Below are positions 1-62,077 of a DNA stretch of 62,077 nucleotides, piece by piece. The notes beneath the pieces are model-generated. The model worked only from the letters and a program-made list of their open reading frames with translations. It was not told where the DNA came from and did not search any database. Source of the stretch: an uncultured Candidatus Saccharibacteria bacterium (GTDB lineage Bacteria > Patescibacteriota > Saccharimonadia > Saccharimonadales > UBA4665); the NCBI GenBank assembly GCA_964527385.1, contig CAZGPZ010000001.1, positions 1-62,077 of the forward strand, read 5' to 3'. How positions within the stretch are numbered: position 1 is the stretch's first letter; every line of letters begins with the position of its first letter. The position numbers and the translations under genes are program-made.

Positions 1-58
1 TACTTCGCTACAAGCTCCGTGCTTCAGTGTTTCGTTTTTGTAGAACAAAACCGTTTAC

Positions 59-391
59 TTAAGCTGCTGTTAGCTCGCCGCTGTCTCCAAGCGACTTGAG
101 CGCGCGCTGGCCCACTGACCGTGGTGAAATAGAACGCGCACCCCAGTACCCATCGTCGTCGTACCGTATCCAATCAGGCAGGTCATCCTCATCGTACAAG
201 TCCGATCCATTAATTGACCGGTCGGGCCAAACGTTGTCATATTCGTTCAGCGTGGGAACATCCTTGTAATAGTAGTTGCCGGCATCGTCGACTCCGACGT
301 AGCGGTCCCTATCGTAGTAGTAAGGTTCCCATTCCTCTGGGATATACCCGCGATCATATACGTACCCTATTCTATCGTTGTAGTCAGCCAT
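59..391 (-). CDS. hypothetical small acidic Asp/Tyr-rich protein (110 aa)
   Basis: Only coherent ORF here. The product has 19 Asp and 15 Tyr in 110 aa and no TM segment. No family recognised. Confidence 0.5.
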   Translation of the reverse strand: MADYNDRIGYVYDRGYIPEEWEPYYYDRDRYVGVDDAGNYYYKDVPTLNEYDNVWPDRSINGSDLYDEDDLPDWIRYDDDGYWGARSISPRSVGQRALKSLGDSGELTAA

Positions 392-572
392 TTCTGCTGT
401 CCTCCTAAGAGGCCAACGAATGCCGGCAAGATGTCCAACCTCTACGGTTTACGCCTTTGTAGCAACAATGTCAACTATATTTCAAAGCATTAGTATTAAT
501 GAAGCTCAACTTTCTTCCGGGATCAATAATAGGTTCGTGCCGGACGTGATGGTTGCTCTCAGCATACTAATA

Positions 573-590
573 TGTTATAATACAATTATG
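573..590 (+). promoter_or_regulatory. extended -10 promoter (TGT-TATAAT) 6 nt upstream of ATG 588; leaderless start
   Basis: TGTTATAAT at 573-581, 6-nt spacer acaatt, ATG at 588 in frame with ORF 420..1595. No SD. Confidence 0.5.
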
Positions 591-1595
591 GATCCTTCTC
601 ATTCTGGAGATGGTACGAAGCAGCCTCTAGAAGTGCTTACTGGCGAGCGAACCACGTCCCAAACAGCAAACGACCTCGATAATGGTCCCTATGCCTTTTG
701 GGGGCTCAGCCCCGAAGAAATAACACATCTCGGCAACGAAGACCGTCTAGGCTTTGAACGCCTTCACGGCCTTAGGCTACGGCAACGGGAAGAAATACTC
801 GCCCTGCCATCTGATGAGGTGGGCATAAACATGGATCGTGTTCGAAAGTGCTGGCAGCAAACGGGCATGCGCAGGAAAGAAATACGCGTGTTAGGCGAAG
901 ATGATTTTGACAAAGCACTCCGCATTACCAGGCATAAAGGAAGCCCAATCCCAGGGCTATCAGCACTATATCTGCCTGAGCAGGATGTGACTATTGTGCG
1001 ACGGAATCCTGAGCTCGAAAGATTGAACGGACCCTCAGTGACCGAGACTAGTATTATCCATGAATCTTGGCACGCCGCCGCAAAAAGCGAGGGTGCGCTT
1101 CCGGGAAATAATAATGATGCCCGCAGTTTAAGGTGGACGATGGGATTCAGTCGGGGGTACAACGATGGCACGGTCGAAGGACGCTTCCTAGAAGAAGGTG
1201 GGGCTGTCTTATACGAAGGAAGGTACGCCGGCCTGCTGCCACAGATCGAACGCCACTCTCCAAATAGATATGTTACGCTGGTTCCAGGCAAAGACGGTAC
1301 TGTTGAACAACACTTTGCTGATGGCATGTGGTGCGCGATGATATTCGAAGAACTTATTGCCATCGACCCAGATATCGACGAGCTGCTCCGATCGAGCCGT
1401 GACAGCACCGAGCAGATCCCCGAACTTGCCAACCATATTAACGCGATAGTTCCGGGCCTCTATGAGCTGCTTGATGCGTTCGACCCTTACAAACACAGGG
1501 GTGATACATCTGCATTTGCCCCATTCATAGATATCCATAGCAATCTGAGTTTTCTCAGGCTTGAGCTGGAACTAGATAGCTATCAGCAATACTAG
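588..1595 (+). CDS. hypothetical protein with HExxH (HESWH) metallopeptidase-like motif
   Basis: ORF 420..1595 trimmed to ATG 588; the region upstream is AT-rich and promoter-like. Motif IIHESWHAAAK. No other family signature recognised. Confidence 0.55.
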   Translation: MDPSHSGDGTKQPLEVLTGERTTSQTANDLDNGPYAFWGLSPEEITHLGNEDRLGFERLHGLRLRQREEILALPSDEVGINMDRVRKCWQQTGMRRKEIRVLGEDDFDKALRITRHKGSPIPGLSALYLPEQDVTIVRRNPELERLNGPSVTETSIIHESWHAAAKSEGALPGNNNDARSLRWTMGFSRGYNDGTVEGRFLEEGGAVLYEGRYAGLLPQIERHSPNRYVTLVPGKDGTVEQHFADGMWCAMIFEELIAIDPDIDELLRSSRDSTEQIPELANHINAIVPGLYELLDAFDPYKHRGDTSAFAPFIDIHSNLSFLRLELELDSYQQY

Positions 1596-1610
1596 TAGCA
1601 AGCGAACCGA

Positions 1611-2738
1611 TTATTCCCACTTGAACACTCTGAACGCGATGATGTAGATGACCACCACCCAGGCTGCCATGACCCCGAGCTGCGGGCCGAGGTCAATGAG
1701 GTGTTTGCCTTCGGTCGCGATGAGCCGGGCGCCATCAATGACAGGGGTCAACGGCATATAGAACGTGATGTTTTGGAGCCAATCCGGCATCGCGTAGCGC
1801 GGGAAGAACGTGCCGGAGAGGAACATCATCGGGAAGACAATGATGTTGGCCAGCGGCGCGACCTGGCGTTCGTTCTTCGCCCAGCCACCGAGCGCCAGGC
1901 CGATGCCGAGGATGGTGATGATGCCAAAAACTAGGAACGCGGCAAGCTCAAAGTAATTGCCAACAACCCTCAGCTGGAAAACCAGGATCGCGACGACAAA
2001 CATCAGCGCCAATGTCATCAGGCCGACCACTGCTTGCCCCAGCATCGTCGCTAGGAAATACTGCCAAACGCGGAGCGGCGTCGTATGCAGGCGGCGCAGG
2101 ATGCCCATCTTCTTCAGCTCGGGGAAGATATTCATCGGCCCGAAGATGCCCATGCCAAGGATCGCGAAGCCAAGCAAGCCCGTGAAGGTGTAGTCAAACC
2201 GCGATAGGCTGCGGGCGTTGGTTTGCTCGGTTTTCACCGTAAATGGTGTCTTGGTAGCTACTAGTTTGGCGTTGATTACCTGGAATTGGGCTTGCAGCAC
2301 CGTCGCCAATGTTTGCGCGGCTTGCTCGTTGTTCTGCGTGTAATGGACGACCGCTTGGCCGCTTGGTAGCAACTGGCCGGTTTTCATGGCGCCGAAATCG
2401 GCAGGCAACTCAATCGTCGCGTCCAGCTCGCCGCGCGACATTTTTTCGTCTGCCTGGCTAAATGTCGTGATACTTTTGTCGACTTTCAATATTTTCTGCC
2501 CTTTGGATTCGGCACTGGCAACAAATTGCGCCGCATAGGTCGTTTTTGCATGGTTGATAATCGCAATATTGAACGACGTGCTCTGGTTCTTACCAAATAT
2601 ACCACCAAAAATAAACAAGAAGATCAGCGGGAACATAAATGTCCAGAACAATGCCGTCCGGTCGCGGAAAACGCGCCGCAAATTGACGCGGAACATGACC
2701 CACACCGTAAAGAATTTTCGTTTCAAGCTCATAGTCAT
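1611..2738 (-). CDS. ABC-2 type transporter permease
   Basis: 375 aa with an N-terminal TM, a large extracytoplasmic loop and then 5 TM helices. 4-nt overlap with the upstream ATPase gene. Confidence 0.85.
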   Translation of the reverse strand: MTMSLKRKFFTVWVMFRVNLRRVFRDRTALFWTFMFPLIFLFIFGGIFGKNQSTSFNIAIINHAKTTYAAQFVASAESKGQKILKVDKSITTFSQADEKMSRGELDATIELPADFGAMKTGQLLPSGQAVVHYTQNNEQAAQTLATVLQAQFQVINAKLVATKTPFTVKTEQTNARSLSRFDYTFTGLLGFAILGMGIFGPMNIFPELKKMGILRRLHTTPLRVWQYFLATMLGQAVVGLMTLALMFVVAILVFQLRVVGNYFELAAFLVFGIITILGIGLALGGWAKNERQVAPLANIIVFPMMFLSGTFFPRYAMPDWLQNITFYMPLTPVIDGARLIATEGKHLIDLGPQLGVMAAWVVVIYIIAFRVFKWE

Positions 2739-3493
2739 CCCCGCAGCTCCTTTCCCGTCAGGTCGATAAAGACATCTTCCAGGTCCGCCTGCTCGACGTG
2801 CTGTTCTTTCTTGAAGCCCTTGGCAAGCAATTGTTTGATCAGTTTCTTCGGCGTGTCGAGCGCGACGATCTTGCCGCTATCCATGATGGCGACACGGTCG
2901 CAGAGTATCTCGGCCTCCTCCATGTAGTGGGTCGTCAGGATGACGCTGATACCGCGCTTGCGCACTTCTTCCACTAACTCCCAGAGATTGCGCCTTGCCT
3001 GCGGGTCAAGGCCAGTTGTCGGCTCGTCCAGGAAGAAAACTTTCGGGTTGTGAACTAACGCCGCGACGATGGAGAAACGCTGTTTTTGGCCGCCGGACAA
3101 GTTTTCAATATATGAATCGGCTTTGTCACCCAAGTTGACTTCATCGAGGAATTGCTTCGGGTTGACGCGCTCGCCGTAGCAAGCCGCGAACATTTGGATC
3201 AGCTCGGTCAGCTTGGTTTTGTCCTGGAAGCCAGGCGCCTGTGGTTGCACGCCGATCATTCCCCGGATCTTGTACGGCTCATTCGCGACGTCGATGCCAT
3301 CGATGGTCGCTGTGCCGCCGTCGATCGGCCGGAGCGTTTCGATCATCTCAAGCGTCGTAGTTTTTCCAGCGCCGTTCGGGCCTAAAATACCGAAAATCTC
3401 GCCCTTTTTGACCTCAAAGCTGATGCCGTCGACCGCTTTTAAGTCACCATAATTCTTCCGAAGGTTTTGCACCTTCAATATTGTATCTGTCAT
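2735..3493 (-). CDS. ABC transporter ATP-binding protein
   Basis: Walker A GPNGAGKTT, signature LSGGQKQR, Walker B FFLDEPTTGLD. Confidence 0.95.
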   Translation of the reverse strand: MTDTILKVQNLRKNYGDLKAVDGISFEVKKGEIFGILGPNGAGKTTTLEMIETLRPIDGGTATIDGIDVANEPYKIRGMIGVQPQAPGFQDKTKLTELIQMFAACYGERVNPKQFLDEVNLGDKADSYIENLSGGQKQRFSIVAALVHNPKVFFLDEPTTGLDPQARRNLWELVEEVRKRGISVILTTHYMEEAEILCDRVAIMDSGKIVALDTPKKLIKQLLAKGFKKEQHVEQADLEDVFIDLTGKELRG

Positions 3494-3542
3494 ATGGTAC
3501 TAGTATACCAAACGAGCAGTTAGTGATTAGCCGATTCTGTTC

Positions 3543-3610
3543 GTCACCCTCGGGTTTAACCCGGGGATCCAGACATTGATCACTGGATTCCCAATCTAGT
3601 TGGGAATGAC
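3543..3610. repeat. bipartite palindromic repeat element, copy a
   Basis: GTCACCCTCGGGTTTAACCCGGGGATCCAG, 10-nt spacer, CTGGATTCCCAATCTAGTTGGGAATGAC. The two hairpin units are inverted relative to each other. Same family as 40278, 42332 and 43036. Confidence 0.8.
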
Positions 3611-3626
3611 ATAAGCGGACAACCAA

Positions 3627-3660
3627 AAGAAAAACGCCCCGATCAGATCGGGACGCTTTT
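3627..3660 (-). terminator. intrinsic terminator downstream of the 64-aa gene
   Basis: Hairpin CGCCCCGAT-cag-ATCGGGACG (one mismatch) at 3635-3655. It is flanked by an A-run and a T-run, so there is a U-tract on the minus strand. Confidence 0.6.
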
Positions 3661-3680
3661 GGAGAGCTTGACCCGGGCGA

Positions 3681-3875
3681 TTAGCCGCGCTTGACGGTCA
3701 GGAAGCCGTTGCGTGGGTTTTCGTTGACGCTGAAGCCTGCTGGGAGGTCAGAGCCTTCCGGGCGTTGGTCCTTCGAAAAGTAGTAAATAGTTTGGACTTT
3801 GCCCCCGCGGAGCGTGACCTGCTTTGAGTTCAGGTAGTAAGTGACACCTTTTGAATTCGTGTGCTTGTATGCCAT
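3681..3875 (-). CDS. hypothetical small basic protein (64 aa)
   Basis: SD GAGGGAG upstream of the ATG, and a terminator downstream. Confidence 0.6.
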   Translation of the reverse strand: MAYKHTNSKGVTYYLNSKQVTLRGGKVQTIYYFSKDQRPEGSDLPAGFSVNENPRNGFLTVKRG

Positions 3876-4105
3876 GTTGGATTCTCCCTCTCTTAAATAT
3901 TAGGTGTACCCTAAAAATACTCTGAACGGATTTCCTTTGTCAACAGGGTATGCTGCTTTTGGTTTATTTCACCTCTGTTGACCGGTGTTAGAAATACACC
4001 TGGCTGGCAAGAAGGACCATAACCGTATTGCACCTAGGCCATGCCATGTACTACACTAAGAAACGTATTACTAGCACTAAATGTTAAGTGGGGAGAGAAA
4101 CGACC

Positions 4106-4741
4106 ATGGATTTCATGAACCGTATAACACCTAGCCAGCCACAGGCGGCACGGCCAGCCCCGCCAGAGTCGGTGGAACTTCCCCGGCATGACCATGGCGA
4201 AAAGCACCACGCCCCGAAGCATGATCTCTTGTCAGCAGGCATGCGCCTAGGAACGTATGTGCTGCTCGTTGTCGTCGCGCTTTTGGTCGCGGCAGTTGTA
4301 TGGTACATCTACACATCCTCCCCGGCATCGCAAGCCAAGTACGTTGACTCTGGCAAGCTCCAGGCAGTATTCCTCAATACTGGCCAAGTTTACTTCGGGG
4401 ACATCACGACGTTCAACAAAGATTACGTGGTCCTGGGCAATGTCTACTACTTGCAATCGTCCAACACGAACAATTCGAGCGCTTCCAGCTCGTCAAACCA
4501 GAACATCTCGCTCGTCAAGCTTGGTTGTGAGTTGCACATGCCGTATGACCAAATGGTAATCAACACTTCGCAAGTCACCTTCTGGGAGAACTTAAAGAGC
4601 GATGGCCAGGTCGCCAAGGCGGTCGCAACATTCGTGAAGCAGAACCCCAATGGCCAGACATGCAGCACCCAAAGCTCATCGAGCAACAATGCTGCGACCA
4701 ACCTCCAGAACTCCAGCAACGCCACCACGAACAAACAATAA
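4106..4741 (+). CDS. membrane-anchored hypothetical protein with Ser/Asn-rich segments
   Basis: ORF 4088..4741 trimmed to ATG 4106, preceded by the SD-like GGGGAGAG. One TM (LGTYVLLVVVALLVAAVVWYI). Confidence 0.6.
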   Translation: MDFMNRITPSQPQAARPAPPESVELPRHDHGEKHHAPKHDLLSAGMRLGTYVLLVVVALLVAAVVWYIYTSSPASQAKYVDSGKLQAVFLNTGQVYFGDITTFNKDYVVLGNVYYLQSSNTNNSSASSSSNQNISLVKLGCELHMPYDQMVINTSQVTFWENLKSDGQVAKAVATFVKQNPNGQTCSTQSSSSNNAATNLQNSSNATTNKQ

Positions 4742-4860
4742 TAGCTGGGGATGAAACTCCCCAGGCTAAAGCCTATGGTTTCTTGCTCCGTTTCCGTTGC
4801 CCGGGTAGCGACCGGAACCCCCGACCAAGGCCCAGGGTTTGTGCGCGCGCTAGCTAATCA

Positions 4861-4894
4861 ATACCCGCTTTCGCAAAAGGAAGCGGGTATTTTT
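4861..4894. terminator. intrinsic terminator hairpin between convergent genes
   Basis: ATACCCGCTT-10 nt-AAGCGGGTAT followed by TTTT on the + strand. It lies 20 nt past the stop of the minus-strand gene. Confidence 0.6.
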
Positions 4895-4910
4895 GTGTAG
4901 CCGTATGACA

Positions 4911-5516
4911 TCAGGCGGTTCTTGATCTCAGCCAACGGCCGCATAACCATAGGCCCAGGAATGAAACAGAACAAGCAGCAGCGCCTAGCAAACTCCAGCC
5001 TGCCAAGTCGGGAGACCACGCTGGGCTCAAGAAGGAAAACTTGTACAAACCGTCGGGAATGCCTGGCAGGGGCACGCCGTGATTCCGGATGTATTGCTGC
5101 ACGCACGGCACGCGGTTGTGCCCGGAGAAATCAGTCGGGTCGAGCTTTTCGCAATATGCCTGGGCACTAGAGTAAATTTTGCGGTTAGCGGCAGTTGCCT
5201 GCTCGCCCGCTTTTTGCACTGCCCGATCGTAAGTGTATTGCAACTGGATCGGCGGGTACGGCGCGTTCGGGCCGGTCGAGAGGTCGGTGTTCATATGTGA
5301 CGTCACATATACCTGCAAAGCTTGGAGCGCTTTTTGCGTGTCGCCGTTGTTTTTGTCGGCAGTGTAGACCGCCGCGCGCAAATTCGCCATTTGCAGGTTA
5401 TTATCCCTGAGCGCGATCACCCCGACCGACGTGAACACGCACGCCGCGAGCAAGAAATACCACGACCGCACGGGACGGATTTTCCGCCAAACATGATGCC
5501 AATACCGCTTATCCAT
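4911..5516 (-). CDS. hypothetical membrane protein (N- and C-terminal TM)
   Basis: 201 aa. TM near the N-terminus (WYFLLAACVFTSVGVIAL) and near the C-terminus. Confidence 0.6.
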   Translation of the reverse strand: MDKRYWHHVWRKIRPVRSWYFLLAACVFTSVGVIALRDNNLQMANLRAAVYTADKNNGDTQKALQALQVYVTSHMNTDLSTGPNAPYPPIQLQYTYDRAVQKAGEQATAANRKIYSSAQAYCEKLDPTDFSGHNRVPCVQQYIRNHGVPLPGIPDGLYKFSFLSPAWSPDLAGWSLLGAAACSVSFLGLWLCGRWLRSRTA

Positions 5517-5528
5517 ACATAAATTATA
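5514..5528 (-). promoter_or_regulatory. -10 box TATAAT 6 nt upstream of ATG 5516; leaderless start
   Basis: Minus strand reads gcTATAATttatgtATG. Confidence 0.5.
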
Positions 5529-5661
5529 GCTAATAATTGCTTAAAGCCTGTGGTTATAAGTACACAACCCCTATTACGGATGCATACACATGATCATTCT
5601 GCTGTCATTTGTGATAGTTTGGATCTTCGTGGCGCAAGATTACCGGTCATACGCTATAAGC

Positions 5662-5679
5662 TGTTAGACTAAGTTCATG
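5662..5679 (+). promoter_or_regulatory. extended -10 (TGT-TAGACT) 6 nt upstream of ATG 5677; leaderless start
   Basis: ctgTTAGACTaagttcATG, no SD. Confidence 0.45.
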
Positions 5680-6984
5680 CATATCTTCTTCTCCGGCATT
5701 GGCGGGACCGCCATCGGGCCGCTGGCGCTTATCGCTAAGGAAGCCGGGCATACGGTCTCCGGTTCCGACAAGCAAGACTCGCAGTACATCGGCTACCTTC
5801 GGGAGCACGGCGTCACCGATATCTATGTCGGCCAAACGTATGAGGCAATCAAGGTTTTGCACGGGCGCGACCCGATCGACTGGTTCGTCTACACGTCCGC
5901 GCTCCCGCTCGAACACCCCGAAGGAGCACCGGAGCTAAGGTTTTGCGCTGAACAGGATATCAAGGCGAGCCGGCGCGACGAACTGCTCAACTACATACTC
6001 AAGGAAAAAAACCTCAAGCTCATTGCTGCCGCTGGAACCCACGGCAAGACCACCACGACATCAATGATTGTCTGGTTGCTCATACAGCTCAAGGTACCCA
6101 CCAGCTATTCAGTCGGCGCCAAGATCTCCTTCGGGCATATGGGGTGGTACGAGCCGGGTAGCCAGTACTTCATCTACGAAGCTGACGAGTTCGACCGCAA
6201 CTTCTTGGCATTTGAACCATATCTGAGCATCATTAGCGGCGTATCGTGGGATCACCACGAGATCTTCCCGACGCGCGAAGATTACCAATCCGCCTTCCGT
6301 GAGTTCATCAGCCAAAGCAAACATACGGTCATCTGGCACGAGGACGCCGACTACCTTGGGCTCGACGAGAGCCGGCCGGACCTTCTCGTCCAGGATAGCA
6401 GCACGCTGGCTATAGAGGATTCTATTCGATTGGACGGCCATTATAACCGGCTCGATGCCTGGCTCGCCATTCAAGCCGTCCATCGGCTGACAGGCGCACC
6501 GGTAGAGACTCTTGTTAAGCATGCCAACCGCTTTCCCGGCTTGCAGCGCCGGATGGAACAGATTATCCCGAATCTTTACACGGATTACGCGCACACGCCC
6601 GACAAAGTCCGCGGCGCCATGAGCGTCGCGCTGGAGATCGCCGCCAAGCACAACCAGCCACTTGTCGTGCTGTACGAGCCGCTGACGAACCGGCGGCAAC
6701 ATTACATGAAGGACGATTACCAGGACTGTTTCGCCGGCGCCGAGAAAGTCTATTGGCTGCCGAGTTACCTGGCACGCGAGGATCCCAACCTTCGCATCTT
6801 GCCGCCGGAAGAGCTGATCAGCCACCTAACCGACCCCACTATTGCCCAACCCGCAGCAATCGGAAATGGATTGAAACATGCCATAAAGAAGTATCTGGAA
6901 AAGGGGGCCATGGTCGTCGGCATGGCCGGTGGCGGTGGCGGCAGTTTGGACGAGTGGCTGCGCAAGGAGTTCGCGCAACTATGA
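5677..6984 (+). CDS. murC: Mur ligase family protein (UDP-N-acetylmuramate--L-alanine ligase MurC / Mpl-like)
   Basis: N-terminal FFSGIGGTAIGPLALIAKEAGHTVSGSD Rossmann motif and P-loop AAGTHGKTTTTSM. 435 aa. Confidence 0.75.
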   Translation: MHIFFSGIGGTAIGPLALIAKEAGHTVSGSDKQDSQYIGYLREHGVTDIYVGQTYEAIKVLHGRDPIDWFVYTSALPLEHPEGAPELRFCAEQDIKASRRDELLNYILKEKNLKLIAAAGTHGKTTTTSMIVWLLIQLKVPTSYSVGAKISFGHMGWYEPGSQYFIYEADEFDRNFLAFEPYLSIISGVSWDHHEIFPTREDYQSAFREFISQSKHTVIWHEDADYLGLDESRPDLLVQDSSTLAIEDSIRLDGHYNRLDAWLAIQAVHRLTGAPVETLVKHANRFPGLQRRMEQIIPNLYTDYAHTPDKVRGAMSVALEIAAKHNQPLVVLYEPLTNRRQHYMKDDYQDCFAGAEKVYWLPSYLAREDPNLRILPPEELISHLTDPTIAQPAAIGNGLKHAIKKYLEKGAMVVGMAGGGGGSLDEWLRKEFAQL

Positions 6985-7187
6985 CCAAGCTAACCGCCTT
7001 GTACTTCGCGCACGAATTTGAACCGCCAGAAAAGTCGCGTCAGCCCGAATATATTAGCGAGCTGCGCCGCATCGCAGCGAACGCAGGCACAATCTTGATG
7101 GTCGCCTACAACTACCCGCCGGGGCATAGTGACGGAAAGCCTGTCAGACAGCATATGTACACGGACTTAATACCGATGAGCTCTTAA
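6981..7187 (+). CDS. hypothetical protein fragment, 5' part of a possibly frameshifted gene
   Basis: ATG 6981 overlaps the murC stop (ATGA). 68 codons. Confidence 0.4.
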   Translation: MTKLTALYFAHEFEPPEKSRQPEYISELRRIAANAGTILMVAYNYPPGHSDGKPVRQHMYTDLIPMSS

Positions 7188-7216
7188 AAGATCGCCGGGC
7201 GCGCGCTGCACAGTGG

Positions 7217-7492
7217 ATGGCAGCCACCGGGATAATCATCGACGAACGGCTGCCGGGCGAACGGAAACAGCAGATCATCGAACATGCGCTGCCCTTACGC
7301 ATACCCCTGCTATCCCTCACTGATACTGGACCGGAAACCAATCTGGCGACCGGTCAAGAGCATGAACTCGTGACCGTGTGGGCACTCCGGCGGAACGCTA
7401 GCCCCGATGAGATGCAATCAGTGCTAACCGATTTCTTGAACGCGAACGCCGTGCTTGTCCCGGTTGTCACCGATCCGGTCGAAACAGATTAG
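7217..7492 (+). CDS. hypothetical protein fragment, 3' part of a possibly frameshifted gene
   Basis: No SD. Its reading frame is already open from 7133 and overlaps the end of the previous ORF. Confidence 0.4.
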   Translation: MAATGIIIDERLPGERKQQIIEHALPLRIPLLSLTDTGPETNLATGQEHELVTVWALRRNASPDEMQSVLTDFLNANAVLVPVVTDPVETD

Positions 7493-7501
7493 CTGACGCT
7501 G

Positions 7502-7834
7502 CTAACGGTTATCGCCGGCGCCTTTTTGGACGCCGCGGGTTTTGCGGTCAGCTAGTTTCTTGAGGTTGTCTTGCATAATGCTATCGAACGAAACGCCCAA
7601 GCTGTGCGCCAGCATAGCAATGTACCAGACCACGTCGCCGAGTTCTTTGGTGAGTTCACGCAGATCGTCCTTGCTGACAACACCGTCCTTGTAGGCGACA
7701 ATTTTCTTCCATTTCTCAAGCACTTCGCCGGCTTCGCCGGAGATGCCCATCGCCCAGATAGTTTTGTCCATCAATGGGTCGGGATGGTGAATTGCCGTGG
7801 TAAGTGCCTGCTGCTGGTATTCGTCGAGTGTCAT
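7502..7834 (-). CDS. MazG-like nucleotide pyrophosphohydrolase
   Basis: 110 aa. EAGEVLEKWKK ... ELGDVVWY (ExxE...ExxD) all-alpha NTP-PPase signature. Confidence 0.8.
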   Translation of the reverse strand: MTLDEYQQQALTTAIHHPDPLMDKTIWAMGISGEAGEVLEKWKKIVAYKDGVVSKDDLRELTKELGDVVWYIAMLAHSLGVSFDSIMQDNLKKLADRKTRGVQKGAGDNR

Positions 7835-8406
7835 TACAATATTTCTCCTGTATTAGGGTCTATTTTTACCGCGCCCGGACGCAGGATTTCGACTGCATCA
7901 TCGATCATCCTGATAACTGTCGACGATTCCCTGCCGCTTAAATCGCCGCCGTCTTCATAGAAATCGACCGCGCCGTGGAAACACTGTTCGGCTTCGGCCA
8001 TGGTCGTTGCCGGGAGGTCGCCCGGTTGGTTGGCACTGCTAGTCAAGAGTGGCCCAGTGACACTCAGCAGGCCGCGCAAGGAATCATCTGCCGGGATGCG
8101 AACCGCTAAGCTCTGGACGCCTTGGTGCAAGTATTCCAGCTCCGGGCAGGGCACCACCACGCTGACCGCGCCGGGCCAATAGCGCTCAACTGCTTGCAGG
8201 TACCGTCGTTTGAAGCCCAACTCAACCAGTTGGTCGATGTCCGCGGCAATCATCGTGCCTGGTTTGTGCTCGCGGTGCTTGAGCCAATACAGCCGGGTCA
8301 CTGCATCTTTGTCAGCTGCCCGCGCGACAATGCCGTACACCGTGTCGGTCGGAATCACCCCGACGCCGCTCGGCTGCGTAAGTAGTCGTTTAGCCGTCTC
8401 GAACAT
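7834..8406 (-). CDS. tsaC: L-threonylcarbamoyladenylate synthase (YrdC/TsaC family)
   Basis: VIPTDTVYGIVARA, KPGTMIAA and TSSANQPG motifs typical of the YrdC domain. Confidence 0.85.
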   Translation of the reverse strand: MFETAKRLLTQPSGVGVIPTDTVYGIVARAADKDAVTRLYWLKHREHKPGTMIAADIDQLVELGFKRRYLQAVERYWPGAVSVVVPCPELEYLHQGVQSLAVRIPADDSLRGLLSVTGPLLTSSANQPGDLPATTMAEAEQCFHGAVDFYEDGGDLSGRESSTVIRMIDDAVEILRPGAVKIDPNTGEIL

Positions 8407-8425
8407 CCACTACTCCTATGACTAG

Positions 8426-8791
8426 TTACAAGCTGCTGACGCCATTCGTCCGCAGGTAAGCGTAGACCATCATAGCGCCCAGTCCCAGGACGATAACGAC
8501 CGTCGCGAAGATTGCCAGGCCGATGCCGCTGCCAGGCACTTTGGGCGGTTTCGGTGGTTTAGTTACTACTTGCTTGGTTGCCCTCTTGGAATCTTTGGGC
8601 TCAGGTTTGGCAGCCGTGCCTCCCGGCGATGCGACCGCCAACTCAACCACCTCTTTCGGGGTAGCTTTTACTGGTTCTGGCGTCGGTTGGGGCGGGACGG
8701 GCGGCTTCGGCGGCACCACGTCCATGACGGGCTTGGGGGCTGGCTGTGGCGGCGACTGCACCGGTTCCGAGGGTTTCATAATCATAAGCAT
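8426..8791 (-). CDS. proline-rich C-terminally anchored membrane protein
   Basis: ORF 8426..8818 trimmed to the first ATG after the upstream stop. PxP-rich with one C-terminal TM. Confidence 0.55.
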   Translation of the reverse strand: MLMIMKPSEPVQSPPQPAPKPVMDVVPPKPPVPPQPTPEPVKATPKEVVELAVASPGGTAAKPEPKDSKRATKQVVTKPPKPPKVPGSGIGLAIFATVVIVLGLGAMMVYAYLRTNGVSSL

Positions 8792-8795
8792 TGTA

Positions 8796-9710
8796 TCACG
8801 GGAGTTCGTAGGAAGCACCGTGGTGGCGCACCAGCCCTTCGGCGAGCAAGCCCACCAGAACCGCTTCAGTGCGTGCGTCCGCGAGCTCCGCGATCAGCTT
8901 GCCTTTTGTCATTTTGCCGTTCACTAACATCCGCAAGACTCGACCACGCAGCTGGCGCGATGATCCTTCGAATTTAGGCTGCTTGGCATAGCCTTTCGCT
9001 TGCCTCGATGCATTGCCCGCCGTTTGTTTCACGTAGCTGCCGTAGTCCATCAGCGCCCAGTAGAATTCCCTATAAGACACCCGCGAAGCGGGTTTCTTAT
9101 TCGTCACTTCTGGAGTAAATCCAGATTCGCCTAAAGGCGAACCGCTCCTGATCTTCCCAAGCTGCGACAACGAAGCCTTCAGCAGTACCAATATGTCTGC
9201 GTCAGCAACAGCGATCTGGCCACGAAAAAAATGATGAATATACGCGGTACGGATGTTCGTCTCTATAAATATTGCCGGGCTGTTGAACGCATATGCCCTA
9301 ATGGCACCGGCAGTATTGGTTCCAACGCCCGGCAAACTTTCTAGCGCGGATTGGTCCTCTGGAATGTTGCCGCCAAAATCATGCACGATTTTCTGCGCGG
9401 CTTGCCAGAGGAATTTCGCCCGCCGATTGTAGCCGAGCCCCTGCCATGCTACTAACACTTCGCCGAGCGTTGCCGCCGCCAACGCCTGCACAGTCGGGAA
9501 CCGGTCCAGGAAAGCTTGGTACTTCACGGTCACGCGCGGCACTTGTGTCTGCTGGAGCATGATTTCTGATAGCAGTATTTTATATGGGTCAAACGTACCG
9601 TCAGCTTCGGGCAATCGCCACGGCAAATCGTGACGGCCGGCATGGGCATAATACGCCAGCACAGTCATCCAGAAGTTTTCACTGTCTTCGGCGGTAGCAG
9701 CCATACGCAT
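8796..9710 (-). CDS. HhH-GPD DNA glycosylase, MutY/Nth family, lacking the Fe-S cluster cysteines
   Basis: SEIMLQQTQV and the HhH motif LPGVGTNTAGAI. There is no Cys in the 304 aa. The C-terminus looks like a winged helix, not a NUDIX-like domain. Confidence 0.75.
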   Translation of the reverse strand: MRMAATAEDSENFWMTVLAYYAHAGRHDLPWRLPEADGTFDPYKILLSEIMLQQTQVPRVTVKYQAFLDRFPTVQALAAATLGEVLVAWQGLGYNRRAKFLWQAAQKIVHDFGGNIPEDQSALESLPGVGTNTAGAIRAYAFNSPAIFIETNIRTAYIHHFFRGQIAVADADILVLLKASLSQLGKIRSGSPLGESGFTPEVTNKKPASRVSYREFYWALMDYGSYVKQTAGNASRQAKGYAKQPKFEGSSRQLRGRVLRMLVNGKMTKGKLIAELADARTEAVLVGLLAEGLVRHHGASYELP

Positions 9711-9734
9711 GTGTAGTATACAATTTAAGCTAAG

Positions 9735-10571
9735 ATGTTTAGTTACGTATGGCTGCTTGCAAAGCGGTTTGCAGTGCTTGTCCCAGGCATTGCTGTCGCT
9801 TACTTAGCAACGAGAACGCTGCTTCCCTATTTCAATAACCGCCTGCCGCTCGCAGCTGCTGCTTTCGTCACCTACATTTTAGTGGCATATTTTATCATCC
9901 CGTTCGTTTGGCGATTCTTGCGCTTGCTGATGCCGCCGAGCCACTTGCCGCTATATTGTGTCACTCCTGACGGCTTTGCGTCAGACCCAATCAACATCGG
10001 GTTGGTGGGATCACGCAAGCAACTGATTAGCGCTATGGAGACGGCTGGCTGGCATGTCATCCAACCAACAACGCCGCGCACGGTCGCCCGGATGGTCTGG
10101 GCCATCATTTTCCGGCGTTCGTTCCCCGGCACGCCAATTAGCAACCTCTACCTGTTCGGCCGGAAACAAGACATCAGCTTCGAAGTTGAGCTGCTTGAGC
10201 AAGGCAGAGGACACCGCCACCATGTCCGATTTTGGGCAACAACGTTGAGTGACATCCAAACCATCGAGTCATCTAAAACCAAAAGCTCAAACCGGGAAGA
10301 ACTTGAACTAGCCGACCATTTGCTGTGGGCTGGCGCGGCCTCGCGCGATATAGGCATTACGTTCGCCAAGGGCACGTTCCAGTTGACGCATGCTGTGTCG
10401 CCGAATACGAACGGCGAGCGAGCGCTCATTGTACGCCAGTTGGAATCACATGGTTTGGCTGGGTCCATTTCTTCCATCCATTTGTACCGGCCGTATTATT
10501 TGCCTAATTTCGCTTGGTCACGGTCCCTGCGTACTGATGGCATCATGGCTGTTTTACGACTGAAAGAATAA
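9735..10571 (+). CDS. membrane protein with LssY-C-terminal-like domain
   Basis: Two N-terminal TMs, then INIGLVGS...GW...LYLFGRKQDISFE...HHVRFW. The family assignment is from memory. Confidence 0.55.
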   Translation: MFSYVWLLAKRFAVLVPGIAVAYLATRTLLPYFNNRLPLAAAAFVTYILVAYFIIPFVWRFLRLLMPPSHLPLYCVTPDGFASDPINIGLVGSRKQLISAMETAGWHVIQPTTPRTVARMVWAIIFRRSFPGTPISNLYLFGRKQDISFEVELLEQGRGHRHHVRFWATTLSDIQTIESSKTKSSNREELELADHLLWAGAASRDIGITFAKGTFQLTHAVSPNTNGERALIVRQLESHGLAGSISSIHLYRPYYLPNFAWSRSLRTDGIMAVLRLKE

Positions 10572-10591
10572 GTTTGCAACATATGCAAAAC

Positions 10592-10631
10592 TTGACATGA
10601 CATAGTAATTTTCGTAAAGTTGCACTTCATG
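10592..10631 (+). promoter_or_regulatory. sigma70-type promoter TTGACA-17-TAAAGT, 8 nt before ATG 10629; leaderless
   Basis: TTGACA 10592-10597, TAAAGT 10615-10620, ATG 10629. Confidence 0.6.
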
Positions 10632-11135
10632 GAAGATTTGGCAACAAACGGCTGGCAAGTATTTTTTGAGCATGTACCTCCTGGTAGTATCGCCAGGTAT
10701 TGTTTTCCCGAAGATGTCACTCCTGAAAACTTCATATCATTCATATCGCGCGGTTTTCTTGTTTCACGCGGCAATGCGGAACGAAACATATTGTGGCTTG
10801 ATTTCGTAGCCGCGCATACCGGATTCCCCTTCAGGGAAGCCTTTCATTACTTTTTGGACATCGGCGGCTGGGATGCGCTTACGGCCGAGGAGCAGGTTTT
10901 ATTTACCGAGGACTTAGAGCGGGTAAAAGCCCATCATAAATCAGATGATGAGATACCTTCAGTAGTTGACGATTTCTATGCCGAGCCAGCATTGCGTTTC
11001 AATGAACAGGTGGGCGAAGCAGCTCTCGGCAAACCACGACAACTGGTTATTGATGACATATCAGTGCCGCTCGGCCAAATACCGGGCGAAAAAGAGTTCC
11101 TGCGCTTGCTCGACCTGGCCATTCCCCCGAAATAG
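10629..11135 (+). CDS. hypothetical protein
   Basis: ORF 10620..11135 trimmed to ATG 10629. No family recognised. Confidence 0.55.
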   Translation: MEDLATNGWQVFFEHVPPGSIARYCFPEDVTPENFISFISRGFLVSRGNAERNILWLDFVAAHTGFPFREAFHYFLDIGGWDALTAEEQVLFTEDLERVKAHHKSDDEIPSVVDDFYAEPALRFNEQVGEAALGKPRQLVIDDISVPLGQIPGEKEFLRLLDLAIPPK

Positions 11136-11170
11136 ACGAGTGCCGAAACCACACGTAGCTACATATTGTA

Positions 11171-11836
11171 TCAGTCGACCGAAACGTCTGGGATGCCGCC
11201 AAGGTAGCCGACGGGGGCGCCAGTTTCGGCGCGTTTGATAATTTCGTCCGCCCACGCTTCCACTTGCGGCAAACCGCCCGCCGGCATTGCCGTCGCATAG
11301 ATATTTGCCGGGCTACCGAGTATGCCGGGGCCCGCCTCGCCGCTCGTGTTGCTATAAAACACGCTGCCGCCTGCCGGTGATGCCGCGTACGCCGCGATCG
11401 TATCAAGGCCGTCGCGTTCGCTGATGTTCAAGAAGAATAGCCCCTTGTGCCCGCCTTTGTCATCTGTGCCGTCCATCGAAATGGTGACGCTATCCACCTG
11501 GTTCGCGTCAGGCAGGCCGGCAAAACCCGCCTGCGTCAAAACAGCAATGCTATAGGTGCCGCCAAAGCCACGCTTACTTGGAGCCTCCTGTCCAACGTGT
11601 ACGGTCCAAATAAGGTCCACCATGCCTGGCAGTTGCTCCAGTACAAAATTCGGGTCGCCGCGGCCGTGGCTGCCATAGTACGCAATGATTCCCGCCGCTA
11701 TGCGTTTCGCCGCCGCATGCGAATTCTCGTACGACACGCCTACTGGGACCGGCCGGGGCGCTTGGGCAGGTGATGGCATGGGCGCGAAATCTACTAGCCC
11801 AACCGCTAATAGTAAAAGCGTAGCGAAGTGCCGCAT
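11171..11836 (-). CDS. hypothetical secreted protein
   Basis: ORF 11171..11968. The signal-peptide-like MRHFATLLLLAVGLVDFAPMPSPAQA begins at 11836. Confidence 0.5.
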   Translation of the reverse strand: MRHFATLLLLAVGLVDFAPMPSPAQAPRPVPVGVSYENSHAAAKRIAAGIIAYYGSHGRGDPNFVLEQLPGMVDLIWTVHVGQEAPSKRGFGGTYSIAVLTQAGFAGLPDANQVDSVTISMDGTDDKGGHKGLFFLNISERDGLDTIAAYAASPAGGSVFYSNTSGEAGPGILGSPANIYATAMPAGGLPQVEAWADEIIKRAETGAPVGYLGGIPDVSVD

Positions 11837-12100
11837 CGCTTTGCGGAACGCCACCCTTTCTTCTGTTCGTCCGTATGCATGCTGGATTGGTGAGGCCAGC
11901 TTGGCAATATCGCCCTCACCGAAGTCGATCCGTTTTGTGCTGGTAATGTTATCCCGACCTTTCGCCATCTTGCCAAAACTATATCATAAAGCGACATAGC
12001 ATCACGCTGTCTGGTAGCTTAACTAGCCACGACACGCTGGACATGCGGCCGAAATCATGCGAATAACACGTACAAATACAGAAGCTTATAGGATACGTGA

Positions 12101-14125
12101 CTACAGCCCGCCGTAGCCGCTGCCGAGACCGTAGAAGGTGTACTGCGGCTTGTAGTAGTCGGATATCTTCAGCGGTGTGCCACCGGCAATAGGCATGACG
12201 TACAGCTCGCTGCCACCCTTCTGGACGAGTAAGTATTTATCTGTATACCAGCCGTAGGGGGCATACTCGCTGGCGCTGGCGATTTGGGTACCGTTCAGGC
12301 CGGCGTAGTCGCCGACAAACAAAGTATTTTTGCCGTCGCGTGCCTGGCTCCACAACGTAGCAGTACCCGATGGCGATTCTAGGTAGGTCACGTAATTTTG
12401 CTGGACCTGGGCAAATGAGCTGTCGGTAATGGTATCGCTCTGCGTCACGCTGTTGTTCTGGTACTTATATGTGTAGTATACCGAGGGCTGCGACTGCATC
12501 GAGGACTGGACGTACAGCTCACCAGGATTCACCAGCACCGCGTACATGCCGGACGACGTCGTGCCGGCAGGCGGCGTGATATCGCGCAGGTCCTTCTTGT
12601 TTGTGCCGTCAACGTTGGCACTGTAGATACTATTGTTGTTTGATCCAAGCGGTGGGCCGGTCTCCGGCGTATTCCACGCAAAGCCATAGACGACGCGGTC
12701 GTTCAGCAGATTGACGAAGCCGAGATCTTGTTCGGTGTAGCTGCCGCTATCGCCTTGCGCGGACGATTGGTCGATGGTGGTCGATTTCGCCACCTCGGCA
12801 TTGTAGCTCTTAATAGCCGTCTTGCCAGGTTGCCAAGGCTGCTTGTCCAGGTTGTTCACTTCGTAAATGAATGTATGGTTGCTCCAGCCGACCGGAGTAA
12901 ATGTAGCGCTGCTGCTGTCGATGGTGGTGAGCGCGTTTGTCTTGGTATTTATCATATACAATTTGGCTGCAGTGCCGCCAGCGCGCTTGCTTAACAGCGC
13001 CAGGTATTGCCAGTCGCGAGAGGCAAGTAGGACGGTGCCGTTCTGGTCCTCTGAACCAGTACCATCCAGCACGGTTTTGCGGTCAGTGCCATCCAGGTTG
13101 GTCGAGACGACGTCGATCGTGCCGCTTTGGTTCGATAGGAAATAGATACGACCCGCTGGGACAAGCGCAAATTTGTTCGCACCAGTTTCACTGGTAACCT
13201 TGACGGTTGTAGCTAATGTCGTATAGCCGTCCGCGGAGAGCGTCGCGGCTAAGGTGTCGGTAGCAGTGGGCAGGACAATCGTGGCCTCGCCATTTTCGTC
13301 GGTGCGTGCTTCAGTATCGAGCACGCGCACGGCAACGTTGGAAAGCGCTTTGCCCGTAATTTTATCCGTTACACTGAGGGGCACTTGCCGGCCGGTTGCC
13401 ACCAATTTCACCGCCGCGGCATTCCGACCCGCACCGGTTGCGACGCCGGCAAAGATTGCCTGGCTGGTGTTTTGGTAATACTTTTTGGACACGATCACCT
13501 GGCCCGCCCCGACTTTGACGGTAAGGTACGCTTTGCCGGTGCTACCTGTTTCGGCCGTGTTGCCTCCGATCGAAACTTTCGCGCCAGTCACCGGCTCGGA
13601 AGTTGTGCTATCGATAACAGTGATGGTAAACTGCCGGGTCATGAACAGCGCCAGGACCGGGTACCGGGATTGCGGCACAGCCGCGATCGCGCCAAGGATA
13701 ACAAGAAGCGTCAACGGCAACGTCCAAAGCTTATGGCGCCAATACCCGCCAAAGAAGCGTCCGATAGGGTTGCGCCGGCGGGGTGGCATTGGCCGATCAG
13801 GCGGCAGCTGGGTAACCTCGGGAGCCGGGGCTTCATTCTCGTCATCGCCGCCCATATCATCCGGCTGTTCGATCATTTCCGGTCCTTTCGGCTCCTGCGG
13901 TGTTGGTTGCAACGAGGGGCGGATGGTTGTCAGCGGCTTGAAGTTCATGCCGGCCGCGCTTGGCAGCTTAGCCGGTGTGTCTATATCGTCATTCGCATCA
14001 CGGATGTTTATGGTCAATTTGGGTTTTGCTGCCGGCAGGTTGGCAGGCATATTTTTAGGCAAAGGTGGCGCGGATGGCGCTTCGTCGCCAAATTTCACCG
14101 GCACCCGCCTGATCATGTCGTCCAT
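12101..14125 (-). CDS. large single-pass membrane protein with Ig-like/carboxypeptidase-regulatory-like and beta-propeller-like ectodomain
   Basis: ATG 14125 with SD AGAGGGG. Pro-rich cytoplasmic N-terminus, one TM (LWTLPLTLLVILGAIAAV), and repeated T/S-rich beta segments. Confidence 0.7.
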   Translation of the reverse strand: MDDMIRRVPVKFGDEAPSAPPLPKNMPANLPAAKPKLTINIRDANDDIDTPAKLPSAAGMNFKPLTTIRPSLQPTPQEPKGPEMIEQPDDMGGDDENEAPAPEVTQLPPDRPMPPRRRNPIGRFFGGYWRHKLWTLPLTLLVILGAIAAVPQSRYPVLALFMTRQFTITVIDSTTSEPVTGAKVSIGGNTAETGSTGKAYLTVKVGAGQVIVSKKYYQNTSQAIFAGVATGAGRNAAAVKLVATGRQVPLSVTDKITGKALSNVAVRVLDTEARTDENGEATIVLPTATDTLAATLSADGYTTLATTVKVTSETGANKFALVPAGRIYFLSNQSGTIDVVSTNLDGTDRKTVLDGTGSEDQNGTVLLASRDWQYLALLSKRAGGTAAKLYMINTKTNALTTIDSSSATFTPVGWSNHTFIYEVNNLDKQPWQPGKTAIKSYNAEVAKSTTIDQSSAQGDSGSYTEQDLGFVNLLNDRVVYGFAWNTPETGPPLGSNNNSIYSANVDGTNKKDLRDITPPAGTTSSGMYAVLVNPGELYVQSSMQSQPSVYYTYKYQNNSVTQSDTITDSSFAQVQQNYVTYLESPSGTATLWSQARDGKNTLFVGDYAGLNGTQIASASEYAPYGWYTDKYLLVQKGGSELYVMPIAGGTPLKISDYYKPQYTFYGLGSGYGGL

Positions 14126-14214
14126 CAAAAACCCCTCTTAGCTTAAGCATATTGTACGGCTTCGGCGCCTGCTTTGCCAAATACCGATGCGTCCAAGTGC
14201 GGTACTATGAGAGG

Positions 14215-14853
14215 ATGATTGCGGTAGCAAACGAAACGACCCTGCGGCAAGCGGCAGCGCACTTGCGTGCCCGCGACAGAATACTTGACCCTGTAATCGA
14301 GCAGTACGGGCCGTGCGACATCGTGCCGCATACCGAATACTACCGGGAGCTCGTAGAATCGATTGTCGGGCAGCAGCTGAGCGTGAAAGCGGCGCGGGCG
14401 ATCCGCCAAAAGTTTGTTGGCTTGTTCGATGGTAATTTTCCCTCGCCGAGCCAAATTATCAGCAAGCCGCCGGAGGAATTGCGCGGTGCCGGGCTGTCCT
14501 GGGCAAAAGCAAACTACGTGCAAGACCTTGCCCGCCATGTGCTCGACGGCAAAGTTACGTTCGACCGGCTAGACTCCCAAACAAACGAAGAGATCATCAA
14601 GGAGCTCACCGACGTCAAAGGCATCGGTGAATGGACGGTCCACATGTTTTTGATCTTCGGCATGGGCCGGCTCGACGTGCTGCCGACCGGCGACCTCGGC
14701 ATCAAGAACGGCATCCGCGCTCTCTACGGCTTCCAGGACGCGCCAACACCAGCCCAAATCGTGCAACTCGCCGAGCAAAACCATTGGCATCCCTATGAAT
14801 CTATCGCCAGCTGGTACGTCTGGGAATCCCTGGACAATAAACCAAAGAGCTAA
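14215..14853 (+). CDS. DNA-3-methyladenine glycosylase II (AlkA-type HhH-GPD)
   Basis: SD GAGAGG then ATG 14215. VGQQLSVKAA and the HhH motif VKGIGEWTVHMFLIF...LPTGDLG. Confidence 0.8.
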   Translation: MIAVANETTLRQAAAHLRARDRILDPVIEQYGPCDIVPHTEYYRELVESIVGQQLSVKAARAIRQKFVGLFDGNFPSPSQIISKPPEELRGAGLSWAKANYVQDLARHVLDGKVTFDRLDSQTNEEIIKELTDVKGIGEWTVHMFLIFGMGRLDVLPTGDLGIKNGIRALYGFQDAPTPAQIVQLAEQNHWHPYESIASWYVWESLDNKPKS

Positions 14854-14895
14854 ACTAACTTCTAGGCTATGTATCTGAGCCGAGAAACACTTAAT

Positions 14896-15549
14896 CTAGC
14901 TGGGCAAGATAACTGACAAGGCCTGAGCGTTCAGGCGTGACACTATAGCATCAGCATCTGCCAGTTCGGCGGCTGTATGTGTGCTCGTTACGGCTACAAC
15001 ACGCATCCCAGCGGCATGACCTGCGACAATATCTACGGGAGTATCGCCTACATATGTTGATCGTCCTGGATCTACCCCTGAAGCCTCGGCGGCTTTTAGT
15101 ATGCCCTGTGGGTCTGGTTTTACCCGGTCTATATCTTCTGCCGTTACCACCACGCCTATATGGCGCGCTACGGATGGGTTGCGACCGAGAAAGCCCTCAA
15201 TGACCGGCGCAGAACTTGAGCTAACAATTCCCATCTCGGCTCTGGTAGCTAGTGCGCCCATTAGGCCGACCACGCCCGGCGCAGGTCGCATGTTGCCAGC
15301 TAATTCATCATAAATACGTTGCTTTTCGGCAATAAGTTCTTCGACTAGCCCGCCTGGATTATCAAAACCGGCTGCATAGAGATATGATTCTAGGCCAGCT
15401 TTGTCTGTTTGTCCGGCAAAGTATGTATGATATTCCTCAGATTTGAGGCTGTGGCCAAAAGAAGCAAGCGCAGCCCTAAAAGCATTTTCATGCTGACGTT
15501 CAGTTCGTGCAATAACGCCGTCAAAATCCCAGAAAACTCCTCGAGACAT
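14896..15549 (-). CDS. HAD-IA family hydrolase (beta-phosphoglucomutase/phosphatase-like)
   Basis: FWDFDGVIARTE (DxDG) and VGDTPVDIVAGHAAGM. Start moved to the second ATG (15549), which lies 6 nt after TATAAT. Confidence 0.8.
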   Translation of the reverse strand: MSRGVFWDFDGVIARTERQHENAFRAALASFGHSLKSEEYHTYFAGQTDKAGLESYLYAAGFDNPGGLVEELIAEKQRIYDELAGNMRPAPGVVGLMGALATRAEMGIVSSSSAPVIEGFLGRNPSVARHIGVVVTAEDIDRVKPDPQGILKAAEASGVDPGRSTYVGDTPVDIVAGHAAGMRVVAVTSTHTAAELADADAIVSRLNAQALSVILPS

Positions 15550-15564
15550 TTGCATATTATACCA
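15547..15564 (-). promoter_or_regulatory. extended -10 (TGG-TATAAT) 6 nt upstream of ATG 15549; leaderless
   Basis: Minus strand reads gTGgTATAATatgcaaATG. Confidence 0.55.
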
Positions 15565-15597
15565 CTTTCGTCAATCTTAGTAAACGATCCGCCGGTG

Positions 15598-15616
15598 TGT
15601 TATAGTGCCAGCTATG
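15598..15616 (+). promoter_or_regulatory. extended -10 (TGT-TATAGT) 7 nt upstream of ATG 15614; leaderless
   Basis: TGTTATAGTgccagctATG. Confidence 0.55.
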
Positions 15617-17227
15617 GCTACGAAACAACTGGATCACGATATGTATGCTATTGCGGTTGATCTAGGCGGCACAAATGTACGCGTTTGTGCGTTTAAAAAC
15701 GGCAAGCCTACTATGCTCGAGTTACTAAAAGAAAAGAGCAACATTGGCGACGAGCCGAGTGCCGTCATGGCACATATCGACCGTATGGTTCGCCACGTTG
15801 TCGAGCGTCTGAATATTACTTTTGCGCAGGTTTCACACATCGGCATCGCGGTCCCTGACGCCGTGAGTCCGATTGACGGTGTGCTGCACTTCCCTTCGAC
15901 CATGCTCAAATGGCAAGGCGTTAATATTCGCAAGTATTTCCTCGACCTCCATCAGGTACCTGTGTACGTTGAGAATGATGCCAACATGGCTGCCCTGGGA
16001 GAATATCACTTTGGCTCAGGCAAGGGTAGCCGTAATCTCGTCTATCTGACTATTAGTACTGGCGTGGGTGCAGGCATCATTATCGATGGACGTTTGTATC
16101 AGGGCTCGCATGGCTTCGCTGGCGAGCTGGGTCAGATGATTCTGAATGATAGTGCGCTAGTATGTCCGCAATGTGGCAAGCCGGGTTGCGTTGAAGTGTT
16201 GGCATCGGGCTCAGCCGTAAGGCACGTAGCCAATGCTTCAGCAGACACAAAGTTGCATGATAAAGATGCAGCCGAGATTGTTGAGCTGGTACGCGAAGGA
16301 GACGAAGACGCTGCAATGGTGCTCAAGACAGTTGCTGCCAATATTGCAAAAGTTATGCTCAATATTATCTTCGCGTTTGACCCGGACGTCCTTGTAGTCG
16401 GTGGAGGTTTGTCAGCAGCGTTTGATCTCATTTATCCCGAGATCGATACCTATCTAAGCAAGCAGTTTCCAAAAGAGTTGCGCGCACAGTATAGTATCAT
16501 ACAAAACGAGTTGGGCGGTGACGTGGGCCTGCTCGGGGCACTCGTCGTTGCAAATCGTCGCAATGATCATACACTTAAGACAGTCATTTTTGACCATGAT
16601 GGCGTAATTGCATTTACGGAAGATGCTCATCGCCTAGCCTTTGCCGACGTCATTAAGAAACACTTTGACCGTGAGCTCACGCCGGGTGACTACAACTTTG
16701 CATTTCAGGGTAAAACAGATGTTGATGGCTTTATCTCATACCTGGATTCTGTTGACGAGAAAGGCGACCCGAACCAGCTAGCCCGCGAAGCATCCGCAGA
16801 ATTCTTACGCACCTATAGCGAGCGCGTATTACCTAATGCCAACGTGATACAAACTATGAAGGAGCTGCACGCTGCGGGCATTCCGATTGCTATCGCTACC
16901 TCGTCAAATCGCCATGAATTGGAAACCAGCCTGCATGCATTTGACCTAAGCGATTGCGTAAGTTTTTCTGTCACAGCAGATGATATTGTGCATAGTAAGC
17001 CGTCGCCCGAGATGTACATTATTGCCGCAACTCGCATGAACACACTACCTGACGAATGTTTAGTCATCGAAGATACGCCGGTTGGCGTCATTGCAGCTAA
17101 GGAAGCGGGAACGGTGTGTATTGCACTCACGACGACCCATGCAGCGCCACAGCTTGCCAGCGCCGATCAAATTGTCAGTAGGTTGAGTGCACATAGCGTA
17201 ATCGAAGCAATGCACCACGCAGCTTAA
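15614..17227 (+). CDS. bifunctional ROK-family sugar kinase / HAD-IA hydrolase fusion protein
   Basis: N-terminal DLGGTNVR and the ROK zinc motif CPQCGKPGCVEVLASG. C-terminal IFDHDGVIAFTE and IEDTPVGVIAAKEAG. Confidence 0.85.
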   Translation: MATKQLDHDMYAIAVDLGGTNVRVCAFKNGKPTMLELLKEKSNIGDEPSAVMAHIDRMVRHVVERLNITFAQVSHIGIAVPDAVSPIDGVLHFPSTMLKWQGVNIRKYFLDLHQVPVYVENDANMAALGEYHFGSGKGSRNLVYLTISTGVGAGIIIDGRLYQGSHGFAGELGQMILNDSALVCPQCGKPGCVEVLASGSAVRHVANASADTKLHDKDAAEIVELVREGDEDAAMVLKTVAANIAKVMLNIIFAFDPDVLVVGGGLSAAFDLIYPEIDTYLSKQFPKELRAQYSIIQNELGGDVGLLGALVVANRRNDHTLKTVIFDHDGVIAFTEDAHRLAFADVIKKHFDRELTPGDYNFAFQGKTDVDGFISYLDSVDEKGDPNQLAREASAEFLRTYSERVLPNANVIQTMKELHAAGIPIAIATSSNRHELETSLHAFDLSDCVSFSVTADDIVHSKPSPEMYIIAATRMNTLPDECLVIEDTPVGVIAAKEAGTVCIALTTTHAAPQLASADQIVSRLSAHSVIEAMHHAA

Positions 17228-17240
17228 TCTACTACTGCCG

Positions 17241-17618
17241 CTAGCCAGAGTGGGTAGTAAGCCAAGCGGCAATAGCCGGGACGTCCAGGTGATCGGTCGC
17301 GACGTGCACCGCAAAATCTTCAAGTTCGCCCGGTGTCGCCATGAACCGAGCTCCATTACGGGCAAGAAATATACCGCACACAGTCACCGCAGTACGCTTA
17401 TTACCATCAACAAACGGGTGGTCGCCAATAATATTACGCATGTACACTGCAGCCTTATCAAATACGCCTGGATACTGCTCTTCGCCGAAAATTACCTGCT
17501 GCGGCGCAGAAATAACCGACAAGAGCCGGCTCTCGCTCCGTACGCCATGCGAACCGCCGAAATCTTCAATAACTTGAAAATGGAGGTGCAGAATTTCCTC
17601 CGCCGTCAAGTATCGCAT
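17241..17618 (-). CDS. doc: type II toxin, death-on-curing (Doc) / Fic family
   Basis: Fic-type motif HPFVDGNKRTA. 125 aa. Starts 1 nt after the antitoxin gene. Confidence 0.9.
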   Translation of the reverse strand: MRYLTAEEILHLHFQVIEDFGGSHGVRSESRLLSVISAPQQVIFGEEQYPGVFDKAAVYMRNIIGDHPFVDGNKRTAVTVCGIFLARNGARFMATPGELEDFAVHVATDHLDVPAIAAWLTTHSG

Positions 17619-17619
17619 A

Positions 17620-17832
17620 CTACCTGTTTGCCAAATTCTTGAGCGTCGCTCCGTATTGCTTTACGAAGGCTTTGTACTCATTCGCAAGTAGGTCGGTGTC
17701 AGGCTGTACAGGCTCGACCGTAATCTTAACCTCGTCGCCTGCCTTCAGGTTGGCGCGCTTGAGTTCCTTCGCCGGCAAGGTGACGCCGTCGCTGGAACCA
17801 ATTTTTATGATTTTTTGGATGCTGGTTATCAT
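17620..17832 (-). CDS. AbrB/MazE/SpoVT-type antitoxin
   Basis: 70 aa. IIKIGSSDGVTLPAKELKRANLKAGDEV swapped-hairpin motif. Confidence 0.8.
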   Translation of the reverse strand: MITSIQKIIKIGSSDGVTLPAKELKRANLKAGDEVKITVEPVQPDTDLLANEYKAFVKQYGATLKNLANR

Positions 17833-17867
17833 GTGAAATATTATAATCGTATTATAATATTAGTCAA
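17830..17867 (-). promoter_or_regulatory. TTGACT-16-TATAAT promoter, leaderless ATG 17832, overlapped by 11-bp inverted-repeat operator
   Basis: TTGACT 17867-17862, TATAAT 17845-17840, 7 nt, then the ATG. AATATTATAAT-cgt-ATTATAATATT lies at 17837-17861. Confidence 0.65.
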
Positions 17868-18465
17868 GCTCGGCGACGACCCGCACGGGGGCGCCGTCAC
17901 CTTCCAACTTTAGCGGCAAGGCATAGAGGCCGAATTGTTTGCCTGCCAGCAGGGCGAGATTGGTGAGGTTCTCAACTAATAATATATCCTCTGCGAGCAG
18001 CGCTTTGTGCACCGGAAACGTTTCATCCATATCAAAGCTGCCGGCGTCGATGCCAACAAGCGGCACTTTACGGGCAATAAGCAAATGTACTGTTGCTTCG
18101 TCGGGCACCATATACTCGTGCCAGTAGCGCTCTTCCTGGAAGTAATCGCTAGCGCCCGTATAAAAAAGCACGCCGGCGCCATCAACGAGCTGCCGTTCGA
18201 TATCATCGGCGCGGAAACCGCCGCGCACGTCAATGCAAACAGCCCGCGTGAAAAACCGCTCAACAGGATAATCTTTTAATTGCTTTCCGCCACCAAGCAT
18301 ATGTGCCGCGGCGTCGATATGCGTCCCGGTATGCGTGCCGATGAATATTGAACTCACGGCGTAACCATCGGCCGGCACTGTGGCAATTGGCGTAATGGCA
18401 ACCGCCGGGTCGCCGGGGTATACCGGCAAGGAACTGGTAACGGGCTGCGTCAGGTCGTATAGCAT
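17860..18465 (-). CDS. cyclase family protein (kynurenine formamidase-like)
   Basis: HTGTHIDAAAH motif. Start moved to ATG 18465, which lies 7 nt after TATAAT. Confidence 0.8.
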   Translation of the reverse strand: MLYDLTQPVTSSLPVYPGDPAVAITPIATVPADGYAVSSIFIGTHTGTHIDAAAHMLGGGKQLKDYPVERFFTRAVCIDVRGGFRADDIERQLVDGAGVLFYTGASDYFQEERYWHEYMVPDEATVHLLIARKVPLVGIDAGSFDMDETFPVHKALLAEDILLVENLTNLALLAGKQFGLYALPLKLEGDGAPVRVVAELD

Positions 18466-18478
18466 GGCTTTCATTATA
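18463..18478 (-). promoter_or_regulatory. -10 TATAAT 7 nt upstream of ATG 18465; leaderless
   Basis: Minus strand reads cgTATAATgaaagccATG. Confidence 0.5.
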
Positions 18479-18505
18479 CGGCTTTATGCCTGCCCCGATT
18501 CACGG

Positions 18506-18522
18506 TATGATGCGAAGTAATG
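18506..18522 (+). promoter_or_regulatory. -10 TATGAT 8 nt upstream of ATG 18520; leaderless
   Basis: cggTATGATgcgaagtaATG. Confidence 0.45.
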
Positions 18523-19446
18523 ACCGTCAAACGATTTGCCATGACAAGCGTGAAAACGATTGTTGTGTTCGTGGTATTCGCCACTGCTAGTTATCTGGCG
18601 TACACCTATGTTTGGATTCCCTATTCGGACAATTACGTCCTTGCGCACGCCGACCCGGCAATGGCCAAACTAGCCAACGAGGCAGGCATGAGCCGGAAGG
18701 GAAAACTGGTATTCCTACGCGCCGACCCGAAATTGGTCACCGACGCCCAAATGCAATCCGCGTGTGCCGACAATACCGCCGCCAACAACAGCAACGGCTT
18801 CATCGAGCAAGGTTGCTACAACACCGCCACGCATCGGATTTACCTGCGTGAAATGCCCGGCAATTTGCACGAGTTAGTTGTCGCGACCGCGTCGTACGAA
18901 ATGCTCCACCCGGTGTACATTGACCTTCATACCCCAGCCTTGGACGCGGCAATCGAAGCTAACTATAAGGAAATCAGCGACAAGCACTTGCGAGAGCAGG
19001 TCGCCAACTTTGCCAAGACCGAACCGGACGCCCGCGACCTTGAGCTGTTCTCGCTCCTCGCCACTGGGTACAGCAACCTCAGCGACGACCTCAGGGCATA
19101 CTATGCACCGTACTTTAATGACATCAGCAAGACGGTCAGTGCCAATGCCGAGGTAACCAAGCTATTCAACGACAGCCAGAAGCAATTGGCAGCCGCCAAA
19201 TCCCAGATCGACGCCTACGAAAAACGAGCAAATGCCGCCTACGCCTCGAGCATCAGCTGGGCCCAAGCTGGCAGCCAGTATTGGGACGATTACTACTACA
19301 ACCTCTACCGATCGTACATAAGCAAAGAGAACGCCGCCATCAATACATACAACAGATTAATCGAGAGTTACGACGCTCTTGTAACCGAATACAACGGAAC
19401 CCAGCCGGTCAAGCAGTTAGGGCCCGCGGAAACGCAAACGCAGTAA
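18520..19446 (+). CDS. membrane-anchored hypothetical protein
   Basis: 308 aa. One N-terminal TM and a Tyr/Ala-rich helical C-terminus. Confidence 0.6.
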   Translation: MTVKRFAMTSVKTIVVFVVFATASYLAYTYVWIPYSDNYVLAHADPAMAKLANEAGMSRKGKLVFLRADPKLVTDAQMQSACADNTAANNSNGFIEQGCYNTATHRIYLREMPGNLHELVVATASYEMLHPVYIDLHTPALDAAIEANYKEISDKHLREQVANFAKTEPDARDLELFSLLATGYSNLSDDLRAYYAPYFNDISKTVSANAEVTKLFNDSQKQLAAAKSQIDAYEKRANAAYASSISWAQAGSQYWDDYYYNLYRSYISKENAAINTYNRLIESYDALVTEYNGTQPVKQLGPAETQTQ

Positions 19447-19447
19447 G

Positions 19448-20203
19448 TTACCGCAAAAGCAACGTCTCGATTGCTACCGCGACGCCGTCCGCTTCGACCG
19501 GGGGCACGATGTGGCTAGCAAGCTTTTTGAGGGCAGGCGGCGCGTTGCCCATGACCACCCTGAGCCCGACGGCCTGCAGCATTGGGTAATCGTTCATGTT
19601 GTCGCCGATTGCCATCGCCTGGTCTTTGTCCAGGCCTAACATGCCAAGCAACATCCGGACGGCGCTGCCTTTGTCGGCGAATTTATCAGTCACATGGATA
19701 TCCATGAGGCCGCTGTCTGCCCAGCCGGTCGTGACATAGGCGTTTACTCCTGGTACGGCACGGAGCGCCTGCGCCACGCTCTTAGCTTCTCCCGCTGGCA
19801 CCGATTCGATGAGCAATTTTGCCGCCGCCTCCTGGACATCGTCTAGCGAAGCGATGGGCGCTCGTGCCGCTATGTCGTCAGCGAATACACCATACCCATA
19901 GCCTAGTGCAACCGATGCCAGTTGGCGCACCTTTTCGGGCGGCAATGCTTTCCGGTACGCCCGCTCGCCGGTCGTCACGTCAGTGATCTCGGCGCCGCCA
20001 TTGAAAATACTCAGCCCTTCCAAGCCCAAATGATCAATGATCGGGCGCGCATACTGCAGCGGCCGTCCAGTTGCTATCACGACATGCATAAGCTGCTGGA
20101 CGGCCTGCACGGCTTCAGTCACGCGATCACTCGGTAGTGCTTCGCCGTTGGATGGCACTGTCGTCCCATCCAGGTCCAAGAACAAGATATCGATTTGCTG
20201 CAT
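19448..20203 (-). CDS. Cof-type HAD-IIB phosphatase
   Basis: LFLDLDGTTV ... IGDNMNDYPML. SD GGGAGA. Confidence 0.85.
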   Translation of the reverse strand: MQQIDILFLDLDGTTVPSNGEALPSDRVTEAVQAVQQLMHVVIATGRPLQYARPIIDHLGLEGLSIFNGGAEITDVTTGERAYRKALPPEKVRQLASVALGYGYGVFADDIAARAPIASLDDVQEAAAKLLIESVPAGEAKSVAQALRAVPGVNAYVTTGWADSGLMDIHVTDKFADKGSAVRMLLGMLGLDKDQAMAIGDNMNDYPMLQAVGLRVVMGNAPPALKKLASHIVPPVEADGVAVAIETLLLR

Positions 20204-20277
20204 AGTGATCTCCCAGCCTGTAGGTATATTTTCCCAGCGCGAACTTCATGCAAAGGATTGGAATAGCCCAGGAGCAA

Positions 20278-20736
20278 CTACTCCCGTGATGCTTCCCTGC
20301 CTACCGCCCAGTACGCGAGCCGGGCTATTTCCAGCACGCCAGGGTCGCCTGGATCCCAGTTACCTGCGCCGTCAACTACCACCGCGCCAAGGTCAAAATA
20401 TCGTTGTGCGTATCGCTCCTCGTTGTCGCTGAGGAAGACATGCGCCAGGTCTTCCCTGCGTATGGTCACGCCCAAGGCATTGTCGCCTGGCTTCACCAAT
20501 ATCTTTATTGCATCGAATTTACCCGACTTAGCCTTCATCATCGCGAGCCAAGCCGCATATAGGAACGTATACGAGGCGGGCTCGCTTGCTTCTACCCAGT
20601 ATGCGCCTGGGCTGCCCGGATCAGCCTCCACCGATGGACCGGGTTCATAGTCGGCTTCAGCGCCAGTTCCGGCCCGCCGCCAAAAACATTGCTCTCCGAA
20701 AACCAACCGGGGTATTTTGTCGCCTGTAAGTGCCAT
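20278..20736 (-). CDS. hypothetical protein
   Basis: 152 aa. No family recognised. Confidence 0.5.
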   Translation of the reverse strand: MALTGDKIPRLVFGEQCFWRRAGTGAEADYEPGPSVEADPGSPGAYWVEASEPASYTFLYAAWLAMMKAKSGKFDAIKILVKPGDNALGVTIRREDLAHVFLSDNEERYAQRYFDLGAVVVDGAGNWDPGDPGVLEIARLAYWAVGREASRE

Positions 20737-20818
20737 GACTTAAATAGTACACCAATACAGGCGCATAAGCCTTACAAATATACCAATCGCACTACTGCTA
20801 CAATACGAGTATGCGAGC

Positions 20819-21442
20819 ATGGTTTTTAGTGCCCGGCAAGATTGCCTGGCGATAGTGTTGGTCGTGGCGGTGTTGGCGCAAGCCGTGCGCGGGCTGCACG
20901 TAACGGGGTACAATACCGGAAATTATTTCAGTTACTTCACGGTCATCAGCAATTTCATCGCCGCGGGCGCGCTGTTGGTGAGCGCGTACGTGGTTTGGGC
21001 ACGGAAACAAAGCCGGGCGATAGATTATATCCGCGGCGCGGCGGTACTATACATGGTGCTCACGTGCCTGGGCTACACCGTCGCCGCGACCGCGCGCGAG
21101 TTCACGCTGCTGCCAGGAATCATTGTCATCATTCCGTGGGCGAATAACATCATCCATTTTATTGGGCCACTATTGGTTGTTAGCGATTGGCTCATTGACC
21201 GGCCAACGCACCCGCTCCGTTTCAGACCAACGTTTTATTGGCTCGCCTTCCCGTTCGCCTACGTGATTTTCTCGCTGGCGCGCGGGCACCTGACTGGTTG
21301 GTATCCCTACCCGTTTCTTGACGTGCAGCGTTATAGTTTTGGCGTCGTTGCACTGGGCTGCCTCGTGACATTTGGGCTTATCGTTGCGCTGGGCGCCGGT
21401 GTCATGCGGCTAGCAAACATGCTGTTTAATTCGCGGCACTGA
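20819..21442 (+). CDS. integral membrane protein (Pr6Pr/AIG1-like family, from memory)
   Basis: Six TM segments. NYFSYFTVISN and GWYPYPFLD motifs. Confidence 0.55.
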   Translation: MVFSARQDCLAIVLVVAVLAQAVRGLHVTGYNTGNYFSYFTVISNFIAAGALLVSAYVVWARKQSRAIDYIRGAAVLYMVLTCLGYTVAATAREFTLLPGIIVIIPWANNIIHFIGPLLVVSDWLIDRPTHPLRFRPTFYWLAFPFAYVIFSLARGHLTGWYPYPFLDVQRYSFGVVALGCLVTFGLIVALGAGVMRLANMLFNSRH

Positions 21443-21893
21443 CGAGTTCGGGTTTCGCCAACGTGACGTAATCGGCGTATGACATGTGGATCGAGATATC
21501 ATGGCGACCGGGGTTGAAGAAGATTGAGTCATTTTGGCCTAGGCTTTGGTCAACGAGCGTCCGGAGGCCCGCGACAATACCGAGCGGGTAGCACGAGCCA
21601 ATTTTGCAGCCCATCTGTTCTTCGCCCTCTTCGGGCGTAGCGAAACGGATGCTCTTGGTGTGCAAATACTCTTTCAGCTTGCGTGAATCAGCGCGCTTGT
21701 CGCCCGGCAGAACAACTAATACGAAATTGCCTTCCTTTGTTTTGAAGAGCAACGCCTTGGCAGCTTGGGACATGCTGACGCCACGCGCTGCAGCGGCTTC
21801 CTCGCTGGTGTGGACAGGTTCGTGCTCAAATTTTTCGTATACGATATGTGTGTCATCGAGCAAGCGCACTATCGCTTGGTACGGGTCTTTCAT
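21426..21893 (-). CDS. YbaK/aminoacyl-tRNA editing (deacylase) domain protein
   Basis: ORF trimmed to MKDPYQ. AAKALLFK...VLVVLPGDKR...GSCYPLG pattern. Confidence 0.75.
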   Translation of the reverse strand: MKDPYQAIVRLLDDTHIVYEKFEHEPVHTSEEAAAARGVSMSQAAKALLFKTKEGNFVLVVLPGDKRADSRKLKEYLHTKSIRFATPEEGEEQMGCKIGSCYPLGIVAGLRTLVDQSLGQNDSIFFNPGRHDISIHMSYADYVTLAKPELVSAAN

Positions 21894-21909
21894 TGGGCAA
21901 AATCCTCGG

Positions 21910-22353
21910 TTAATTTGGTGAGGAATCGATGGCCTGGGCAATGAACCTGAGAAGCTCAGCTGCGGGCACAACTGGTTTTTGGGTGAATATTGGCTCGGGT
22001 GTAAATTCCGCGCCGTGACCAGGCCAACCCTGGCCGATAACGACTACTGGCGTCGGGTTACCAGCCATCCCCCTCAGTAATATGCGGGACGCCGCTTCCG
22101 GCAAATTAACTGTTACTACAACATCCGGTTTGAAATCCGGCTCGGCGAGTTGCCCGCCCAGCGCTTCGATTACATCCGAGTTTCGTGGGTCACGCGCGTA
22201 GCCATCAGCATGCACACCAAGCAAAGCAAGCGAGTTCGCGAGCAGCGCAAGCACCGGGAGGTCAGGACCAACCAACGCCGCCCATCGTGCATCGGCACTT
22301 GCCGCTTCCGCCCGTATATCCGGCGTTTGTATTTCCTCTGTTGGTCCGCTCAC
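21910..22353 (-). CDS. hypothetical protein, degenerate receiver(CheY)-like
   Basis: 147 aa. Alternating beta/alpha pattern (PDVVVTVNLPEAASRILLRGM...PVVVIGQ...KPVVPAELLRFI), but the acidic pocket and phospho-acceptor Asp are not evident. Confidence 0.5.
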   Translation of the reverse strand: MSGPTEEIQTPDIRAEAASADARWAALVGPDLPVLALLANSLALLGVHADGYARDPRNSDVIEALGGQLAEPDFKPDVVVTVNLPEAASRILLRGMAGNPTPVVVIGQGWPGHGAEFTPEPIFTQKPVVPAAELLRFIAQAIDSSPN

Positions 22354-22397
22354 TTGCTATCCGTTTGTTGGCATTAGGTAAATACGCGCGGACATTT

Positions 22398-23714
22398 TTA
22401 CGGCGCGACCCGGTTGATATCGCGCGGGAACAACGTCGCTTCTTTGACGTTCTGGAGGCCGATGGTCTTGGCGACGAAACGGTCAATGCCAAACCCACAG
22501 CCGCCGTGGGCCGGCAGCCCGTACTTGAAGGCTTGCAAGTAGTATTTATATCCGGGATGATTGACATCCAACCCAGCCTTGGTCATTTGCTCGATCATCT
22601 TTTCGTAGATATGCTCGCGCAACGGGCACGTCGCCAGTTCCAGGCCGCGATAGAGCAAATCGGCCCAGAAAACGACACCTTTTTCGGCATCGACTTTGTG
22701 GTAGAACTTCATGGCTTCGATCGGGAATTCTGTGGCGAACACGAGGTCAGAGCCAAGTTCTTTGCGGGCGTATTCGCCAATCCAGCGTTCTTCGTCTGGG
22801 ATCAGGTCCTTTTCGGCAGTCGTATCGGTCTTCGTCGCGCGTGAGTACATTTCGTGGATTTGGGCGATCGTGAAGCGCGGCACTTTGCCGCCTGCCGGCA
22901 GCCTAAGTTCCGGCGCATTCAAGCTTTTCAGCTCGTCAGCGCACGTTTCGTATGTCTTACGCAGTGCATATTGGGTCATATCGCCGACCATGTCGAGCAC
23001 CTCGTCGTGGTCCTTTACAAAACCCATCTCGATATCGAGCATGGTTAGTTCGGTAATGTGCCGCGTCGTGGCGCTCGGCTCGGCACGGTATGAATGGCCG
23101 ATCTCATAGACGCGTTCGTACGCGCCGACCATGATCTGCTTGTAGAACTGCGGGCTTTGGGCCAGGACGGCTTCGCGGCCAAAATAGTCGACCTTGAAGA
23201 CTTCAGCACCACCCTCGGTTGCGCCGGCCAGGATCTTCGGCGTGTCGATCTCGACGAATTCATGCTGGTCAAGAAATTCACGGATGTAGCGCGTCAGCTG
23301 GCCGCGAACTTTAAAGATCTTTTGCTCCTGCAGATTGCGAACGTTCAATACGCGGTACTCAAACAATGTGTCCAAATTCTCTGCTTTGTGCAAAATCGGC
23401 TTGTCCACTTCTATCGGCGGCTCATCGGTAACGGGCGTCAGCACTGAAAGCGCCACGTCGTGCAGTTCAGCCCCGCCGGGAGCACGCGGCTCTTCAACGG
23501 TTATGCCGTCAACAGCCAATACCGTGCCGATCTGCATGCCACGCAGCTTCTCGACTTCGTCTTTATTGTCGATGACAACCTGGACAAGACCCCTGCGGTC
23601 GCGCACGTTGATAAATGTCAGTCCACCTAACAGGCGCTTTTTGTGCAGCCAGCCCTCGATCCGCACTTTTTGGCCGATGTGCGACTTCACGTCGCTGGAG
23701 AGAGTTCGTTCCAT
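22398..23714 (-). CDS. aspS: aspartate--tRNA ligase, archaeal/eukaryal type (class IIb)
   Basis: OB-fold N-terminus, LAQSPQFYKQ, and class II motifs (FRAE-like YRAEPS, GGCGFGIDR). SD AAGGAA before ATG 23714. Confidence 0.9.
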   Translation of the reverse strand: MERTLSSDVKSHIGQKVRIEGWLHKKRLLGGLTFINVRDRRGLVQVVIDNKDEVEKLRGMQIGTVLAVDGITVEEPRAPGGAELHDVALSVLTPVTDEPPIEVDKPILHKAENLDTLFEYRVLNVRNLQEQKIFKVRGQLTRYIREFLDQHEFVEIDTPKILAGATEGGAEVFKVDYFGREAVLAQSPQFYKQIMVGAYERVYEIGHSYRAEPSATTRHITELTMLDIEMGFVKDHDEVLDMVGDMTQYALRKTYETCADELKSLNAPELRLPAGGKVPRFTIAQIHEMYSRATKTDTTAEKDLIPDEERWIGEYARKELGSDLVFATEFPIEAMKFYHKVDAEKGVVFWADLLYRGLELATCPLREHIYEKMIEQMTKAGLDVNHPGYKYYLQAFKYGLPAHGGCGFGIDRFVAKTIGLQNVKEATLFPRDINRVAP

Positions 23715-23838
23715 AGAATATTCCTTGTTTAGTTGGTGCGGCTGAGGTAGGGTCGGATGCGCATGCAACCAGCGCCGGCTAGTTGCTGCCGACCCAGGAA
23801 TTCATATTGGAATCATCCACGCGCATACACATTTGGTG

Positions 23839-24894
23839 TTATTCTACCACCTCTGTTGGCTTTTCGGTAGCATTTTCTTCGGGCAATGGTTTCTTCGCGC
23901 GGTCGTGGCGGTGCACGACGGCTTGGCGGTCGTCATGGCGCCCAAACGCTTGGTGCTCGATCGTACCAAACAGCTTGCGCATGACATCGCTGAGCGTGAC
24001 GATCCCCGTGTACTCGTCCATCTTGTTCACGACAACAAAGAGATGTTGGCCCGTTTCGTAAAATGCGCGCAGCACGCTCTCTAGGCTATCTAGCTCGTGC
24101 ACGTACGCCAAATGATGGTCGTAGTTGTCGCGGACTTTGCCATGTTGCCGGACATCCGCGACCATGCCAACTGCCAGCGTGCCGACAATATTGGACTTTT
24201 TGCCCTCGTACACTGGATAGCGCTGATGGCCGCTTTGGTGCAGTTCCGCCAGGAACACCGGGCTGATATCATCGTCGATACCGACCGACTTGACCTGCTT
24301 GCGCGGCACAGCGATGTCGCCAGCGGTGACGTTGCCGAACTGCAGCGCGTTTTGCATGAGCTTGATTTCTTGTTCGCTGATCCGGCTATCTATTTGGCTG
24401 GATTGGCGCTCCAATAGCTCAGCCAGGTCTTCGCGCTCGTATATCCCCGTATGCCCCGCATCGTGGTAGCGCGCAAGTAGTGGAATGATGGACGAGGCAA
24501 GCGGGTGCGTAATCCGTAATATATGCAGGAGCGCCGGTGTCGACCAGATGGCAGCCTGCGCGCCAAGGCGCGTCAAGCGGGTGCGCGGCAGCCAAACGTA
24601 GGTGAAGAGCAGCACGAGGCCGACCACCACAAAACTCAGCACCGCCGGGGCAGCTAATGACAATAGCACGAACCCGCCAGCAGCGCCTAGGCTCATTACT
24701 GTGAAAAGCAGCAGCTTCAACTCGTCGCCGTACGCCGCCGCCTGGAACAACGTCGTGGATACGAAATCTTGCTGCGCTGCCAACCGTTTCAGCTCGCGGT
24801 ACGGCACATAAAAATACGCTTTCTCCAAGGTCATTGCCAGTAGCGCGACGGATAGTAGTAATATAGCGAAAATGTATGTCAGCATACTTACCAT
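23839..24894 (-). CDS. CNNM/DUF21 + CBS-pair transporter (HlyC/CorC family)
   Basis: Four N-terminal TMs, then a tandem CBS region. Confidence 0.85.
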   Translation of the reverse strand: MVSMLTYIFAILLLSVALLAMTLEKAYFYVPYRELKRLAAQQDFVSTTLFQAAAYGDELKLLLFTVMSLGAAGGFVLLSLAAPAVLSFVVVGLVLLFTYVWLPRTRLTRLGAQAAIWSTPALLHILRITHPLASSIIPLLARYHDAGHTGIYEREDLAELLERQSSQIDSRISEQEIKLMQNALQFGNVTAGDIAVPRKQVKSVGIDDDISPVFLAELHQSGHQRYPVYEGKKSNIVGTLAVGMVADVRQHGKVRDNYDHHLAYVHELDSLESVLRAFYETGQHLFVVVNKMDEYTGIVTLSDVMRKLFGTIEHQAFGRHDDRQAVVHRHDRAKKPLPEENATEKPTEVVE

Positions 24895-24956
24895 GGTACC
24901 ATTTTGCCTTCCACTGGGTGCTGTATACTGAAGTAAGCAATTAAGCGAGGCACCGT

Positions 24957-25628
24957 ATGTCGAAGCAGTTTTGGCTCGTGCTCGGAGCGATCATCGTCGT
25001 CCTGGGCGCTATATTATTCGTCACTAACCATAACAATCCCAGCAGTACTGGCGCAAGCGGGACGCCAACCAGCCACACCGAAGGCACCAGCGCCGCAGGC
25101 GTCAAGCTCGTTGAATACGGTGACTTCCAATGCCCTGTTTGCGGTACGTTCTACCAGGTCGTCAAACAGGTCGCTGACAAATACAATAACAGCGTCGTTT
25201 TCCAGTTTCGCAACTTGCCACTGACCTCCATTCACCCGAACGCGTTTGCCGCCGCCCGCGCCGCCGAAGCTGCCGGGTTGCAAAACAAATACTGGGAAAT
25301 GCACGACCTGCTCTACACCAACCAGAGCACTTGGGCAAACTCAACAGACCCGTTGCAATTATTTGACAGTTACGCGCAACAGTTAGGATTGAATGTGACC
25401 AAGTTTAATACTGATTACGCCAGTGACGCGGTCAACCGGGCTATCAACGCCGACCTTAACGCGTTTGCCCAAACCGGCGACGAGATGGCGACGCCGACGT
25501 TTTACTTGGATGGTACCAAGCTCGACAACCTCTCGCTGGCCGACAGCACCGGCACGCCAAACATCGACGCGTTTTCAAAGATAATCGACGCCGAACTCGC
25601 CAAGAAATCTTCAGCCACCAAGCCATAG
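24957..25628 (+). CDS. DsbA-family thiol:disulfide oxidoreductase, membrane anchored
   Basis: N-terminal TM and the active site FQCPVCGTF. Confidence 0.85.
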   Translation: MSKQFWLVLGAIIVVLGAILFVTNHNNPSSTGASGTPTSHTEGTSAAGVKLVEYGDFQCPVCGTFYQVVKQVADKYNNSVVFQFRNLPLTSIHPNAFAAARAAEAAGLQNKYWEMHDLLYTNQSTWANSTDPLQLFDSYAQQLGLNVTKFNTDYASDAVNRAINADLNAFAQTGDEMATPTFYLDGTKLDNLSLADSTGTPNIDAFSKIIDAELAKKSSATKP

Positions 25629-25792
25629 CCAAAAAGCAACGTCAAGCCAACAAGCTCTCCTTCAGTCAAACACCAGCTTTCACGGAAGCTACATTCAGTC
25701 GCTGTAGACATAAATAGATAATACTGGTAAGCATGATTTGCTCTTAAAGCAAATTTGTGCTATTAATATAAATAGCCTCTAAAAAACAAATC

Positions 25793-26914
25793 ATGCCTAA
25801 CAACCTAGAAGACAAAGTGATAGTAGCTGACGGACCGGATACTGACCTTTCCCCGGTTGATACTGCTTCGCACGTTGATGCAAGCTCAGTTGAGCTCAAA
25901 CGAGGTATCAGCCGTCGTGAGCTCTTACGACGAGCCCGTACCGTACTCATCCTCGGCGCGGCATTAACGGGACCAAACGCAATCTTAAAGGGTGTGGAGA
26001 TCGCAGACTTTATCAATGATGGCTCTTATGAGTACGCTGACGACCCGATTGTGACCCGCCCAATATATCTTGGAGACATGAGTAGACCCGCTGAAGAGGA
26101 TTACACTCAGGCAGAAGTATTAGTTGGGGATAGTATTACTTGGGGATACGAACGTGGCCACCAGGTGTGTGTCGCCGAAATAGTTTCACAAGACGTAAAC
26201 AAAATTATGGCAGCCGCCGGCATACGCAAGCCGCGCAGTCGAGACGGACAGGAGCAAGGCTATTGGGGTAATTTGATGTATGCTTACCCTGGCATAACTA
26301 CAGCTGAGGTCGCTGATCAAGTTCATCGCTTTGCGACGGTTATGCGCACTAACTATCCTGGGTATAAAGGTCCTGTACGATTCGAGGGCAGTATGGGTGG
26401 GAATGATGCGCTGTACTATTTTAGCGACCATATGAACTTGTTTCGTATCGGGTCAATTATCAGCGATTTTAGGGGTTTCTTAGGCAAATATCAGTCACAA
26501 TCCCAGGGAATTCTGGAAGAACTTGCAAGTCTCCGCGATACTGTTCCCGGGTTGCAAATGATCAATATAGCTAGCCTGCCTGACATAGGACGCTCAAGTT
26601 TGTGGTATATGAAGATACCCTTCATCGCGCAAATAGCTACTGCGGCGTGTAAACGCATGAACCGCACGCTGGTCGATACATGCAAAGAGGTAAGCGAACG
26701 AACCGGCGTTGAAATCAATGTCTACAATATGTTCGACCTGCCAATAAGTGACATACATCCTACTAAGAGAGGATACGACAAAGAGGCAGCTCGAAGAGAA
26801 GAGCGCATGATAGGCACATTCCCGGATGGAACGCGGACTTTGGCCGACGAAGCTAAACGACATAAGGTAGCCACTGTACAGCCCCCGGCTTTCGTTCAGA
26901 CAATAACAACGTAA
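25793..26914 (+). CDS. SGNH/GDSL hydrolase with Tat-type signal
   Basis: SRRELLRRARTVLILGAAL twin-arginine motif. Blocks GDSITWG, GGNDA and DIHPT. Confidence 0.7.
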   Translation: MPNNLEDKVIVADGPDTDLSPVDTASHVDASSVELKRGISRRELLRRARTVLILGAALTGPNAILKGVEIADFINDGSYEYADDPIVTRPIYLGDMSRPAEEDYTQAEVLVGDSITWGYERGHQVCVAEIVSQDVNKIMAAAGIRKPRSRDGQEQGYWGNLMYAYPGITTAEVADQVHRFATVMRTNYPGYKGPVRFEGSMGGNDALYYFSDHMNLFRIGSIISDFRGFLGKYQSQSQGILEELASLRDTVPGLQMINIASLPDIGRSSLWYMKIPFIAQIATAACKRMNRTLVDTCKEVSERTGVEINVYNMFDLPISDIHPTKRGYDKEAARREERMIGTFPDGTRTLADEAKRHKVATVQPPAFVQTITT

Positions 26915-27185
26915 CTAGTACTGCAAGAACTGTTGCCACGATGCGCGGCGGACGTCCACGTGGACGCGTGACGGTTTGGTATCGATGATTTTTATTTTGA
27001 CTGGCATTCTACTAGCTCCCAACTAACAAGCTGCCTTAGCGGCAACAGCCACCAAGACCATAACTTTTATATTTTTGTTAATTTTTGTCTCACATGGCGG
27101 CTCTCGCTGTCCGCTTGGTGTACATAGAGTAGTGTAGCAAACTGCTCGTGCTTGTCAATAAGCGGAGACGGTTCGTGTCCAGCAC

Positions 27186-27737
27186 TTAGCTGCTTTGTGC
27201 TACCAGCCCGTCCAGCTCGGTTTGCAGTTGGAAGTCAACGCCCGCGGCGGCATACGCTTCGTAACTGGCGAATGGCTGTGCCAGTTGCACTTCGCCAGCC
27301 GACAAGACCAATTGGTCGGCGGCTGGGTCGGGTCCCAGGGGTTCGCATGATACGATTTCGATAGTTCGCCCTTCGCTTGTCCTATACTCACCGCCCCCGT
27401 TCGTAAACTGCAAAATCCGTCCTGCCTGGTCAAGCGCGAACCCTGCATGAAGAAACACCGGTTTGCCTTCTACGTGAGCGCTATCAACAGCTATTGTTGA
27501 TTCATATAGCATCCGTACTGGTATACGTAGCTCCATTATTGGGCTGCCCGTAAGGGTGGGTATGCCAGGTTTCCTGGCCAGGACTACCGCGCCGGGACCT
27601 GCTTCCCAATCAATGCCTGCGGCAATTTCGGCCGCGCGGCAGAGCAGCTCGAAACGGACCGCCAAAGCTGCGTTTCTCGCCTGTTCGGCGGCTGGGGAAA
27701 GGTTATTATAACCACCACTACTATCAGTCTTGGACAT
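27186..27737 (-). CDS. hypothetical protein
   Basis: SD AAGGAG. 183 aa. No family recognised. Confidence 0.55.
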   Translation of the reverse strand: MSKTDSSGGYNNLSPAAEQARNAALAVRFELLCRAAEIAAGIDWEAGPGAVVLARKPGIPTLTGSPIMELRIPVRMLYESTIAVDSAHVEGKPVFLHAGFALDQAGRILQFTNGGGEYRTSEGRTIEIVSCEPLGPDPAADQLVLSAGEVQLAQPFASYEAYAAAGVDFQLQTELDGLVAQSS

Positions 27738-27884
27738 AGGGCTCCTTCGTTGGGTAGTGGATAACTATAGCACGTTTAGGAATTATTCCGATGGCGGGCG
27801 TTACGCCCGGTGCAATTCCCTGCTGAATTTGAGCAAAACATCACGAAGGTGGGCTTTGCTGGCGTCAAAGAGGTATCTTACGAT

Positions 27885-28061
27885 TTATTCGGCAGGGATG
27901 CCTTCGCAGCACTTGGTCGGCATTTTGCACGCTGGGCAGACGAAATGGCCATGCATAGGTTCGATCGGGTAGTGGCCGCAGTTGTCGCAGAAGAATTCGG
28001 GCGATTGCTCTGCAACGAGCTCGCGGTAGATGTCAGTATCACCGGGATTGTTGGTATCCAT
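27885..28061 (-). CDS. small zinc-ribbon protein (58 aa)
   Basis: CDNCGH...CPACK plus CC. Start at ATG 28061, 6 nt after TATACT. Confidence 0.5.
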   Translation of the reverse strand: MDTNNPGDTDIYRELVAEQSPEFFCDNCGHYPIEPMHGHFVCPACKMPTKCCEGIPAE

Positions 28062-28073
28062 GGTAGTAGTATA
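28059..28073 (-). promoter_or_regulatory. -10 TATACT 6 nt upstream of ATG 28061; leaderless
   Basis: Minus strand reads gaTATACTactaccATG. Confidence 0.45.
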
Positions 28074-28135
28074 TCCCAGCGATGCTTGGTATACTGATAG
28101 CATAAGAGCAATAAAATAAACATCATATTGGAACT

Positions 28136-29836
28136 ATGGCTCCCGACGGTATTTTTCTCCAACTGAGTTTGGTCATCGTGCTTGGCGCGGTGGTCGCGGT
28201 CGTGATGCGCCTGTTGCGCCAGCCGCTTATCTTGGGCTACATATTGACTGGCGTGATCGTCGGTCCGACCGTGCTCAACTTGCTCCGCTTGGACACGTTC
28301 GACGCGTTTGCCAGCATCGGCATCACACTGCTGCTTTTCATCATCGGCTTGGGCATGAATGTTTCCGTCATCAGGCGGCTCGGAAGCACTGTCTTCGTCG
28401 CGGCGATGGTCGAGTTTTTGACCGTCGGTTCGGCCGGGTTCGTCGTGGCCAGTTTGCTCGGTTTCACGCGCACTGAAGCGCTCATCGCGGGATTATGCCT
28501 GTTCTTCAGCAGCACAATCATCATCGTCAAGATCTTGACCGACAAGAAAGAGCAGAACCGCCTGCACGGCCAGATTGCCATCGGCATCATCCTGCTGGAC
28601 GACATTGTGGCGACGATCGCCCTGCTGTTGGTGACAGCTGGCAAGAACCACGATGCGGGGCTGTCGCACCTCGGCATGCTGGTGTTGCAAGGGTCGCTGC
28701 TGGCGGCGTTTATGATCCTGATGAGCAACGTGCTGCTGCCAAGAATTACGCGGTTTGTTGCGGGATCGCAGGAAATGCTGTTCCTGTTCGCAGTCGGCTG
28801 GGGCTTTGGCGTTGCCAGCCTATTCGAGATCGCGGGGTTTTCGATTGAGATCGGCGCGCTGTTCGCCGGCGTGTCGCTGGCCGGACTGCCCTACGCCCAG
28901 GAGATCGAGGCGCGGTTGAAGCCGCTCCGTGATTTCTTCGTGGTCCTGTTTTTCATCGTGCTCGGCAAGAGCCTGACACTGACGGGCGTGACGGACGCTA
29001 TCGTGCCAGGACTGGCGTTGGCTGCCGTGGTAATCATACTTAAACCTGCCACAATCGTGGCGACGCTCGGCGCGATGGGGTATAGCAAACGGGTCAGTTT
29101 CATGGCCGGCATCCACTTGTCGCAGATCAGCGAATTCTCGATCGTTCTGGCGGTGCTGGCGGTCAATACGGGCGTGGCGGGCGGGCGCCTGAGCACGGCA
29201 ATCACGCTGGTTGCGATTTTCACGATCGCCAGTTCGTCGTACCTGACGCATTATGACAATGGGCTTTTCAAACTATTCGACAAATGGCGGTTGATGCTTT
29301 TCGAACGCACGAAGACCAAAGAGCGGCGACGGGCGCCCGGTTACCAACTCGTTCTGATCGGTTACAGCCGCGGTGGGCAGGATTTTATCAAGACATTCCA
29401 AGGGCTCCATAAGCGCTACATTGTCATCGACTATGACCCGTCGGTCGCCGACGTGCTGCAGGAGAAGCGCATCCCGTATTTGTACGGCGACGCGACGGAC
29501 ACGGAGCTGCTCGACGAGATCGGCATCCACACCGCCAAACTGATTATCAGCACGGTGACGGACTTCGAGACCAATTCGCAACTGGTCCGCCATCTGAACC
29601 TTTTGAACCCAGAAATAGTCATCGTCTGCAATGCCAGTAGCTACGAAGAAGCGCTGCAGTTGTATGAATTAGGTTCAAGCTACGTCATAATCCCCCACCA
29701 CGCCAGTACCGACCATCTCAATTCGCTCATCCAGCGCAACGGCATCGACCGGCGGCACTTCGACCGCTACCGCGCCAAACACCTGCAAAAATTAGAACAA
29801 GATCACCCATTGTCTGCTGCCGAGGGCGCCCTTTAA
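28136..29836 (+). CDS. cation:proton antiporter (CPA2/Kef-type) with C-terminal RCK/TrkA-N domain
   Basis: About 12 TMs, then LVLIGYSRGGQ Rossmann-type RCK. Confidence 0.9.
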   Translation: MAPDGIFLQLSLVIVLGAVVAVVMRLLRQPLILGYILTGVIVGPTVLNLLRLDTFDAFASIGITLLLFIIGLGMNVSVIRRLGSTVFVAAMVEFLTVGSAGFVVASLLGFTRTEALIAGLCLFFSSTIIIVKILTDKKEQNRLHGQIAIGIILLDDIVATIALLLVTAGKNHDAGLSHLGMLVLQGSLLAAFMILMSNVLLPRITRFVAGSQEMLFLFAVGWGFGVASLFEIAGFSIEIGALFAGVSLAGLPYAQEIEARLKPLRDFFVVLFFIVLGKSLTLTGVTDAIVPGLALAAVVIILKPATIVATLGAMGYSKRVSFMAGIHLSQISEFSIVLAVLAVNTGVAGGRLSTAITLVAIFTIASSSYLTHYDNGLFKLFDKWRLMLFERTKTKERRRAPGYQLVLIGYSRGGQDFIKTFQGLHKRYIVIDYDPSVADVLQEKRIPYLYGDATDTELLDEIGIHTAKLIISTVTDFETNSQLVRHLNLLNPEIVIVCNASSYEEALQLYELGSSYVIIPHHASTDHLNSLIQRNGIDRRHFDRYRAKHLQKLEQDHPLSAAEGAL

Positions 29837-31407
29837 GACGCAGTTACTACCGTGCGAACCGCTTTGCTGCCCGCAGTCTTTTGCCTAGCGCGACGGGCGA
29901 TACCGCCGATATCGATAACTTCGCCGTTCGGGCCAAGGCACGCCCCGCATCCCGCGCGCATACAGTGGGCTTTGCCGTCGGGGTCACGGCGAACATGCAC
30001 GCGCCACCTCGACTTACTTTCGGATCCGTCGTCGTCGTACTTGCTGCAGTAGCAGTTATCGATCCAGTAATCGCAGGCTTCCTCGCTCTTTGCCTGGCGC
30101 TCGTTGTCTTTTGCTTTGCCGCCGTATGGTTCCTGCGGATTGCCGATTTCGGCCCCTGGTTCTTCATCCGCGCCGTCTTTGATGAAGTGTAGCCCCGCGC
30201 AGCCGCTATAGCTTCGCTTGGCCTGGATGCCGGCTTGTACGTGCCGGGCAAGCTGGGCATGCATCGCCGCGGCGGGCATGCCGCCACTCATGGCTCCCGC
30301 CGGTTGGGGATCTGCTGGTTCAAACCAATCATGGTTGCCGCTGGAAATACCGGCACCCAGCCGCGCCCGCAAGTCTTCCACCAACGCATAACGGACGAGC
30401 CGTTCCATAGTGCGGCCGGAGGCGGCTGTGAATTCTGGCTCGCCATCCGCAAGCCGCGCAAGTTCTGACTTCATCTCGGTATCATCGAGCACGTCTGCCG
30501 AGATTGTTTGCAGGAGCGCGGCCGCCAGGCCTTGCATCGTTTCGTTGTTTTCGCCGCTATAGAGCGCAGTGGCAAGCGGACGGATGTAGTGATCGAAATA
30601 CCGCTGGACGATAGCGTCGTGCTGGCGTAGGAAGTCAGTGACCGAGTAACGCCGATGTGTTTGCCCGATCTGCCGGTAGTACGACTCGCGGATCCGGCCC
30701 GCCAGGCCAAGCGCATCTTTGATAGGCATATTGGCACGTAGCCCATGGCGGATCCATTCGTCAGCAGGTGTGTCGGCAGGCACGTCCAAGCCGAAGGCAC
30801 CCAACACGGCGCGCCAATCTTGCTTGCTGCTCGCCTCGACCGACAGGCAATGCGCGGTTATCTTGCCGCCGACGTTCACGTACACTTGCACGAACGACAT
30901 ACCGGGAACGTAGCCGAGGCCGCCCATGTCTATTCCCTGGGAAAATGCTTCTTCGGGGCACATGCTGAGGACGGCATAGACGTCACCGGGATTCGCCAAC
31001 GCGTCCACAGCTTCAGCGGTCAAGACATCGCCGTAATCGCGCGCTGCTTGCACGCGTTTGCGCGGGTCCTTGCTGGCTTCTGCTTGTGACGCCTCGTGAC
31101 CGCGCCGGACAATGTCAATCATCGGCGTGCCGTCAGCGGCAACCGCACGGCCGTTTTCGACTTCGAAATCGTACGTCCGCGCGACATCAAGCAAATGAGA
31201 CAGCTCTTTGTCGGTCTTCAGGTTTTCAGCTGCTCCCGCCGCAAAATCCGCGTACGCGAGCCCGGCGGCAATCACCCCCTCGCGGGAAGACCCGCGGCAA
31301 GCCAGCTCGCCGAGCCGGCGCAATGTTTCCATCGACAGCGCGTACACCTCCGGGCCAACAGCTTTTGGCATAGCGAACGGATCGGTTTCGAAGGGCACAG
31401 TAACCAT
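29833..31407 (-). CDS. uncharacterised 524-aa cytoplasmic protein with C-terminal Cys cluster
   Basis: Starts 4 nt after the upstream stop. No TM. CDYWIDNCYC ... HCMRAGCGAC. No family recognised. Confidence 0.7.
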   Translation of the reverse strand: MVTVPFETDPFAMPKAVGPEVYALSMETLRRLGELACRGSSREGVIAAGLAYADFAAGAAENLKTDKELSHLLDVARTYDFEVENGRAVAADGTPMIDIVRRGHEASQAEASKDPRKRVQAARDYGDVLTAEAVDALANPGDVYAVLSMCPEEAFSQGIDMGGLGYVPGMSFVQVYVNVGGKITAHCLSVEASSKQDWRAVLGAFGLDVPADTPADEWIRHGLRANMPIKDALGLAGRIRESYYRQIGQTHRRYSVTDFLRQHDAIVQRYFDHYIRPLATALYSGENNETMQGLAAALLQTISADVLDDTEMKSELARLADGEPEFTAASGRTMERLVRYALVEDLRARLGAGISSGNHDWFEPADPQPAGAMSGGMPAAAMHAQLARHVQAGIQAKRSYSGCAGLHFIKDGADEEPGAEIGNPQEPYGGKAKDNERQAKSEEACDYWIDNCYCSKYDDDGSESKSRWRVHVRRDPDGKAHCMRAGCGACLGPNGEVIDIGGIARRARQKTAGSKAVRTVVTAS

Positions 31408-31411
31408 AGGG

Positions 31412-31945
31412 CTATCGCGCCACCGGGCGGTATGCTAGGCTGCGCCGCGCCGCTGTAATCGCAACCGCGTACAAGCCGAATAGCACTGCTGAGTAAAATG
31501 CATCACTGAACACGGTATTACGGAAGAACGGCAGCGCCATGGCATAACATTCGGCAAGACCGCTCCAACTATGAGCGTACATGCCGCTGGCAACCCAGAC
31601 GGCGAAGTTGGTGGCAACAAAGAAGAAGCTGCTCGCCGCCAACACCACGGCGGCACCCTTGTATATTGTTGGCCTGCGCAACCACACATTGCTTGCCAGG
31701 ACAACCAGCACGTAGCAACACCACACGATGGGCATGATGTCGTAGAAACCGATGAGCGCATCGGAAATAATTGCGGCCACGAGCGGCACCCACCATGCCA
31801 ACTTTCGCGGAAGTACTGCGCCGCCAAAGATTGCCACCGCGGTCATGGGCGCAAAATTCGCCGGGTGCGGCAGCAGGCGTGCCGCGGCAGCGAACACGAC
31901 CAAGCATATCGCGATAACTAGCGTATATTCGCCGCGCCCTTTCAT
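31412..31945 (-). CDS. six-TM membrane protein, ECF-S-component-like/DUF6580-like (from memory)
   Basis: ATG 31945 overlaps the upstream stop (ATGA). LPHPANFAPMTAVAIFGG motif. Confidence 0.65.
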   Translation of the reverse strand: MKGRGEYTLVIAICLVVFAAAARLLPHPANFAPMTAVAIFGGAVLPRKLAWWVPLVAAIISDALIGFYDIMPIVWCCYVLVVLASNVWLRRPTIYKGAAVVLAASSFFFVATNFAVWVASGMYAHSWSGLAECYAMALPFFRNTVFSDAFYSAVLFGLYAVAITAARRSLAYRPVAR

Positions 31946-32319
31946 TGCAACTTCCACATGAGCATGTCGCTATTTTTGGTTACGTAGCTGCCAGCGCCGA
32001 CAGAAGCCTCTTTGCCATTGATATAAAACGTCCAGTATTTCGGGCCGTTGCCGGCGACGCCGTTGATGCTCACGACAAGGTCGCCGAACGAGTAATGTTT
32101 GGTGCTAACGGTGGCATGTTGCTTCAGCAAGGCAAGCGCGTCGGAACCATCACGGCCAGGGTAGCTGATTTGCGCCAATTGGTGCTGGGTGCTGGCAGCT
32201 GCAGCTGGAGCAGCAGGTTTGTGCGCAATATATACCCAGGCACAGCCGCCGGCGATAATCGCCACCAGCAAGATAGTCGTGGCGACGATTTTGGTTTTAG
32301 TGCGAACTGCTCGGTTCAT
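31942..32319 (-). CDS. membrane-anchored DUF4430-like (transcobalamin-like) putative cobalamin-binding protein
   Basis: ATG 32319 with a GGGGG SD. N-terminal TM. GPKYWTFYINGKEASVGAGSYVTKNSDMLMW. Confidence 0.7.
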   Translation of the reverse strand: MNRAVRTKTKIVATTILLVAIIAGGCAWVYIAHKPAAPAAAASTQHQLAQISYPGRDGSDALALLKQHATVSTKHYSFGDLVVSINGVAGNGPKYWTFYINGKEASVGAGSYVTKNSDMLMWKLQ

Positions 32320-32339
32320 GGATACCCCCACTTTTCTCG

Positions 32340-32460
32340 GGTGCGGGCAGCCAAAAATGGATGCTCTTGCTCGAGAGACTTTAAGAAACCGTATCTGGCT
32401 TTAACAGTTGCGGCACAGCTCGGGAATTGCACCCGAATTCCGGTTCTGATTGTTAACAAT
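32340..32460 (-). promoter_or_regulatory. cobalamin (B12) riboswitch candidate
   Basis: Minus strand reads GGAATTCGGGTGCAATTCCCGAGCTGTGCCGCAACTGTTAAAGCCAGATACGG. This matches the GGTGnAAnTCC...GCnG..CCGCnACTGT core and has a B12-box-like element. Confidence 0.65.
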
Positions 32461-32518
32461 TAGTAGTGTAGCAGCCGAGTCACACGCTAGATATAGTAAT
32501 TTTGATGACGTTTATGCA

Positions 32519-33232
32519 CTAGTTGACTGCAAAACTCTTGACGATCTGGGCAAACGTCGTGTAATCAGGGTTCGGGCTGTTGTCGGTGTAGACGAGCAGT
32601 ATACGGTGTTTGCCAGTTGTTTGGCTGGTAAGAGTAACCATATTCATGCCTTCGTCGGAACCGATCGCAACAACGTCGCGCTCATAGTTGCCAATGTCGC
32701 ACAAGAAGTTAACGCCATTCCATTTTGCGGACGCGGTACCGGTCCGGGTTGACGCTGCCGTCTTGTCGGTGAAATTGACACAGTTGTCTGACGTCGTGCC
32801 GATCGCGTTCAGATGGTCTCCGTCGGCTTCAACCGGCAAGAGGTGGTTGACCGCCAGATTGGTTGGAATATCGTCTATGTATACGTCGAGCCACCGCGCC
32901 CGGTCGTCTTTGACCGTTCCCTGCCAAGTGACTAGTGGCAATGGAGACGTACCACCTGTATTAATATGCTCTTGCCACGTACTTGGAACATCGAACGAAA
33001 CATTGCCTTTGATAATATGTTTGGTCTGCGTGCTGCTAATGGGGACATTTTTGACAACCGCGTTGGACTGGTTCAGGACGGTACTTGGCTGCAAGAGCTG
33101 CCTGGCACCCATGACACCACCAACTACAAGACCGGCAAGGATGCATACGATGACGGCAAGCCGGATATAGTGGTGCTTGGGCCGATGGCCGAGTTGGTAC
33201 ATAGTAATTTTTACATTTCTATGCAATATCAT
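32519..33232 (-). CDS. membrane-anchored hypothetical protein
   Basis: One TM (LAVIVCILAGLVVGGVM). The start is uncertain: 33232 or ATG 33202. Confidence 0.55.
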   Translation of the reverse strand: MILHRNVKITMYQLGHRPKHHYIRLAVIVCILAGLVVGGVMGARQLLQPSTVLNQSNAVVKNVPISSTQTKHIIKGNVSFDVPSTWQEHINTGGTSPLPLVTWQGTVKDDRARWLDVYIDDIPTNLAVNHLLPVEADGDHLNAIGTTSDNCVNFTDKTAASTRTGTASAKWNGVNFLCDIGNYERDVVAIGSDEGMNMVTLTSQTTGKHRILLVYTDNSPNPDYTTFAQIVKSFAVN

Positions 33233-33249
33233 TATAGCGCTACCGGTTA

Positions 33250-33723
33250 TTACTTTTGCAAGCTGTTATGTTTCTTGAGCACGGCGAGGCGAGGCTGGAA
33301 GCTTTGGGCCGCGGCATCGAGCCCGAGCACGTGCAGCGCGCCCACGAGCACCAACAGGCTATCTAAGTCTTGTCCGGCGCCGGAGCTTTCCGCCTGTGCG
33401 AACATATGCTCGACTTTGCTGACCAGCCATTTCTCCTCGGCGGGCGCGACCATGTTGGTCGTGAACGCCATATCCTCGGCAGGCTGGGTCAGCTCGAGCG
33501 ACCGGGCGGAATAATCGCGCTTTTTCAGGTGCCCCCGTTTGATCAGGCTGCGCACGTGCAGCGCGACGGTCGCGACCGACGTGTAGTTCAGCCCGTTCAT
33601 GATCTCGCGGTAGCTCGGGCTGTAGCCGTGCTGTTGGATAAATTCACCTATGAACGTCAAGAGCTCACGCTGCTTCTTGGTCGGGCGCACCGGAACGGCA
33701 GGAGGTGTTTGTTTTTCGTTCAT
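33250..33723 (-). CDS. LexA-type winged-helix DNA-binding protein lacking S24 peptidase domain
   Basis: TKKQRELLTFIGEFIQQHGYSPSYREIMNGLNYTSVATVALHVRSLIKRGHL. The C-terminal 75 aa are helical with no Ser/Lys dyad context. Confidence 0.7.
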   Translation of the reverse strand: MNEKQTPPAVPVRPTKKQRELLTFIGEFIQQHGYSPSYREIMNGLNYTSVATVALHVRSLIKRGHLKKRDYSARSLELTQPAEDMAFTTNMVAPAEEKWLVSKVEHMFAQAESSGAGQDLDSLLVLVGALHVLGLDAAAQSFQPRLAVLKKHNSLQK

Positions 33724-33736
33724 GCTTATGACTATA
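33721..33736 (-). promoter_or_regulatory. -10 TATAGT 7 nt upstream of ATG 33723; leaderless
   Basis: Minus strand reads gcTATAGTcataagcATG, immediately after the GtrA stop. Confidence 0.5.
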
Positions 33737-33743
33737 GCGCGTA

Positions 33744-34181
33744 TTATTGCGCGCCTTCAAGCGGGCCGGGCTGCTTAGGCCGAAAAACCCAGTATTTGTA
33801 CCACAGCCATTTCCATACATTGAAGAATTGCGAAGCGATGAACAAGCCAATAAACGGCGAGACGCCCACCCACTTAAGGCCGCCGACCAATGCGTAGTCG
33901 ATAACGAGGTTTACCAAGCTAATGGCCGTGAACTTGCCGAATATCACCCGTGGCTGGTGCCCGTGGCGCTCTTCCTTAAACGCAATGAGATACTGGATAG
34001 CAAAATTAACGGACCAGCCGAGCGTGTCGCCAACAATCTTGGCTGGCAGCCAAGACCAGTGCAACAAGCCATACAAGAAACTGAACACCACGTAGCCGAT
34101 CACGAAGAACGCGAGTCCGCCGGCGTTGAAAAAGACGAATTGCACGACGCCTTTTTTGGTAGGGCGTTTGAGCCGTTTCAT
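33744..34181 (-). CDS. GtrA-family membrane protein
   Basis: 145 aa, four TMs, typical GtrA-like layout. 4-nt overlap with the upstream gene. Confidence 0.75.
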   Translation of the reverse strand: MKRLKRPTKKGVVQFVFFNAGGLAFFVIGYVVFSFLYGLLHWSWLPAKIVGDTLGWSVNFAIQYLIAFKEERHGHQPRVIFGKFTAISLVNLVIDYALVGGLKWVGVSPFIGLFIASQFFNVWKWLWYKYWVFRPKQPGPLEGAQ

Positions 34182-35515
34182 GGCTTTGGTCGCGGCGTTC
34201 CGAGCGTGATACCGGCTAATCCCCAGAAAATATATGCGAGCGTGTCATCAGCCCACACGTGGCTGAGCAGCCCGACGAAGCTGATACCAGCCAGGCCGGC
34301 TAGCAAACCGAGTGCTAAGGGGTCGCGGCGGCGCAGCCAGAGCTGGCGGGCAAGCAGCGCGTTGATCGCCAAGAATAGCCCGAGCCCGACAATGCCTGTC
34401 TCTTGCCCGATCTGCAGGAAGTAGTTTTCCGCGATCCTGCCGGGATGACCGGTGTTGTATAGCGACGCCGGGCCAGCCGTGCCCGGGCCGCGGCCGAGCG
34501 GCTCGGTTGCCACGTCGCGGGCGCCTTGCTGGAATGCCGCGACGTGCGCTTCATTAGACGTAGTTTGGACGGCAGAACGCGTCTGCGTATGGAAGAAGAC
34601 GTTCTGGAAGGTTGTGTCGTCCCGAAGCAAGAGAACAATCCCACTGGAAAGCAGCGTGCAGAGCGCGGCGATTACGAGCGCGTAAACGCGTGCTTTCCGG
34701 CTGCGCAAGCTCGCCCAAACCATGCACACGAGCGCAATCCCCAGGCCGATCCAGGCGCTGCGGGAAAAGGTCAGCGCGAGCACCAGCGCGCCGAAAGCCA
34801 CAAAGACGCCGCCGACCGCCAAGACACGGCGTTTGCGAGGCTGCAACAACTGTCTGCCCTGCGTGAGCATCACAGGCGTGAATAAACCTAGCACAACAAC
34901 TAGGTAAGCGCCGAGCGGGTTGGCACCACGCAAACTGGACATGACGCGGATATACGCGATGTTGTGGTTGATCGTCTCGTACGGAAAAATAGTCGCATTA
35001 CCATAACCCAGGTGTGCCATAAAATCATATGGCAGCACGAAATACTGCAAGAGCCCAATGATAATGACCACGGCCGCCGGCCAGAATACCAGCCGCGCCC
35101 ACCAGGCATGCAGCCAGGGAACCTTGGCGGCAACCACCCAGGCAACGAGGAAAAATAACACATAACGCGTATCGCTGGCCCAACCATATAACAGCGCCGG
35201 CAGGGCAACGTTTCCCAACGCGTACGCGGCAATCCCCCATGCGATTTGGACCGCGATGTACAACCCGATAAGCCGGGCCAGCCACGACGCGGCCAGCCGG
35301 CGGCGAAGCGAGGGATCTTTTGCCAGCACCAGGACCACGCCGCCCACGAGCACGGCAAGCAAACATTCCTTCCACAGCCGTAGCGCGGTATAGTGGCCGG
35401 CAAACGACGAAACCCACACCGTAAGCAGCGCATGGAACGGCATTGCTACGATGACCACGGCAATGGCGGCAGCCAGCCAAGCGGCAAGGGTTTGACTGGT
35501 CAAACGGTTTCGCAT
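34178..35515 (-). CDS. O-antigen ligase/polymerase-like (Wzy_C) membrane protein
   Basis: 445 aa, more than 10 TMs, with a periplasmic loop containing RSAW... Confidence 0.75.
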   Translation of the reverse strand: MRNRLTSQTLAAWLAAAIAVVIVAMPFHALLTVWVSSFAGHYTALRLWKECLLAVLVGGVVLVLAKDPSLRRRLAASWLARLIGLYIAVQIAWGIAAYALGNVALPALLYGWASDTRYVLFFLVAWVVAAKVPWLHAWWARLVFWPAAVVIIIGLLQYFVLPYDFMAHLGYGNATIFPYETINHNIAYIRVMSSLRGANPLGAYLVVVLGLFTPVMLTQGRQLLQPRKRRVLAVGGVFVAFGALVLALTFSRSAWIGLGIALVCMVWASLRSRKARVYALVIAALCTLLSSGIVLLLRDDTTFQNVFFHTQTRSAVQTTSNEAHVAAFQQGARDVATEPLGRGPGTAGPASLYNTGHPGRIAENYFLQIGQETGIVGLGLFLAINALLARQLWLRRRDPLALGLLAGLAGISFVGLLSHVWADDTLAYIFWGLAGITLGTPRPKP

Positions 35516-35539
35516 AGGTGTTACAATTTAGTATATTCC

Positions 35540-36970
35540 ATGAAGAACAATACCTCCCTTGTTTATAGCGTTTTCTTGGTTGCCGGCGATTTCGTCGCCC
35601 TGCTTGCCGCCTTTACCATAGCCTACGTTCTCCGGGTGACGCTCGACCACACGCCGATCAGCGCCGACGTTCACGCCCTGACCTACATCAGCCTGCTTGC
35701 GACGCTTTTGCCGTTTTTCCTGGTCGTCTTCGCGTTGCTGGGGCTGTATAGTTCACGCGCGCAGTGGAACCGATTCAGGGAGTTTGGCAACCTCGCCGTC
35801 GGCTGCTTTATCGGCATCATGGGAGTCATCAGCTACAGCTACGTCGCGAACGTGCGGATTTTCCCCGCCCGGCTGGTTACCCTGTACGCATTTCTGCTGG
35901 CGTTCTTCTTGATATTGCTGTTCAGGACGATCGCCCGCGGCATCCGCCGCTCGCTGTTCCGTTATGGCATTGGCGTAACACGCGTGCTCGTCGTCGGCGA
36001 CACGCCATTGTCATTGGAGCTTATACGGCAACTCGCGAACACCACCGCGACCGGCTACCGAGTCGTCGGCGTGGTCGGCTGCCAGAACAACCACCCAGAA
36101 AGCGATATTGCTTGCTACGAAGACTTCGCGGCTGCGACGACGGCGCTTGGCCACCAGGTCGACATGGTCGCCCAGACGGAACTCTATACTTCGGACATCA
36201 AAAACAGCGAGATTTTGGTTTACGCCCAGGAAAACCACCTGGACTACCGCTTTACCCCTGGCAACAGCAGTATTTTCGTCGGCAAGCTAGAAGCCGAGCT
36301 ATTCCAATCGATCCCGGTCATAGCCGTCCACCAGACCGCGCTGATCGGCTGGGGACGCGTCGCCAAGCGTGCGACCGACCTCGTACTGGGCTCGCTGGCA
36401 TTAATCATTGCATCGCCCGTCATGCTTGCCGTCGCGGTTGCCATCAAGCTCTACGACGGCGGCCCGGTATTCTTCCGCCAAGAACGCATGACGCGCGGCG
36501 ACAAAGTTTTTAGGATCTACAAATTCCGCTCGCATAACCGCAAATACAGCGGGCTGAGCCCAGAGGAGGGTTTCGCGAAAATGGGACGCCCTGACCTGCT
36601 CGAAGCATACCGGGCGCATGCCGATTCCTTGCCGAACGACCCGCGTGTCACGCCAATCGGCCGGTTCATCCGCCGCACGAAGATCGACGAGCTGGGGCAG
36701 CTCATAAATGTCGTGAAGGGAGATATCAGCCTGGTCGGGCCGCGCGCCATCGTGCCCGGGGAATTGTCGGCATACAAAAAGCGTCATGCTATTTTAAGCG
36801 TCAAATCCGGCATTACCGGGCTAGCGCAAGTTTCGGGGCGCGACGATATCAGCTTCAGCGAGCGCCGGCAATTGGATTTGTACTACGTCCAGAATTGGAG
36901 CTTCTGGGGAGACTTGGTCATCATGGCCAAAACATTAGTTGTCGTGCTCGCCCACAAAGGCACTAGGTAG
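35540..36970 (+). CDS. polyprenyl-phosphate glycosyl-1-phosphate transferase (WbaP/EpsB-type priming sugar transferase)
   Basis: C-terminal PGITGLAQVSGR and DLYYVQNWSFWGDL motifs. Start at ATG 35540. Confidence 0.9.
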   Translation: MKNNTSLVYSVFLVAGDFVALLAAFTIAYVLRVTLDHTPISADVHALTYISLLATLLPFFLVVFALLGLYSSRAQWNRFREFGNLAVGCFIGIMGVISYSYVANVRIFPARLVTLYAFLLAFFLILLFRTIARGIRRSLFRYGIGVTRVLVVGDTPLSLELIRQLANTTATGYRVVGVVGCQNNHPESDIACYEDFAAATTALGHQVDMVAQTELYTSDIKNSEILVYAQENHLDYRFTPGNSSIFVGKLEAELFQSIPVIAVHQTALIGWGRVAKRATDLVLGSLALIIASPVMLAVAVAIKLYDGGPVFFRQERMTRGDKVFRIYKFRSHNRKYSGLSPEEGFAKMGRPDLLEAYRAHADSLPNDPRVTPIGRFIRRTKIDELGQLINVVKGDISLVGPRAIVPGELSAYKKRHAILSVKSGITGLAQVSGRDDISFSERRQLDLYYVQNWSFWGDLVIMAKTLVVVLAHKGTR

Positions 36971-36980
36971 CCAACCTTAA

Positions 36981-37009
36981 TTGACCCTGAGAAAATACCA
37001 GGCTAGAAT
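36981..37009 (+). promoter_or_regulatory. sigma70-type promoter TTGACC-17-TAGAAT
   Basis: TTGACC 36981-36986, 17-nt spacer, TAGAAT 37004-37009. Confidence 0.5.
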
Positions 37010-37075
37010 AAAGGCTACGAGTGGACAGCGGCAGCGTGCAGTAGCAACCGGTGAAGCAGCCCGCCCACCAAAAAC

Positions 37076-38389
37076 ATGACACCACAAACTGCGAGAAACA
37101 GATTACGGTTCCGGGACCGCCCGGCAACATCAGGCGCCCTGCCGAACGCCGGGCGCACTGCCCCGCCGACGGTCAAGCGCGCGATGAGCGTCGGGCAAAA
37201 CCTCGTGCCGCGCGGTTCTGCCGCCCGGCCTGTGGCGCCCCGTCCCGTCCCGGCACCAAAACAGCAACCACAAGTCACACAAAAAGACGCGCCCTTGCGC
37301 GTTGCCATCGTCCACGATTGGCTAGTTGGCGGCGGGGCAGAACTCGTCGTTGAGCAACTGCACAAGCTGTTCCCGGACGCGCCGATTTACACGTCGTATT
37401 GCACGCGCGAATGGCGGCGGCGGTTGGATGGCAAGGTCAAGACCGGCTGGCTACAGTGGTGGCCGTTTTCACGGTTACGCAAATATCTCGCCGTCTGTCG
37501 TATTTGGTGGTTCACCCGCCTGGACTTCACCGGCTACGACCTTGTCATCAGCAGCTCCGGCGCCGAAGCAAAAGGCATCCGCGTGCCCCACTCGACCATC
37601 CACATCAACTACTGCCACGCGCCGACACACTACTATTGGAGCCGGTATAACGAGTATATGGAGCACCCTGGGTTTGGCGCGTTCGACGGGTTGGCGCGGT
37701 TCGGGCTGAAACATTTGGTCGGCCCCTTGCGCAAATGGGACTACAAAGCCGCTCAGCGGCCTGATTACATCATTGCCAATTCAACGCATATCAAAGCCGA
37801 GATCCAAAAATATTATGATCGCAGCGCCACGGTTATTTACCCGCCCGTCTACACCGAGCGTTTCAAGGCGCTCGTCGGCACCAAGAAGCGCAAAGGGTTC
37901 ATCGTTTCCGGGCGGCAGACACCGTACAAACGCTTTGACTTGGCAGTCGTCGCCTGCACTAAGCTCGGCTTGCCATTGACTGTTATCGGCACCGGGCCGG
38001 AACATCGCCGCCTGCGGAAACTTGCCGGCAAGACCGTGACATTCCTCGGCAAAGTCAGCGACGAAGTATTGGAAGAAGAGTTCGCCAGCGCGAAGGCACT
38101 CCTGTTCCCGGGGCTTGACGACTTTGGTATCACGCCGCTCGAGGCAATGGCTGCCGGGACGCCAGTCGTCGCCTATAAAGCCGGCGGCGCGCTCGACTAT
38201 ATTATCCCGCACAAAACGGGCGTGTTCTTTGACGAACAAAGCGTGACCAGCCTCGCGAAAGCCCTGCGTGAAGTTACCAAAGAGCAATTTGCCAGCGTCG
38301 AGATTTCCCACTTTGCCGAGCGCTTCACGCGCGAACGCTTCCGCCGCAATATGCGCCTGCTCGTCAAAAAAGTCATGTCCGAAGCTTGA
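37076..38389 (+). CDS. glycosyltransferase family 4 (GT-B) with Arg/Pro-rich N-terminal extension
   Basis: The core starts at VAIVHDWLVGGGAELV and has a C-terminal FPGLDDFGITPLEAMAAGTPVV. The true start is uncertain: 37076, 37184 or TTG 37295. Confidence 0.8.
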   Translation: MTPQTARNRLRFRDRPATSGALPNAGRTAPPTVKRAMSVGQNLVPRGSAARPVAPRPVPAPKQQPQVTQKDAPLRVAIVHDWLVGGGAELVVEQLHKLFPDAPIYTSYCTREWRRRLDGKVKTGWLQWWPFSRLRKYLAVCRIWWFTRLDFTGYDLVISSSGAEAKGIRVPHSTIHINYCHAPTHYYWSRYNEYMEHPGFGAFDGLARFGLKHLVGPLRKWDYKAAQRPDYIIANSTHIKAEIQKYYDRSATVIYPPVYTERFKALVGTKKRKGFIVSGRQTPYKRFDLAVVACTKLGLPLTVIGTGPEHRRLRKLAGKTVTFLGKVSDEVLEEEFASAKALLFPGLDDFGITPLEAMAAGTPVVAYKAGGALDYIIPHKTGVFFDEQSVTSLAKALREVTKEQFASVEISHFAERFTRERFRRNMRLLVKKVMSEA

Positions 38390-38401
38390 AGTAATTGGCC
38401 T

Positions 38402-40183
38402 TTAGGCAGCCAAACCGACTTTGCCATCGTGCCTGACAACCAGTCCGGTGCGCTTTTGCCACAAGCCCAGCGCCCGCCGCACGCTGTCCGGCTGGCCCGC
38501 GTATAGCCCATCCAGCACTATGCTATCAAGGCGTGTCCACATTGCTTTTATGGCACCACCATCCTTGTCATGCGATGCGTCGAGCGGTATGTCTTTGCCG
38601 TCAGCCAAGTGTACGTGATAAACTCTGTCTTCGATGTACGCTTCGTCGGTATTGCGAGGGTCGTCGGCGTATCCGGCGTCGACACAATCATCCTTCGTGA
38701 CCGTTACGCCAAGGGCCGCGCGTGTTTCCTCGCCAAGCTCACGGAGCGCGGTCTGTAGCGGTGCTTCGCCAGGCATTTGCATGCCGCCGGGCACGCCCCA
38801 CACGCCATCCTTGCGTTTGATAAGCAATATCTCCGTGTAGCCCTGGCGGTTGATCCGCGTTACGACCATCGTGCCAGCAAAGTTCGGCCCATAGTTGCCG
38901 AGTTCGCCACGACCCTTCATGCCCGTCGGCCCCATCGGGTTCCGCGGTACGCCTCTCGCGTCCACGGACGGCTTGCCTTCGTAGCCTACAAAACCAGAAT
39001 CATAGTTGATCGATCGGCGCGGATCCGTTGGGTCGGCCCAGTATCTTTCCGGGTCGACTCCCGCCGGGTCGTTGGAACGATCGGCAGCCAACACGGACGG
39101 CGATGTATACGTCGGATAATCCGATGAATTATAAGCAGCTGGATCGAGCGTGTCCCAGGTGACGCCATCGGCGATCGGATACCTGGGCGGGTAGCCAGCC
39201 GGCTGTGATGTGCGGTCTTTGACGTGCCCTGGCAAGTGCCTATCAAGCGGAAAGTCGGCCGGGACCAACCGCTCTGCGGCCGGTATATGTTCTACGGCAG
39301 GCATGACGTCTTTCCAGACGTTCAGGGCAACGCGCAGCAGCGCTTGCATGCGGGCATTGAAACGGCCTTCTCCGCGCCGCGTGGCGGCGATGTGTGCAAG
39401 TGTTGCTTCCCCACGAAGGAAGCGGTCGTACGGCTGGAACGAGAGATGCGTCGAACTCGTTATCCGTGCCGGCGCATTTTCCCAGGCAGCCTGGTGGGTC
39501 TCGCCGACCATCCAGCCGGCGTTGGACAGGCGGGCTAGCATGTCAAATGCCCGCTCCTCGTCCGCCGATAATTCCCCATCACTGCGATACGGCAAGCTAT
39601 CCACTATCTGCCGTTCGGGCTCAGTGACAGCAACTGCCTTGAGCATTGCCTGCAGCCGTTCAGGCGAAGCCACCAGCCTTTGGGCATATTGGTTATCCGC
39701 CAGGAACTTCCCCAGGCCGAGCTGGCGGGCGGCATAGTTAACCGCATCGACGAAATCAATCTTGCCGAGAAAAGCCGGTACGTCCGTAACGGTGCCGATG
39801 CCAACCGCTTGCAGTGCATCCGGCAGGTACTCACGGGCAAGTACGCGTGGCACTTCCAGGATGTGATGATACTGCTCCGGGCTTACCTGTGCCGGGCGGC
39901 CATCACCGTCAAACAATGCTTGGAACGAGAGGCCGGTACGATTGGAGGCGCGCCAAAACACGTCGTACAACTCGCCCGAATCAACCTGGCCACCCTCTTC
40001 CCGCTGCATTCTCGCGGCGAGCACCGACGACACGCCGGCAACTACATCGCTCATCTCGCGGTTGCGGTCTTCAAAGCTCATCCCGAGCGATGCCAAGGCG
40101 TGCGCGCTTTCGTATGATTCGAGCGCGTTCAGCGTTTCAATGCGGGCGCCGGTCGGCTGTATGCCTGGTTGTGTTTCTGCCAT
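38402..40183 (-). CDS. NUDT9-type ADP-ribose pyrophosphatase fused to unknown ~320-aa N-terminal region
   Basis: WADP, RNPMGPTGMKGRGELGNYGPNFAG, IKRKDGVWGVPGGMQMPGEAPLQTALRELGEET (Nudix box) and GYADDPRNTDEAY. Confidence 0.8.
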   Translation of the reverse strand: MAETQPGIQPTGARIETLNALESYESAHALASLGMSFEDRNREMSDVVAGVSSVLAARMQREEGGQVDSGELYDVFWRASNRTGLSFQALFDGDGRPAQVSPEQYHHILEVPRVLAREYLPDALQAVGIGTVTDVPAFLGKIDFVDAVNYAARQLGLGKFLADNQYAQRLVASPERLQAMLKAVAVTEPERQIVDSLPYRSDGELSADEERAFDMLARLSNAGWMVGETHQAAWENAPARITSSTHLSFQPYDRFLRGEATLAHIAATRRGEGRFNARMQALLRVALNVWKDVMPAVEHIPAAERLVPADFPLDRHLPGHVKDRTSQPAGYPPRYPIADGVTWDTLDPAAYNSSDYPTYTSPSVLAADRSNDPAGVDPERYWADPTDPRRSINYDSGFVGYEGKPSVDARGVPRNPMGPTGMKGRGELGNYGPNFAGTMVVTRINRQGYTEILLIKRKDGVWGVPGGMQMPGEAPLQTALRELGEETRAALGVTVTKDDCVDAGYADDPRNTDEAYIEDRVYHVHLADGKDIPLDASHDKDGGAIKAMWTRLDSIVLDGLYAGQPDSVRRALGLWQKRTGLVVRHDGKVGLAA

Positions 40184-40277
40184 ATTCCCGTGTCACCTCG
40201 TTATCTGTTGATATGGGGTGGTATTATGAACGATTGCCGCTTAAAGTCAAATCCCTTTATCTGGCTTGATGCACCCC

Positions 40278-40353
40278 GTCATTCCCGCGACAGCGGGAAT
40301 CTAGTTCAGAATGAGTTATTTATTGCTGGATTCCCGGTCGAGCCGGGAATGAC
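40278..40353. repeat. bipartite palindromic repeat element, copy b
   Basis: GTCATTCCCGCGACAGCGGGAATCTAG, 21-nt spacer, CTGGATTCCCGGTCGAGCCGGGAATGAC. Confidence 0.85.
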
Positions 40354-40447
40354 AACCAAGGAGAGGTTCTGGGAATGAAAACCTTCGATCCGGCAAGAAT
40401 AAGCACTTATTTAATATCTCAGAAAGTTAATTATAGTAATTTAGAGC

Positions 40448-40484
40448 TTGACTTTTCTATGAATGAGCTATAATTAACGTCATG
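40448..40484 (+). promoter_or_regulatory. glmS promoter: TTGACT-15-TATAAT, 7 nt before ATG 40482; leaderless
   Basis: TTGACT 40448-40453, TATAAT 40469-40474. No SD, and no room for a glmS ribozyme. Confidence 0.55.
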
Positions 40485-42314
40485 TGCGGTATCGTAGGTT
40501 ATATTGGAAACAAGCAAGCCAGCACAGTCGTCCTGGACGGGCTCAAAGCGCTCGAATACCGGGGCTACGACTCAGCCGGCCTGGCAGCCCTGACGGGCAT
40601 ACAAACCATCAAGCTCCTTAAGACCGTCGGTCGCGTGCAGGCGCTCCAAGATATGGTTGAGGAGAACCAGCTTGGCAAGAGCGTCAACGCCATCGGCCAC
40701 ACCCGTTGGGCGACGCATGGCGTGCCAAGCGACCGGAACGCCCATCCCCACGCCAATGCCGACGGAACGATTTATGTCGTGCACAACGGTATCATCGAAA
40801 ACTACCAAGATATCAAGGCTAAGCTGCAATCCAAAGGCTACGTCTTCGTGTCCGAGACAGATACAGAGGTCGTGCCCCACCTTATTGATTACTATGTCCA
40901 CGAAGGCTTGCCTTTCGATGGTGCGTTCAAGGCCGCGATCCGCGATTTGCGCGGCGCGTACGCCATCGTCGCATTATCGACGCTGGAGCCGGACAAACTA
41001 TTCGCCGCAAAGCTGGGCAGCCCGCTTGTCTTAGGTGTTGGCGACCACGAAATGATCGTCGCGTCCGACGCGAACGCGCTCATCGAACATACCAACCGTG
41101 TCGTATACGTAGAAGACGGCGAGACACTCGTCGTTAGCCGCGACACATTCAAGATCGAGGAATTAAAAGATGAAAAACCGGTCAACCACAAGGTCGAGCT
41201 GCTAGAAGGCAGTGCCGAAGCGGTCAGCCTGGGCTCGTACCCGCATTTCATGCTCAAGGAAATATACGAAGCGCCGGCGACGATCAAGAATGCCACTGCC
41301 GGGCGCGTCCTGGCTGATGCCGGCATCGTAAAGCTCGGCGGGCTGGAAGCCATCCGGGAACAACTCGGACACATCGACCGGATCATCATCGTATCGTGCG
41401 GCACGTCGTACTACGCCGGGCTACTCGGCGAATACTTGATTGAGGAATTAGCGGGCATTCCGGTGGACGTCCAACTCTCCAGCGAATTCCGCTACCGAGA
41501 AGAACCCCTGTCGCGCAGCACCGCGGTGCTCGCTATCTCGCAGTCGGGCGAAACTGCCGACACCATCGCAGCGCTGAAAAAAGTCGAGAATTACGGCATG
41601 CTGCGCTTGGGCATCGTAAACGTTGTCGGCTCGACGATCGCCCGCATGACCGACGCCGGCGTCTACTGCCACGCTGGCCCAGAGCAATCCGTCGCCAGTA
41701 CCAAGGCGTTCATCGCCCAGGTGTCCATCCTTTTGCAAATCGCGCTGCTATTGTCACGTGGCGATCAGCCGCTCTACAAGCCGCTGCTCAAGGAACTAGA
41801 AGCATTGCCGGCAAAAGCCGAGGCGGCGCTGAAGCAAGCCCCGCTCGTTGAAAAGCTCGCCAAGAAATACAGCCATGCCCGTGACTTCCTGTACATCGGC
41901 CGGCGCCAGGGATACCCTGTCGCGCTGGAAGGCGCGCTCAAGCTGAAAGAACTGTCCTACATCCACGCTGAAGGCAGCGCCGCCGGCGAGATGAAACACG
42001 GCCCGATCGCCATGATCGACGAACAATTCCCCACCTTTGCTATCGCGACCGACTCCGACCTGCTTGAAAAAGTCTATTCCAACATCGAAGAAATCCGGGC
42101 GCGCAAGGGACCCGTCGTCGCCATCGCCACTGAGGGCAACCAGCACATTGAAAAGCTTGCCGACGACGTCATCTACATTCCGAAAACGTTGCCGCAGACA
42201 TCCGCCATCCTCGAGGCAATCATCGTGCAGCTCTTCGCCTACTACGTCGCCGTGGAGAAGAAACTCGACGTCGACAAACCCCGCAACCTAGCCAAATCCG
42301 TCACCGTCGAATAG
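40482..42314 (+). CDS. glmS: glutamine--fructose-6-phosphate aminotransferase
   Basis: MCGIVGY N-terminal nucleophile, tandem SIS domains and the C-terminal AKSVTVE. Confidence 0.97.
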   Translation: MCGIVGYIGNKQASTVVLDGLKALEYRGYDSAGLAALTGIQTIKLLKTVGRVQALQDMVEENQLGKSVNAIGHTRWATHGVPSDRNAHPHANADGTIYVVHNGIIENYQDIKAKLQSKGYVFVSETDTEVVPHLIDYYVHEGLPFDGAFKAAIRDLRGAYAIVALSTLEPDKLFAAKLGSPLVLGVGDHEMIVASDANALIEHTNRVVYVEDGETLVVSRDTFKIEELKDEKPVNHKVELLEGSAEAVSLGSYPHFMLKEIYEAPATIKNATAGRVLADAGIVKLGGLEAIREQLGHIDRIIIVSCGTSYYAGLLGEYLIEELAGIPVDVQLSSEFRYREEPLSRSTAVLAISQSGETADTIAALKKVENYGMLRLGIVNVVGSTIARMTDAGVYCHAGPEQSVASTKAFIAQVSILLQIALLLSRGDQPLYKPLLKELEALPAKAEAALKQAPLVEKLAKKYSHARDFLYIGRRQGYPVALEGALKLKELSYIHAEGSAAGEMKHGPIAMIDEQFPTFAIATDSDLLEKVYSNIEEIRARKGPVVAIATEGNQHIEKLADDVIYIPKTLPQTSAILEAIIVQLFAYYVAVEKKLDVDKPRNLAKSVTVE

Positions 42315-42331
42315 CTTTGTCTGTCCTGTGC

Positions 42332-42424
42332 GTCATCCCCGGCTTGACCGGGGATCCAGTAGGAACAAGGCATAGCTATGGGCTATACATCATGTTTGTG
42401 GATTCCCGTTTGCACGGGAATGAC
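42332..42424. repeat. bipartite palindromic repeat element, copy c
   Basis: GTCATCCCCGGCTTGACCGGGGATCCAG, 38-nt spacer (containing the palindrome CATAGCTATG), GTGGATTCCCGTTTGCACGGGAATGAC. Confidence 0.85.
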
Positions 42425-42450
42425 GAGATTTGGAATCAATAGATAATCCT

Positions 42451-42723
42451 TTACAAATCACGGTAAATTTCTTTGCGGTGCCCGACTTTGATAACCAAAA
42501 CAATAAGCTCTTGATCGCGTATCTGGTAAATGATCCGGTAATCCGAATACCTGATACGGTACAGGTCTGTCGCGCCCTTCAGTTTCGTGCTGCCGGCAGG
42601 CCGCGGTTCCTGCGCAAGCCCAGTTATCTTTTGCACGATTTGTTTTCTTACCGATACCGCCAGCTTTCGCAGGTCTTTGTCGACCGACTTCTTGTACAGA
42701 AGCCGGTACACTTTTGCTACCAT
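42451..42723 (-). CDS. type II toxin, RelE/ParE family
   Basis: 90 aa. ...LKGATDLYRIRYSDYRIIYQIRDQELIVLVIKVGHRKEIY. Confidence 0.85.
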   Translation of the reverse strand: MVAKVYRLLYKKSVDKDLRKLAVSVRKQIVQKITGLAQEPRPAGSTKLKGATDLYRIRYSDYRIIYQIRDQELIVLVIKVGHRKEIYRDL

Positions 42724-42725
42724 GG

Positions 42726-42944
42726 TTATAGTAGGCCTTCGGCTTTGTATGTCTTGACGAGATCGGCGAACGAGTCTTCTTTTTCTGCTGCCCGTGCCTG
42801 AGCGTCCTCAATATCTTCTATGTCCTCAAGGATCTGGTACTTTACGGCATCCTCGACTAAGCTGGATATACTCCTGTCGGACTGTGCCGCCCGCAGCTTC
42901 AATGTCCTGAACAATTTGTCGTTGATGGTGATAGTAGTACGCAT
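42726..42944 (-). CDS. ribbon-helix-helix-type antitoxin
   Basis: 72 aa, 2 nt upstream of the toxin gene. MRTTITINDKLFRTLKLRAAQSDRSISSLVEDAV. SD AGGAGA. Confidence 0.7.
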   Translation of the reverse strand: MRTTITINDKLFRTLKLRAAQSDRSISSLVEDAVKYQILEDIEDIEDAQARAAEKEDSFADLVKTYKAEGLL

Positions 42945-43035
42945 AGTTTTCTCCTATATGTCATCATAGCATTTATGCATCATTGCATCAATACGACGTT
43001 TTACTATCATGACATGTTTCCGTAGAGGATTGCTC

Positions 43036-43100
43036 GTCATTCCCGGCTAGACCGGGAATCCAGTAATTATGGATTTTGGATTCCGAATCTTGCCCGATGA
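43036..43100. repeat. bipartite palindromic repeat element, copy d (right half degenerate)
   Basis: GTCATTCCCGGCTAGACCGGGAATCCAG at 43036-43063, then a decayed TTGGATTCCGAATCTTGCCCGATGA. Confidence 0.7.
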
Positions 43101-43150
43101 TGAATGTGCTGAGGGGTGGGGTACAATAGATGTACAAGAATGGAGGGTTT

Positions 43151-44530
43151 ATGCCTGATTCAAAGCCTGTTGTTACAGTTCTTGGGTGCGGGTATGTTGG
43201 CGTGACGACTGCTGTGGTGCTCGCCAATTGCGGCATCAAAGTCTACGCCATCGAACCAATGCCGGCGCGGCTGAATATTCTGAAGCGGGGCAAATCGTTT
43301 TTCTACGAAACGGGCGTTGACGAACTTATCAAACGCGCCGTCGATACGGGCATGCTCACCTTCACCGATTCGTACGAAGCTTCCGTACCAAACAGCTCGG
43401 TTGTCTTTTCGTGCGTCGGAACACCGGATAACGCCGACGGCAGCTCCAATCTCACGTACGTCTTTAACTCCGCCGAGGAGACCGCCAAACATGTTAAGCC
43501 CGGCACCATTTTCGCGCAGAAAAGCACCGTCCCGGTCGGCACCGGCGCCCGCGTAATCGAACTGTTCAAAAAGGGTGGCGCTGATGTGCGCTACGTCTCG
43601 AACCCGGAATTCCTGCGCGAAGGCACCGCCATCGCCGACACGCTGTGGTTCGACCGCATCGTCGCCGGCAGCGACGACCAGGCAGCCGCGCAGGCCATCT
43701 TGGACTTATATAAAGTCATCGAGCAGCATGCTGATGAAGTGGGTAAAATCGCAGGTACCGAAAAGCCAAAGTCAGCACCAGTGCCACAGTATATGCTGGT
43801 GTCCCGCAACAGCGCCGAGCTGATTAAGGTCACAGCCAACGCGTTCCTGGCGCTCAAGATTTCGTTCGCCAACTCCATAGCAAAACTTGCAGATTTGGCT
43901 GGCGCCGATGTCACGCAAGTCATGGACGGCGCGGGTTCCGACCGCAGGATCGGGCGTGCCTTCCTCAATGCCGGGCGCGGCTATGGCGGCGGTTGTTTCC
44001 CCAAGGACGTCAGCGGCCTGATCCGTAGCGCCGAGGAATACGGCGCCGACATGGAGATAATGCGTGCCGCCGTCGAAGTGAATGAATCAATGCCGCATTA
44101 CGTCATAGAGAAAGCAAAAACCGCGCTCGGCGACGCGTCCAGCGACAACGTATTCGACGGCAAGAAAGTTGCCATACTCGGACTGTCGTTCAAGGCAGGC
44201 ACCAGCGATGTCCGCAAGTCGCCGGCAATCACGATCGCCAACACCCTTGCCGAGCAGGGTGCCGACGTGCGGGCATACGACCCGGAAGCGATGGACGAAG
44301 CGCGCGAAGATTTGGACAAATCGGTCAAACTCGCTAATTCTGTTGATGAAGCAGTAAAAGGCACCGACATAATCTTCGTCACCACCGACTGGCCGGAATT
44401 CGTTTCGATGGACTTGAAGAAGCTCGCCAAAGATTCCGGCGCCAAAGTCTTTGTCGATTGCATGAACCGTTTCACCAGCGCAACTGTATCCGCCGCCGTT
44501 TTCACCTATGTTGGCATTGGCAAACCTTGA
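43151..44530 (+). CDS. ugd: UDP-glucose 6-dehydrogenase family nucleotide-sugar dehydrogenase
   Basis: SD GGAGGG then ATG 43151. VLGCGYVGVTTA Rossmann motif and catalytic GGGCFPKD. Confidence 0.9.
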   Translation: MPDSKPVVTVLGCGYVGVTTAVVLANCGIKVYAIEPMPARLNILKRGKSFFYETGVDELIKRAVDTGMLTFTDSYEASVPNSSVVFSCVGTPDNADGSSNLTYVFNSAEETAKHVKPGTIFAQKSTVPVGTGARVIELFKKGGADVRYVSNPEFLREGTAIADTLWFDRIVAGSDDQAAAQAILDLYKVIEQHADEVGKIAGTEKPKSAPVPQYMLVSRNSAELIKVTANAFLALKISFANSIAKLADLAGADVTQVMDGAGSDRRIGRAFLNAGRGYGGGCFPKDVSGLIRSAEEYGADMEIMRAAVEVNESMPHYVIEKAKTALGDASSDNVFDGKKVAILGLSFKAGTSDVRKSPAITIANTLAEQGADVRAYDPEAMDEAREDLDKSVKLANSVDEAVKGTDIIFVTTDWPEFVSMDLKKLAKDSGAKVFVDCMNRFTSATVSAAVFTYVGIGKP

Positions 44531-44641
44531 TATCATCAATACTCCTCAAGATAACCGACACAGAATTTTCACACCTACATACGTCGTAGGCTTGTACACC
44601 GTGTTTATAGTGAGTATAGTAGCGTAAAAGATTTAAGCCAC

Positions 44642-44986
44642 ATGACCAAGCGACTTGCTGCCGATGAAGCAGCTTATAAAATAGCTATTACATCAGGGAC
44701 TTTGGTGCCTCTTCACTTAGAAGTGCCGATCTATGATTTTCACTACTGGAAAATCATCGAAAACCGTTTCCCGCATTCCAAAATAGCGAACGAGAACCAT
44801 TTACTCGTACTAAAACGTGAGTGCGCTATTACCCATATATTGCCAGCTGAGTGGGCGGAATTTTTGGAAATCATGCAACAGATCAGCCATCTATACGACA
44901 ATATTACTTATAATTTGCCAGGCATGAGCAGCGTGAAGAATGTAGTTCACTACCATTTATACCGGCTCAAGCCAGAATATAAATAA
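44642..44986 (+). CDS. hypothetical protein, possibly HIT-like
   Basis: 114 aa. C-terminal VVHYHLY resembles a histidine-triad motif. Weak call. Confidence 0.45.
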   Translation: MTKRLAADEAAYKIAITSGTLVPLHLEVPIYDFHYWKIIENRFPHSKIANENHLLVLKRECAITHILPAEWAEFLEIMQQISHLYDNITYNLPGMSSVKNVVHYHLYRLKPEYK

Positions 44987-45014
44987 TACTTTTCCCTGAT
45001 CAACATGAACCATT

Positions 45015-46052
45015 TCAGTTTTTTGTTTTTAGCTTCTTGCTGATCTCACCGACTTGTTGTGACAGGTCCTTGCGTGCCACTAGTATGCCATCAGCCGTAT
45101 TTACGACGACTATATTGTCTAGGCCAATAACAGCCACTGGTTTGTTTTCCTCATTGTGCACATATGAATTCTCTATTTCATCCATTAAAACATTGCCGAA
45201 TACATGGTTGCCTTTTTCGTCCTGTTCAACAGCCTTGTGTAGGTCGTTAAAAGAACCCAAATCCATCCAGTCGAACGATGCAGGAACAACCAGCAGGTCC
45301 TTTACCTTTTCGATCAACGCATAGTCTATCGAGACATTTTCAAAGTCCAGATAGGTCGCCTCGTACTGCTCCGGCTTGGCTTTCAAAAGCTTGTGGTAAT
45401 TATCCGCCCACTCCGGGGCATATTCTTTCAGTGCCCGTTTGAACGTATCCAGCGACCCGACAAAGTAACCAGCGTTCCAGAGATAATTGCCACTTTTGAC
45501 ATACGTTTTTGCGGTATTGTAATCCGGCTTCTCCTTGAACGAATGCACGTTGTGCACGTAGGTGCTGTTCTCCAGCAATCCGGACTTCTGGATATAGCCG
45601 AAGCCGGTCGCTGGATAATCCGGCTCTATGCCGACCAGCACGACACGGCTGTGCTTCTTGGACACAGCACCCGCCACCGTAAAGCTATGGACGAAACCCT
45701 CGTTGTCACGGATATAATGGTCAGCCGCCAGGAAAGCGATCGGCTCGCTTGGGTCATGCTTGCCGCTCAGTTGCACCAGTGCCGCAACGATACAACTCGC
45801 CGTTCCACGACGAGCCGGTTCGACGATGAAGTTCTCGCCAGGCAGTTCCGGCAATTGGTCTTTCACATACTGGATATGTCCTGCCTCCGAAACAACATAG
45901 ATGCTATCTGCCAATTGCTTGGCACGCAAGTAGGTATTTTGGAGCAACGAGCGTTCGTCGCCGTTCACTTTCAGAAGATGTTTAGGATACGACGGCGTGG
46001 ACAACGGCCAGAGCCTCGTCCCCGACCCCCCGGCAATAATCACCACGATCAT
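45015..46052 (-). CDS. manC: mannose-1-phosphate guanylyltransferase
   Basis: [14 protein letters not shown] and EKPD-like FKEKPD. No PMI domain. Confidence 0.9.
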   Translation of the reverse strand: MIVVIIAGGSGTRLWPLSTPSYPKHLLKVNGDERSLLQNTYLRAKQLADSIYVVSEAGHIQYVKDQLPELPGENFIVEPARRGTASCIVAALVQLSGKHDPSEPIAFLAADHYIRDNEGFVHSFTVAGAVSKKHSRVVLVGIEPDYPATGFGYIQKSGLLENSTYVHNVHSFKEKPDYNTAKTYVKSGNYLWNAGYFVGSLDTFKRALKEYAPEWADNYHKLLKAKPEQYEATYLDFENVSIDYALIEKVKDLLVVPASFDWMDLGSFNDLHKAVEQDEKGNHVFGNVLMDEIENSYVHNEENKPVAVIGLDNIVVVNTADGILVARKDLSQQVGEISKKLKTKN

Positions 46053-46066
46053 GATTCTCTAGTATA
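46050..46066 (-). promoter_or_regulatory. -10 TATACT 8 nt upstream of ATG 46052; leaderless
   Basis: Minus strand reads gcagTATACTagagaatcATG. Confidence 0.5.
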
Positions 46067-46078
46067 CTGCAGCAGCAT

Positions 46079-46106
46079 TTGACATGAAACACTGCAAGGG
46101 CATAGT
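46079..46106 (+). promoter_or_regulatory. TTGACA-16-CATAGT promoter for the manB-rfb operon
   Basis: TTGACA 46079-46084, CATAGT 46101-46106. A ~70-nt leader ends in SD AAGGAG. Confidence 0.45.
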
Positions 46107-46175
46107 GTATGAGTAGCTGGCGCGCATGGAGCACGCTAGTTGAGAAGCAAAAGCGTAAGCAAAGGAGTAATCCCC

Positions 46176-47528
46176 GTGGATGCTATCAACACCATTTTTA
46201 AATCTTATGACGTGCGCGGCAAAACCGGCACGGAACTAACGCGGGAAGTTGTAGAACAGATTGGTCGGGCATTCGCCGACTGGCTACCAGAATCAGAACA
46301 AGTCGCGGTCGGTCGCGATATGCGTACCGATTCATATGAGTTGACTGAGGCGTTTATTAAAGGCATGCGGCGCCAAGGCCGCGACGTGATCGATATTGGC
46401 ATGATCACCAGCGATATGGTGTATTTCGCCGTCGGCAATTGGGAGCTGGCTGGCGGCGCCGTGATCACCGCTAGCCACAATCCTGGAAACGATAATGGCA
46501 TCAAACTGTATCGCGACCACGTCACTGCAGTCGGGCTCGACTCAGGACTAGATAAAATTCGCGATGCGGTCATTACCCGTTCATTCAAACCCGCAACTAA
46601 GAAGCTCGGTAAACTTGAACATAGAGATATCACTAAAGCTTGGATTGAACACTGTCTCCGATTCGGCCCGCGACTCAAACCATTTCATATCGCCATAGAT
46701 AACGGCAATGGCATGGCAGGCATTGTGCTTCCCTATCTTTTACCAAAGTTACCGCTCAGTGCCGAAGTTCTCTACCCGGAACCGGATGGATCATTTCCAA
46801 ATCACGAAGCCAATCCGCAGAAGATCGAAAATCTGCAAGACCTCATAGCCAAAGTAATCAAAGAAAAACTAGATTTTGGTATCGCGTTCGACGGTGACGG
46901 TGACCGAGCTGTGCTCGTTGACGACCGCGGCCGGCTCGTGTTAGGGACCGATCTTATGAGCATTATTGCTAAACATTACCTAGAAAAGCATCCTGGCAGC
47001 GCAATTATTCATGAAGTGCGCACCAGCCGTGCAACACAAGAATTGATCCGCGAATGGGGTGGTATGCCGATCCGCACCAAAGCTGGTCGCGTGCACATCG
47101 GCCCGCTCATGCGCAAGCATGGTGCGGCTTTTGGCGGCGAGACAACCGGGCATATGTTCTTCAAAGAAAACTACGACGCCGATTCCGGCATGATTACAGC
47201 CATTGCCGCAATGCAGGCAATTAGTGATTCAGGCAAAAAGCTTTCTGAACTTGTTGATGAATATAGGCGCTACGCGATGTTGCCCGAGCGAAATATCACG
47301 TTTGCTGGCGATAAAACACAGTTATTTGCGACACTACGTAAGGTATTTGCTGAAGCTAAGCAAGACGAGCTCGATGGATTGACGGTTACATATCCTTACG
47401 GCTGGTTTAATCTACGTGTTAGTAACACCGAACCTGTCTTACGTTTGAATGTCGAAGCGGAGAGTGAGGAAGCACTCCAGCAATTGCTCAAAAACATCTT
47501 AACAATCATTGAAAGGCAGGCGTTATGA
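46176..47528 (+). CDS. manB: phosphomannomutase/phosphoglucomutase
   Basis: GTG 46176, 8 nt after AAGGAG. Active-site TASHNPGNDNG and metal loop FDGDGDR. Confidence 0.9.
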   Translation: MDAINTIFKSYDVRGKTGTELTREVVEQIGRAFADWLPESEQVAVGRDMRTDSYELTEAFIKGMRRQGRDVIDIGMITSDMVYFAVGNWELAGGAVITASHNPGNDNGIKLYRDHVTAVGLDSGLDKIRDAVITRSFKPATKKLGKLEHRDITKAWIEHCLRFGPRLKPFHIAIDNGNGMAGIVLPYLLPKLPLSAEVLYPEPDGSFPNHEANPQKIENLQDLIAKVIKEKLDFGIAFDGDGDRAVLVDDRGRLVLGTDLMSIIAKHYLEKHPGSAIIHEVRTSRATQELIREWGGMPIRTKAGRVHIGPLMRKHGAAFGGETTGHMFFKENYDADSGMITAIAAMQAISDSGKKLSELVDEYRRYAMLPERNITFAGDKTQLFATLRKVFAEAKQDELDGLTVTYPYGWFNLRVSNTEPVLRLNVEAESEEALQQLLKNILTIIERQAL

Positions 47529-48550
47529 AAATACTCATTACCGGCGGCGCAGGATTTATTGGCTCAAACTATGTGCATTACGTCCGTGAGAACCATCCTG
47601 ACTACCAAGTCGTGGTGATAGATAAGTTGAACCAGCAAGGCAATAAGGAGAATCTAAAAGACGTTTTGGACCACATTGAGTTCCACCAGTTTGACTTAGT
47701 AGAGGAAGATAAATTACGACCGATCTTTGAATCCGGCATCGACTACGTCGTGCACTTTGCCGCCGAGACGAACGTTGATCGTTCGATTGAAGATCCTGAT
47801 AGTTTCGTGAGCAACAACGTGCTTGTAACAAACATTTTGCTGCGCCTGTCACGCGATTATAAAGTCAAGCGCTTTCATCACGTATCAACCGACGAAGTAT
47901 TCGGCAGCCTCGAGCTAGGAAGCGAAAACAAATTTAACGAACAAACTCCCTATGATCCACGCAGCCCGTATTCAGCGTCCAAGGCCGGCAGCGACCACCT
48001 AGTTCGCTCCTATTTTCACACCTATGGCTTAAACGTAACAATATCAAATTGCTCGAACAATTACGGCCCGTACCAGGTGCCGGAAAATATAGTGCCTGTG
48101 TTCGCGCTCATGGCGTTAAATGACAAGCCGCTGACAATTTACGGTGATGGCAAAAGCGTGCGTGACTACTTATACGTACTCGACCACTGCCGTGCTATTG
48201 ACCTGATATTACACAAAGGCAAAACCGGCGAGACGTATTGCGTTGGTGGTGGCGAAGAGAAAAATGGCATTGAAATTGCTGACACAATTTTGGAAATTAC
48301 CAGCAAACCACAAAGTTTAAGAACATTTGTTACTGATCGTCCTGGCCATGATCGACGATATGCCATTGACTATTCGAAACTGGCGACTGAGCTTGGCTAC
48401 AAACCAAGCGTAACGTTTGAGGAAGGAATTCGCCAAACCGTCGAATGGTACAAAAATAATCAAACCTGGTGGCAGCCTTACATGCAGAAATTTTACGTGC
48501 CTAAGTTCATGCAGAGCACTAAAACGATGCACGCCAAGCAAGGAAAATAG
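47525..48550 (+). CDS. rfbB: dTDP-glucose 4,6-dehydratase
   Basis: ITGGAGFIGSN, YSASKAGSDHL. ATGA overlap with manB. Confidence 0.95.
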   Translation: MKILITGGAGFIGSNYVHYVRENHPDYQVVVIDKLNQQGNKENLKDVLDHIEFHQFDLVEEDKLRPIFESGIDYVVHFAAETNVDRSIEDPDSFVSNNVLVTNILLRLSRDYKVKRFHHVSTDEVFGSLELGSENKFNEQTPYDPRSPYSASKAGSDHLVRSYFHTYGLNVTISNCSNNYGPYQVPENIVPVFALMALNDKPLTIYGDGKSVRDYLYVLDHCRAIDLILHKGKTGETYCVGGGEEKNGIEIADTILEITSKPQSLRTFVTDRPGHDRRYAIDYSKLATELGYKPSVTFEEGIRQTVEWYKNNQTWWQPYMQKFYVPKFMQSTKTMHAKQGK

Positions 48551-48551
48551 C

Positions 48552-49100
48552 ATGGGCGGATGGAAAACATTATCGACCAGAATCGCTTACGAAAACCCAT
48601 TCATGCGCGTCCACGAAGATCAGGTTATAAACCCTGCTGGTAAGCCGACTATATATGGGTACTGTGAATCAACAGAGGCGGCAGCCTATATCGCTGCCAT
48701 CGACGACAATGCATATCTATACTTTATAGAACAGTACCGCTACCCACTAAAACAGAATTCCTGGGAACTTATTGCCGGGCGTATTCCAAATTCAGAAGAT
48801 ACAATGATCGGCGCCCGGCGTGAACTTTTTGAGGAAGCGGGCCTTGAGGCAGGAGAGCTGATCAGCCTCGGCAAACTTCACGCCGCGCCGGGCATCACAA
48901 CTTTTACCTGGACCGTGTTTTTAGCACGTGCACTACAAAAGACAGGAAAAGGACTAGACCGCGCTGACGGCATCTCACGAATCAAAAAATTTTCGTTTAA
49001 GGATGTAGACCGCATGATCAGAACCGGCAAGATTACTTGCGCAACCAGTATTGCAGCATACTATTTAGCAAAAGCATATTGGGAGGAAACCTATGTTTGA
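48552..49100 (+). CDS. NUDIX hydrolase (nucleoside-diphosphate-sugar pyrophosphatase, NudF/NudK-like)
   Basis: ATG 48552, 1 nt after the rfbB stop. Nudix box GRIPNSEDTMIGARRELFEEAGL. Confidence 0.8.
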   Translation: MGGWKTLSTRIAYENPFMRVHEDQVINPAGKPTIYGYCESTEAAAYIAAIDDNAYLYFIEQYRYPLKQNSWELIAGRIPNSEDTMIGARRELFEEAGLEAGELISLGKLHAAPGITTFTWTVFLARALQKTGKGLDRADGISRIKKFSFKDVDRMIRTGKITCATSIAAYYLAKAYWEETYV

Positions 49101-49659
49101 GCCAGATGGTTATCAATCATTGCGCGTCACAGAATCGCCGATTACGGGACTATTTGTCATCAATCTAGTAGTTAACGGAGATGGCCGTGGCTGGTTTAAG
49201 GAAAACTACCAAGCTACAAAACTCGAGGCGCTAGGACTGCCTCATTTCAATGTTGTCCAGAATAACTTTTCATTTAATGCCGAAAAAGGCGTAACGCGCG
49301 GCCTCCACGCCGAGCCGTGGGAAAAGTACATATCAGTTGCAAATGGCAGCGTGTTTGGCGCATGGGTTGATTTGCGCAAAGGTCCGACTTTCGGGAAAAC
49401 GTTTACAACAGAGATTAATCCCGGGAGGGCAATTTTTGTTTCGCGCGGCATCGCGAACAGCTACCAGGCATTAGAGGCAAATGTAGTGTACACATACCTC
49501 GTTAATGCCCATTGGTCACCAGAAGCAAAATATACACTAATTAATTTGTTTGACCCCGCGTTGAATATTGCATGGCCAATTGATAGATCTCGTGCCATCG
49601 TCTCGGACAAAGACGCCAACCTTCCGCTGCTGCGCGACATAACACCTTTGGAGTTTTGA
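49093..49659 (+). CDS. rfbC: dTDP-4-dehydrorhamnose 3,5-epimerase
   Basis: Cupin with GDGRGWFKE, RGLHAEPW and ANSYQAL. 8-nt overlap with the upstream gene. Confidence 0.88.
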   Translation: MFEPDGYQSLRVTESPITGLFVINLVVNGDGRGWFKENYQATKLEALGLPHFNVVQNNFSFNAEKGVTRGLHAEPWEKYISVANGSVFGAWVDLRKGPTFGKTFTTEINPGRAIFVSRGIANSYQALEANVVYTYLVNAHWSPEAKYTLINLFDPALNIAWPIDRSRAIVSDKDANLPLLRDITPLEF

Positions 49660-49660
49660 C

Positions 49661-50515
49661 ATGAATGATGAAGATCTTTTGATTGTCGGAGCGAACGGAC
49701 AACTCGGCACTGCCCTCCGGGAGAAATACCCAGGCGCTAAGATTATCGACGTCGGCGAGCTCGATATCAGCAATCAAGCTGCCGTACGTGCATATGATTG
49801 GTCGGATACGAAAGTCGTTTTGAACGCAGCAGCTTACACGAACGTTGATGGCGCGGAAACAGCTCAGGGACGCATAGTGGGTTGGAAAGTAAATGCTACC
49901 GGCCCATGCAATCTGGCTGAAGCAGCTATCAGCCATAATTTTACCTTGGTACATGTTTCCAGCGATTATGTTTTTGACGGGACACACGACAATCATTCCG
50001 AAACTGAACCGTTTAGTCCGCTAAATGTCTACGGCCAAAGTAAAGCGGCTGGAGACATTGCAGTAAGTTTAGTGCCAAAGCATTATATTCTGCGCACAAC
50101 GTGGGTCATCGGTGAAGGCAAAAATTTCGTCCGTACTATGCTTGATCTAGGCCGGAAAGGCGTCTCCCCAACTGTGGTGGCTGATCAATTCGGCAGGCTA
50201 ACATTTACCAGCGAACTGGTGCGTGTGATTGACTATTTATTGCAGACAAATCCAGCGTTTGGCACCTATAACGCTACAAACGATGGCGATCCAGCTAGTT
50301 GGTCCGATATCACGCGCAAAATCTTTAAACTGGCCGGGTTCGATCTTTCTGTTGCCGACACCACAACCGAGGCTTATTTTGCCGGTAAGACGGGGATTGC
50401 ACCACGTCCATTACAAAGCACTATGGATCTCACAAAGCTCCAACAGACAGGCTTTACCTCGCATGATTGGCGCGATGACCTCAAGGCGTATATACAGAAA
50501 GGATCGACCACATGA
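49661..50515 (+). CDS. rfbD: dTDP-4-dehydrorhamnose reductase
   Basis: IVGANGQLG, NAAAYTNVD, YGQSKAAGD. Confidence 0.9.
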   Translation: MNDEDLLIVGANGQLGTALREKYPGAKIIDVGELDISNQAAVRAYDWSDTKVVLNAAAYTNVDGAETAQGRIVGWKVNATGPCNLAEAAISHNFTLVHVSSDYVFDGTHDNHSETEPFSPLNVYGQSKAAGDIAVSLVPKHYILRTTWVIGEGKNFVRTMLDLGRKGVSPTVVADQFGRLTFTSELVRVIDYLLQTNPAFGTYNATNDGDPASWSDITRKIFKLAGFDLSVADTTTEAYFAGKTGIAPRPLQSTMDLTKLQQTGFTSHDWRDDLKAYIQKGSTT

Positions 50516-51045
50516 CGTCATTAATGGACCAACCGGATGAGTTACTCGATCTTGTAAATAGTCGGGATGAAGTGGTCGGTACTATACGCCGTGAAGAAAT
50601 CCCTACCTTGGAACAAACTGGCAAAGGCTACGTCCGGGCAGTTGGCGTTTTTCTAGTGAGCAGTGAGGGTAAGCTTTGGATCCCTCGGCGACAACACCAT
50701 AAAAAGATTGCACCGGACGGTCTTGACTTCAGCGCCGCCGAGCATGTTGGCAGGGGTGAAACGTATGACGCAGCCGCGCTACGTGGCCTGGGTGAAGAGC
50801 TGGCCATTGATGCTGATAGCGCAAAACTTACATTTGTTGGTACCGTAAAACCGTTCGCAGGCCTGCCCTATTTTCACCCAGTGTATACATACCCTTGTGA
50901 TGAAGTTCCACGTTTTTCGACCGACGACTTTAGTAGTTACGAATGGCTTACGCCGGCCGAAGTAAAACAAAAGTTGCAAGCCAGAGAACAGGCAAAAGAA
51001 GTTCTGCTTCCAGCCATCCAGTTGTTAACCCAAAAGGAGGATTGA
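50512..51045 (+). CDS. NUDIX hydrolase (IDI-like subfamily)
   Basis: ATGA overlap with rfb[21 protein letters not shown] Nudix-like box. Confidence 0.7.
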
Positions 51046-51046
51046 T

Positions 51047-51910
51047 ATGAAAGGCATTATTCTAGCCGGAGGTTCAGGAACACGGCTGTATCCAATTACC
51101 AAGGGTATCAGCAAACAGCTGATGCCGATCTACGACAAGCCGATGGTATATTACCCACTCAGCACGCTGATGATGGCCGGTATTCGCGACATACTCATTA
51201 TCACCACACCTGAGGATTCAGGCGCATTCCAACGCCTCTTGGGAGACGGTTCACAGCTCGGGTGCAGCTTTCTGTATGCAGTCCAGCCAAAGCCGGAGGG
51301 CCTAGCACAGGCATTCATTATTGGTAAAGAGTTCATCGGCAAAGACAAAGTGGCGCTCGTGCTCGGTGATAACATTTTCTACGGGCATGGATTCGGCAAC
51401 AGCTTGAAGCGCTGCGTCAACCCTCGCGGTGGAACAGTATTTGCATACCAAGTTTCCGACCCTGAACGCTACGGCGTCGTTGAGTTCGACAAAAATCGCC
51501 AAGCGATTTCTATTGAAGAGAAGCCTGCTAAGCCCAAATCAAACTTTGCTGTCGTCGGGTTGTATTTCTACGATAACAACGTGATAGAAATCGCCGAAAA
51601 CATTAAACCGAGCGACCGGGGCGAGCTGGAGATAACATCAGTCAACGAAGAATATTTGCGGCGCGGCAACCTCAAAGTCCAAACGATGGGCCGTGGCAGC
51701 GCCTGGCTCGATACCGGCACTTTTGAAAGCATGAACCAAGCTAGTCAATTCGTTGAAGTCATCGAGAAACGCACCGGCTTCAAGATCGGCTGCATTGAGG
51801 AAGTAGCCTACCAGGAAGGTTATATTGACTCTAAGCAGCTCGAAGAGTTAGCGGGTCCGCTTCGCAAAAGCGGCTACGGCCAATACCTCGAAAAGCTTGT
51901 CTCTCAATAA
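51047..51910 (+). CDS. rfbA: glucose-1-phosphate thymidylyltransferase
   Basis: [18 protein letters not shown] ... VGLYFYD ... WLDTGT. Confidence 0.95.
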
Positions 51911-51925
51911 TGTATTTCTTACAGT

Positions 51926-52903
51926 TTAGTTCTCTTGTTTGCTGCTTGGTATGGCCGCAATTATACTCCGGCCAAAAAGTATCCAGCCTACTGTAATAAC
52001 TAACAACTGAGCTGGTCGATCAATCAACGAGAAAGCAACAACCTGTTTTGGATTGACCATTGTGATGCTATACATGCCCGCATAAACAGCCTCTCGAATA
52101 CCAACACTACCGGGCGTAATATTGAACAACAGACCAACAATAGCAAGCGATGCAAAGATAATAGCCGTCCAGACCGTACCATCTATTCCAAGGCTATGCA
52201 GTGCTGACCAATAGACTAACGCCACGCAAAATGTAGCAGCTGCTGCCCACAAGCCCATAGAGATAACAGTTCGGCTATCATGTCTTATAACACTCCATCC
52301 ATCATCTATAAGATGAATCTTTTGGGTGAATGAACGCGCATAACGGTTACTTTGCGGCAGTAGGTCGAAGGCTCGTATCAACTTATGCCCAAAAGCCATA
52401 AATAAGATACTCGCAACTATGCCAGCACTAAAGAAAAGGGCGGCAACCTGTCCAGCAGTTTGGCTAAACGAACCTGGAGTCGCGGCAAGCCCAATCATAC
52501 CAATCAAAAAGCTAATGGCGAAAAACATCAGATAGTATGCGTACAGCACACCTACAAATGATGCGTAGGATAAGCTATGGGCTCGCTTCAAATACACTGC
52601 GCGAAGACTTGCACCGCCAACTACCGGGGTAAAGAAGTTCACGAAACTTGATACAACCGTGAGTTTGAGTGATTCAAGTATGTGGATGGATTTACCGAAA
52701 GGTCGTAGCTGCGTTTGTAATAAATAAGCATTAGCTATTTGCACTCCAACTTGTCCTGCAAAAACAACAACAAGATAGACCGGCTCTATGTGTGCAAAGG
52801 AGCCAAAAATTGATGTACGGTTAGCGTAGATATATATAACTACAAGTACGCTTATGCCGACGCTCAGTATTGTTTTCCATATGTGCTTTTGAATAATCTT
52901 CAT
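51926..52903 (-). CDS. flippase-like membrane protein (LPG-synthase-TM/UPF0104 family)
   Basis: 325 aa with 8 TMs. 4-nt overlap with the upstream GT2 gene. Confidence 0.7.
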   Translation of the reverse strand: MKIIQKHIWKTILSVGISVLVVIYIYANRTSIFGSFAHIEPVYLVVVFAGQVGVQIANAYLLQTQLRPFGKSIHILESLKLTVVSSFVNFFTPVVGGASLRAVYLKRAHSLSYASFVGVLYAYYLMFFAISFLIGMIGLAATPGSFSQTAGQVAALFFSAGIVASILFMAFGHKLIRAFDLLPQSNRYARSFTQKIHLIDDGWSVIRHDSRTVISMGLWAAAATFCVALVYWSALHSLGIDGTVWTAIIFASLAIVGLLFNITPGSVGIREAVYAGMYSITMVNPKQVVAFSLIDRPAQLLVITVGWILFGRSIIAAIPSSKQEN

Positions 52904-53880
52904 CTGTCATCCACGGTTAACCATAACATACGCATGCCAACTATCAGACCTCTGATATAGCTTCCCCATGCATGTATGTCTATAATAAGGATTAGAGAGA
53001 GTGGAAGCTTTACGAAAACCTGCACCAAAGTGTACCAGAACTTCTTGAACCTTCCGTATTCAGACGCCAGTAAAAAGGCATTTCGTCCAAGGTAGTACGA
53101 TGGTATTTTCGTAAAACGGCGGTGACCGCCCTTGCTCGTTGAACCAGATTTTTTATGGTACACGACTGCCTCCGGCACAATGTACGCATAGTATCCGTGC
53201 GTTTCAGCCCGTTGGCACCAATCAAGATCCTCGTAGTATGCGAAGTATCGGTTGTCTAGTTTACCAATCTCTCTGATGAGCTTAGTGCTGACAAGCATTG
53301 CCGTACCTGGCACATAGTCCGTCTTAAATGGTGCTTTAGGCAAGTCAAGTGACGCCACTTTATCACCCTTATGTGTGTGACGAATCATTCCCATAGCAAC
53401 ACGGCCGCCGCCAAACCAGAGCCGCTCGCGGTCAGAATAAAGTATTAGTGGCGAGATCATGCCCGCATCGGGCGTTACCTCATAGAATGCAACAAGTTTC
53501 TCAATAGAATCCGGCGTAAGGACGACATCATTATTCAATACGAGCACATAATCAGCCTTGACTTCTAACGCCGCTTCCATTCCCTGGTTATGACCACCGG
53601 TAAATCCTAGGTTCTGACTGTTACGGATTAAGTGAACACTGGGAAACTGACGCTTAATTTCCGACGCCTCATCGTCGTTTGATCCATTATCTACGACCAA
53701 AATTCTCAGGTTTTTATACACCTGCCCCTTCACTGATTCGAGGCAACGCACCGTATCATCCAGCCCATTCCAGTTTAGGATCGTCACCGATACAAGTGGC
53801 TGCCATTTAGCACTATGAGTTGCTGTTTTTTTCTTTGGTTTTACCGTTCTCTGCATAAAGCTACCTAGATTATACCCCAC
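52900..53880 (-). CDS. glycosyltransferase family 2
   Basis: VSVTILNWNG, VVDNGSNDD, LNNDVV, YYEDLDWC. The GTG 53880 start is uncertain; an alternative is ATG 53856. Confidence 0.85.
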   Translation of the reverse strand: MGYNLGSFMQRTVKPKKKTATHSAKWQPLVSVTILNWNGLDDTVRCLESVKGQVYKNLRILVVDNGSNDDEASEIKRQFPSVHLIRNSQNLGFTGGHNQGMEAALEVKADYVLVLNNDVVLTPDSIEKLVAFYEVTPDAGMISPLILYSDRERLWFGGGRVAMGMIRHTHKGDKVASLDLPKAPFKTDYVPGTAMLVSTKLIREIGKLDNRYFAYYEDLDWCQRAETHGYYAYIVPEAVVYHKKSGSTSKGGHRRFTKIPSYYLGRNAFLLASEYGRFKKFWYTLVQVFVKLPLSLILIIDIHAWGSYIRGLIVGMRMLWLTVDDR

Positions 53881-53885
53881 AAGCT

Positions 53886-54956
53886 TTAGCTGGTGGATAG
53901 AATGCTACTCATAATCTTCGCAATCACCGCGTTGGAATAATGCTGCTGATACACCATGCGACCGCCCCGTCCAATTGAACGTAGCTTACTAGTGTGGGTG
54001 TGTGCCCATGAAATCTTCTGCGCAAGTGCCACCGCATCACCTTGCGGAACAACTAGGCAATTTACCTCATCGACCAGTTCGGGTATTTCCTTGGTTCTAC
54101 CAATGAGCGTTGGCGCACCCAGTGACAAGAATTGGTAAGTCTTACCCGTGACAACCATGCTTGACTGCAATGTATCGCCAAACGGACCAGCCAGGCAGAG
54201 CGACGATGCTGCAGCCGTCTGTGGCAGCTCCGCATATGGCACCCATGCTTTGTAGTCGATACGTGCACCTTTCTTCCTTGCTCGCTCAACCTGCTTGGAT
54301 ACATCTTCCTTGCCACCGACAAGCAAAAAGGTAATGTCTTGGGTATGCTTTAACAGCAACGCAGCCTCGATTACATATGATAAACCATGTAATGGCAACA
54401 TGTTGCCATAATAGAAAACCCTGAATCCTTTCGCTTTTCGGGCTTTTTTCTGCGGGCGGAATACAGCCTCGTCGGTGCTAACTGGTATAGCCCTAAATCG
54501 CACTAGTGGTAGATTCATGAGCTTGGCTGAATATCTGGCATGCGCTTGTGTATCCGCAAGAACCATATTATTGCGGCTCAGCATAAAACGGTAGATGTGG
54601 TACAGCATCTTGGCAGCAACTGATGACTGGCTGATTTTTTTGTGTTCGTAGACGACCCATTCAATAAGATTAATGAACTCGTCAAATACCCGTTTCTTCC
54701 CCACTGTTGCCAGCAAAAAAAACGGTAACAACTCATAACCCCGAAATGTTAGCACATATACATCGTGCCTATATCTCAATCTTGAAAACACGAGCCTTAA
54801 GACAACTTCAGGGTAACGCAAGATGTTTTTGTGCGAGTTTTTTATAACTACAACTTGGTTTCCCTTGTCTGCAGACAAAGCCGCGCGAAGTGTAATAGCC
54901 CGAATGTAATCGGGATCCTTATAGCAAGTAATGACGCAAATTTTCTGCATAATCAA
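53886..54956 (-). CDS. glycosyltransferase, GT-B fold (family 4-like)
   Basis: 356 aa with a two-Rossmann layout and a C-terminal half typical of GT1/GT4. Weaker motifs. Confidence 0.7.
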   Translation of the reverse strand: MIMQKICVITCYKDPDYIRAITLRAALSADKGNQVVVIKNSHKNILRYPEVVLRLVFSRLRYRHDVYVLTFRGYELLPFFLLATVGKKRVFDEFINLIEWVVYEHKKISQSSVAAKMLYHIYRFMLSRNNMVLADTQAHARYSAKLMNLPLVRFRAIPVSTDEAVFRPQKKARKAKGFRVFYYGNMLPLHGLSYVIEAALLLKHTQDITFLLVGGKEDVSKQVERARKKGARIDYKAWVPYAELPQTAAASSLCLAGPFGDTLQSSMVVTGKTYQFLSLGAPTLIGRTKEIPELVDEVNCLVVPQGDAVALAQKISWAHTHTSKLRSIGRGGRMVYQQHYSNAVIAKIMSSILSTS

Positions 54957-55070
54957 GTCTGGTCATGTTTATTTTACACTGCTGCTAACGTCGAAGAAAG
55001 ATTATCTGTCAAGCTTGTTTTATAGGGGGTAAAATAGTATATTTGTTATGCTAAGACTTAAAATAAATAT

Positions 55071-55667
55071 ATGGTATTAAACGCTCGACAATATAATCCC
55101 TCAGGACCAAGAAAAACCGGCCTCAAAGTTGCGACTCTTCTTGTTGTATTATTGATCCTGTTAATATGTAGTTCATATGCGATGTGGCGACTGCGGTCGA
55201 CGAAAACCACAACGACCGTTCAGAACAACCGTGGAACTTCGACGCCTACTTCACATGTCCCCGGTGGCACTGACAATAATCCGACAACGGGCTCAGGAGC
55301 ATCAAAAGACGAGGGGGACAACCAGCCTGGGACGCCACCTGCTACAAACGTGCAGCCACGCACACCTACAGGGCAATTCGTCAGCAATCACCTGCCTAAT
55401 CTAAGTGGTAAGCCGTATTCTAACCACGAAAATTCTGTTTGTACCACAACGCCTGGTGTATTATGCGAAATCCGCTTCACGCTTGGCTCAACCGTTAAAG
55501 CCCTACCACCCCAGCGCACGAATGAGAATGGTGATGCAACATGGCCAGATTGGACCCTCCAAAGTATTGGTCTCACTGAGGGATCATGGCGTATTACAGC
55601 TGTAGCTGCAAATGGCAGTAAAACAGCAACCGCCGAAGATGTAACGAACATGGAAGTAAAGCCATGA
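55071..55667 (+). CDS. membrane-anchored hypothetical protein with Thr/Pro/Asn-rich linker
   Basis: One TM and a beta-rich C-terminal domain. ATGA overlap with the next gene. Confidence 0.6.
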   Translation: MVLNARQYNPSGPRKTGLKVATLLVVLLILLICSSYAMWRLRSTKTTTTVQNNRGTSTPTSHVPGGTDNNPTTGSGASKDEGDNQPGTPPATNVQPRTPTGQFVSNHLPNLSGKPYSNHENSVCTTTPGVLCEIRFTLGSTVKALPPQRTNENGDATWPDWTLQSIGLTEGSWRITAVAANGSKTATAEDVTNMEVKP

Positions 55668-58072
55668 AGCATAAGTTGGTTTGGATTCTACTCATGGCGA
55701 CAATCCCTGCATTCACATTTATTAAAGTTGCTCCACAAGCATCAGCGACAAGCACCAACTATAACAATTTGATTGATGACGCCCTCTTCGACGACACCCG
55801 TACTATGACAGCAAGCCAGATCGATGCGTTTTTAAATGGCTTCTCCAGCAGCTGTATTAGTAGCAATAGTGGCTTCCGGGTCGTCGATCCGACCGGCTAC
55901 AACCCTAGTCAGGGTTTTCTGTACGGCAGCAATGTCACCGCCGGTAAAGCGATTTATGATGCAGCTCAAGCCTATGAGCTCAACCCCCAGGTCCTACTGG
56001 CTACTTTACAAAAGGAACAAAGCCTTGTCACTGGCGGAAGTAGCTGCGGCACGCTCGCCTATGCCGGAGCTATGGGCTACGGCTGTCCTGATGGTGGTAC
56101 AACCCACACATACACTGGCGTTAATCTCTACACCTTGAATGGTCATACTGTAACTTCAGTGAGTGGTACTTGCGTAAGCAGCAAAGCACAGGTTGGATTC
56201 TCACAGCAACTTATTCACGCTGCCTGGTTGCTTAAATTTGATCGCATGCGCGCTGAAGGAAACGTAACGTGGGCGATTATAAAAACAAATTGGGATAACA
56301 GTGATGATCTTGATACCTATTATTCTGGGTATATGACACAGGGTACCTTCCAACGCTGTTCAAGCTGTTCGGCAACTTTCTTTGATGGACTCGCCGTAAT
56401 TGATGGTACGTCAGTGCATATAGACGATGGAGCCACCGCTTCATTGTATGTATATACACCACATAAGTCTGGTAACGATCATTTCGACACCATCTTTATT
56501 TCGTGGTTTGGATCTGTCCGTGCAACACCATTCATTCGTATAAGCGGCACAACAGCCGTTTACATACTAGGTGCAAGTAACACCTATTATTGGGTTCAAT
56601 CCGGCACGGAATTAAGAACCTATGGTTACGGTACAGTTTTCCTGACAATTGATACTGTTGGTAGTTCATACTTAAGCGGTCTTACCAACGGCGGCACATT
56701 GCCATTAATTGCACAATTTGACGGTGACGCAACAACATATCTTGTAGACAACAGCAGCACACACAAATTTGCTAATCCAACAATGCTAGCAACATTTGGC
56801 TACGGTAGCACCCAACCAGCGATACTGCCTGCATGGGTATTTAATAGACTGCCACACTTTAGTGATATGCAGGCAGTAGTGAAACAGCTCTCTGCACCAG
56901 AAATCTACTATGTCTCTAGCGATAAAAAGTTACATATTGGCACTTCAGCTGCATACCATACCCTTGGATCGCCAGTCTACAGCTCACAGCCTTCGGTCAC
57001 ATTAAGCAATGCTTACGTGGCCAGTATTCCACTTGGTCCACCAATTTTAGTACCAGACACGATTACCCACACAAGCGATACAAACATATATGGGTATTGG
57101 AATGGTGTTCACCTACTGGGCATCAATACTAGCGTTGGCGAGACAGCCGGAATAGGACCAGACTATACAGCCACAAGCATAGCCTTAAACCAACTACCAG
57201 CCAGCACAGATCCTGCCATAAATAAACTTGCACAGGATTCAAGTGGCAAACACTACGTATTAGACACGAAGCAGAAGCTTGCTATTCCAGACGATCAACT
57301 CGCGAACCTTGGGCTAACATCAGGAGATTTTACATCAGCCGATGACGGCTATTTAGGTCGTTTTACGTCTATGACAATGTCTTCGGTGGTACGCCCTATT
57401 GATGGAACGGCCACGTACAACATACAAGATGGGAAACTATATCATATTTATAGCCTTTCTGATCTATTTGGTCTGGGGTTTAGCTACGCTGATATACTGC
57501 GTGTCAATAGTTCAACACTTGGTCTATTTACACCGACCAACTTGCAGCTGTTCGCACCCGGTAAATTACTCAGAATCGATAAAAATCCTGAGGTGTTTGT
57601 CGTTGGTAATGGCTTTATGAAATTGCCAATAAAATCTCGCGCTGTATTCGATTCTTTTAAGTTCCTCATGAGTGACGTCGTAAGCGTGCCGGCAGCCACC
57701 CTAAATGGATACACCACTACCTCAGATTTAGCCTTGATAAACAAAGATAGTTTAGGCGGTGTGTGGCTCGTTGACCAAGGAAATAAACACGATATTACGA
57801 CTAGCCTGCTTGGTTCATCCTACTACAACATTGATGCATCAACTCTCAATATATTACCCGATAGTATTCTGAATAGATTACCCTCGGGAAGCAGCTTGTC
57901 GGACGTGCTTCGTATAGGCAACCAAGCAACTGTGTACGAAATTGTAGATGGTCAGAAACGACCTTTTAGCTCCAGGATTGGTTTTGAGACAAGTGGTCAC
58001 AGTTGGTCGGATGTTTTGTCGGTATCGGCCTACTTTGCTAGCTCGTTTCCAACTGGAAGCCCAATTCCATAA
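55664..58072 (+). CDS. 802-aa secreted protein with N-terminal cell-wall-hydrolase-like region and about nine degenerate tandem repeats
   Basis: Signal peptide MKHKLVWILLMATIPAFTFIKVAPQASA. A repeated x-Y-x-V-x2-4-K-x2-I...G(Y/F/L)(G/S) unit runs from about residue 290 onward. Confidence 0.75.
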   Translation: MKHKLVWILLMATIPAFTFIKVAPQASATSTNYNNLIDDALFDDTRTMTASQIDAFLNGFSSSCISSNSGFRVVDPTGYNPSQGFLYGSNVTAGKAIYDAAQAYELNPQVLLATLQKEQSLVTGGSSCGTLAYAGAMGYGCPDGGTTHTYTGVNLYTLNGHTVTSVSGTCVSSKAQVGFSQQLIHAAWLLKFDRMRAEGNVTWAIIKTNWDNSDDLDTYYSGYMTQGTFQRCSSCSATFFDGLAVIDGTSVHIDDGATASLYVYTPHKSGNDHFDTIFISWFGSVRATPFIRISGTTAVYILGASNTYYWVQSGTELRTYGYGTVFLTIDTVGSSYLSGLTNGGTLPLIAQFDGDATTYLVDNSSTHKFANPTMLATFGYGSTQPAILPAWVFNRLPHFSDMQAVVKQLSAPEIYYVSSDKKLHIGTSAAYHTLGSPVYSSQPSVTLSNAYVASIPLGPPILVPDTITHTSDTNIYGYWNGVHLLGINTSVGETAGIGPDYTATSIALNQLPASTDPAINKLAQDSSGKHYVLDTKQKLAIPDDQLANLGLTSGDFTSADDGYLGRFTSMTMSSVVRPIDGTATYNIQDGKLYHIYSLSDLFGLGFSYADILRVNSSTLGLFTPTNLQLFAPGKLLRIDKNPEVFVVGNGFMKLPIKSRAVFDSFKFLMSDVVSVPAATLNGYTTTSDLALINKDSLGGVWLVDQGNKHDITTSLLGSSYYNIDASTLNILPDSILNRLPSGSSLSDVLRIGNQATVYEIVDGQKRPFSSRIGFETSGHSWSDVLSVSAYFASSFPTGSPIP

Positions 58073-58087
58073 ATAACTTGTTGGGAT

Positions 58088-59929
58088 TTACTCAGACGGT
58101 TTTAGGCGAACGACGTAGAAGTACCCTCCGCCGCTAACTAACAATCCATCGTGTTTGGCGGACTGGATTATTAACTGTGCTCGTGAATATGTGTCACGCG
58201 AAACCGGGGGCCAACTATACGAATCCCACCTCAGGTCAAATGTCGGTACAATAATTTCATCTACTAACTTCTTTTGCAAAACTGCTCTCATTTGTGCGCC
58301 ACTTTGTGGTAATGTCGCTGGGTTATCATCAGTGGTTAGTAAGCTATATATTGGTTGGGGCATATGCATATAGGCAATAGCTTGCGCTTTATCTCCCCCA
58401 ATATTGTACGTCCAGGCATTTACTGATGGGGTAAGGTAATCAGCCAAAAAATCATTATTACCGACGGCGTTAGGATAATAAATGATTCGCTGACCAGGTT
58501 TTACATACGTCGCTAATGGTTTAAGTACGGCGTTGTTGAATTGGGCGATTTCACTGGCAACATGTAAATGCGCCTTGATAGAATCGACAGGATTTGGTAT
58601 GAGCTCTAGGCATAGTAGTGCCAGAAGTATATATGCGATTTTTAATTTCTTACGATCAACTAAATTCTGAATGGCGAACGCCGCAAAGGATACCATGACG
58701 AGCATGGTTAAAACGTGCCATCTGTATGTAGCACGCATTGATTTCAAACCAGGAACAACCTTATAGAATACTGTTGTTGGTAGGGTCATAAGGGCATCTG
58801 AGCTCGGCATCAAATAAGAGGAATGGGCGACAGGTCCATCGACGCTAGTAGGTTTAATTGAGTTAACCTTTAGGGAAGGACCAAGTGATAGAATAAACGC
58901 GATTACACCAATAACGAGAAGCGCGACCCCCAATTGGGTTACTTTCTTGCGGAATATATACACACCGAAAGCGGATAGGCCGAGCATGAGGAAACCGATA
59001 TAGTTTGATGATGAGTTGCTGCCATCCCCCCAAAGTGGCGAACTATTAAAGTGGATTCCGAGCGCTTTTACCCACCATAAACTACCAGCGGGCCTGAAGA
59101 ACGTAACGAAATCTGCCCCCATTGCCCTGAAGAGGTCGATCGAGTCAGCCCATGAGCCTGACCCTGGCAATAGGTGCCTATACAACACAAAGGAGATTCC
59201 ATTTGCACCTAGGAATAGTCCGCACGCAATCCATACTTGCACCTCACGCCAGCGCCCCCATGACCAAACTCCAATTAAAACAATAGAACTAGTCGCAAAC
59301 ATAAAGAAGCTATAGCCATCCATGAACAGAGAGAAGCCGCTTAATACAATCCACAATATAGAAATAGGTATGACACCACGCCAGGACCTATATGAGAGTC
59401 CCTGTAGCATTTTCCAAACGAGAAAAATATACGAGGGTAGTAGTACGCATCCCCAATAAGTTCCACCGAAACTCTGCATACTCAGCGTAATGGGCAGTAA
59501 AAGATATAGTGCCGAACATGTTAGGGCAATATACCTAGAGACGCGCAGTGCATGAATAAGGTTATAGGCTCCGAGCAGAGCAATAAGCATAAGACCTGCA
59601 GTCACCATAAAGTATACCGCGTTAACACTGACGGGAAATACGACAAGAATGAGTGAGCATAGTAATGTGAGGGGCGAGCCGAGCGTTATAATAGCCCCTA
59701 CATCTCCACCAATTGCCATACAGCGAAGGTGTATGAGTGCCGACAATGAGTGCTCACCGCACTGTATCGCACCTAGATCACTGAACACGGATGGTATGTA
59801 CCCTGCCATACCTGGCAATAAGCCATTCACTGCTAAGATAAAGACCCAGATCGCACATAGAACACAAACAAACATAACCGTGCCTTTATCTAATCGCCGG
59901 ACTATTCTAGTAAAAGAAAGGCGTCTCAT
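58088..59929 (-). CDS. large polytopic membrane protein, GT-C-like glycosyltransferase/polymer assembly (inferred)
   Basis: The ORF extends to 60031. ATG 59929 is preferred because TATAAT lies 10 nt upstream. About 13 TMs plus a ~200-aa C-terminal soluble domain. Confidence 0.65.
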   Translation of the reverse strand: MRRLSFTRIVRRLDKGTVMFVCVLCAIWVFILAVNGLLPGMAGYIPSVFSDLGAIQCGEHSLSALIHLRCMAIGGDVGAIITLGSPLTLLCSLILVVFPVSVNAVYFMVTAGLMLIALLGAYNLIHALRVSRYIALTCSALYLLLPITLSMQSFGGTYWGCVLLPSYIFLVWKMLQGLSYRSWRGVIPISILWIVLSGFSLFMDGYSFFMFATSSIVLIGVWSWGRWREVQVWIACGLFLGANGISFVLYRHLLPGSGSWADSIDLFRAMGADFVTFFRPAGSLWWVKALGIHFNSSPLWGDGSNSSSNYIGFLMLGLSAFGVYIFRKKVTQLGVALLVIGVIAFILSLGPSLKVNSIKPTSVDGPVAHSSYLMPSSDALMTLPTTVFYKVVPGLKSMRATYRWHVLTMLVMVSFAAFAIQNLVDRKKLKIAYILLALLCLELIPNPVDSIKAHLHVASEIAQFNNAVLKPLATYVKPGQRIIYYPNAVGNNDFLADYLTPSVNAWTYNIGGDKAQAIAYMHMPQPIYSLLTTDDNPATLPQSGAQMRAVLQKKLVDEIIVPTFDLRWDSYSWPPVSRDTYSRAQLIIQSAKHDGLLVSGGGYFYVVRLKPSE

Positions 59930-60069
59930 ATGCCTCTGTATTATACAACTAGACGCCGACCGTGCTTCCAGCTCGCCCGCAAAAATGCTACTATTGAGGA
60001 AGTTCCTAGTAGGTGCTGTGGTATACATCACTTACGTTTTATTGACGACAAGTCTTACTAAGAAAAAGT

Positions 60070-62077
60070 ATGAGACAGACTACTAAGCAAGATATTACAC
60101 GCGTCAAAAAAGAAATCGGTTTTTATTGGACTGAGAATCCTGCTCGCCACTTATCGTTGAGCCCGCGTGCAATGAAGAGATTGAGTGTGCGCGTTATGCG
60201 CAAGGGTATTCATGAGGCACGAAAAATCAGGCAAGTAGCTGATTTCCTCGATGCCGTCAAGCACCGATCGAAACCCAAGCCAATGAGCTTTGAGGCAAAA
60301 GAATCCTTCTCTTTCAAGCAACACACTACATACGATGTCAGTATCGTCATCCCTGCGTATAACAAAAAGGATCTCACCCTCGCATGCCTGTCGAGCATCG
60401 GCGAGAATGTTAGCGATCAGATCAAATACGAAGTTATCGCAGTAGACAATGCATCATCAGATGGTACCGGCGAGGCGTTGAGTAAAATCAAAGGCCTCAA
60501 ATACATTCACAATGAGGAAAACCACGGATTTGTTGGCGGCTGCAATGATGGCGCCTCGCATGCTCGTGGCACATACATCGTTTTTCTAAACAATGATGCG
60601 TTCGTCGCGCCCGGTTGGCTCGAAGCCCTATATGACACCATTGTGTCCAACAAAACAATTGGCCTGGTTGGCTCGAAAATCGTTTACCCGAACGGCAAAC
60701 TACAGGAAGCCGGCGGTATTATTTACCGCGACGCAAGCGGCAATAACTTTGGTAAACACGATAAGGCTGACGCCTATCAATACAACTATGTGCGGGATGT
60801 TGATTATTGTTCTGGCGCCAGCATTATTATTCGTCGGAAGCTTTTCAAAAAGTTCGGGGGCTTTGATATCCTGTATTCACCGGCATATTACGAAGATACT
60901 GATCTTGCTTTTAAGGTCCGTCGCGAAAGCCTGCGTGTCGTCTACCAGCCAAAGTCACTCATCTACCACATCGAGGGCGCAACCGCAGGTACCAGCACAT
61001 CGAGCGGATTCAAGCGATACCAGGAAATTAATAAAGTTAAGTTTAAAAAACGCTGGCGAAAAGAGCTCCGCCAACAAGGGAAGCCGGGAGAGATATATCT
61101 ATCACGCGACCGCCGGTCTAAGAAACTTGCACTTATTATCGATGAAAATATCCCGCGCCCTGACGAAGATGCCGGCTCCGTACGTATGTTTCGTATCTTG
61201 GAGATACTTACCAAACTTGGTTATAAAGTAACTTTTTTCCCTTACAACACGACGTACTTTCAGAAATACGCTGAACCTCTTCAGCAGTTCGGTGTTGAGG
61301 TGGTTTACGGTGACGTACGAATTGGCGAGTTCCTGCGTACGAACGGTCACCAGTATGACCTCGTTATGTTGTCGCGTGCCCGGATCGCCTCATTCTTCAT
61401 GGACTACTGCCGGTTGTATTGCACAAGAGCACAGATCATTTACGACACGGTTGACTTACACTATCTGCGACTCGGTCGTCAGGCAACGTACGAACAGAAT
61501 GCGCGCAAGTTCATAGAACTGGCCAAAAAACACGAGATCATTGAAAAGGCATTGATGAAACGGGCTGATATAACTTGCGTGGTAAGTGATATCGAAAAGC
61601 AATTGCTGATGCATGACGGCATTCGTAATGTACAATTGCTATCCAATATCCATGAGATCGACGCATCTTCTTACAACATTACCTATAACTCACGCCAGGA
61701 CATCGTCTTTGTTGGCGGTTACGCGCATCCACCAAATGTCGATGGTATTCGTTGGTTCATTAACGATATATTCCCCCTTGTACGAAAACAATTGCCAAAG
61801 GTTAGTGTCTTGGTGATTGGCTCAAATATGCCTGCTGATTTACGAAATGAGCTTGAAGGCAAGCCAGGTGTTATCGTAAAAGGCTTCGTCGAAGACCTAA
61901 AGCCACTACTTGACCATGCACGCGTGTTTGTGGCACCGTTACGTTATGGCGCCGGGGTAAAGGGGAAGATTGGTCAAGCTATTGAACACGGTATTCCAGT
62001 GGTATCAACGACAATTGGCGCCGAGGGTATGAAGCTTGCTGATGGTGTGTCATGCCTGATCGGCGACGATACTGAGG
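60070..62077 (+). CDS. bifunctional glycosyltransferase (GT2 N-terminal + GT4 C-terminal), 3' end outside window
   Basis: Hand translation from ATG 60070 stays open to the window end. DVSIVIPAYNK, AVDNASSDGT, FLNNDAFV and YYEDTDLAF in the N-terminal part. VFVGGYAHPPNVDG and VAPLRYGAGVKGKIGQAIEHGIPVVST in the C-terminal part. Absent from the supplied ORF track because it has no stop. Confidence 0.8.
   Translation, partial: MRQTTKQDITRVKKEIGFYWTENPARHLSLSPRAMKRLSVRVMRKGIHEARKIRQVADFLDAVKHRSKPKPMSFEAKESFSFKQHTTYDVSIVIPAYNKKDLTLACLSSIGENVSDQIKYEVIAVDNASSDGTGEALSKIKGLKYIHNEENHGFVGGCNDGASHARGTYIVFLNNDAFVAPGWLEALYDTIVSNKTIGLVGSKIVYPNGKLQEAGGIIYRDASGNNFGKHDKADAYQYNYVRDVDYCSGASIIIRRKLFKKFGGFDILYSPAYYEDTDLAFKVRRESLRVVYQPKSLIYHIEGATAGTSTSSGFKRYQEINKVKFKKRWRKELRQQGKPGEIYLSRDRRSKKLALIIDENIPRPDEDAGSVRMFRILEILTKLGYKVTFFPYNTTYFQKYAEPLQQFGVEVVYGDVRIGEFLRTNGHQYDLVMLSRARIASFFMDYCRLYCTRAQIIYDTVDLHYLRLGRQATYEQNARKFIELAKKHEIIEKALMKRADITCVVSDIEKQLLMHDGIRNVQLLSNIHEIDASSYNITYNSRQDIVFVGGYAHPPNVDGIRWFINDIFPLVRKQLPKVSVLVIGSNMPADLRNELEGKPGVIVKGFVEDLKPLLDHARVFVAPLRYGAGVKGKIGQAIEHGIPVVSTTIGAEGMKLADGVSCLIGDDTE

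Follow-up and report, generated by a model that had tools for sequence, protein, structure and literature searches.

An unannotated Saccharibacterial protein family linked to cobalamin riboswitches and to a predicted B12 uptake pair

Described systems closest to the locus

In Lactobacillus delbrueckii, the characterized cluster nrdJ-cbrS-cbrT-pduO combines a six-helix cobalamin S-component, that of ECF-CbrT (6FNP), with a last gene encoding a B12-processing enzyme (PMC5997447). BtuM of Thiobacillus denitrificans is a solitary S-component-like B12 transporter in which a cysteine ligates cobalt (PMC6072759). For such solitary S-components, metabolic trapping has been put forward as the means of energization (PMC6072759, PMC11109136). 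We compared these systems with three genes of a 62,077-nt stretch of Saccharibacterial (TM7) chromosomal DNA (the window), which encode a DUF4430 protein, a DUF6580 protein and a 524-aa protein, called G3 here. As in the CbrT cluster, a small six-helix protein, predicted to be a cobalamin S-component, is encoded beside accessory genes and a cytoplasmic protein, G3, with a possible B12-handling role. In contrast to that cluster, the operon lacks nrdJ, is under a class-II riboswitch and ends in G3 instead of the PduO adenosyltransferase, and the window has no EcfA/A'/T genes. Like BtuM, the DUF6580 protein is a small membrane protein that may import B12 without an ECF module, but BtuM is mostly proteobacterial and has BtuB as a partner, whereas the window encodes a predicted DUF4430 binder.

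The first gene product, a PF14478 member, resembles the beta domain of transcobalamin, haptocorrin and intrinsic factor and aligns to residues 379-426 of human transcobalamin-1. It differs from them in presenting only a beta-like domain of ~70 residues on one TM helix, with no alpha domain, and its cobalamin binding is predicted. G3 fills the position that PduO/CobA/EutT, CblC/MMACHC or MMADHC would take in a B12 uptake operon. MMADHC, which forms a Co-S bond, has an invariant cysteine, and so does G3. However, G3 resembles none of these proteins in sequence or fold and is two- to threefold larger than the adenosyltransferases; the parallel concerns a possible mode of action, not membership.

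The operon and its leader

The elements of the locus, in their order on the minus strand, are as follows.

32461..32494, minus strand: conserved block ATATCTAGCG...GCTACACTACTA, putative promoter of the riboswitch leader, with the same block in many related loci
32381..32456, minus strand: cobalamin riboswitch aptamer of class II (RF01689 AdoCbl-II, 42.6 bits, E 7e-7, full-length match to model positions 1-81)
32364..32377, minus strand: small hairpin CTCT-CGAGCA-AGAG immediately 3' of the aptamer, with the conserved motif TCTCGAGCAAGAGC
32325..32347, minus strand: Shine-Dalgarno (SD) hairpin CCCGCAC / GTGGGGG (minimum-free-energy fold)
31942..32319, minus strand: DUF4430 protein, 125 aa, membrane-anchored (PF14478, E 4.6e-13)
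31412..31945, minus strand: DUF6580 membrane protein, 177 aa, 6 helices (PF20221, E 2.9e-45)
29833..31407, minus strand: G3, 524 aa, soluble, unannotated family (no family or PDB sequence match; AF2 pLDDT 87.4, pTM 0.79)

The search of the whole window against Rfam with cmscan revealed a single match at gathering level, a cobalamin riboswitch. The preliminary description had placed a cobalamin riboswitch of the RF00174 type at 32455-32345. The riboswitch itself was recovered above threshold (gathering cutoff of RF01689, 36.5 bits), but its class is RF01689, a compact class-II variant of clan CL00101, and the aptamer occupies 76 nt, the remainder of that span being expression platform. As in class-II riboswitches, the aptamer is short, without a large peripheral extension, and a downstream hairpin holds the ribosome-binding site. 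The SD sequence GGGGG (32329-32325) lies inside the 3' arm of this hairpin, 5 nt ahead of the DUF4430 ATG (32319), and the hairpin is predicted to occlude the ribosome-binding site of this first gene. The smaller hairpin is possibly the kissing-loop partner of class-II switches. The ATATCTAGCG...GCTACACTACTA block precedes the riboswitch in both G3-type and DUF4430-type leaders, from which we infer a promoter; the sigma-70 scan called none at this block.

The three genes are closely packed. The DUF4430 and DUF6580 genes overlap by 4 nt (ATGA), the ATG of G3 lies 4 nt past the TAG of the DUF6580 gene, and the site scan found no terminator-like sites between the three genes. These features imply that they should be co-transcribed and translationally coupled. 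The DUF4430 protein carries one N-terminal hydrophobic/TM segment (residues 8-34), as the proposal of a membrane-anchored DUF4430-like protein had anticipated, and it matched weakly in the PDB the beta domain of transcobalamin-1 (4kki, E 0.02) through a YW..G...S.GAGSY motif. It is predicted to be an extracytoplasmic cobalamin binder.

The second protein, whose six helices and resemblance to an ECF S-component had also been suggested beforehand, gave a six-helix AF2 model (pLDDT 92.7) that supports both at the level of the fold: its best Foldseek matches in the PDB were ECF S-components, i.e., RibU 5kc0 (prob 1.0, TM 0.56-0.58), 5edl and FolT. The only PDB sequence match of the DUF6580 profile was chain A of 6FNP, the B12 S-component of ECF-CbrT, and this match is marginal (E 0.2), while the BtuM sequence was unmatched even at E 10. 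The conserved BtuM residues H28, D67, C80, Y85 and R153 recall the similarly placed invariant or near-invariant H27, D62, C77, Y78 and R142 of DUF6580, which also has C133, a numerical resemblance and not an alignment. The relatives found by sequence search carry the name Candidatus Saccharimonadales. We predict that the DUF6580 protein is a cobalamin-specific S-component-like transporter. In agreement with the preliminary description, profile searches of the scanned window ORFs found no ECF or BtuCD genes near the operon and no ECF A/T genes among these ORFs; the sole ABC ATPase among them is part of an ABC-2 type system (1611-3493).

G3 and cobalamin riboswitches in related loci

The linkage of G3 homologs to cobalamin riboswitches had been set beforehand as a test of a compact B12 acquisition or processing module with a novel third component. 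It was found in all 23 further loci that retain the 5' flank and are thus evaluable: immediately 5' of G3, or of the operon that it forms with DUF4430 and DUF6580, is a riboswitch of the cobalamin clan, which reaches the Rfam gathering score in 11 loci and scores below it, at exactly the expected place and in the expected orientation, in 12. The riboswitch directly precedes G3 itself on the same strand in 21 cases (11 at the gathering score and 10 below), and operon-type leaders are those of the window, L036 and L158. Hence, G3 belongs to the core of the B12 regulon in Saccharibacteria.

All the related leaders have in common the promoter-like block, the aptamer core (CTGTGCCGCAAC) and a 3' hairpin, which in nearly all of them is TCTCGAGCAAGAGC or a compensated variant (e.g., TCCCGAGCAGGAGC). 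Across the window and 215 loci, 31 occurrences of the core motif were at expected leaders and 5 at other sites. Unlike class-II riboswitches, the leaders of the Saccharibacterial relatives contain insertions that vary, and RF00174 or RF01482 often gives them a higher score. Stand-alone G3 loci have equivalent SD-sequestering hairpins 5' of the G3 ATG, ending in GAGGG and a U-run.

Synteny across this region is high among Saccharibacteria (Wzy_C, GtrA, LexA ... NadD-like, Na/H exchanger), which makes adjacency alone weak evidence, and G3 might be unrelated to B12 and stand beside the riboswitch merely by conserved gene order. This explanation is already disfavored and highly improbable, since every evaluable locus has the riboswitch directly 5' of G3 and oriented like it, the SD of G3 itself sits in the regulatory hairpin and, where the transporter pair comes between, the spacing shrinks to 4-10 nt or a second riboswitch stays before G3.

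G3 is mostly found alone behind its own riboswitch copy and is fused behind the transporter pair in the window lineage and three others. The distance from the end of the DUF6580 gene to the start of G3 is 4 nt in the window, L036 and L001 and 10 nt in L158, and G3 identity among these lineages goes down to about a third. This close spacing in four lineages argues for a functional link of G3 to uptake, as does L004, where a transporter unit and a G3 unit are adjacent with a separate riboswitch each. In L002, the slot after the transporter is occupied by CobQ, a true corrinoid enzyme. In L006, L217, L219 and L220, the same syntenic slot contains the riboswitch-DUF4430-DUF6580 arrangement but no G3, and between the riboswitch and the NadD-like gene many genomes have G3, while L217 has only DUF4430-DUF6580. 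Because G3 is more often stand-alone than in a transporter operon, it is not a dedicated partner of DUF6580. The module proposed beforehand is thus supported in its B12 link and its novel component, but G3 is not confined to it, and some transporter pairs have no G3 next to them.

The same distribution bears on a role of G3 in energizing or gating DUF6580, in which it would stand in for the ECF ATPase/T module on the cytoplasmic side and pull the substrate through. The predicted translational coupling in four lineages and the lack of ECF A/T genes in the window would fit such a role, and so would the open problem of how solitary S-components are energized (PMC6072759, PMC11109136). We nevertheless hold it to be improbable: in most cases G3 has no DUF6580 gene beside it, four DUF6580 loci have no G3, ECF modules could sit elsewhere in the genome, and G3 has neither similarity to EcfA or EcfT nor, on reading of its sequence and the family alignment, a Walker-type ATPase motif.

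The G3 protein and its possible role

Three segments of G3 are needed below.

30199..30216, minus strand: motif R398-S-Y-S-G-C403 (family consensus AGRSYGGC in the 86-member alignment)
30118..30141, minus strand: motif N423-PQEPYGG-430 (family consensus NPQEAFGG) in a flexible linker (alignment and AF2)
29938..30075, minus strand: C-terminal Cys-rich zinc-ribbon domain with C445, C452, C454, C482, C487 and C490 (conservation and weak profile matches)

As stated in the preliminary description, the third gene starts 4 nt after the second, and its product has a Cys cluster (residues 445-490), no hydrophobic segment (maximum 19-residue hydropathy of 1.1) and no recognizable family: sequence searches gave no Pfam, NCBIfam or PDB match and a single nonsignificant PHROG match (E 0.1). 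The structure search recommended there yielded a confident AF2 model without a Foldseek match in PDB or BFVD, and thus without structural likeness to B12-binding or B12-processing proteins in the PDB. The HMMER search recovered 238 representative clusters (50% identity), nearly all of them Saccharibacterial, as were 13 of the 16 GTDB loci with G3. Comparison with the L001 homolog indicated purifying selection (pN 0.20, pS saturated).

Among 86 diverse members, G402 and C403 are invariant (86/86), and R398, Y400 and G401 are at least 90% conserved. At this motif, which borders the ordered core, pLDDT drops from 93 to 70 and then 46, so the Cys403 segment is presumably mobile. In the second motif, flanked by stretches of pLDDT <50 (412-421 and 435-443), Q425, G429 and G430 are at least 90% conserved. 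Many other polar residues are invariant, including E61, D66, R123, D127 and several tyrosines. The alignment revealed no recognizable B12-binding motif, since no histidine reaches 90% conservation and DxHxxG is therefore excluded, and no nucleotide-binding motif.

At least four cysteines occur within the last 110 residues in 85 of the 86 members, with C482 invariant and C487 at least 90% conserved. The C-terminal domain matched weakly the eL43/L37Ae zinc ribbon and assorted Pfam Zn-ribbon families, DNA-binding ones included, and is followed in the model by a long basic helix (502-523). The combination of a zinc ribbon with such a helix also typifies nucleic-acid binders, and LexA is a conserved neighbor, so that G3 might be a nucleic-acid-binding or regulatory protein tied indirectly to B12, e.g., coordinating replication or translation with cofactor supply. 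This appears decidedly improbable: conservation in the family is that of the core of ~400 residues, while the zinc-ribbon type varies among members, no HTH or other known regulatory domain was found in G3, and the LexA neighborhood is ordinary synteny that is present also without G3.

We favor, with a probability of roughly 0.45, a cobalamin-repressed uptake operon in which G3 accepts or processes corrinoids in the cytoplasm by means of its invariant cysteine. By homology and fold, the membrane-anchored DUF4430 protein would bind cobalamin outside the cell, as transcobalamin beta domains do, and pass it to DUF6580, the S-component-like carrier across the membrane. Soluble G3 might then take up the incoming corrinoid and trap or process it, e.g., by removal or exchange of the upper ligand, adenosylation or chaperoning to a B12-dependent enzyme. 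Cys403, on its flexible loop, could serve as a cobalt ligand or nucleophile, a role proposed from the invariance of this residue in a low-confidence segment and from the Cys-thiolate ligand of BtuM (PMC6072759). The zinc ribbon would serve for structure or docking, and plentiful cobalamin would turn off the whole unit through the riboswitch. The presence of CobQ in the post-transporter slot of L002 and of a B12-processing enzyme at the end of the Lactobacillus cluster (PMC5997447) speaks for a functional link to uptake; the position of most G3 genes away from a transporter argues against this reading. If G3 does process B12, the genomes with G3-less transporter loci do without it or encode it elsewhere.

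Repression by B12 fits equally well a B12-independent back-up enzyme, an isozyme or bypass of a cobalamin-dependent reaction that is off when B12 is present, most plausibly in deoxyribonucleotide or methyl-group supply. In other bacteria, metE or nrdAB/nrdEF are switched off when B12 is available. G3 is likewise usually alone behind its riboswitch and patchy relative to the transporter pair, with which it alternates in the shared slot (L217), its invariant polar residues (E61, D66, R123, D127, Tyr and C403) resemble an active site, and B12-independent enzymes such as MetE and NrdD have a Zn site and a catalytic cysteine. Still, this main alternative is rather unlikely, given that the fold of the G3 model resembles neither MetE-type TIM barrels nor any ribonucleotide reductase barrel nor any other PDB enzyme, that we can name no candidate reaction and that the tight coupling predicted in four lineages between G3 and B12 importer genes would be unexpected if G3 made B12 unnecessary. 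Since G3 occurs behind a cobalamin riboswitch in every evaluable related locus, this family is a promising candidate for a B12-related function not yet described.

Riboswitch leader and operon structure

One gathering-level Rfam match was found in all 62 kb of the window. This minus-strand match at 32381-32456 is to the AdoCbl-II riboswitch RF01689 of clan CL00101; it scored 42.6 bits against a gathering threshold of 36.5 (E = 7e-7) and spans model positions 1-81 of 81. The preliminary description had placed a cobalamin riboswitch upstream of the operon and named RF00174 for it; the riboswitch itself stands, and its best-scoring family is the compact class II instead of RF00174. For each site the best-scoring family of the clan was reported, and RF01689 won at this leader (the RF00174 threshold being 31.5 bits). 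The RF00174 gathering score is reached by orthologous leaders in five related loci from other genomes or metagenomes (L074, L078, L009, L127, and L002). The leader and the genes behind it comprise the following features:

32381-32456, minus strand: AdoCbl-II riboswitch aptamer (RF01689)
32377-32364, minus strand: small hairpin CTCT-CGAGCA-AGAG, downstream of the aptamer
32347-32325, minus strand: hairpin with a GGGGG Shine-Dalgarno (SD) in its 3' arm, the SD lying 5 nt 5' of the ATG at 32319
31942-32319, minus strand: gene 1, 125-aa DUF4430 protein (PF14478)
31412-31945, minus strand: gene 2, 177-aa DUF6580 protein (PF20221), overlapping the gene 1 stop by ATGA
29833-31407, minus strand: gene 3, 524-aa protein (G3), its ATG 4 nt past the gene 2 TAG

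The SD-sequestering hairpin was seen in the window leader and in 20 related leaders, an anatomy suggesting that the leader would repress the downstream gene in a ligand-dependent manner. No terminator-like site was found between the three operon genes of the window, and the tight coupling claimed for them is borne out by the overlap of genes 1 and 2 and the short gap before G3.

Immediately upstream of the riboswitch, and outside the unit that it controls, the window encodes a 237-aa protein with one N-terminal transmembrane helix (32519-33232, minus strand). This protein is kept in the same position in at least six loci (the window, L004, L057, L075, L083, and L084); it had no Pfam or NCBIfam match, and its PHROG matches were nonsignificant (E about 0.4). 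At the other end, G3 faces a convergent plus-strand gene (28136-29836) that encodes a CPA2 Na+/H+ exchanger carrying a TrkA_N domain, an arrangement also found in L001 and several other loci. The 3' ends of the two genes overlap by 4 nt (29833-29836), so that there is no room for a terminator between them.

Elsewhere in the window, the final 18 kb (~44000-62077) have a G+C content of 0.45-0.49, down from about 0.53-0.60, and encode sugar-nucleotide enzymes of the dTDP-rhamnose/GDP-mannose type and glycosyltransferases. This end may be a horizontally acquired surface-polysaccharide cluster. Three long ORFs of the window, at 12101-14128 (minus strand), 55664-58072 (plus strand), and 58088-60031 (minus strand), had no Pfam match at E = 1e-5 and encode 675, 802, and 647 aa, respectively.

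The DUF4430-DUF6580 transporter pair

The riboswitch, DUF4430, and DUF6580 all belong to catalogued families, and neither protein family has, to our knowledge, been characterised by experiment. Gene 1 matched PF14478 at 49.9 bits (gathering, 23.8; E = 4.6e-13), with residues 58-125 aligned to profile positions 1-71 of 72, and carries a single hydrophobic helix, at its N terminus. Among PDB sequences, the beta domain of human transcobalamin-1 (TCN1) matched it weakly (E = 0.02), and from this alignment and the riboswitch context we predict that the gene 1 protein binds cobalamin. Gene 2 matched PF20221 at 154.8 bits (gathering, 27; E = 2.9e-45), and its close relatives are named 'DUF6580 family putative transport protein [Candidatus Saccharimonadales]' by NCBI. 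These names and the source organisms of the related loci assign the window to Saccharibacteria. Its AlphaFold (AF2) model, built from 51 homologues, has six helices and a pLDDT of 92.7; the top Foldseek matches in the PDB were S-components (RibU, FolT, ThiT, and 5edl; probability 0.82-1.0, TM 0.5-0.6), with weak E-values of 0.1-1. Of the features proposed in the preliminary description, the membrane-anchored DUF4430 protein is confirmed, and the resemblance of the six-helix protein to an ECF S-component is supported at the level of fold. No ECF A/T or BtuCD genes were present among the window ORFs scanned against Pfam, in line with their proposed absence nearby. That G3 itself serves as the energising partner of the S-component is one of the lesser alternatives for its function.

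The sole chain matched by the DUF6580 profile among all PDB sequences was 6fnp_A (E = 0.2, residues 8-93), which belongs to ECF-CbrT, a vitamin B12 ECF transporter (PMC5997447). This marginal match and the genomic context suggest a B12-specific role for DUF6580. The family also has invariant or near-invariant H27, D62, C77, Y78, R142, and C133, and its H/D/C/Y/R residues recall the conserved H28, D67, C80, Y85, and R153 of BtuM (PMC6072759), a parallel that is not an alignment. BtuM itself was not matched by the profile among PDB sequences at E-values up to 10, and the likeness is therefore one of analogy, not of membership. By homology, the DUF4430 protein would capture cobalamin at the cell surface and the DUF6580 protein would carry it across the membrane like an S-component, either alone, as BtuM does, or with an ECF module encoded elsewhere.

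The G3 protein family

The window G3 protein matched nothing in Pfam, NCBIfam, or PDB sequences; its sole PHROG match was nonsignificant (E = 0.1), and it contains no hydrophobic segment. A word-indexed homology search gave a single relative of 69% identity, from a soil contig (3.8 kb) that shares the gene order, and the same two proteins were recovered when the search was repeated with an 86-sequence alignment. The family came to light because an exhaustive HMMER search was run, yielding 238 representative clusters (164 with E <= 1e-30), most of them of 470-560 aa. Between G3 and its 69% identical relative, nonsynonymous divergence was 0.20 and synonymous sites were saturated; the ORF is therefore under purifying selection.

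Across 86 aligned, diverse members, which are 26-43% identical to the window protein, four residues are invariant (E61, G402, C403, and C482) and about 30 more positions are conserved at 90% or above. The motifs AGRSYGGC and NPQEAFGG are prominent, the latter in the linker before the C-terminal cysteine cluster. This cluster, with at least four cysteines within the last 110 residues in 85 of the 86 members, gave weak zinc-ribbon matches both with the profile against PDB sequences and when the 86 members were scanned singly against families, a scan that returned nothing else. Over the whole profile, no PDB sequence scored better than E = 0.026. A nucleic-acid-binding role for G3 is another lesser alternative. 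No domain fusions were found in the longer members, whose extra length probably comes from start codons that were miscalled across the riboswitch. An N terminus of the form M-A-[VAE]-A-A-E is common among G3 proteins (exactly MAVAAE in 8 of the 86) and is not found in the window protein, which begins with MVTVPF.

The AlphaFold model of G3, built from the 86-sequence alignment, reached a pLDDT of 87.4 and a pTM of 0.79, with disordered linker segments at 412-421 and 435-443 and the invariant C403 at the fall-off of model confidence. Foldseek returned no match for this model in the PDB (best E = 0.076 at TM about 0.1) or in BFVD (best E = 0.026 at TM 0.09). The earlier view of the third component as a novel protein with neither a transmembrane segment nor a recognisable family has thus survived both sequence and structure searches: G3 is in no family library searched and has no structural match in the PDB or BFVD.

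Several enzymatic readings were tried and dropped. A papain-like or phytochelatin-synthase reading came from a weak profile match to Alr0975 (E = 0.026), which covers the N-terminal 60 residues only, is not collinear with the invariant C403, and is accompanied by no fold support and no conserved histidine. The R-S-Y-G-G-C motif and the zinc ribbon brought up glycyl-radical enzymes and class III ribonucleotide reductases (NrdD-like), which have a ten-stranded alpha/beta barrel and RVxG[FWY] C-terminal to the zinc site; G3 gave no fold match, and its motifs are in the reverse order and unlike RVxG[FWY]. The nucleophile elbow of glutamine amidotransferases (G-x-C-x-G) and a MetE-like reading of the cysteine motif were set aside likewise, with no fold match and no conserved triad.

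Riboswitch linkage, genomic slot, and proposed function of G3

Further G3 loci were found with a degenerate DNA pattern for G..AGR[ST]YGGC followed by an HMM filter; the pattern recovers part of the family, and about 80% of its hits were chance matches, removed by the HMM. This gave 16 loci from GTDB species genomes and 15 metagenome loci. Thirteen of the GTDB loci are labelled Saccharibacteria, Saccharimonadia, or Saccharimonadales, and the other three comprise an 'uncultured bacterium' and two contigs binned as Limnocylindrales (8 kb) and Dormiibacterota (3.9 kb), respectively. No G3 homologue was found in the plasmid and phage collections.

A cobalamin-clan riboswitch lies directly 5' of G3, on the same strand, at gathering level in L004, L009, L074, L078, L084, L092, L127, L151, L154, L187, and L215, and below gathering level, in the permissive Rfam search, in L025, L055, L057, L075, L083, L156, L161, L173, L196, and L201. 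L036 and L158 have the gene order of the window, DUF4430-DUF6580 and then G3; the riboswitch of L036 is 5' of DUF4430, and L158 is truncated on its upstream side. The riboswitch is present in all 23 other loci that retain their 5' flank (24 of 24 with the window), as expected if G3 homologues are linked to B12 riboswitches, and an incidental adjacency of the two is effectively excluded. Outside such leaders, two permissive searches of 120 kb on both strands matched only one SAM riboswitch, a genuine one, and, weakly, a Phe-leader. L173, a metagenomic Saccharibacteria-like contig, carries a gathering-level SAM (S-box) riboswitch (57 bits) at 5237-5337 on the minus strand, some 2.5 kb 5' of its G3 leader.

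The leaders share a promoter-like block (ATATCTAGCG...GCTACACTACTA), TTAACAA, GCTGGAA, a stem, GTGnAAnTC, a closing stem, CTGTGCCGCAACGGT, AGTCCGATACAGC, and finally a TCTCGAGCAAGAGC hairpin, of which compensated variants occur. By these elements, G3 leaders and operon leaders are plainly homologous to one another. Of the occurrences of the core motif in the window and 215 fetched loci, 31 are at expected leaders and 5 are elsewhere. Most stand-alone G3 loci have a GC-rich hairpin just 5' of the start codon, followed by a U-run; its 3' arm is the SD of G3 (GAGGG), which argues that the switch acts on G3's own ribosome-binding site.

The riboswitch occupies a recurrent slot in Saccharibacteria, preceded by Wzy_C, GtrA, LexA, (UppP), and the 237-aa single-transmembrane protein and followed by a NadD-like gene, a convergent Na/H exchanger, DsbA, a CBS protein, and AsnRS/AspRS. 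In most loci the slot holds G3 alone; in L006, L217, L219, and L220 it holds the DUF4430-DUF6580 pair alone; and in the window, L036, L001, and L158 it holds the pair and G3 behind one riboswitch, with G3 starting 4, 4, 4, and 10 nt, respectively, after the DUF6580 stop. L004 carries both, each behind its own riboswitch. The riboswitch core precedes every evaluable DUF4430-DUF6580 pair, and G3 adjoins DUF6580 in 5 of 11 distinct DUF6580 loci, so there are two cobalamin-controlled units in Saccharibacteria, repeatedly brought together, and G3 does not have to lie next to the transporter. In L006, toxin-antitoxin genes (2789-5302 and 8355-8962) flank the riboswitch-DUF4430-DUF6580 unit on both sides, the acquired genes being a ParE toxin gene, a MazE/PemK pair, and a Fic gene.

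The stand-alone arrangement of G3 and its patchy distribution are accounted for equally well by the main rival reading, in which G3 is a B12-independent back-up enzyme; no candidate reaction or fold support is at hand for such an enzyme, and we consider it rather unlikely.

The place behind the transporter is not reserved for G3. L002, a locus of a Saccharibacterial lineage, encodes on the plus strand, after a riboswitch (2236-2381), DUF4430 (2455-2829) and DUF6580 (2829-3359), a full-length CobQ (cobyric acid synthase; 3414-4967; NF001989, scoring 585.7 bits where the cutoff is 273) as the operon's third gene. As far as we know, this organism is not expected to make B12, and the CobQ may be a sign that incompletely amidated corrinoids are salvaged or repaired there. 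A second riboswitch follows CobQ (5029-5261; RF00174, 24.8 bits and E = 2e-4 when searched locally) and precedes a 521-aa protein (5321-6886, plus strand). Neither the G3 HMM nor hhalign recognised this protein, which shares with G3 the N terminus MAEAA(T), a C-T-G-G-S-C-G motif, and a terminal CxC...CxxC cluster, and which could be a highly diverged relative of G3 in the same slot. In L218, the gene 18 nt after DUF6580 (5576-7276, plus strand) resembles G3 in size and position and was rejected as a relative, since it encodes an unrelated, highly acidic, low-complexity 566-aa protein with no cysteine; the post-transporter slot is therefore variable.

The NadD-like nucleotidyltransferase gene (TIGR00482; 111.5 bits, cutoff 112.45) closely follows G3 in 21 loci (e.g., L029:5807-6424), at distances that in five measured loci range from a one-base overlap to a gap of about 20 nt, and could be cotranscribed with G3 behind the riboswitch. 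As a coregulated partner of G3 it was rejected: it is present without G3 in L217 and L002 and missing from the window, where tblastn found no match anywhere in the 62 kb. It is therefore treated as synteny.

Our preferred reading, to which we give slightly less than an even chance (about 0.45), is that G3 would be a cytoplasmic acceptor or processor of the imported corrinoid. It draws on the tight translational coupling of G3 to the importer in four lineages, on the enzymes found in the post-transporter slot (CobQ in L002 and PduO behind the transporter of the characterised Lactobacillus cluster [PMC5997447]), and on the invariant C403 on a presumably mobile segment, a cysteine being a cobalt ligand in BtuM (PMC6072759). 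More broadly, G3 probably founds a new cobalamin-related protein class, whether for processing or B12 independent, with a fold unmatched in the PDB and BFVD. It could be an intracellular B12 trafficking or processing enzyme, such as a thiol-based dealkylase or decyanase, or a fourth, nonhomologous type of corrinoid adenosyltransferase; alternatively, it could be a B12-independent enzyme letting ultra-small episymbiotic bacteria survive B12 scarcity.

The system is a riboswitch-controlled B12 acquisition locus whose conserved third component is new. Saccharibacteria are episymbionts with reduced genomes; as far as we know they cannot make B12, and we know of essentially no description of how they acquire and use it. 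G3 is not mentioned in the searchable literature, where nothing relevant was found on DUF6580, Saccharibacteria cobalamin riboswitches, or Saccharibacteria B12-dependent enzymes. The locus suggests a minimal uptake route, made of a tethered transcobalamin-like binder and an S-component-like carrier, and points to a conserved riboswitch-controlled family without annotation or structural relative in the PDB or BFVD. New transporters and enzymes have repeatedly been found through riboswitch regulons, and G3 is a well-defined candidate for a missing B12-handling step or a new B12-independent bypass, as well as a cheap marker of B12 dependence for candidate-phyla-radiation genomes. If either option is true, G3 would rank as the chief B12 response gene under riboswitch control in Saccharibacteria.
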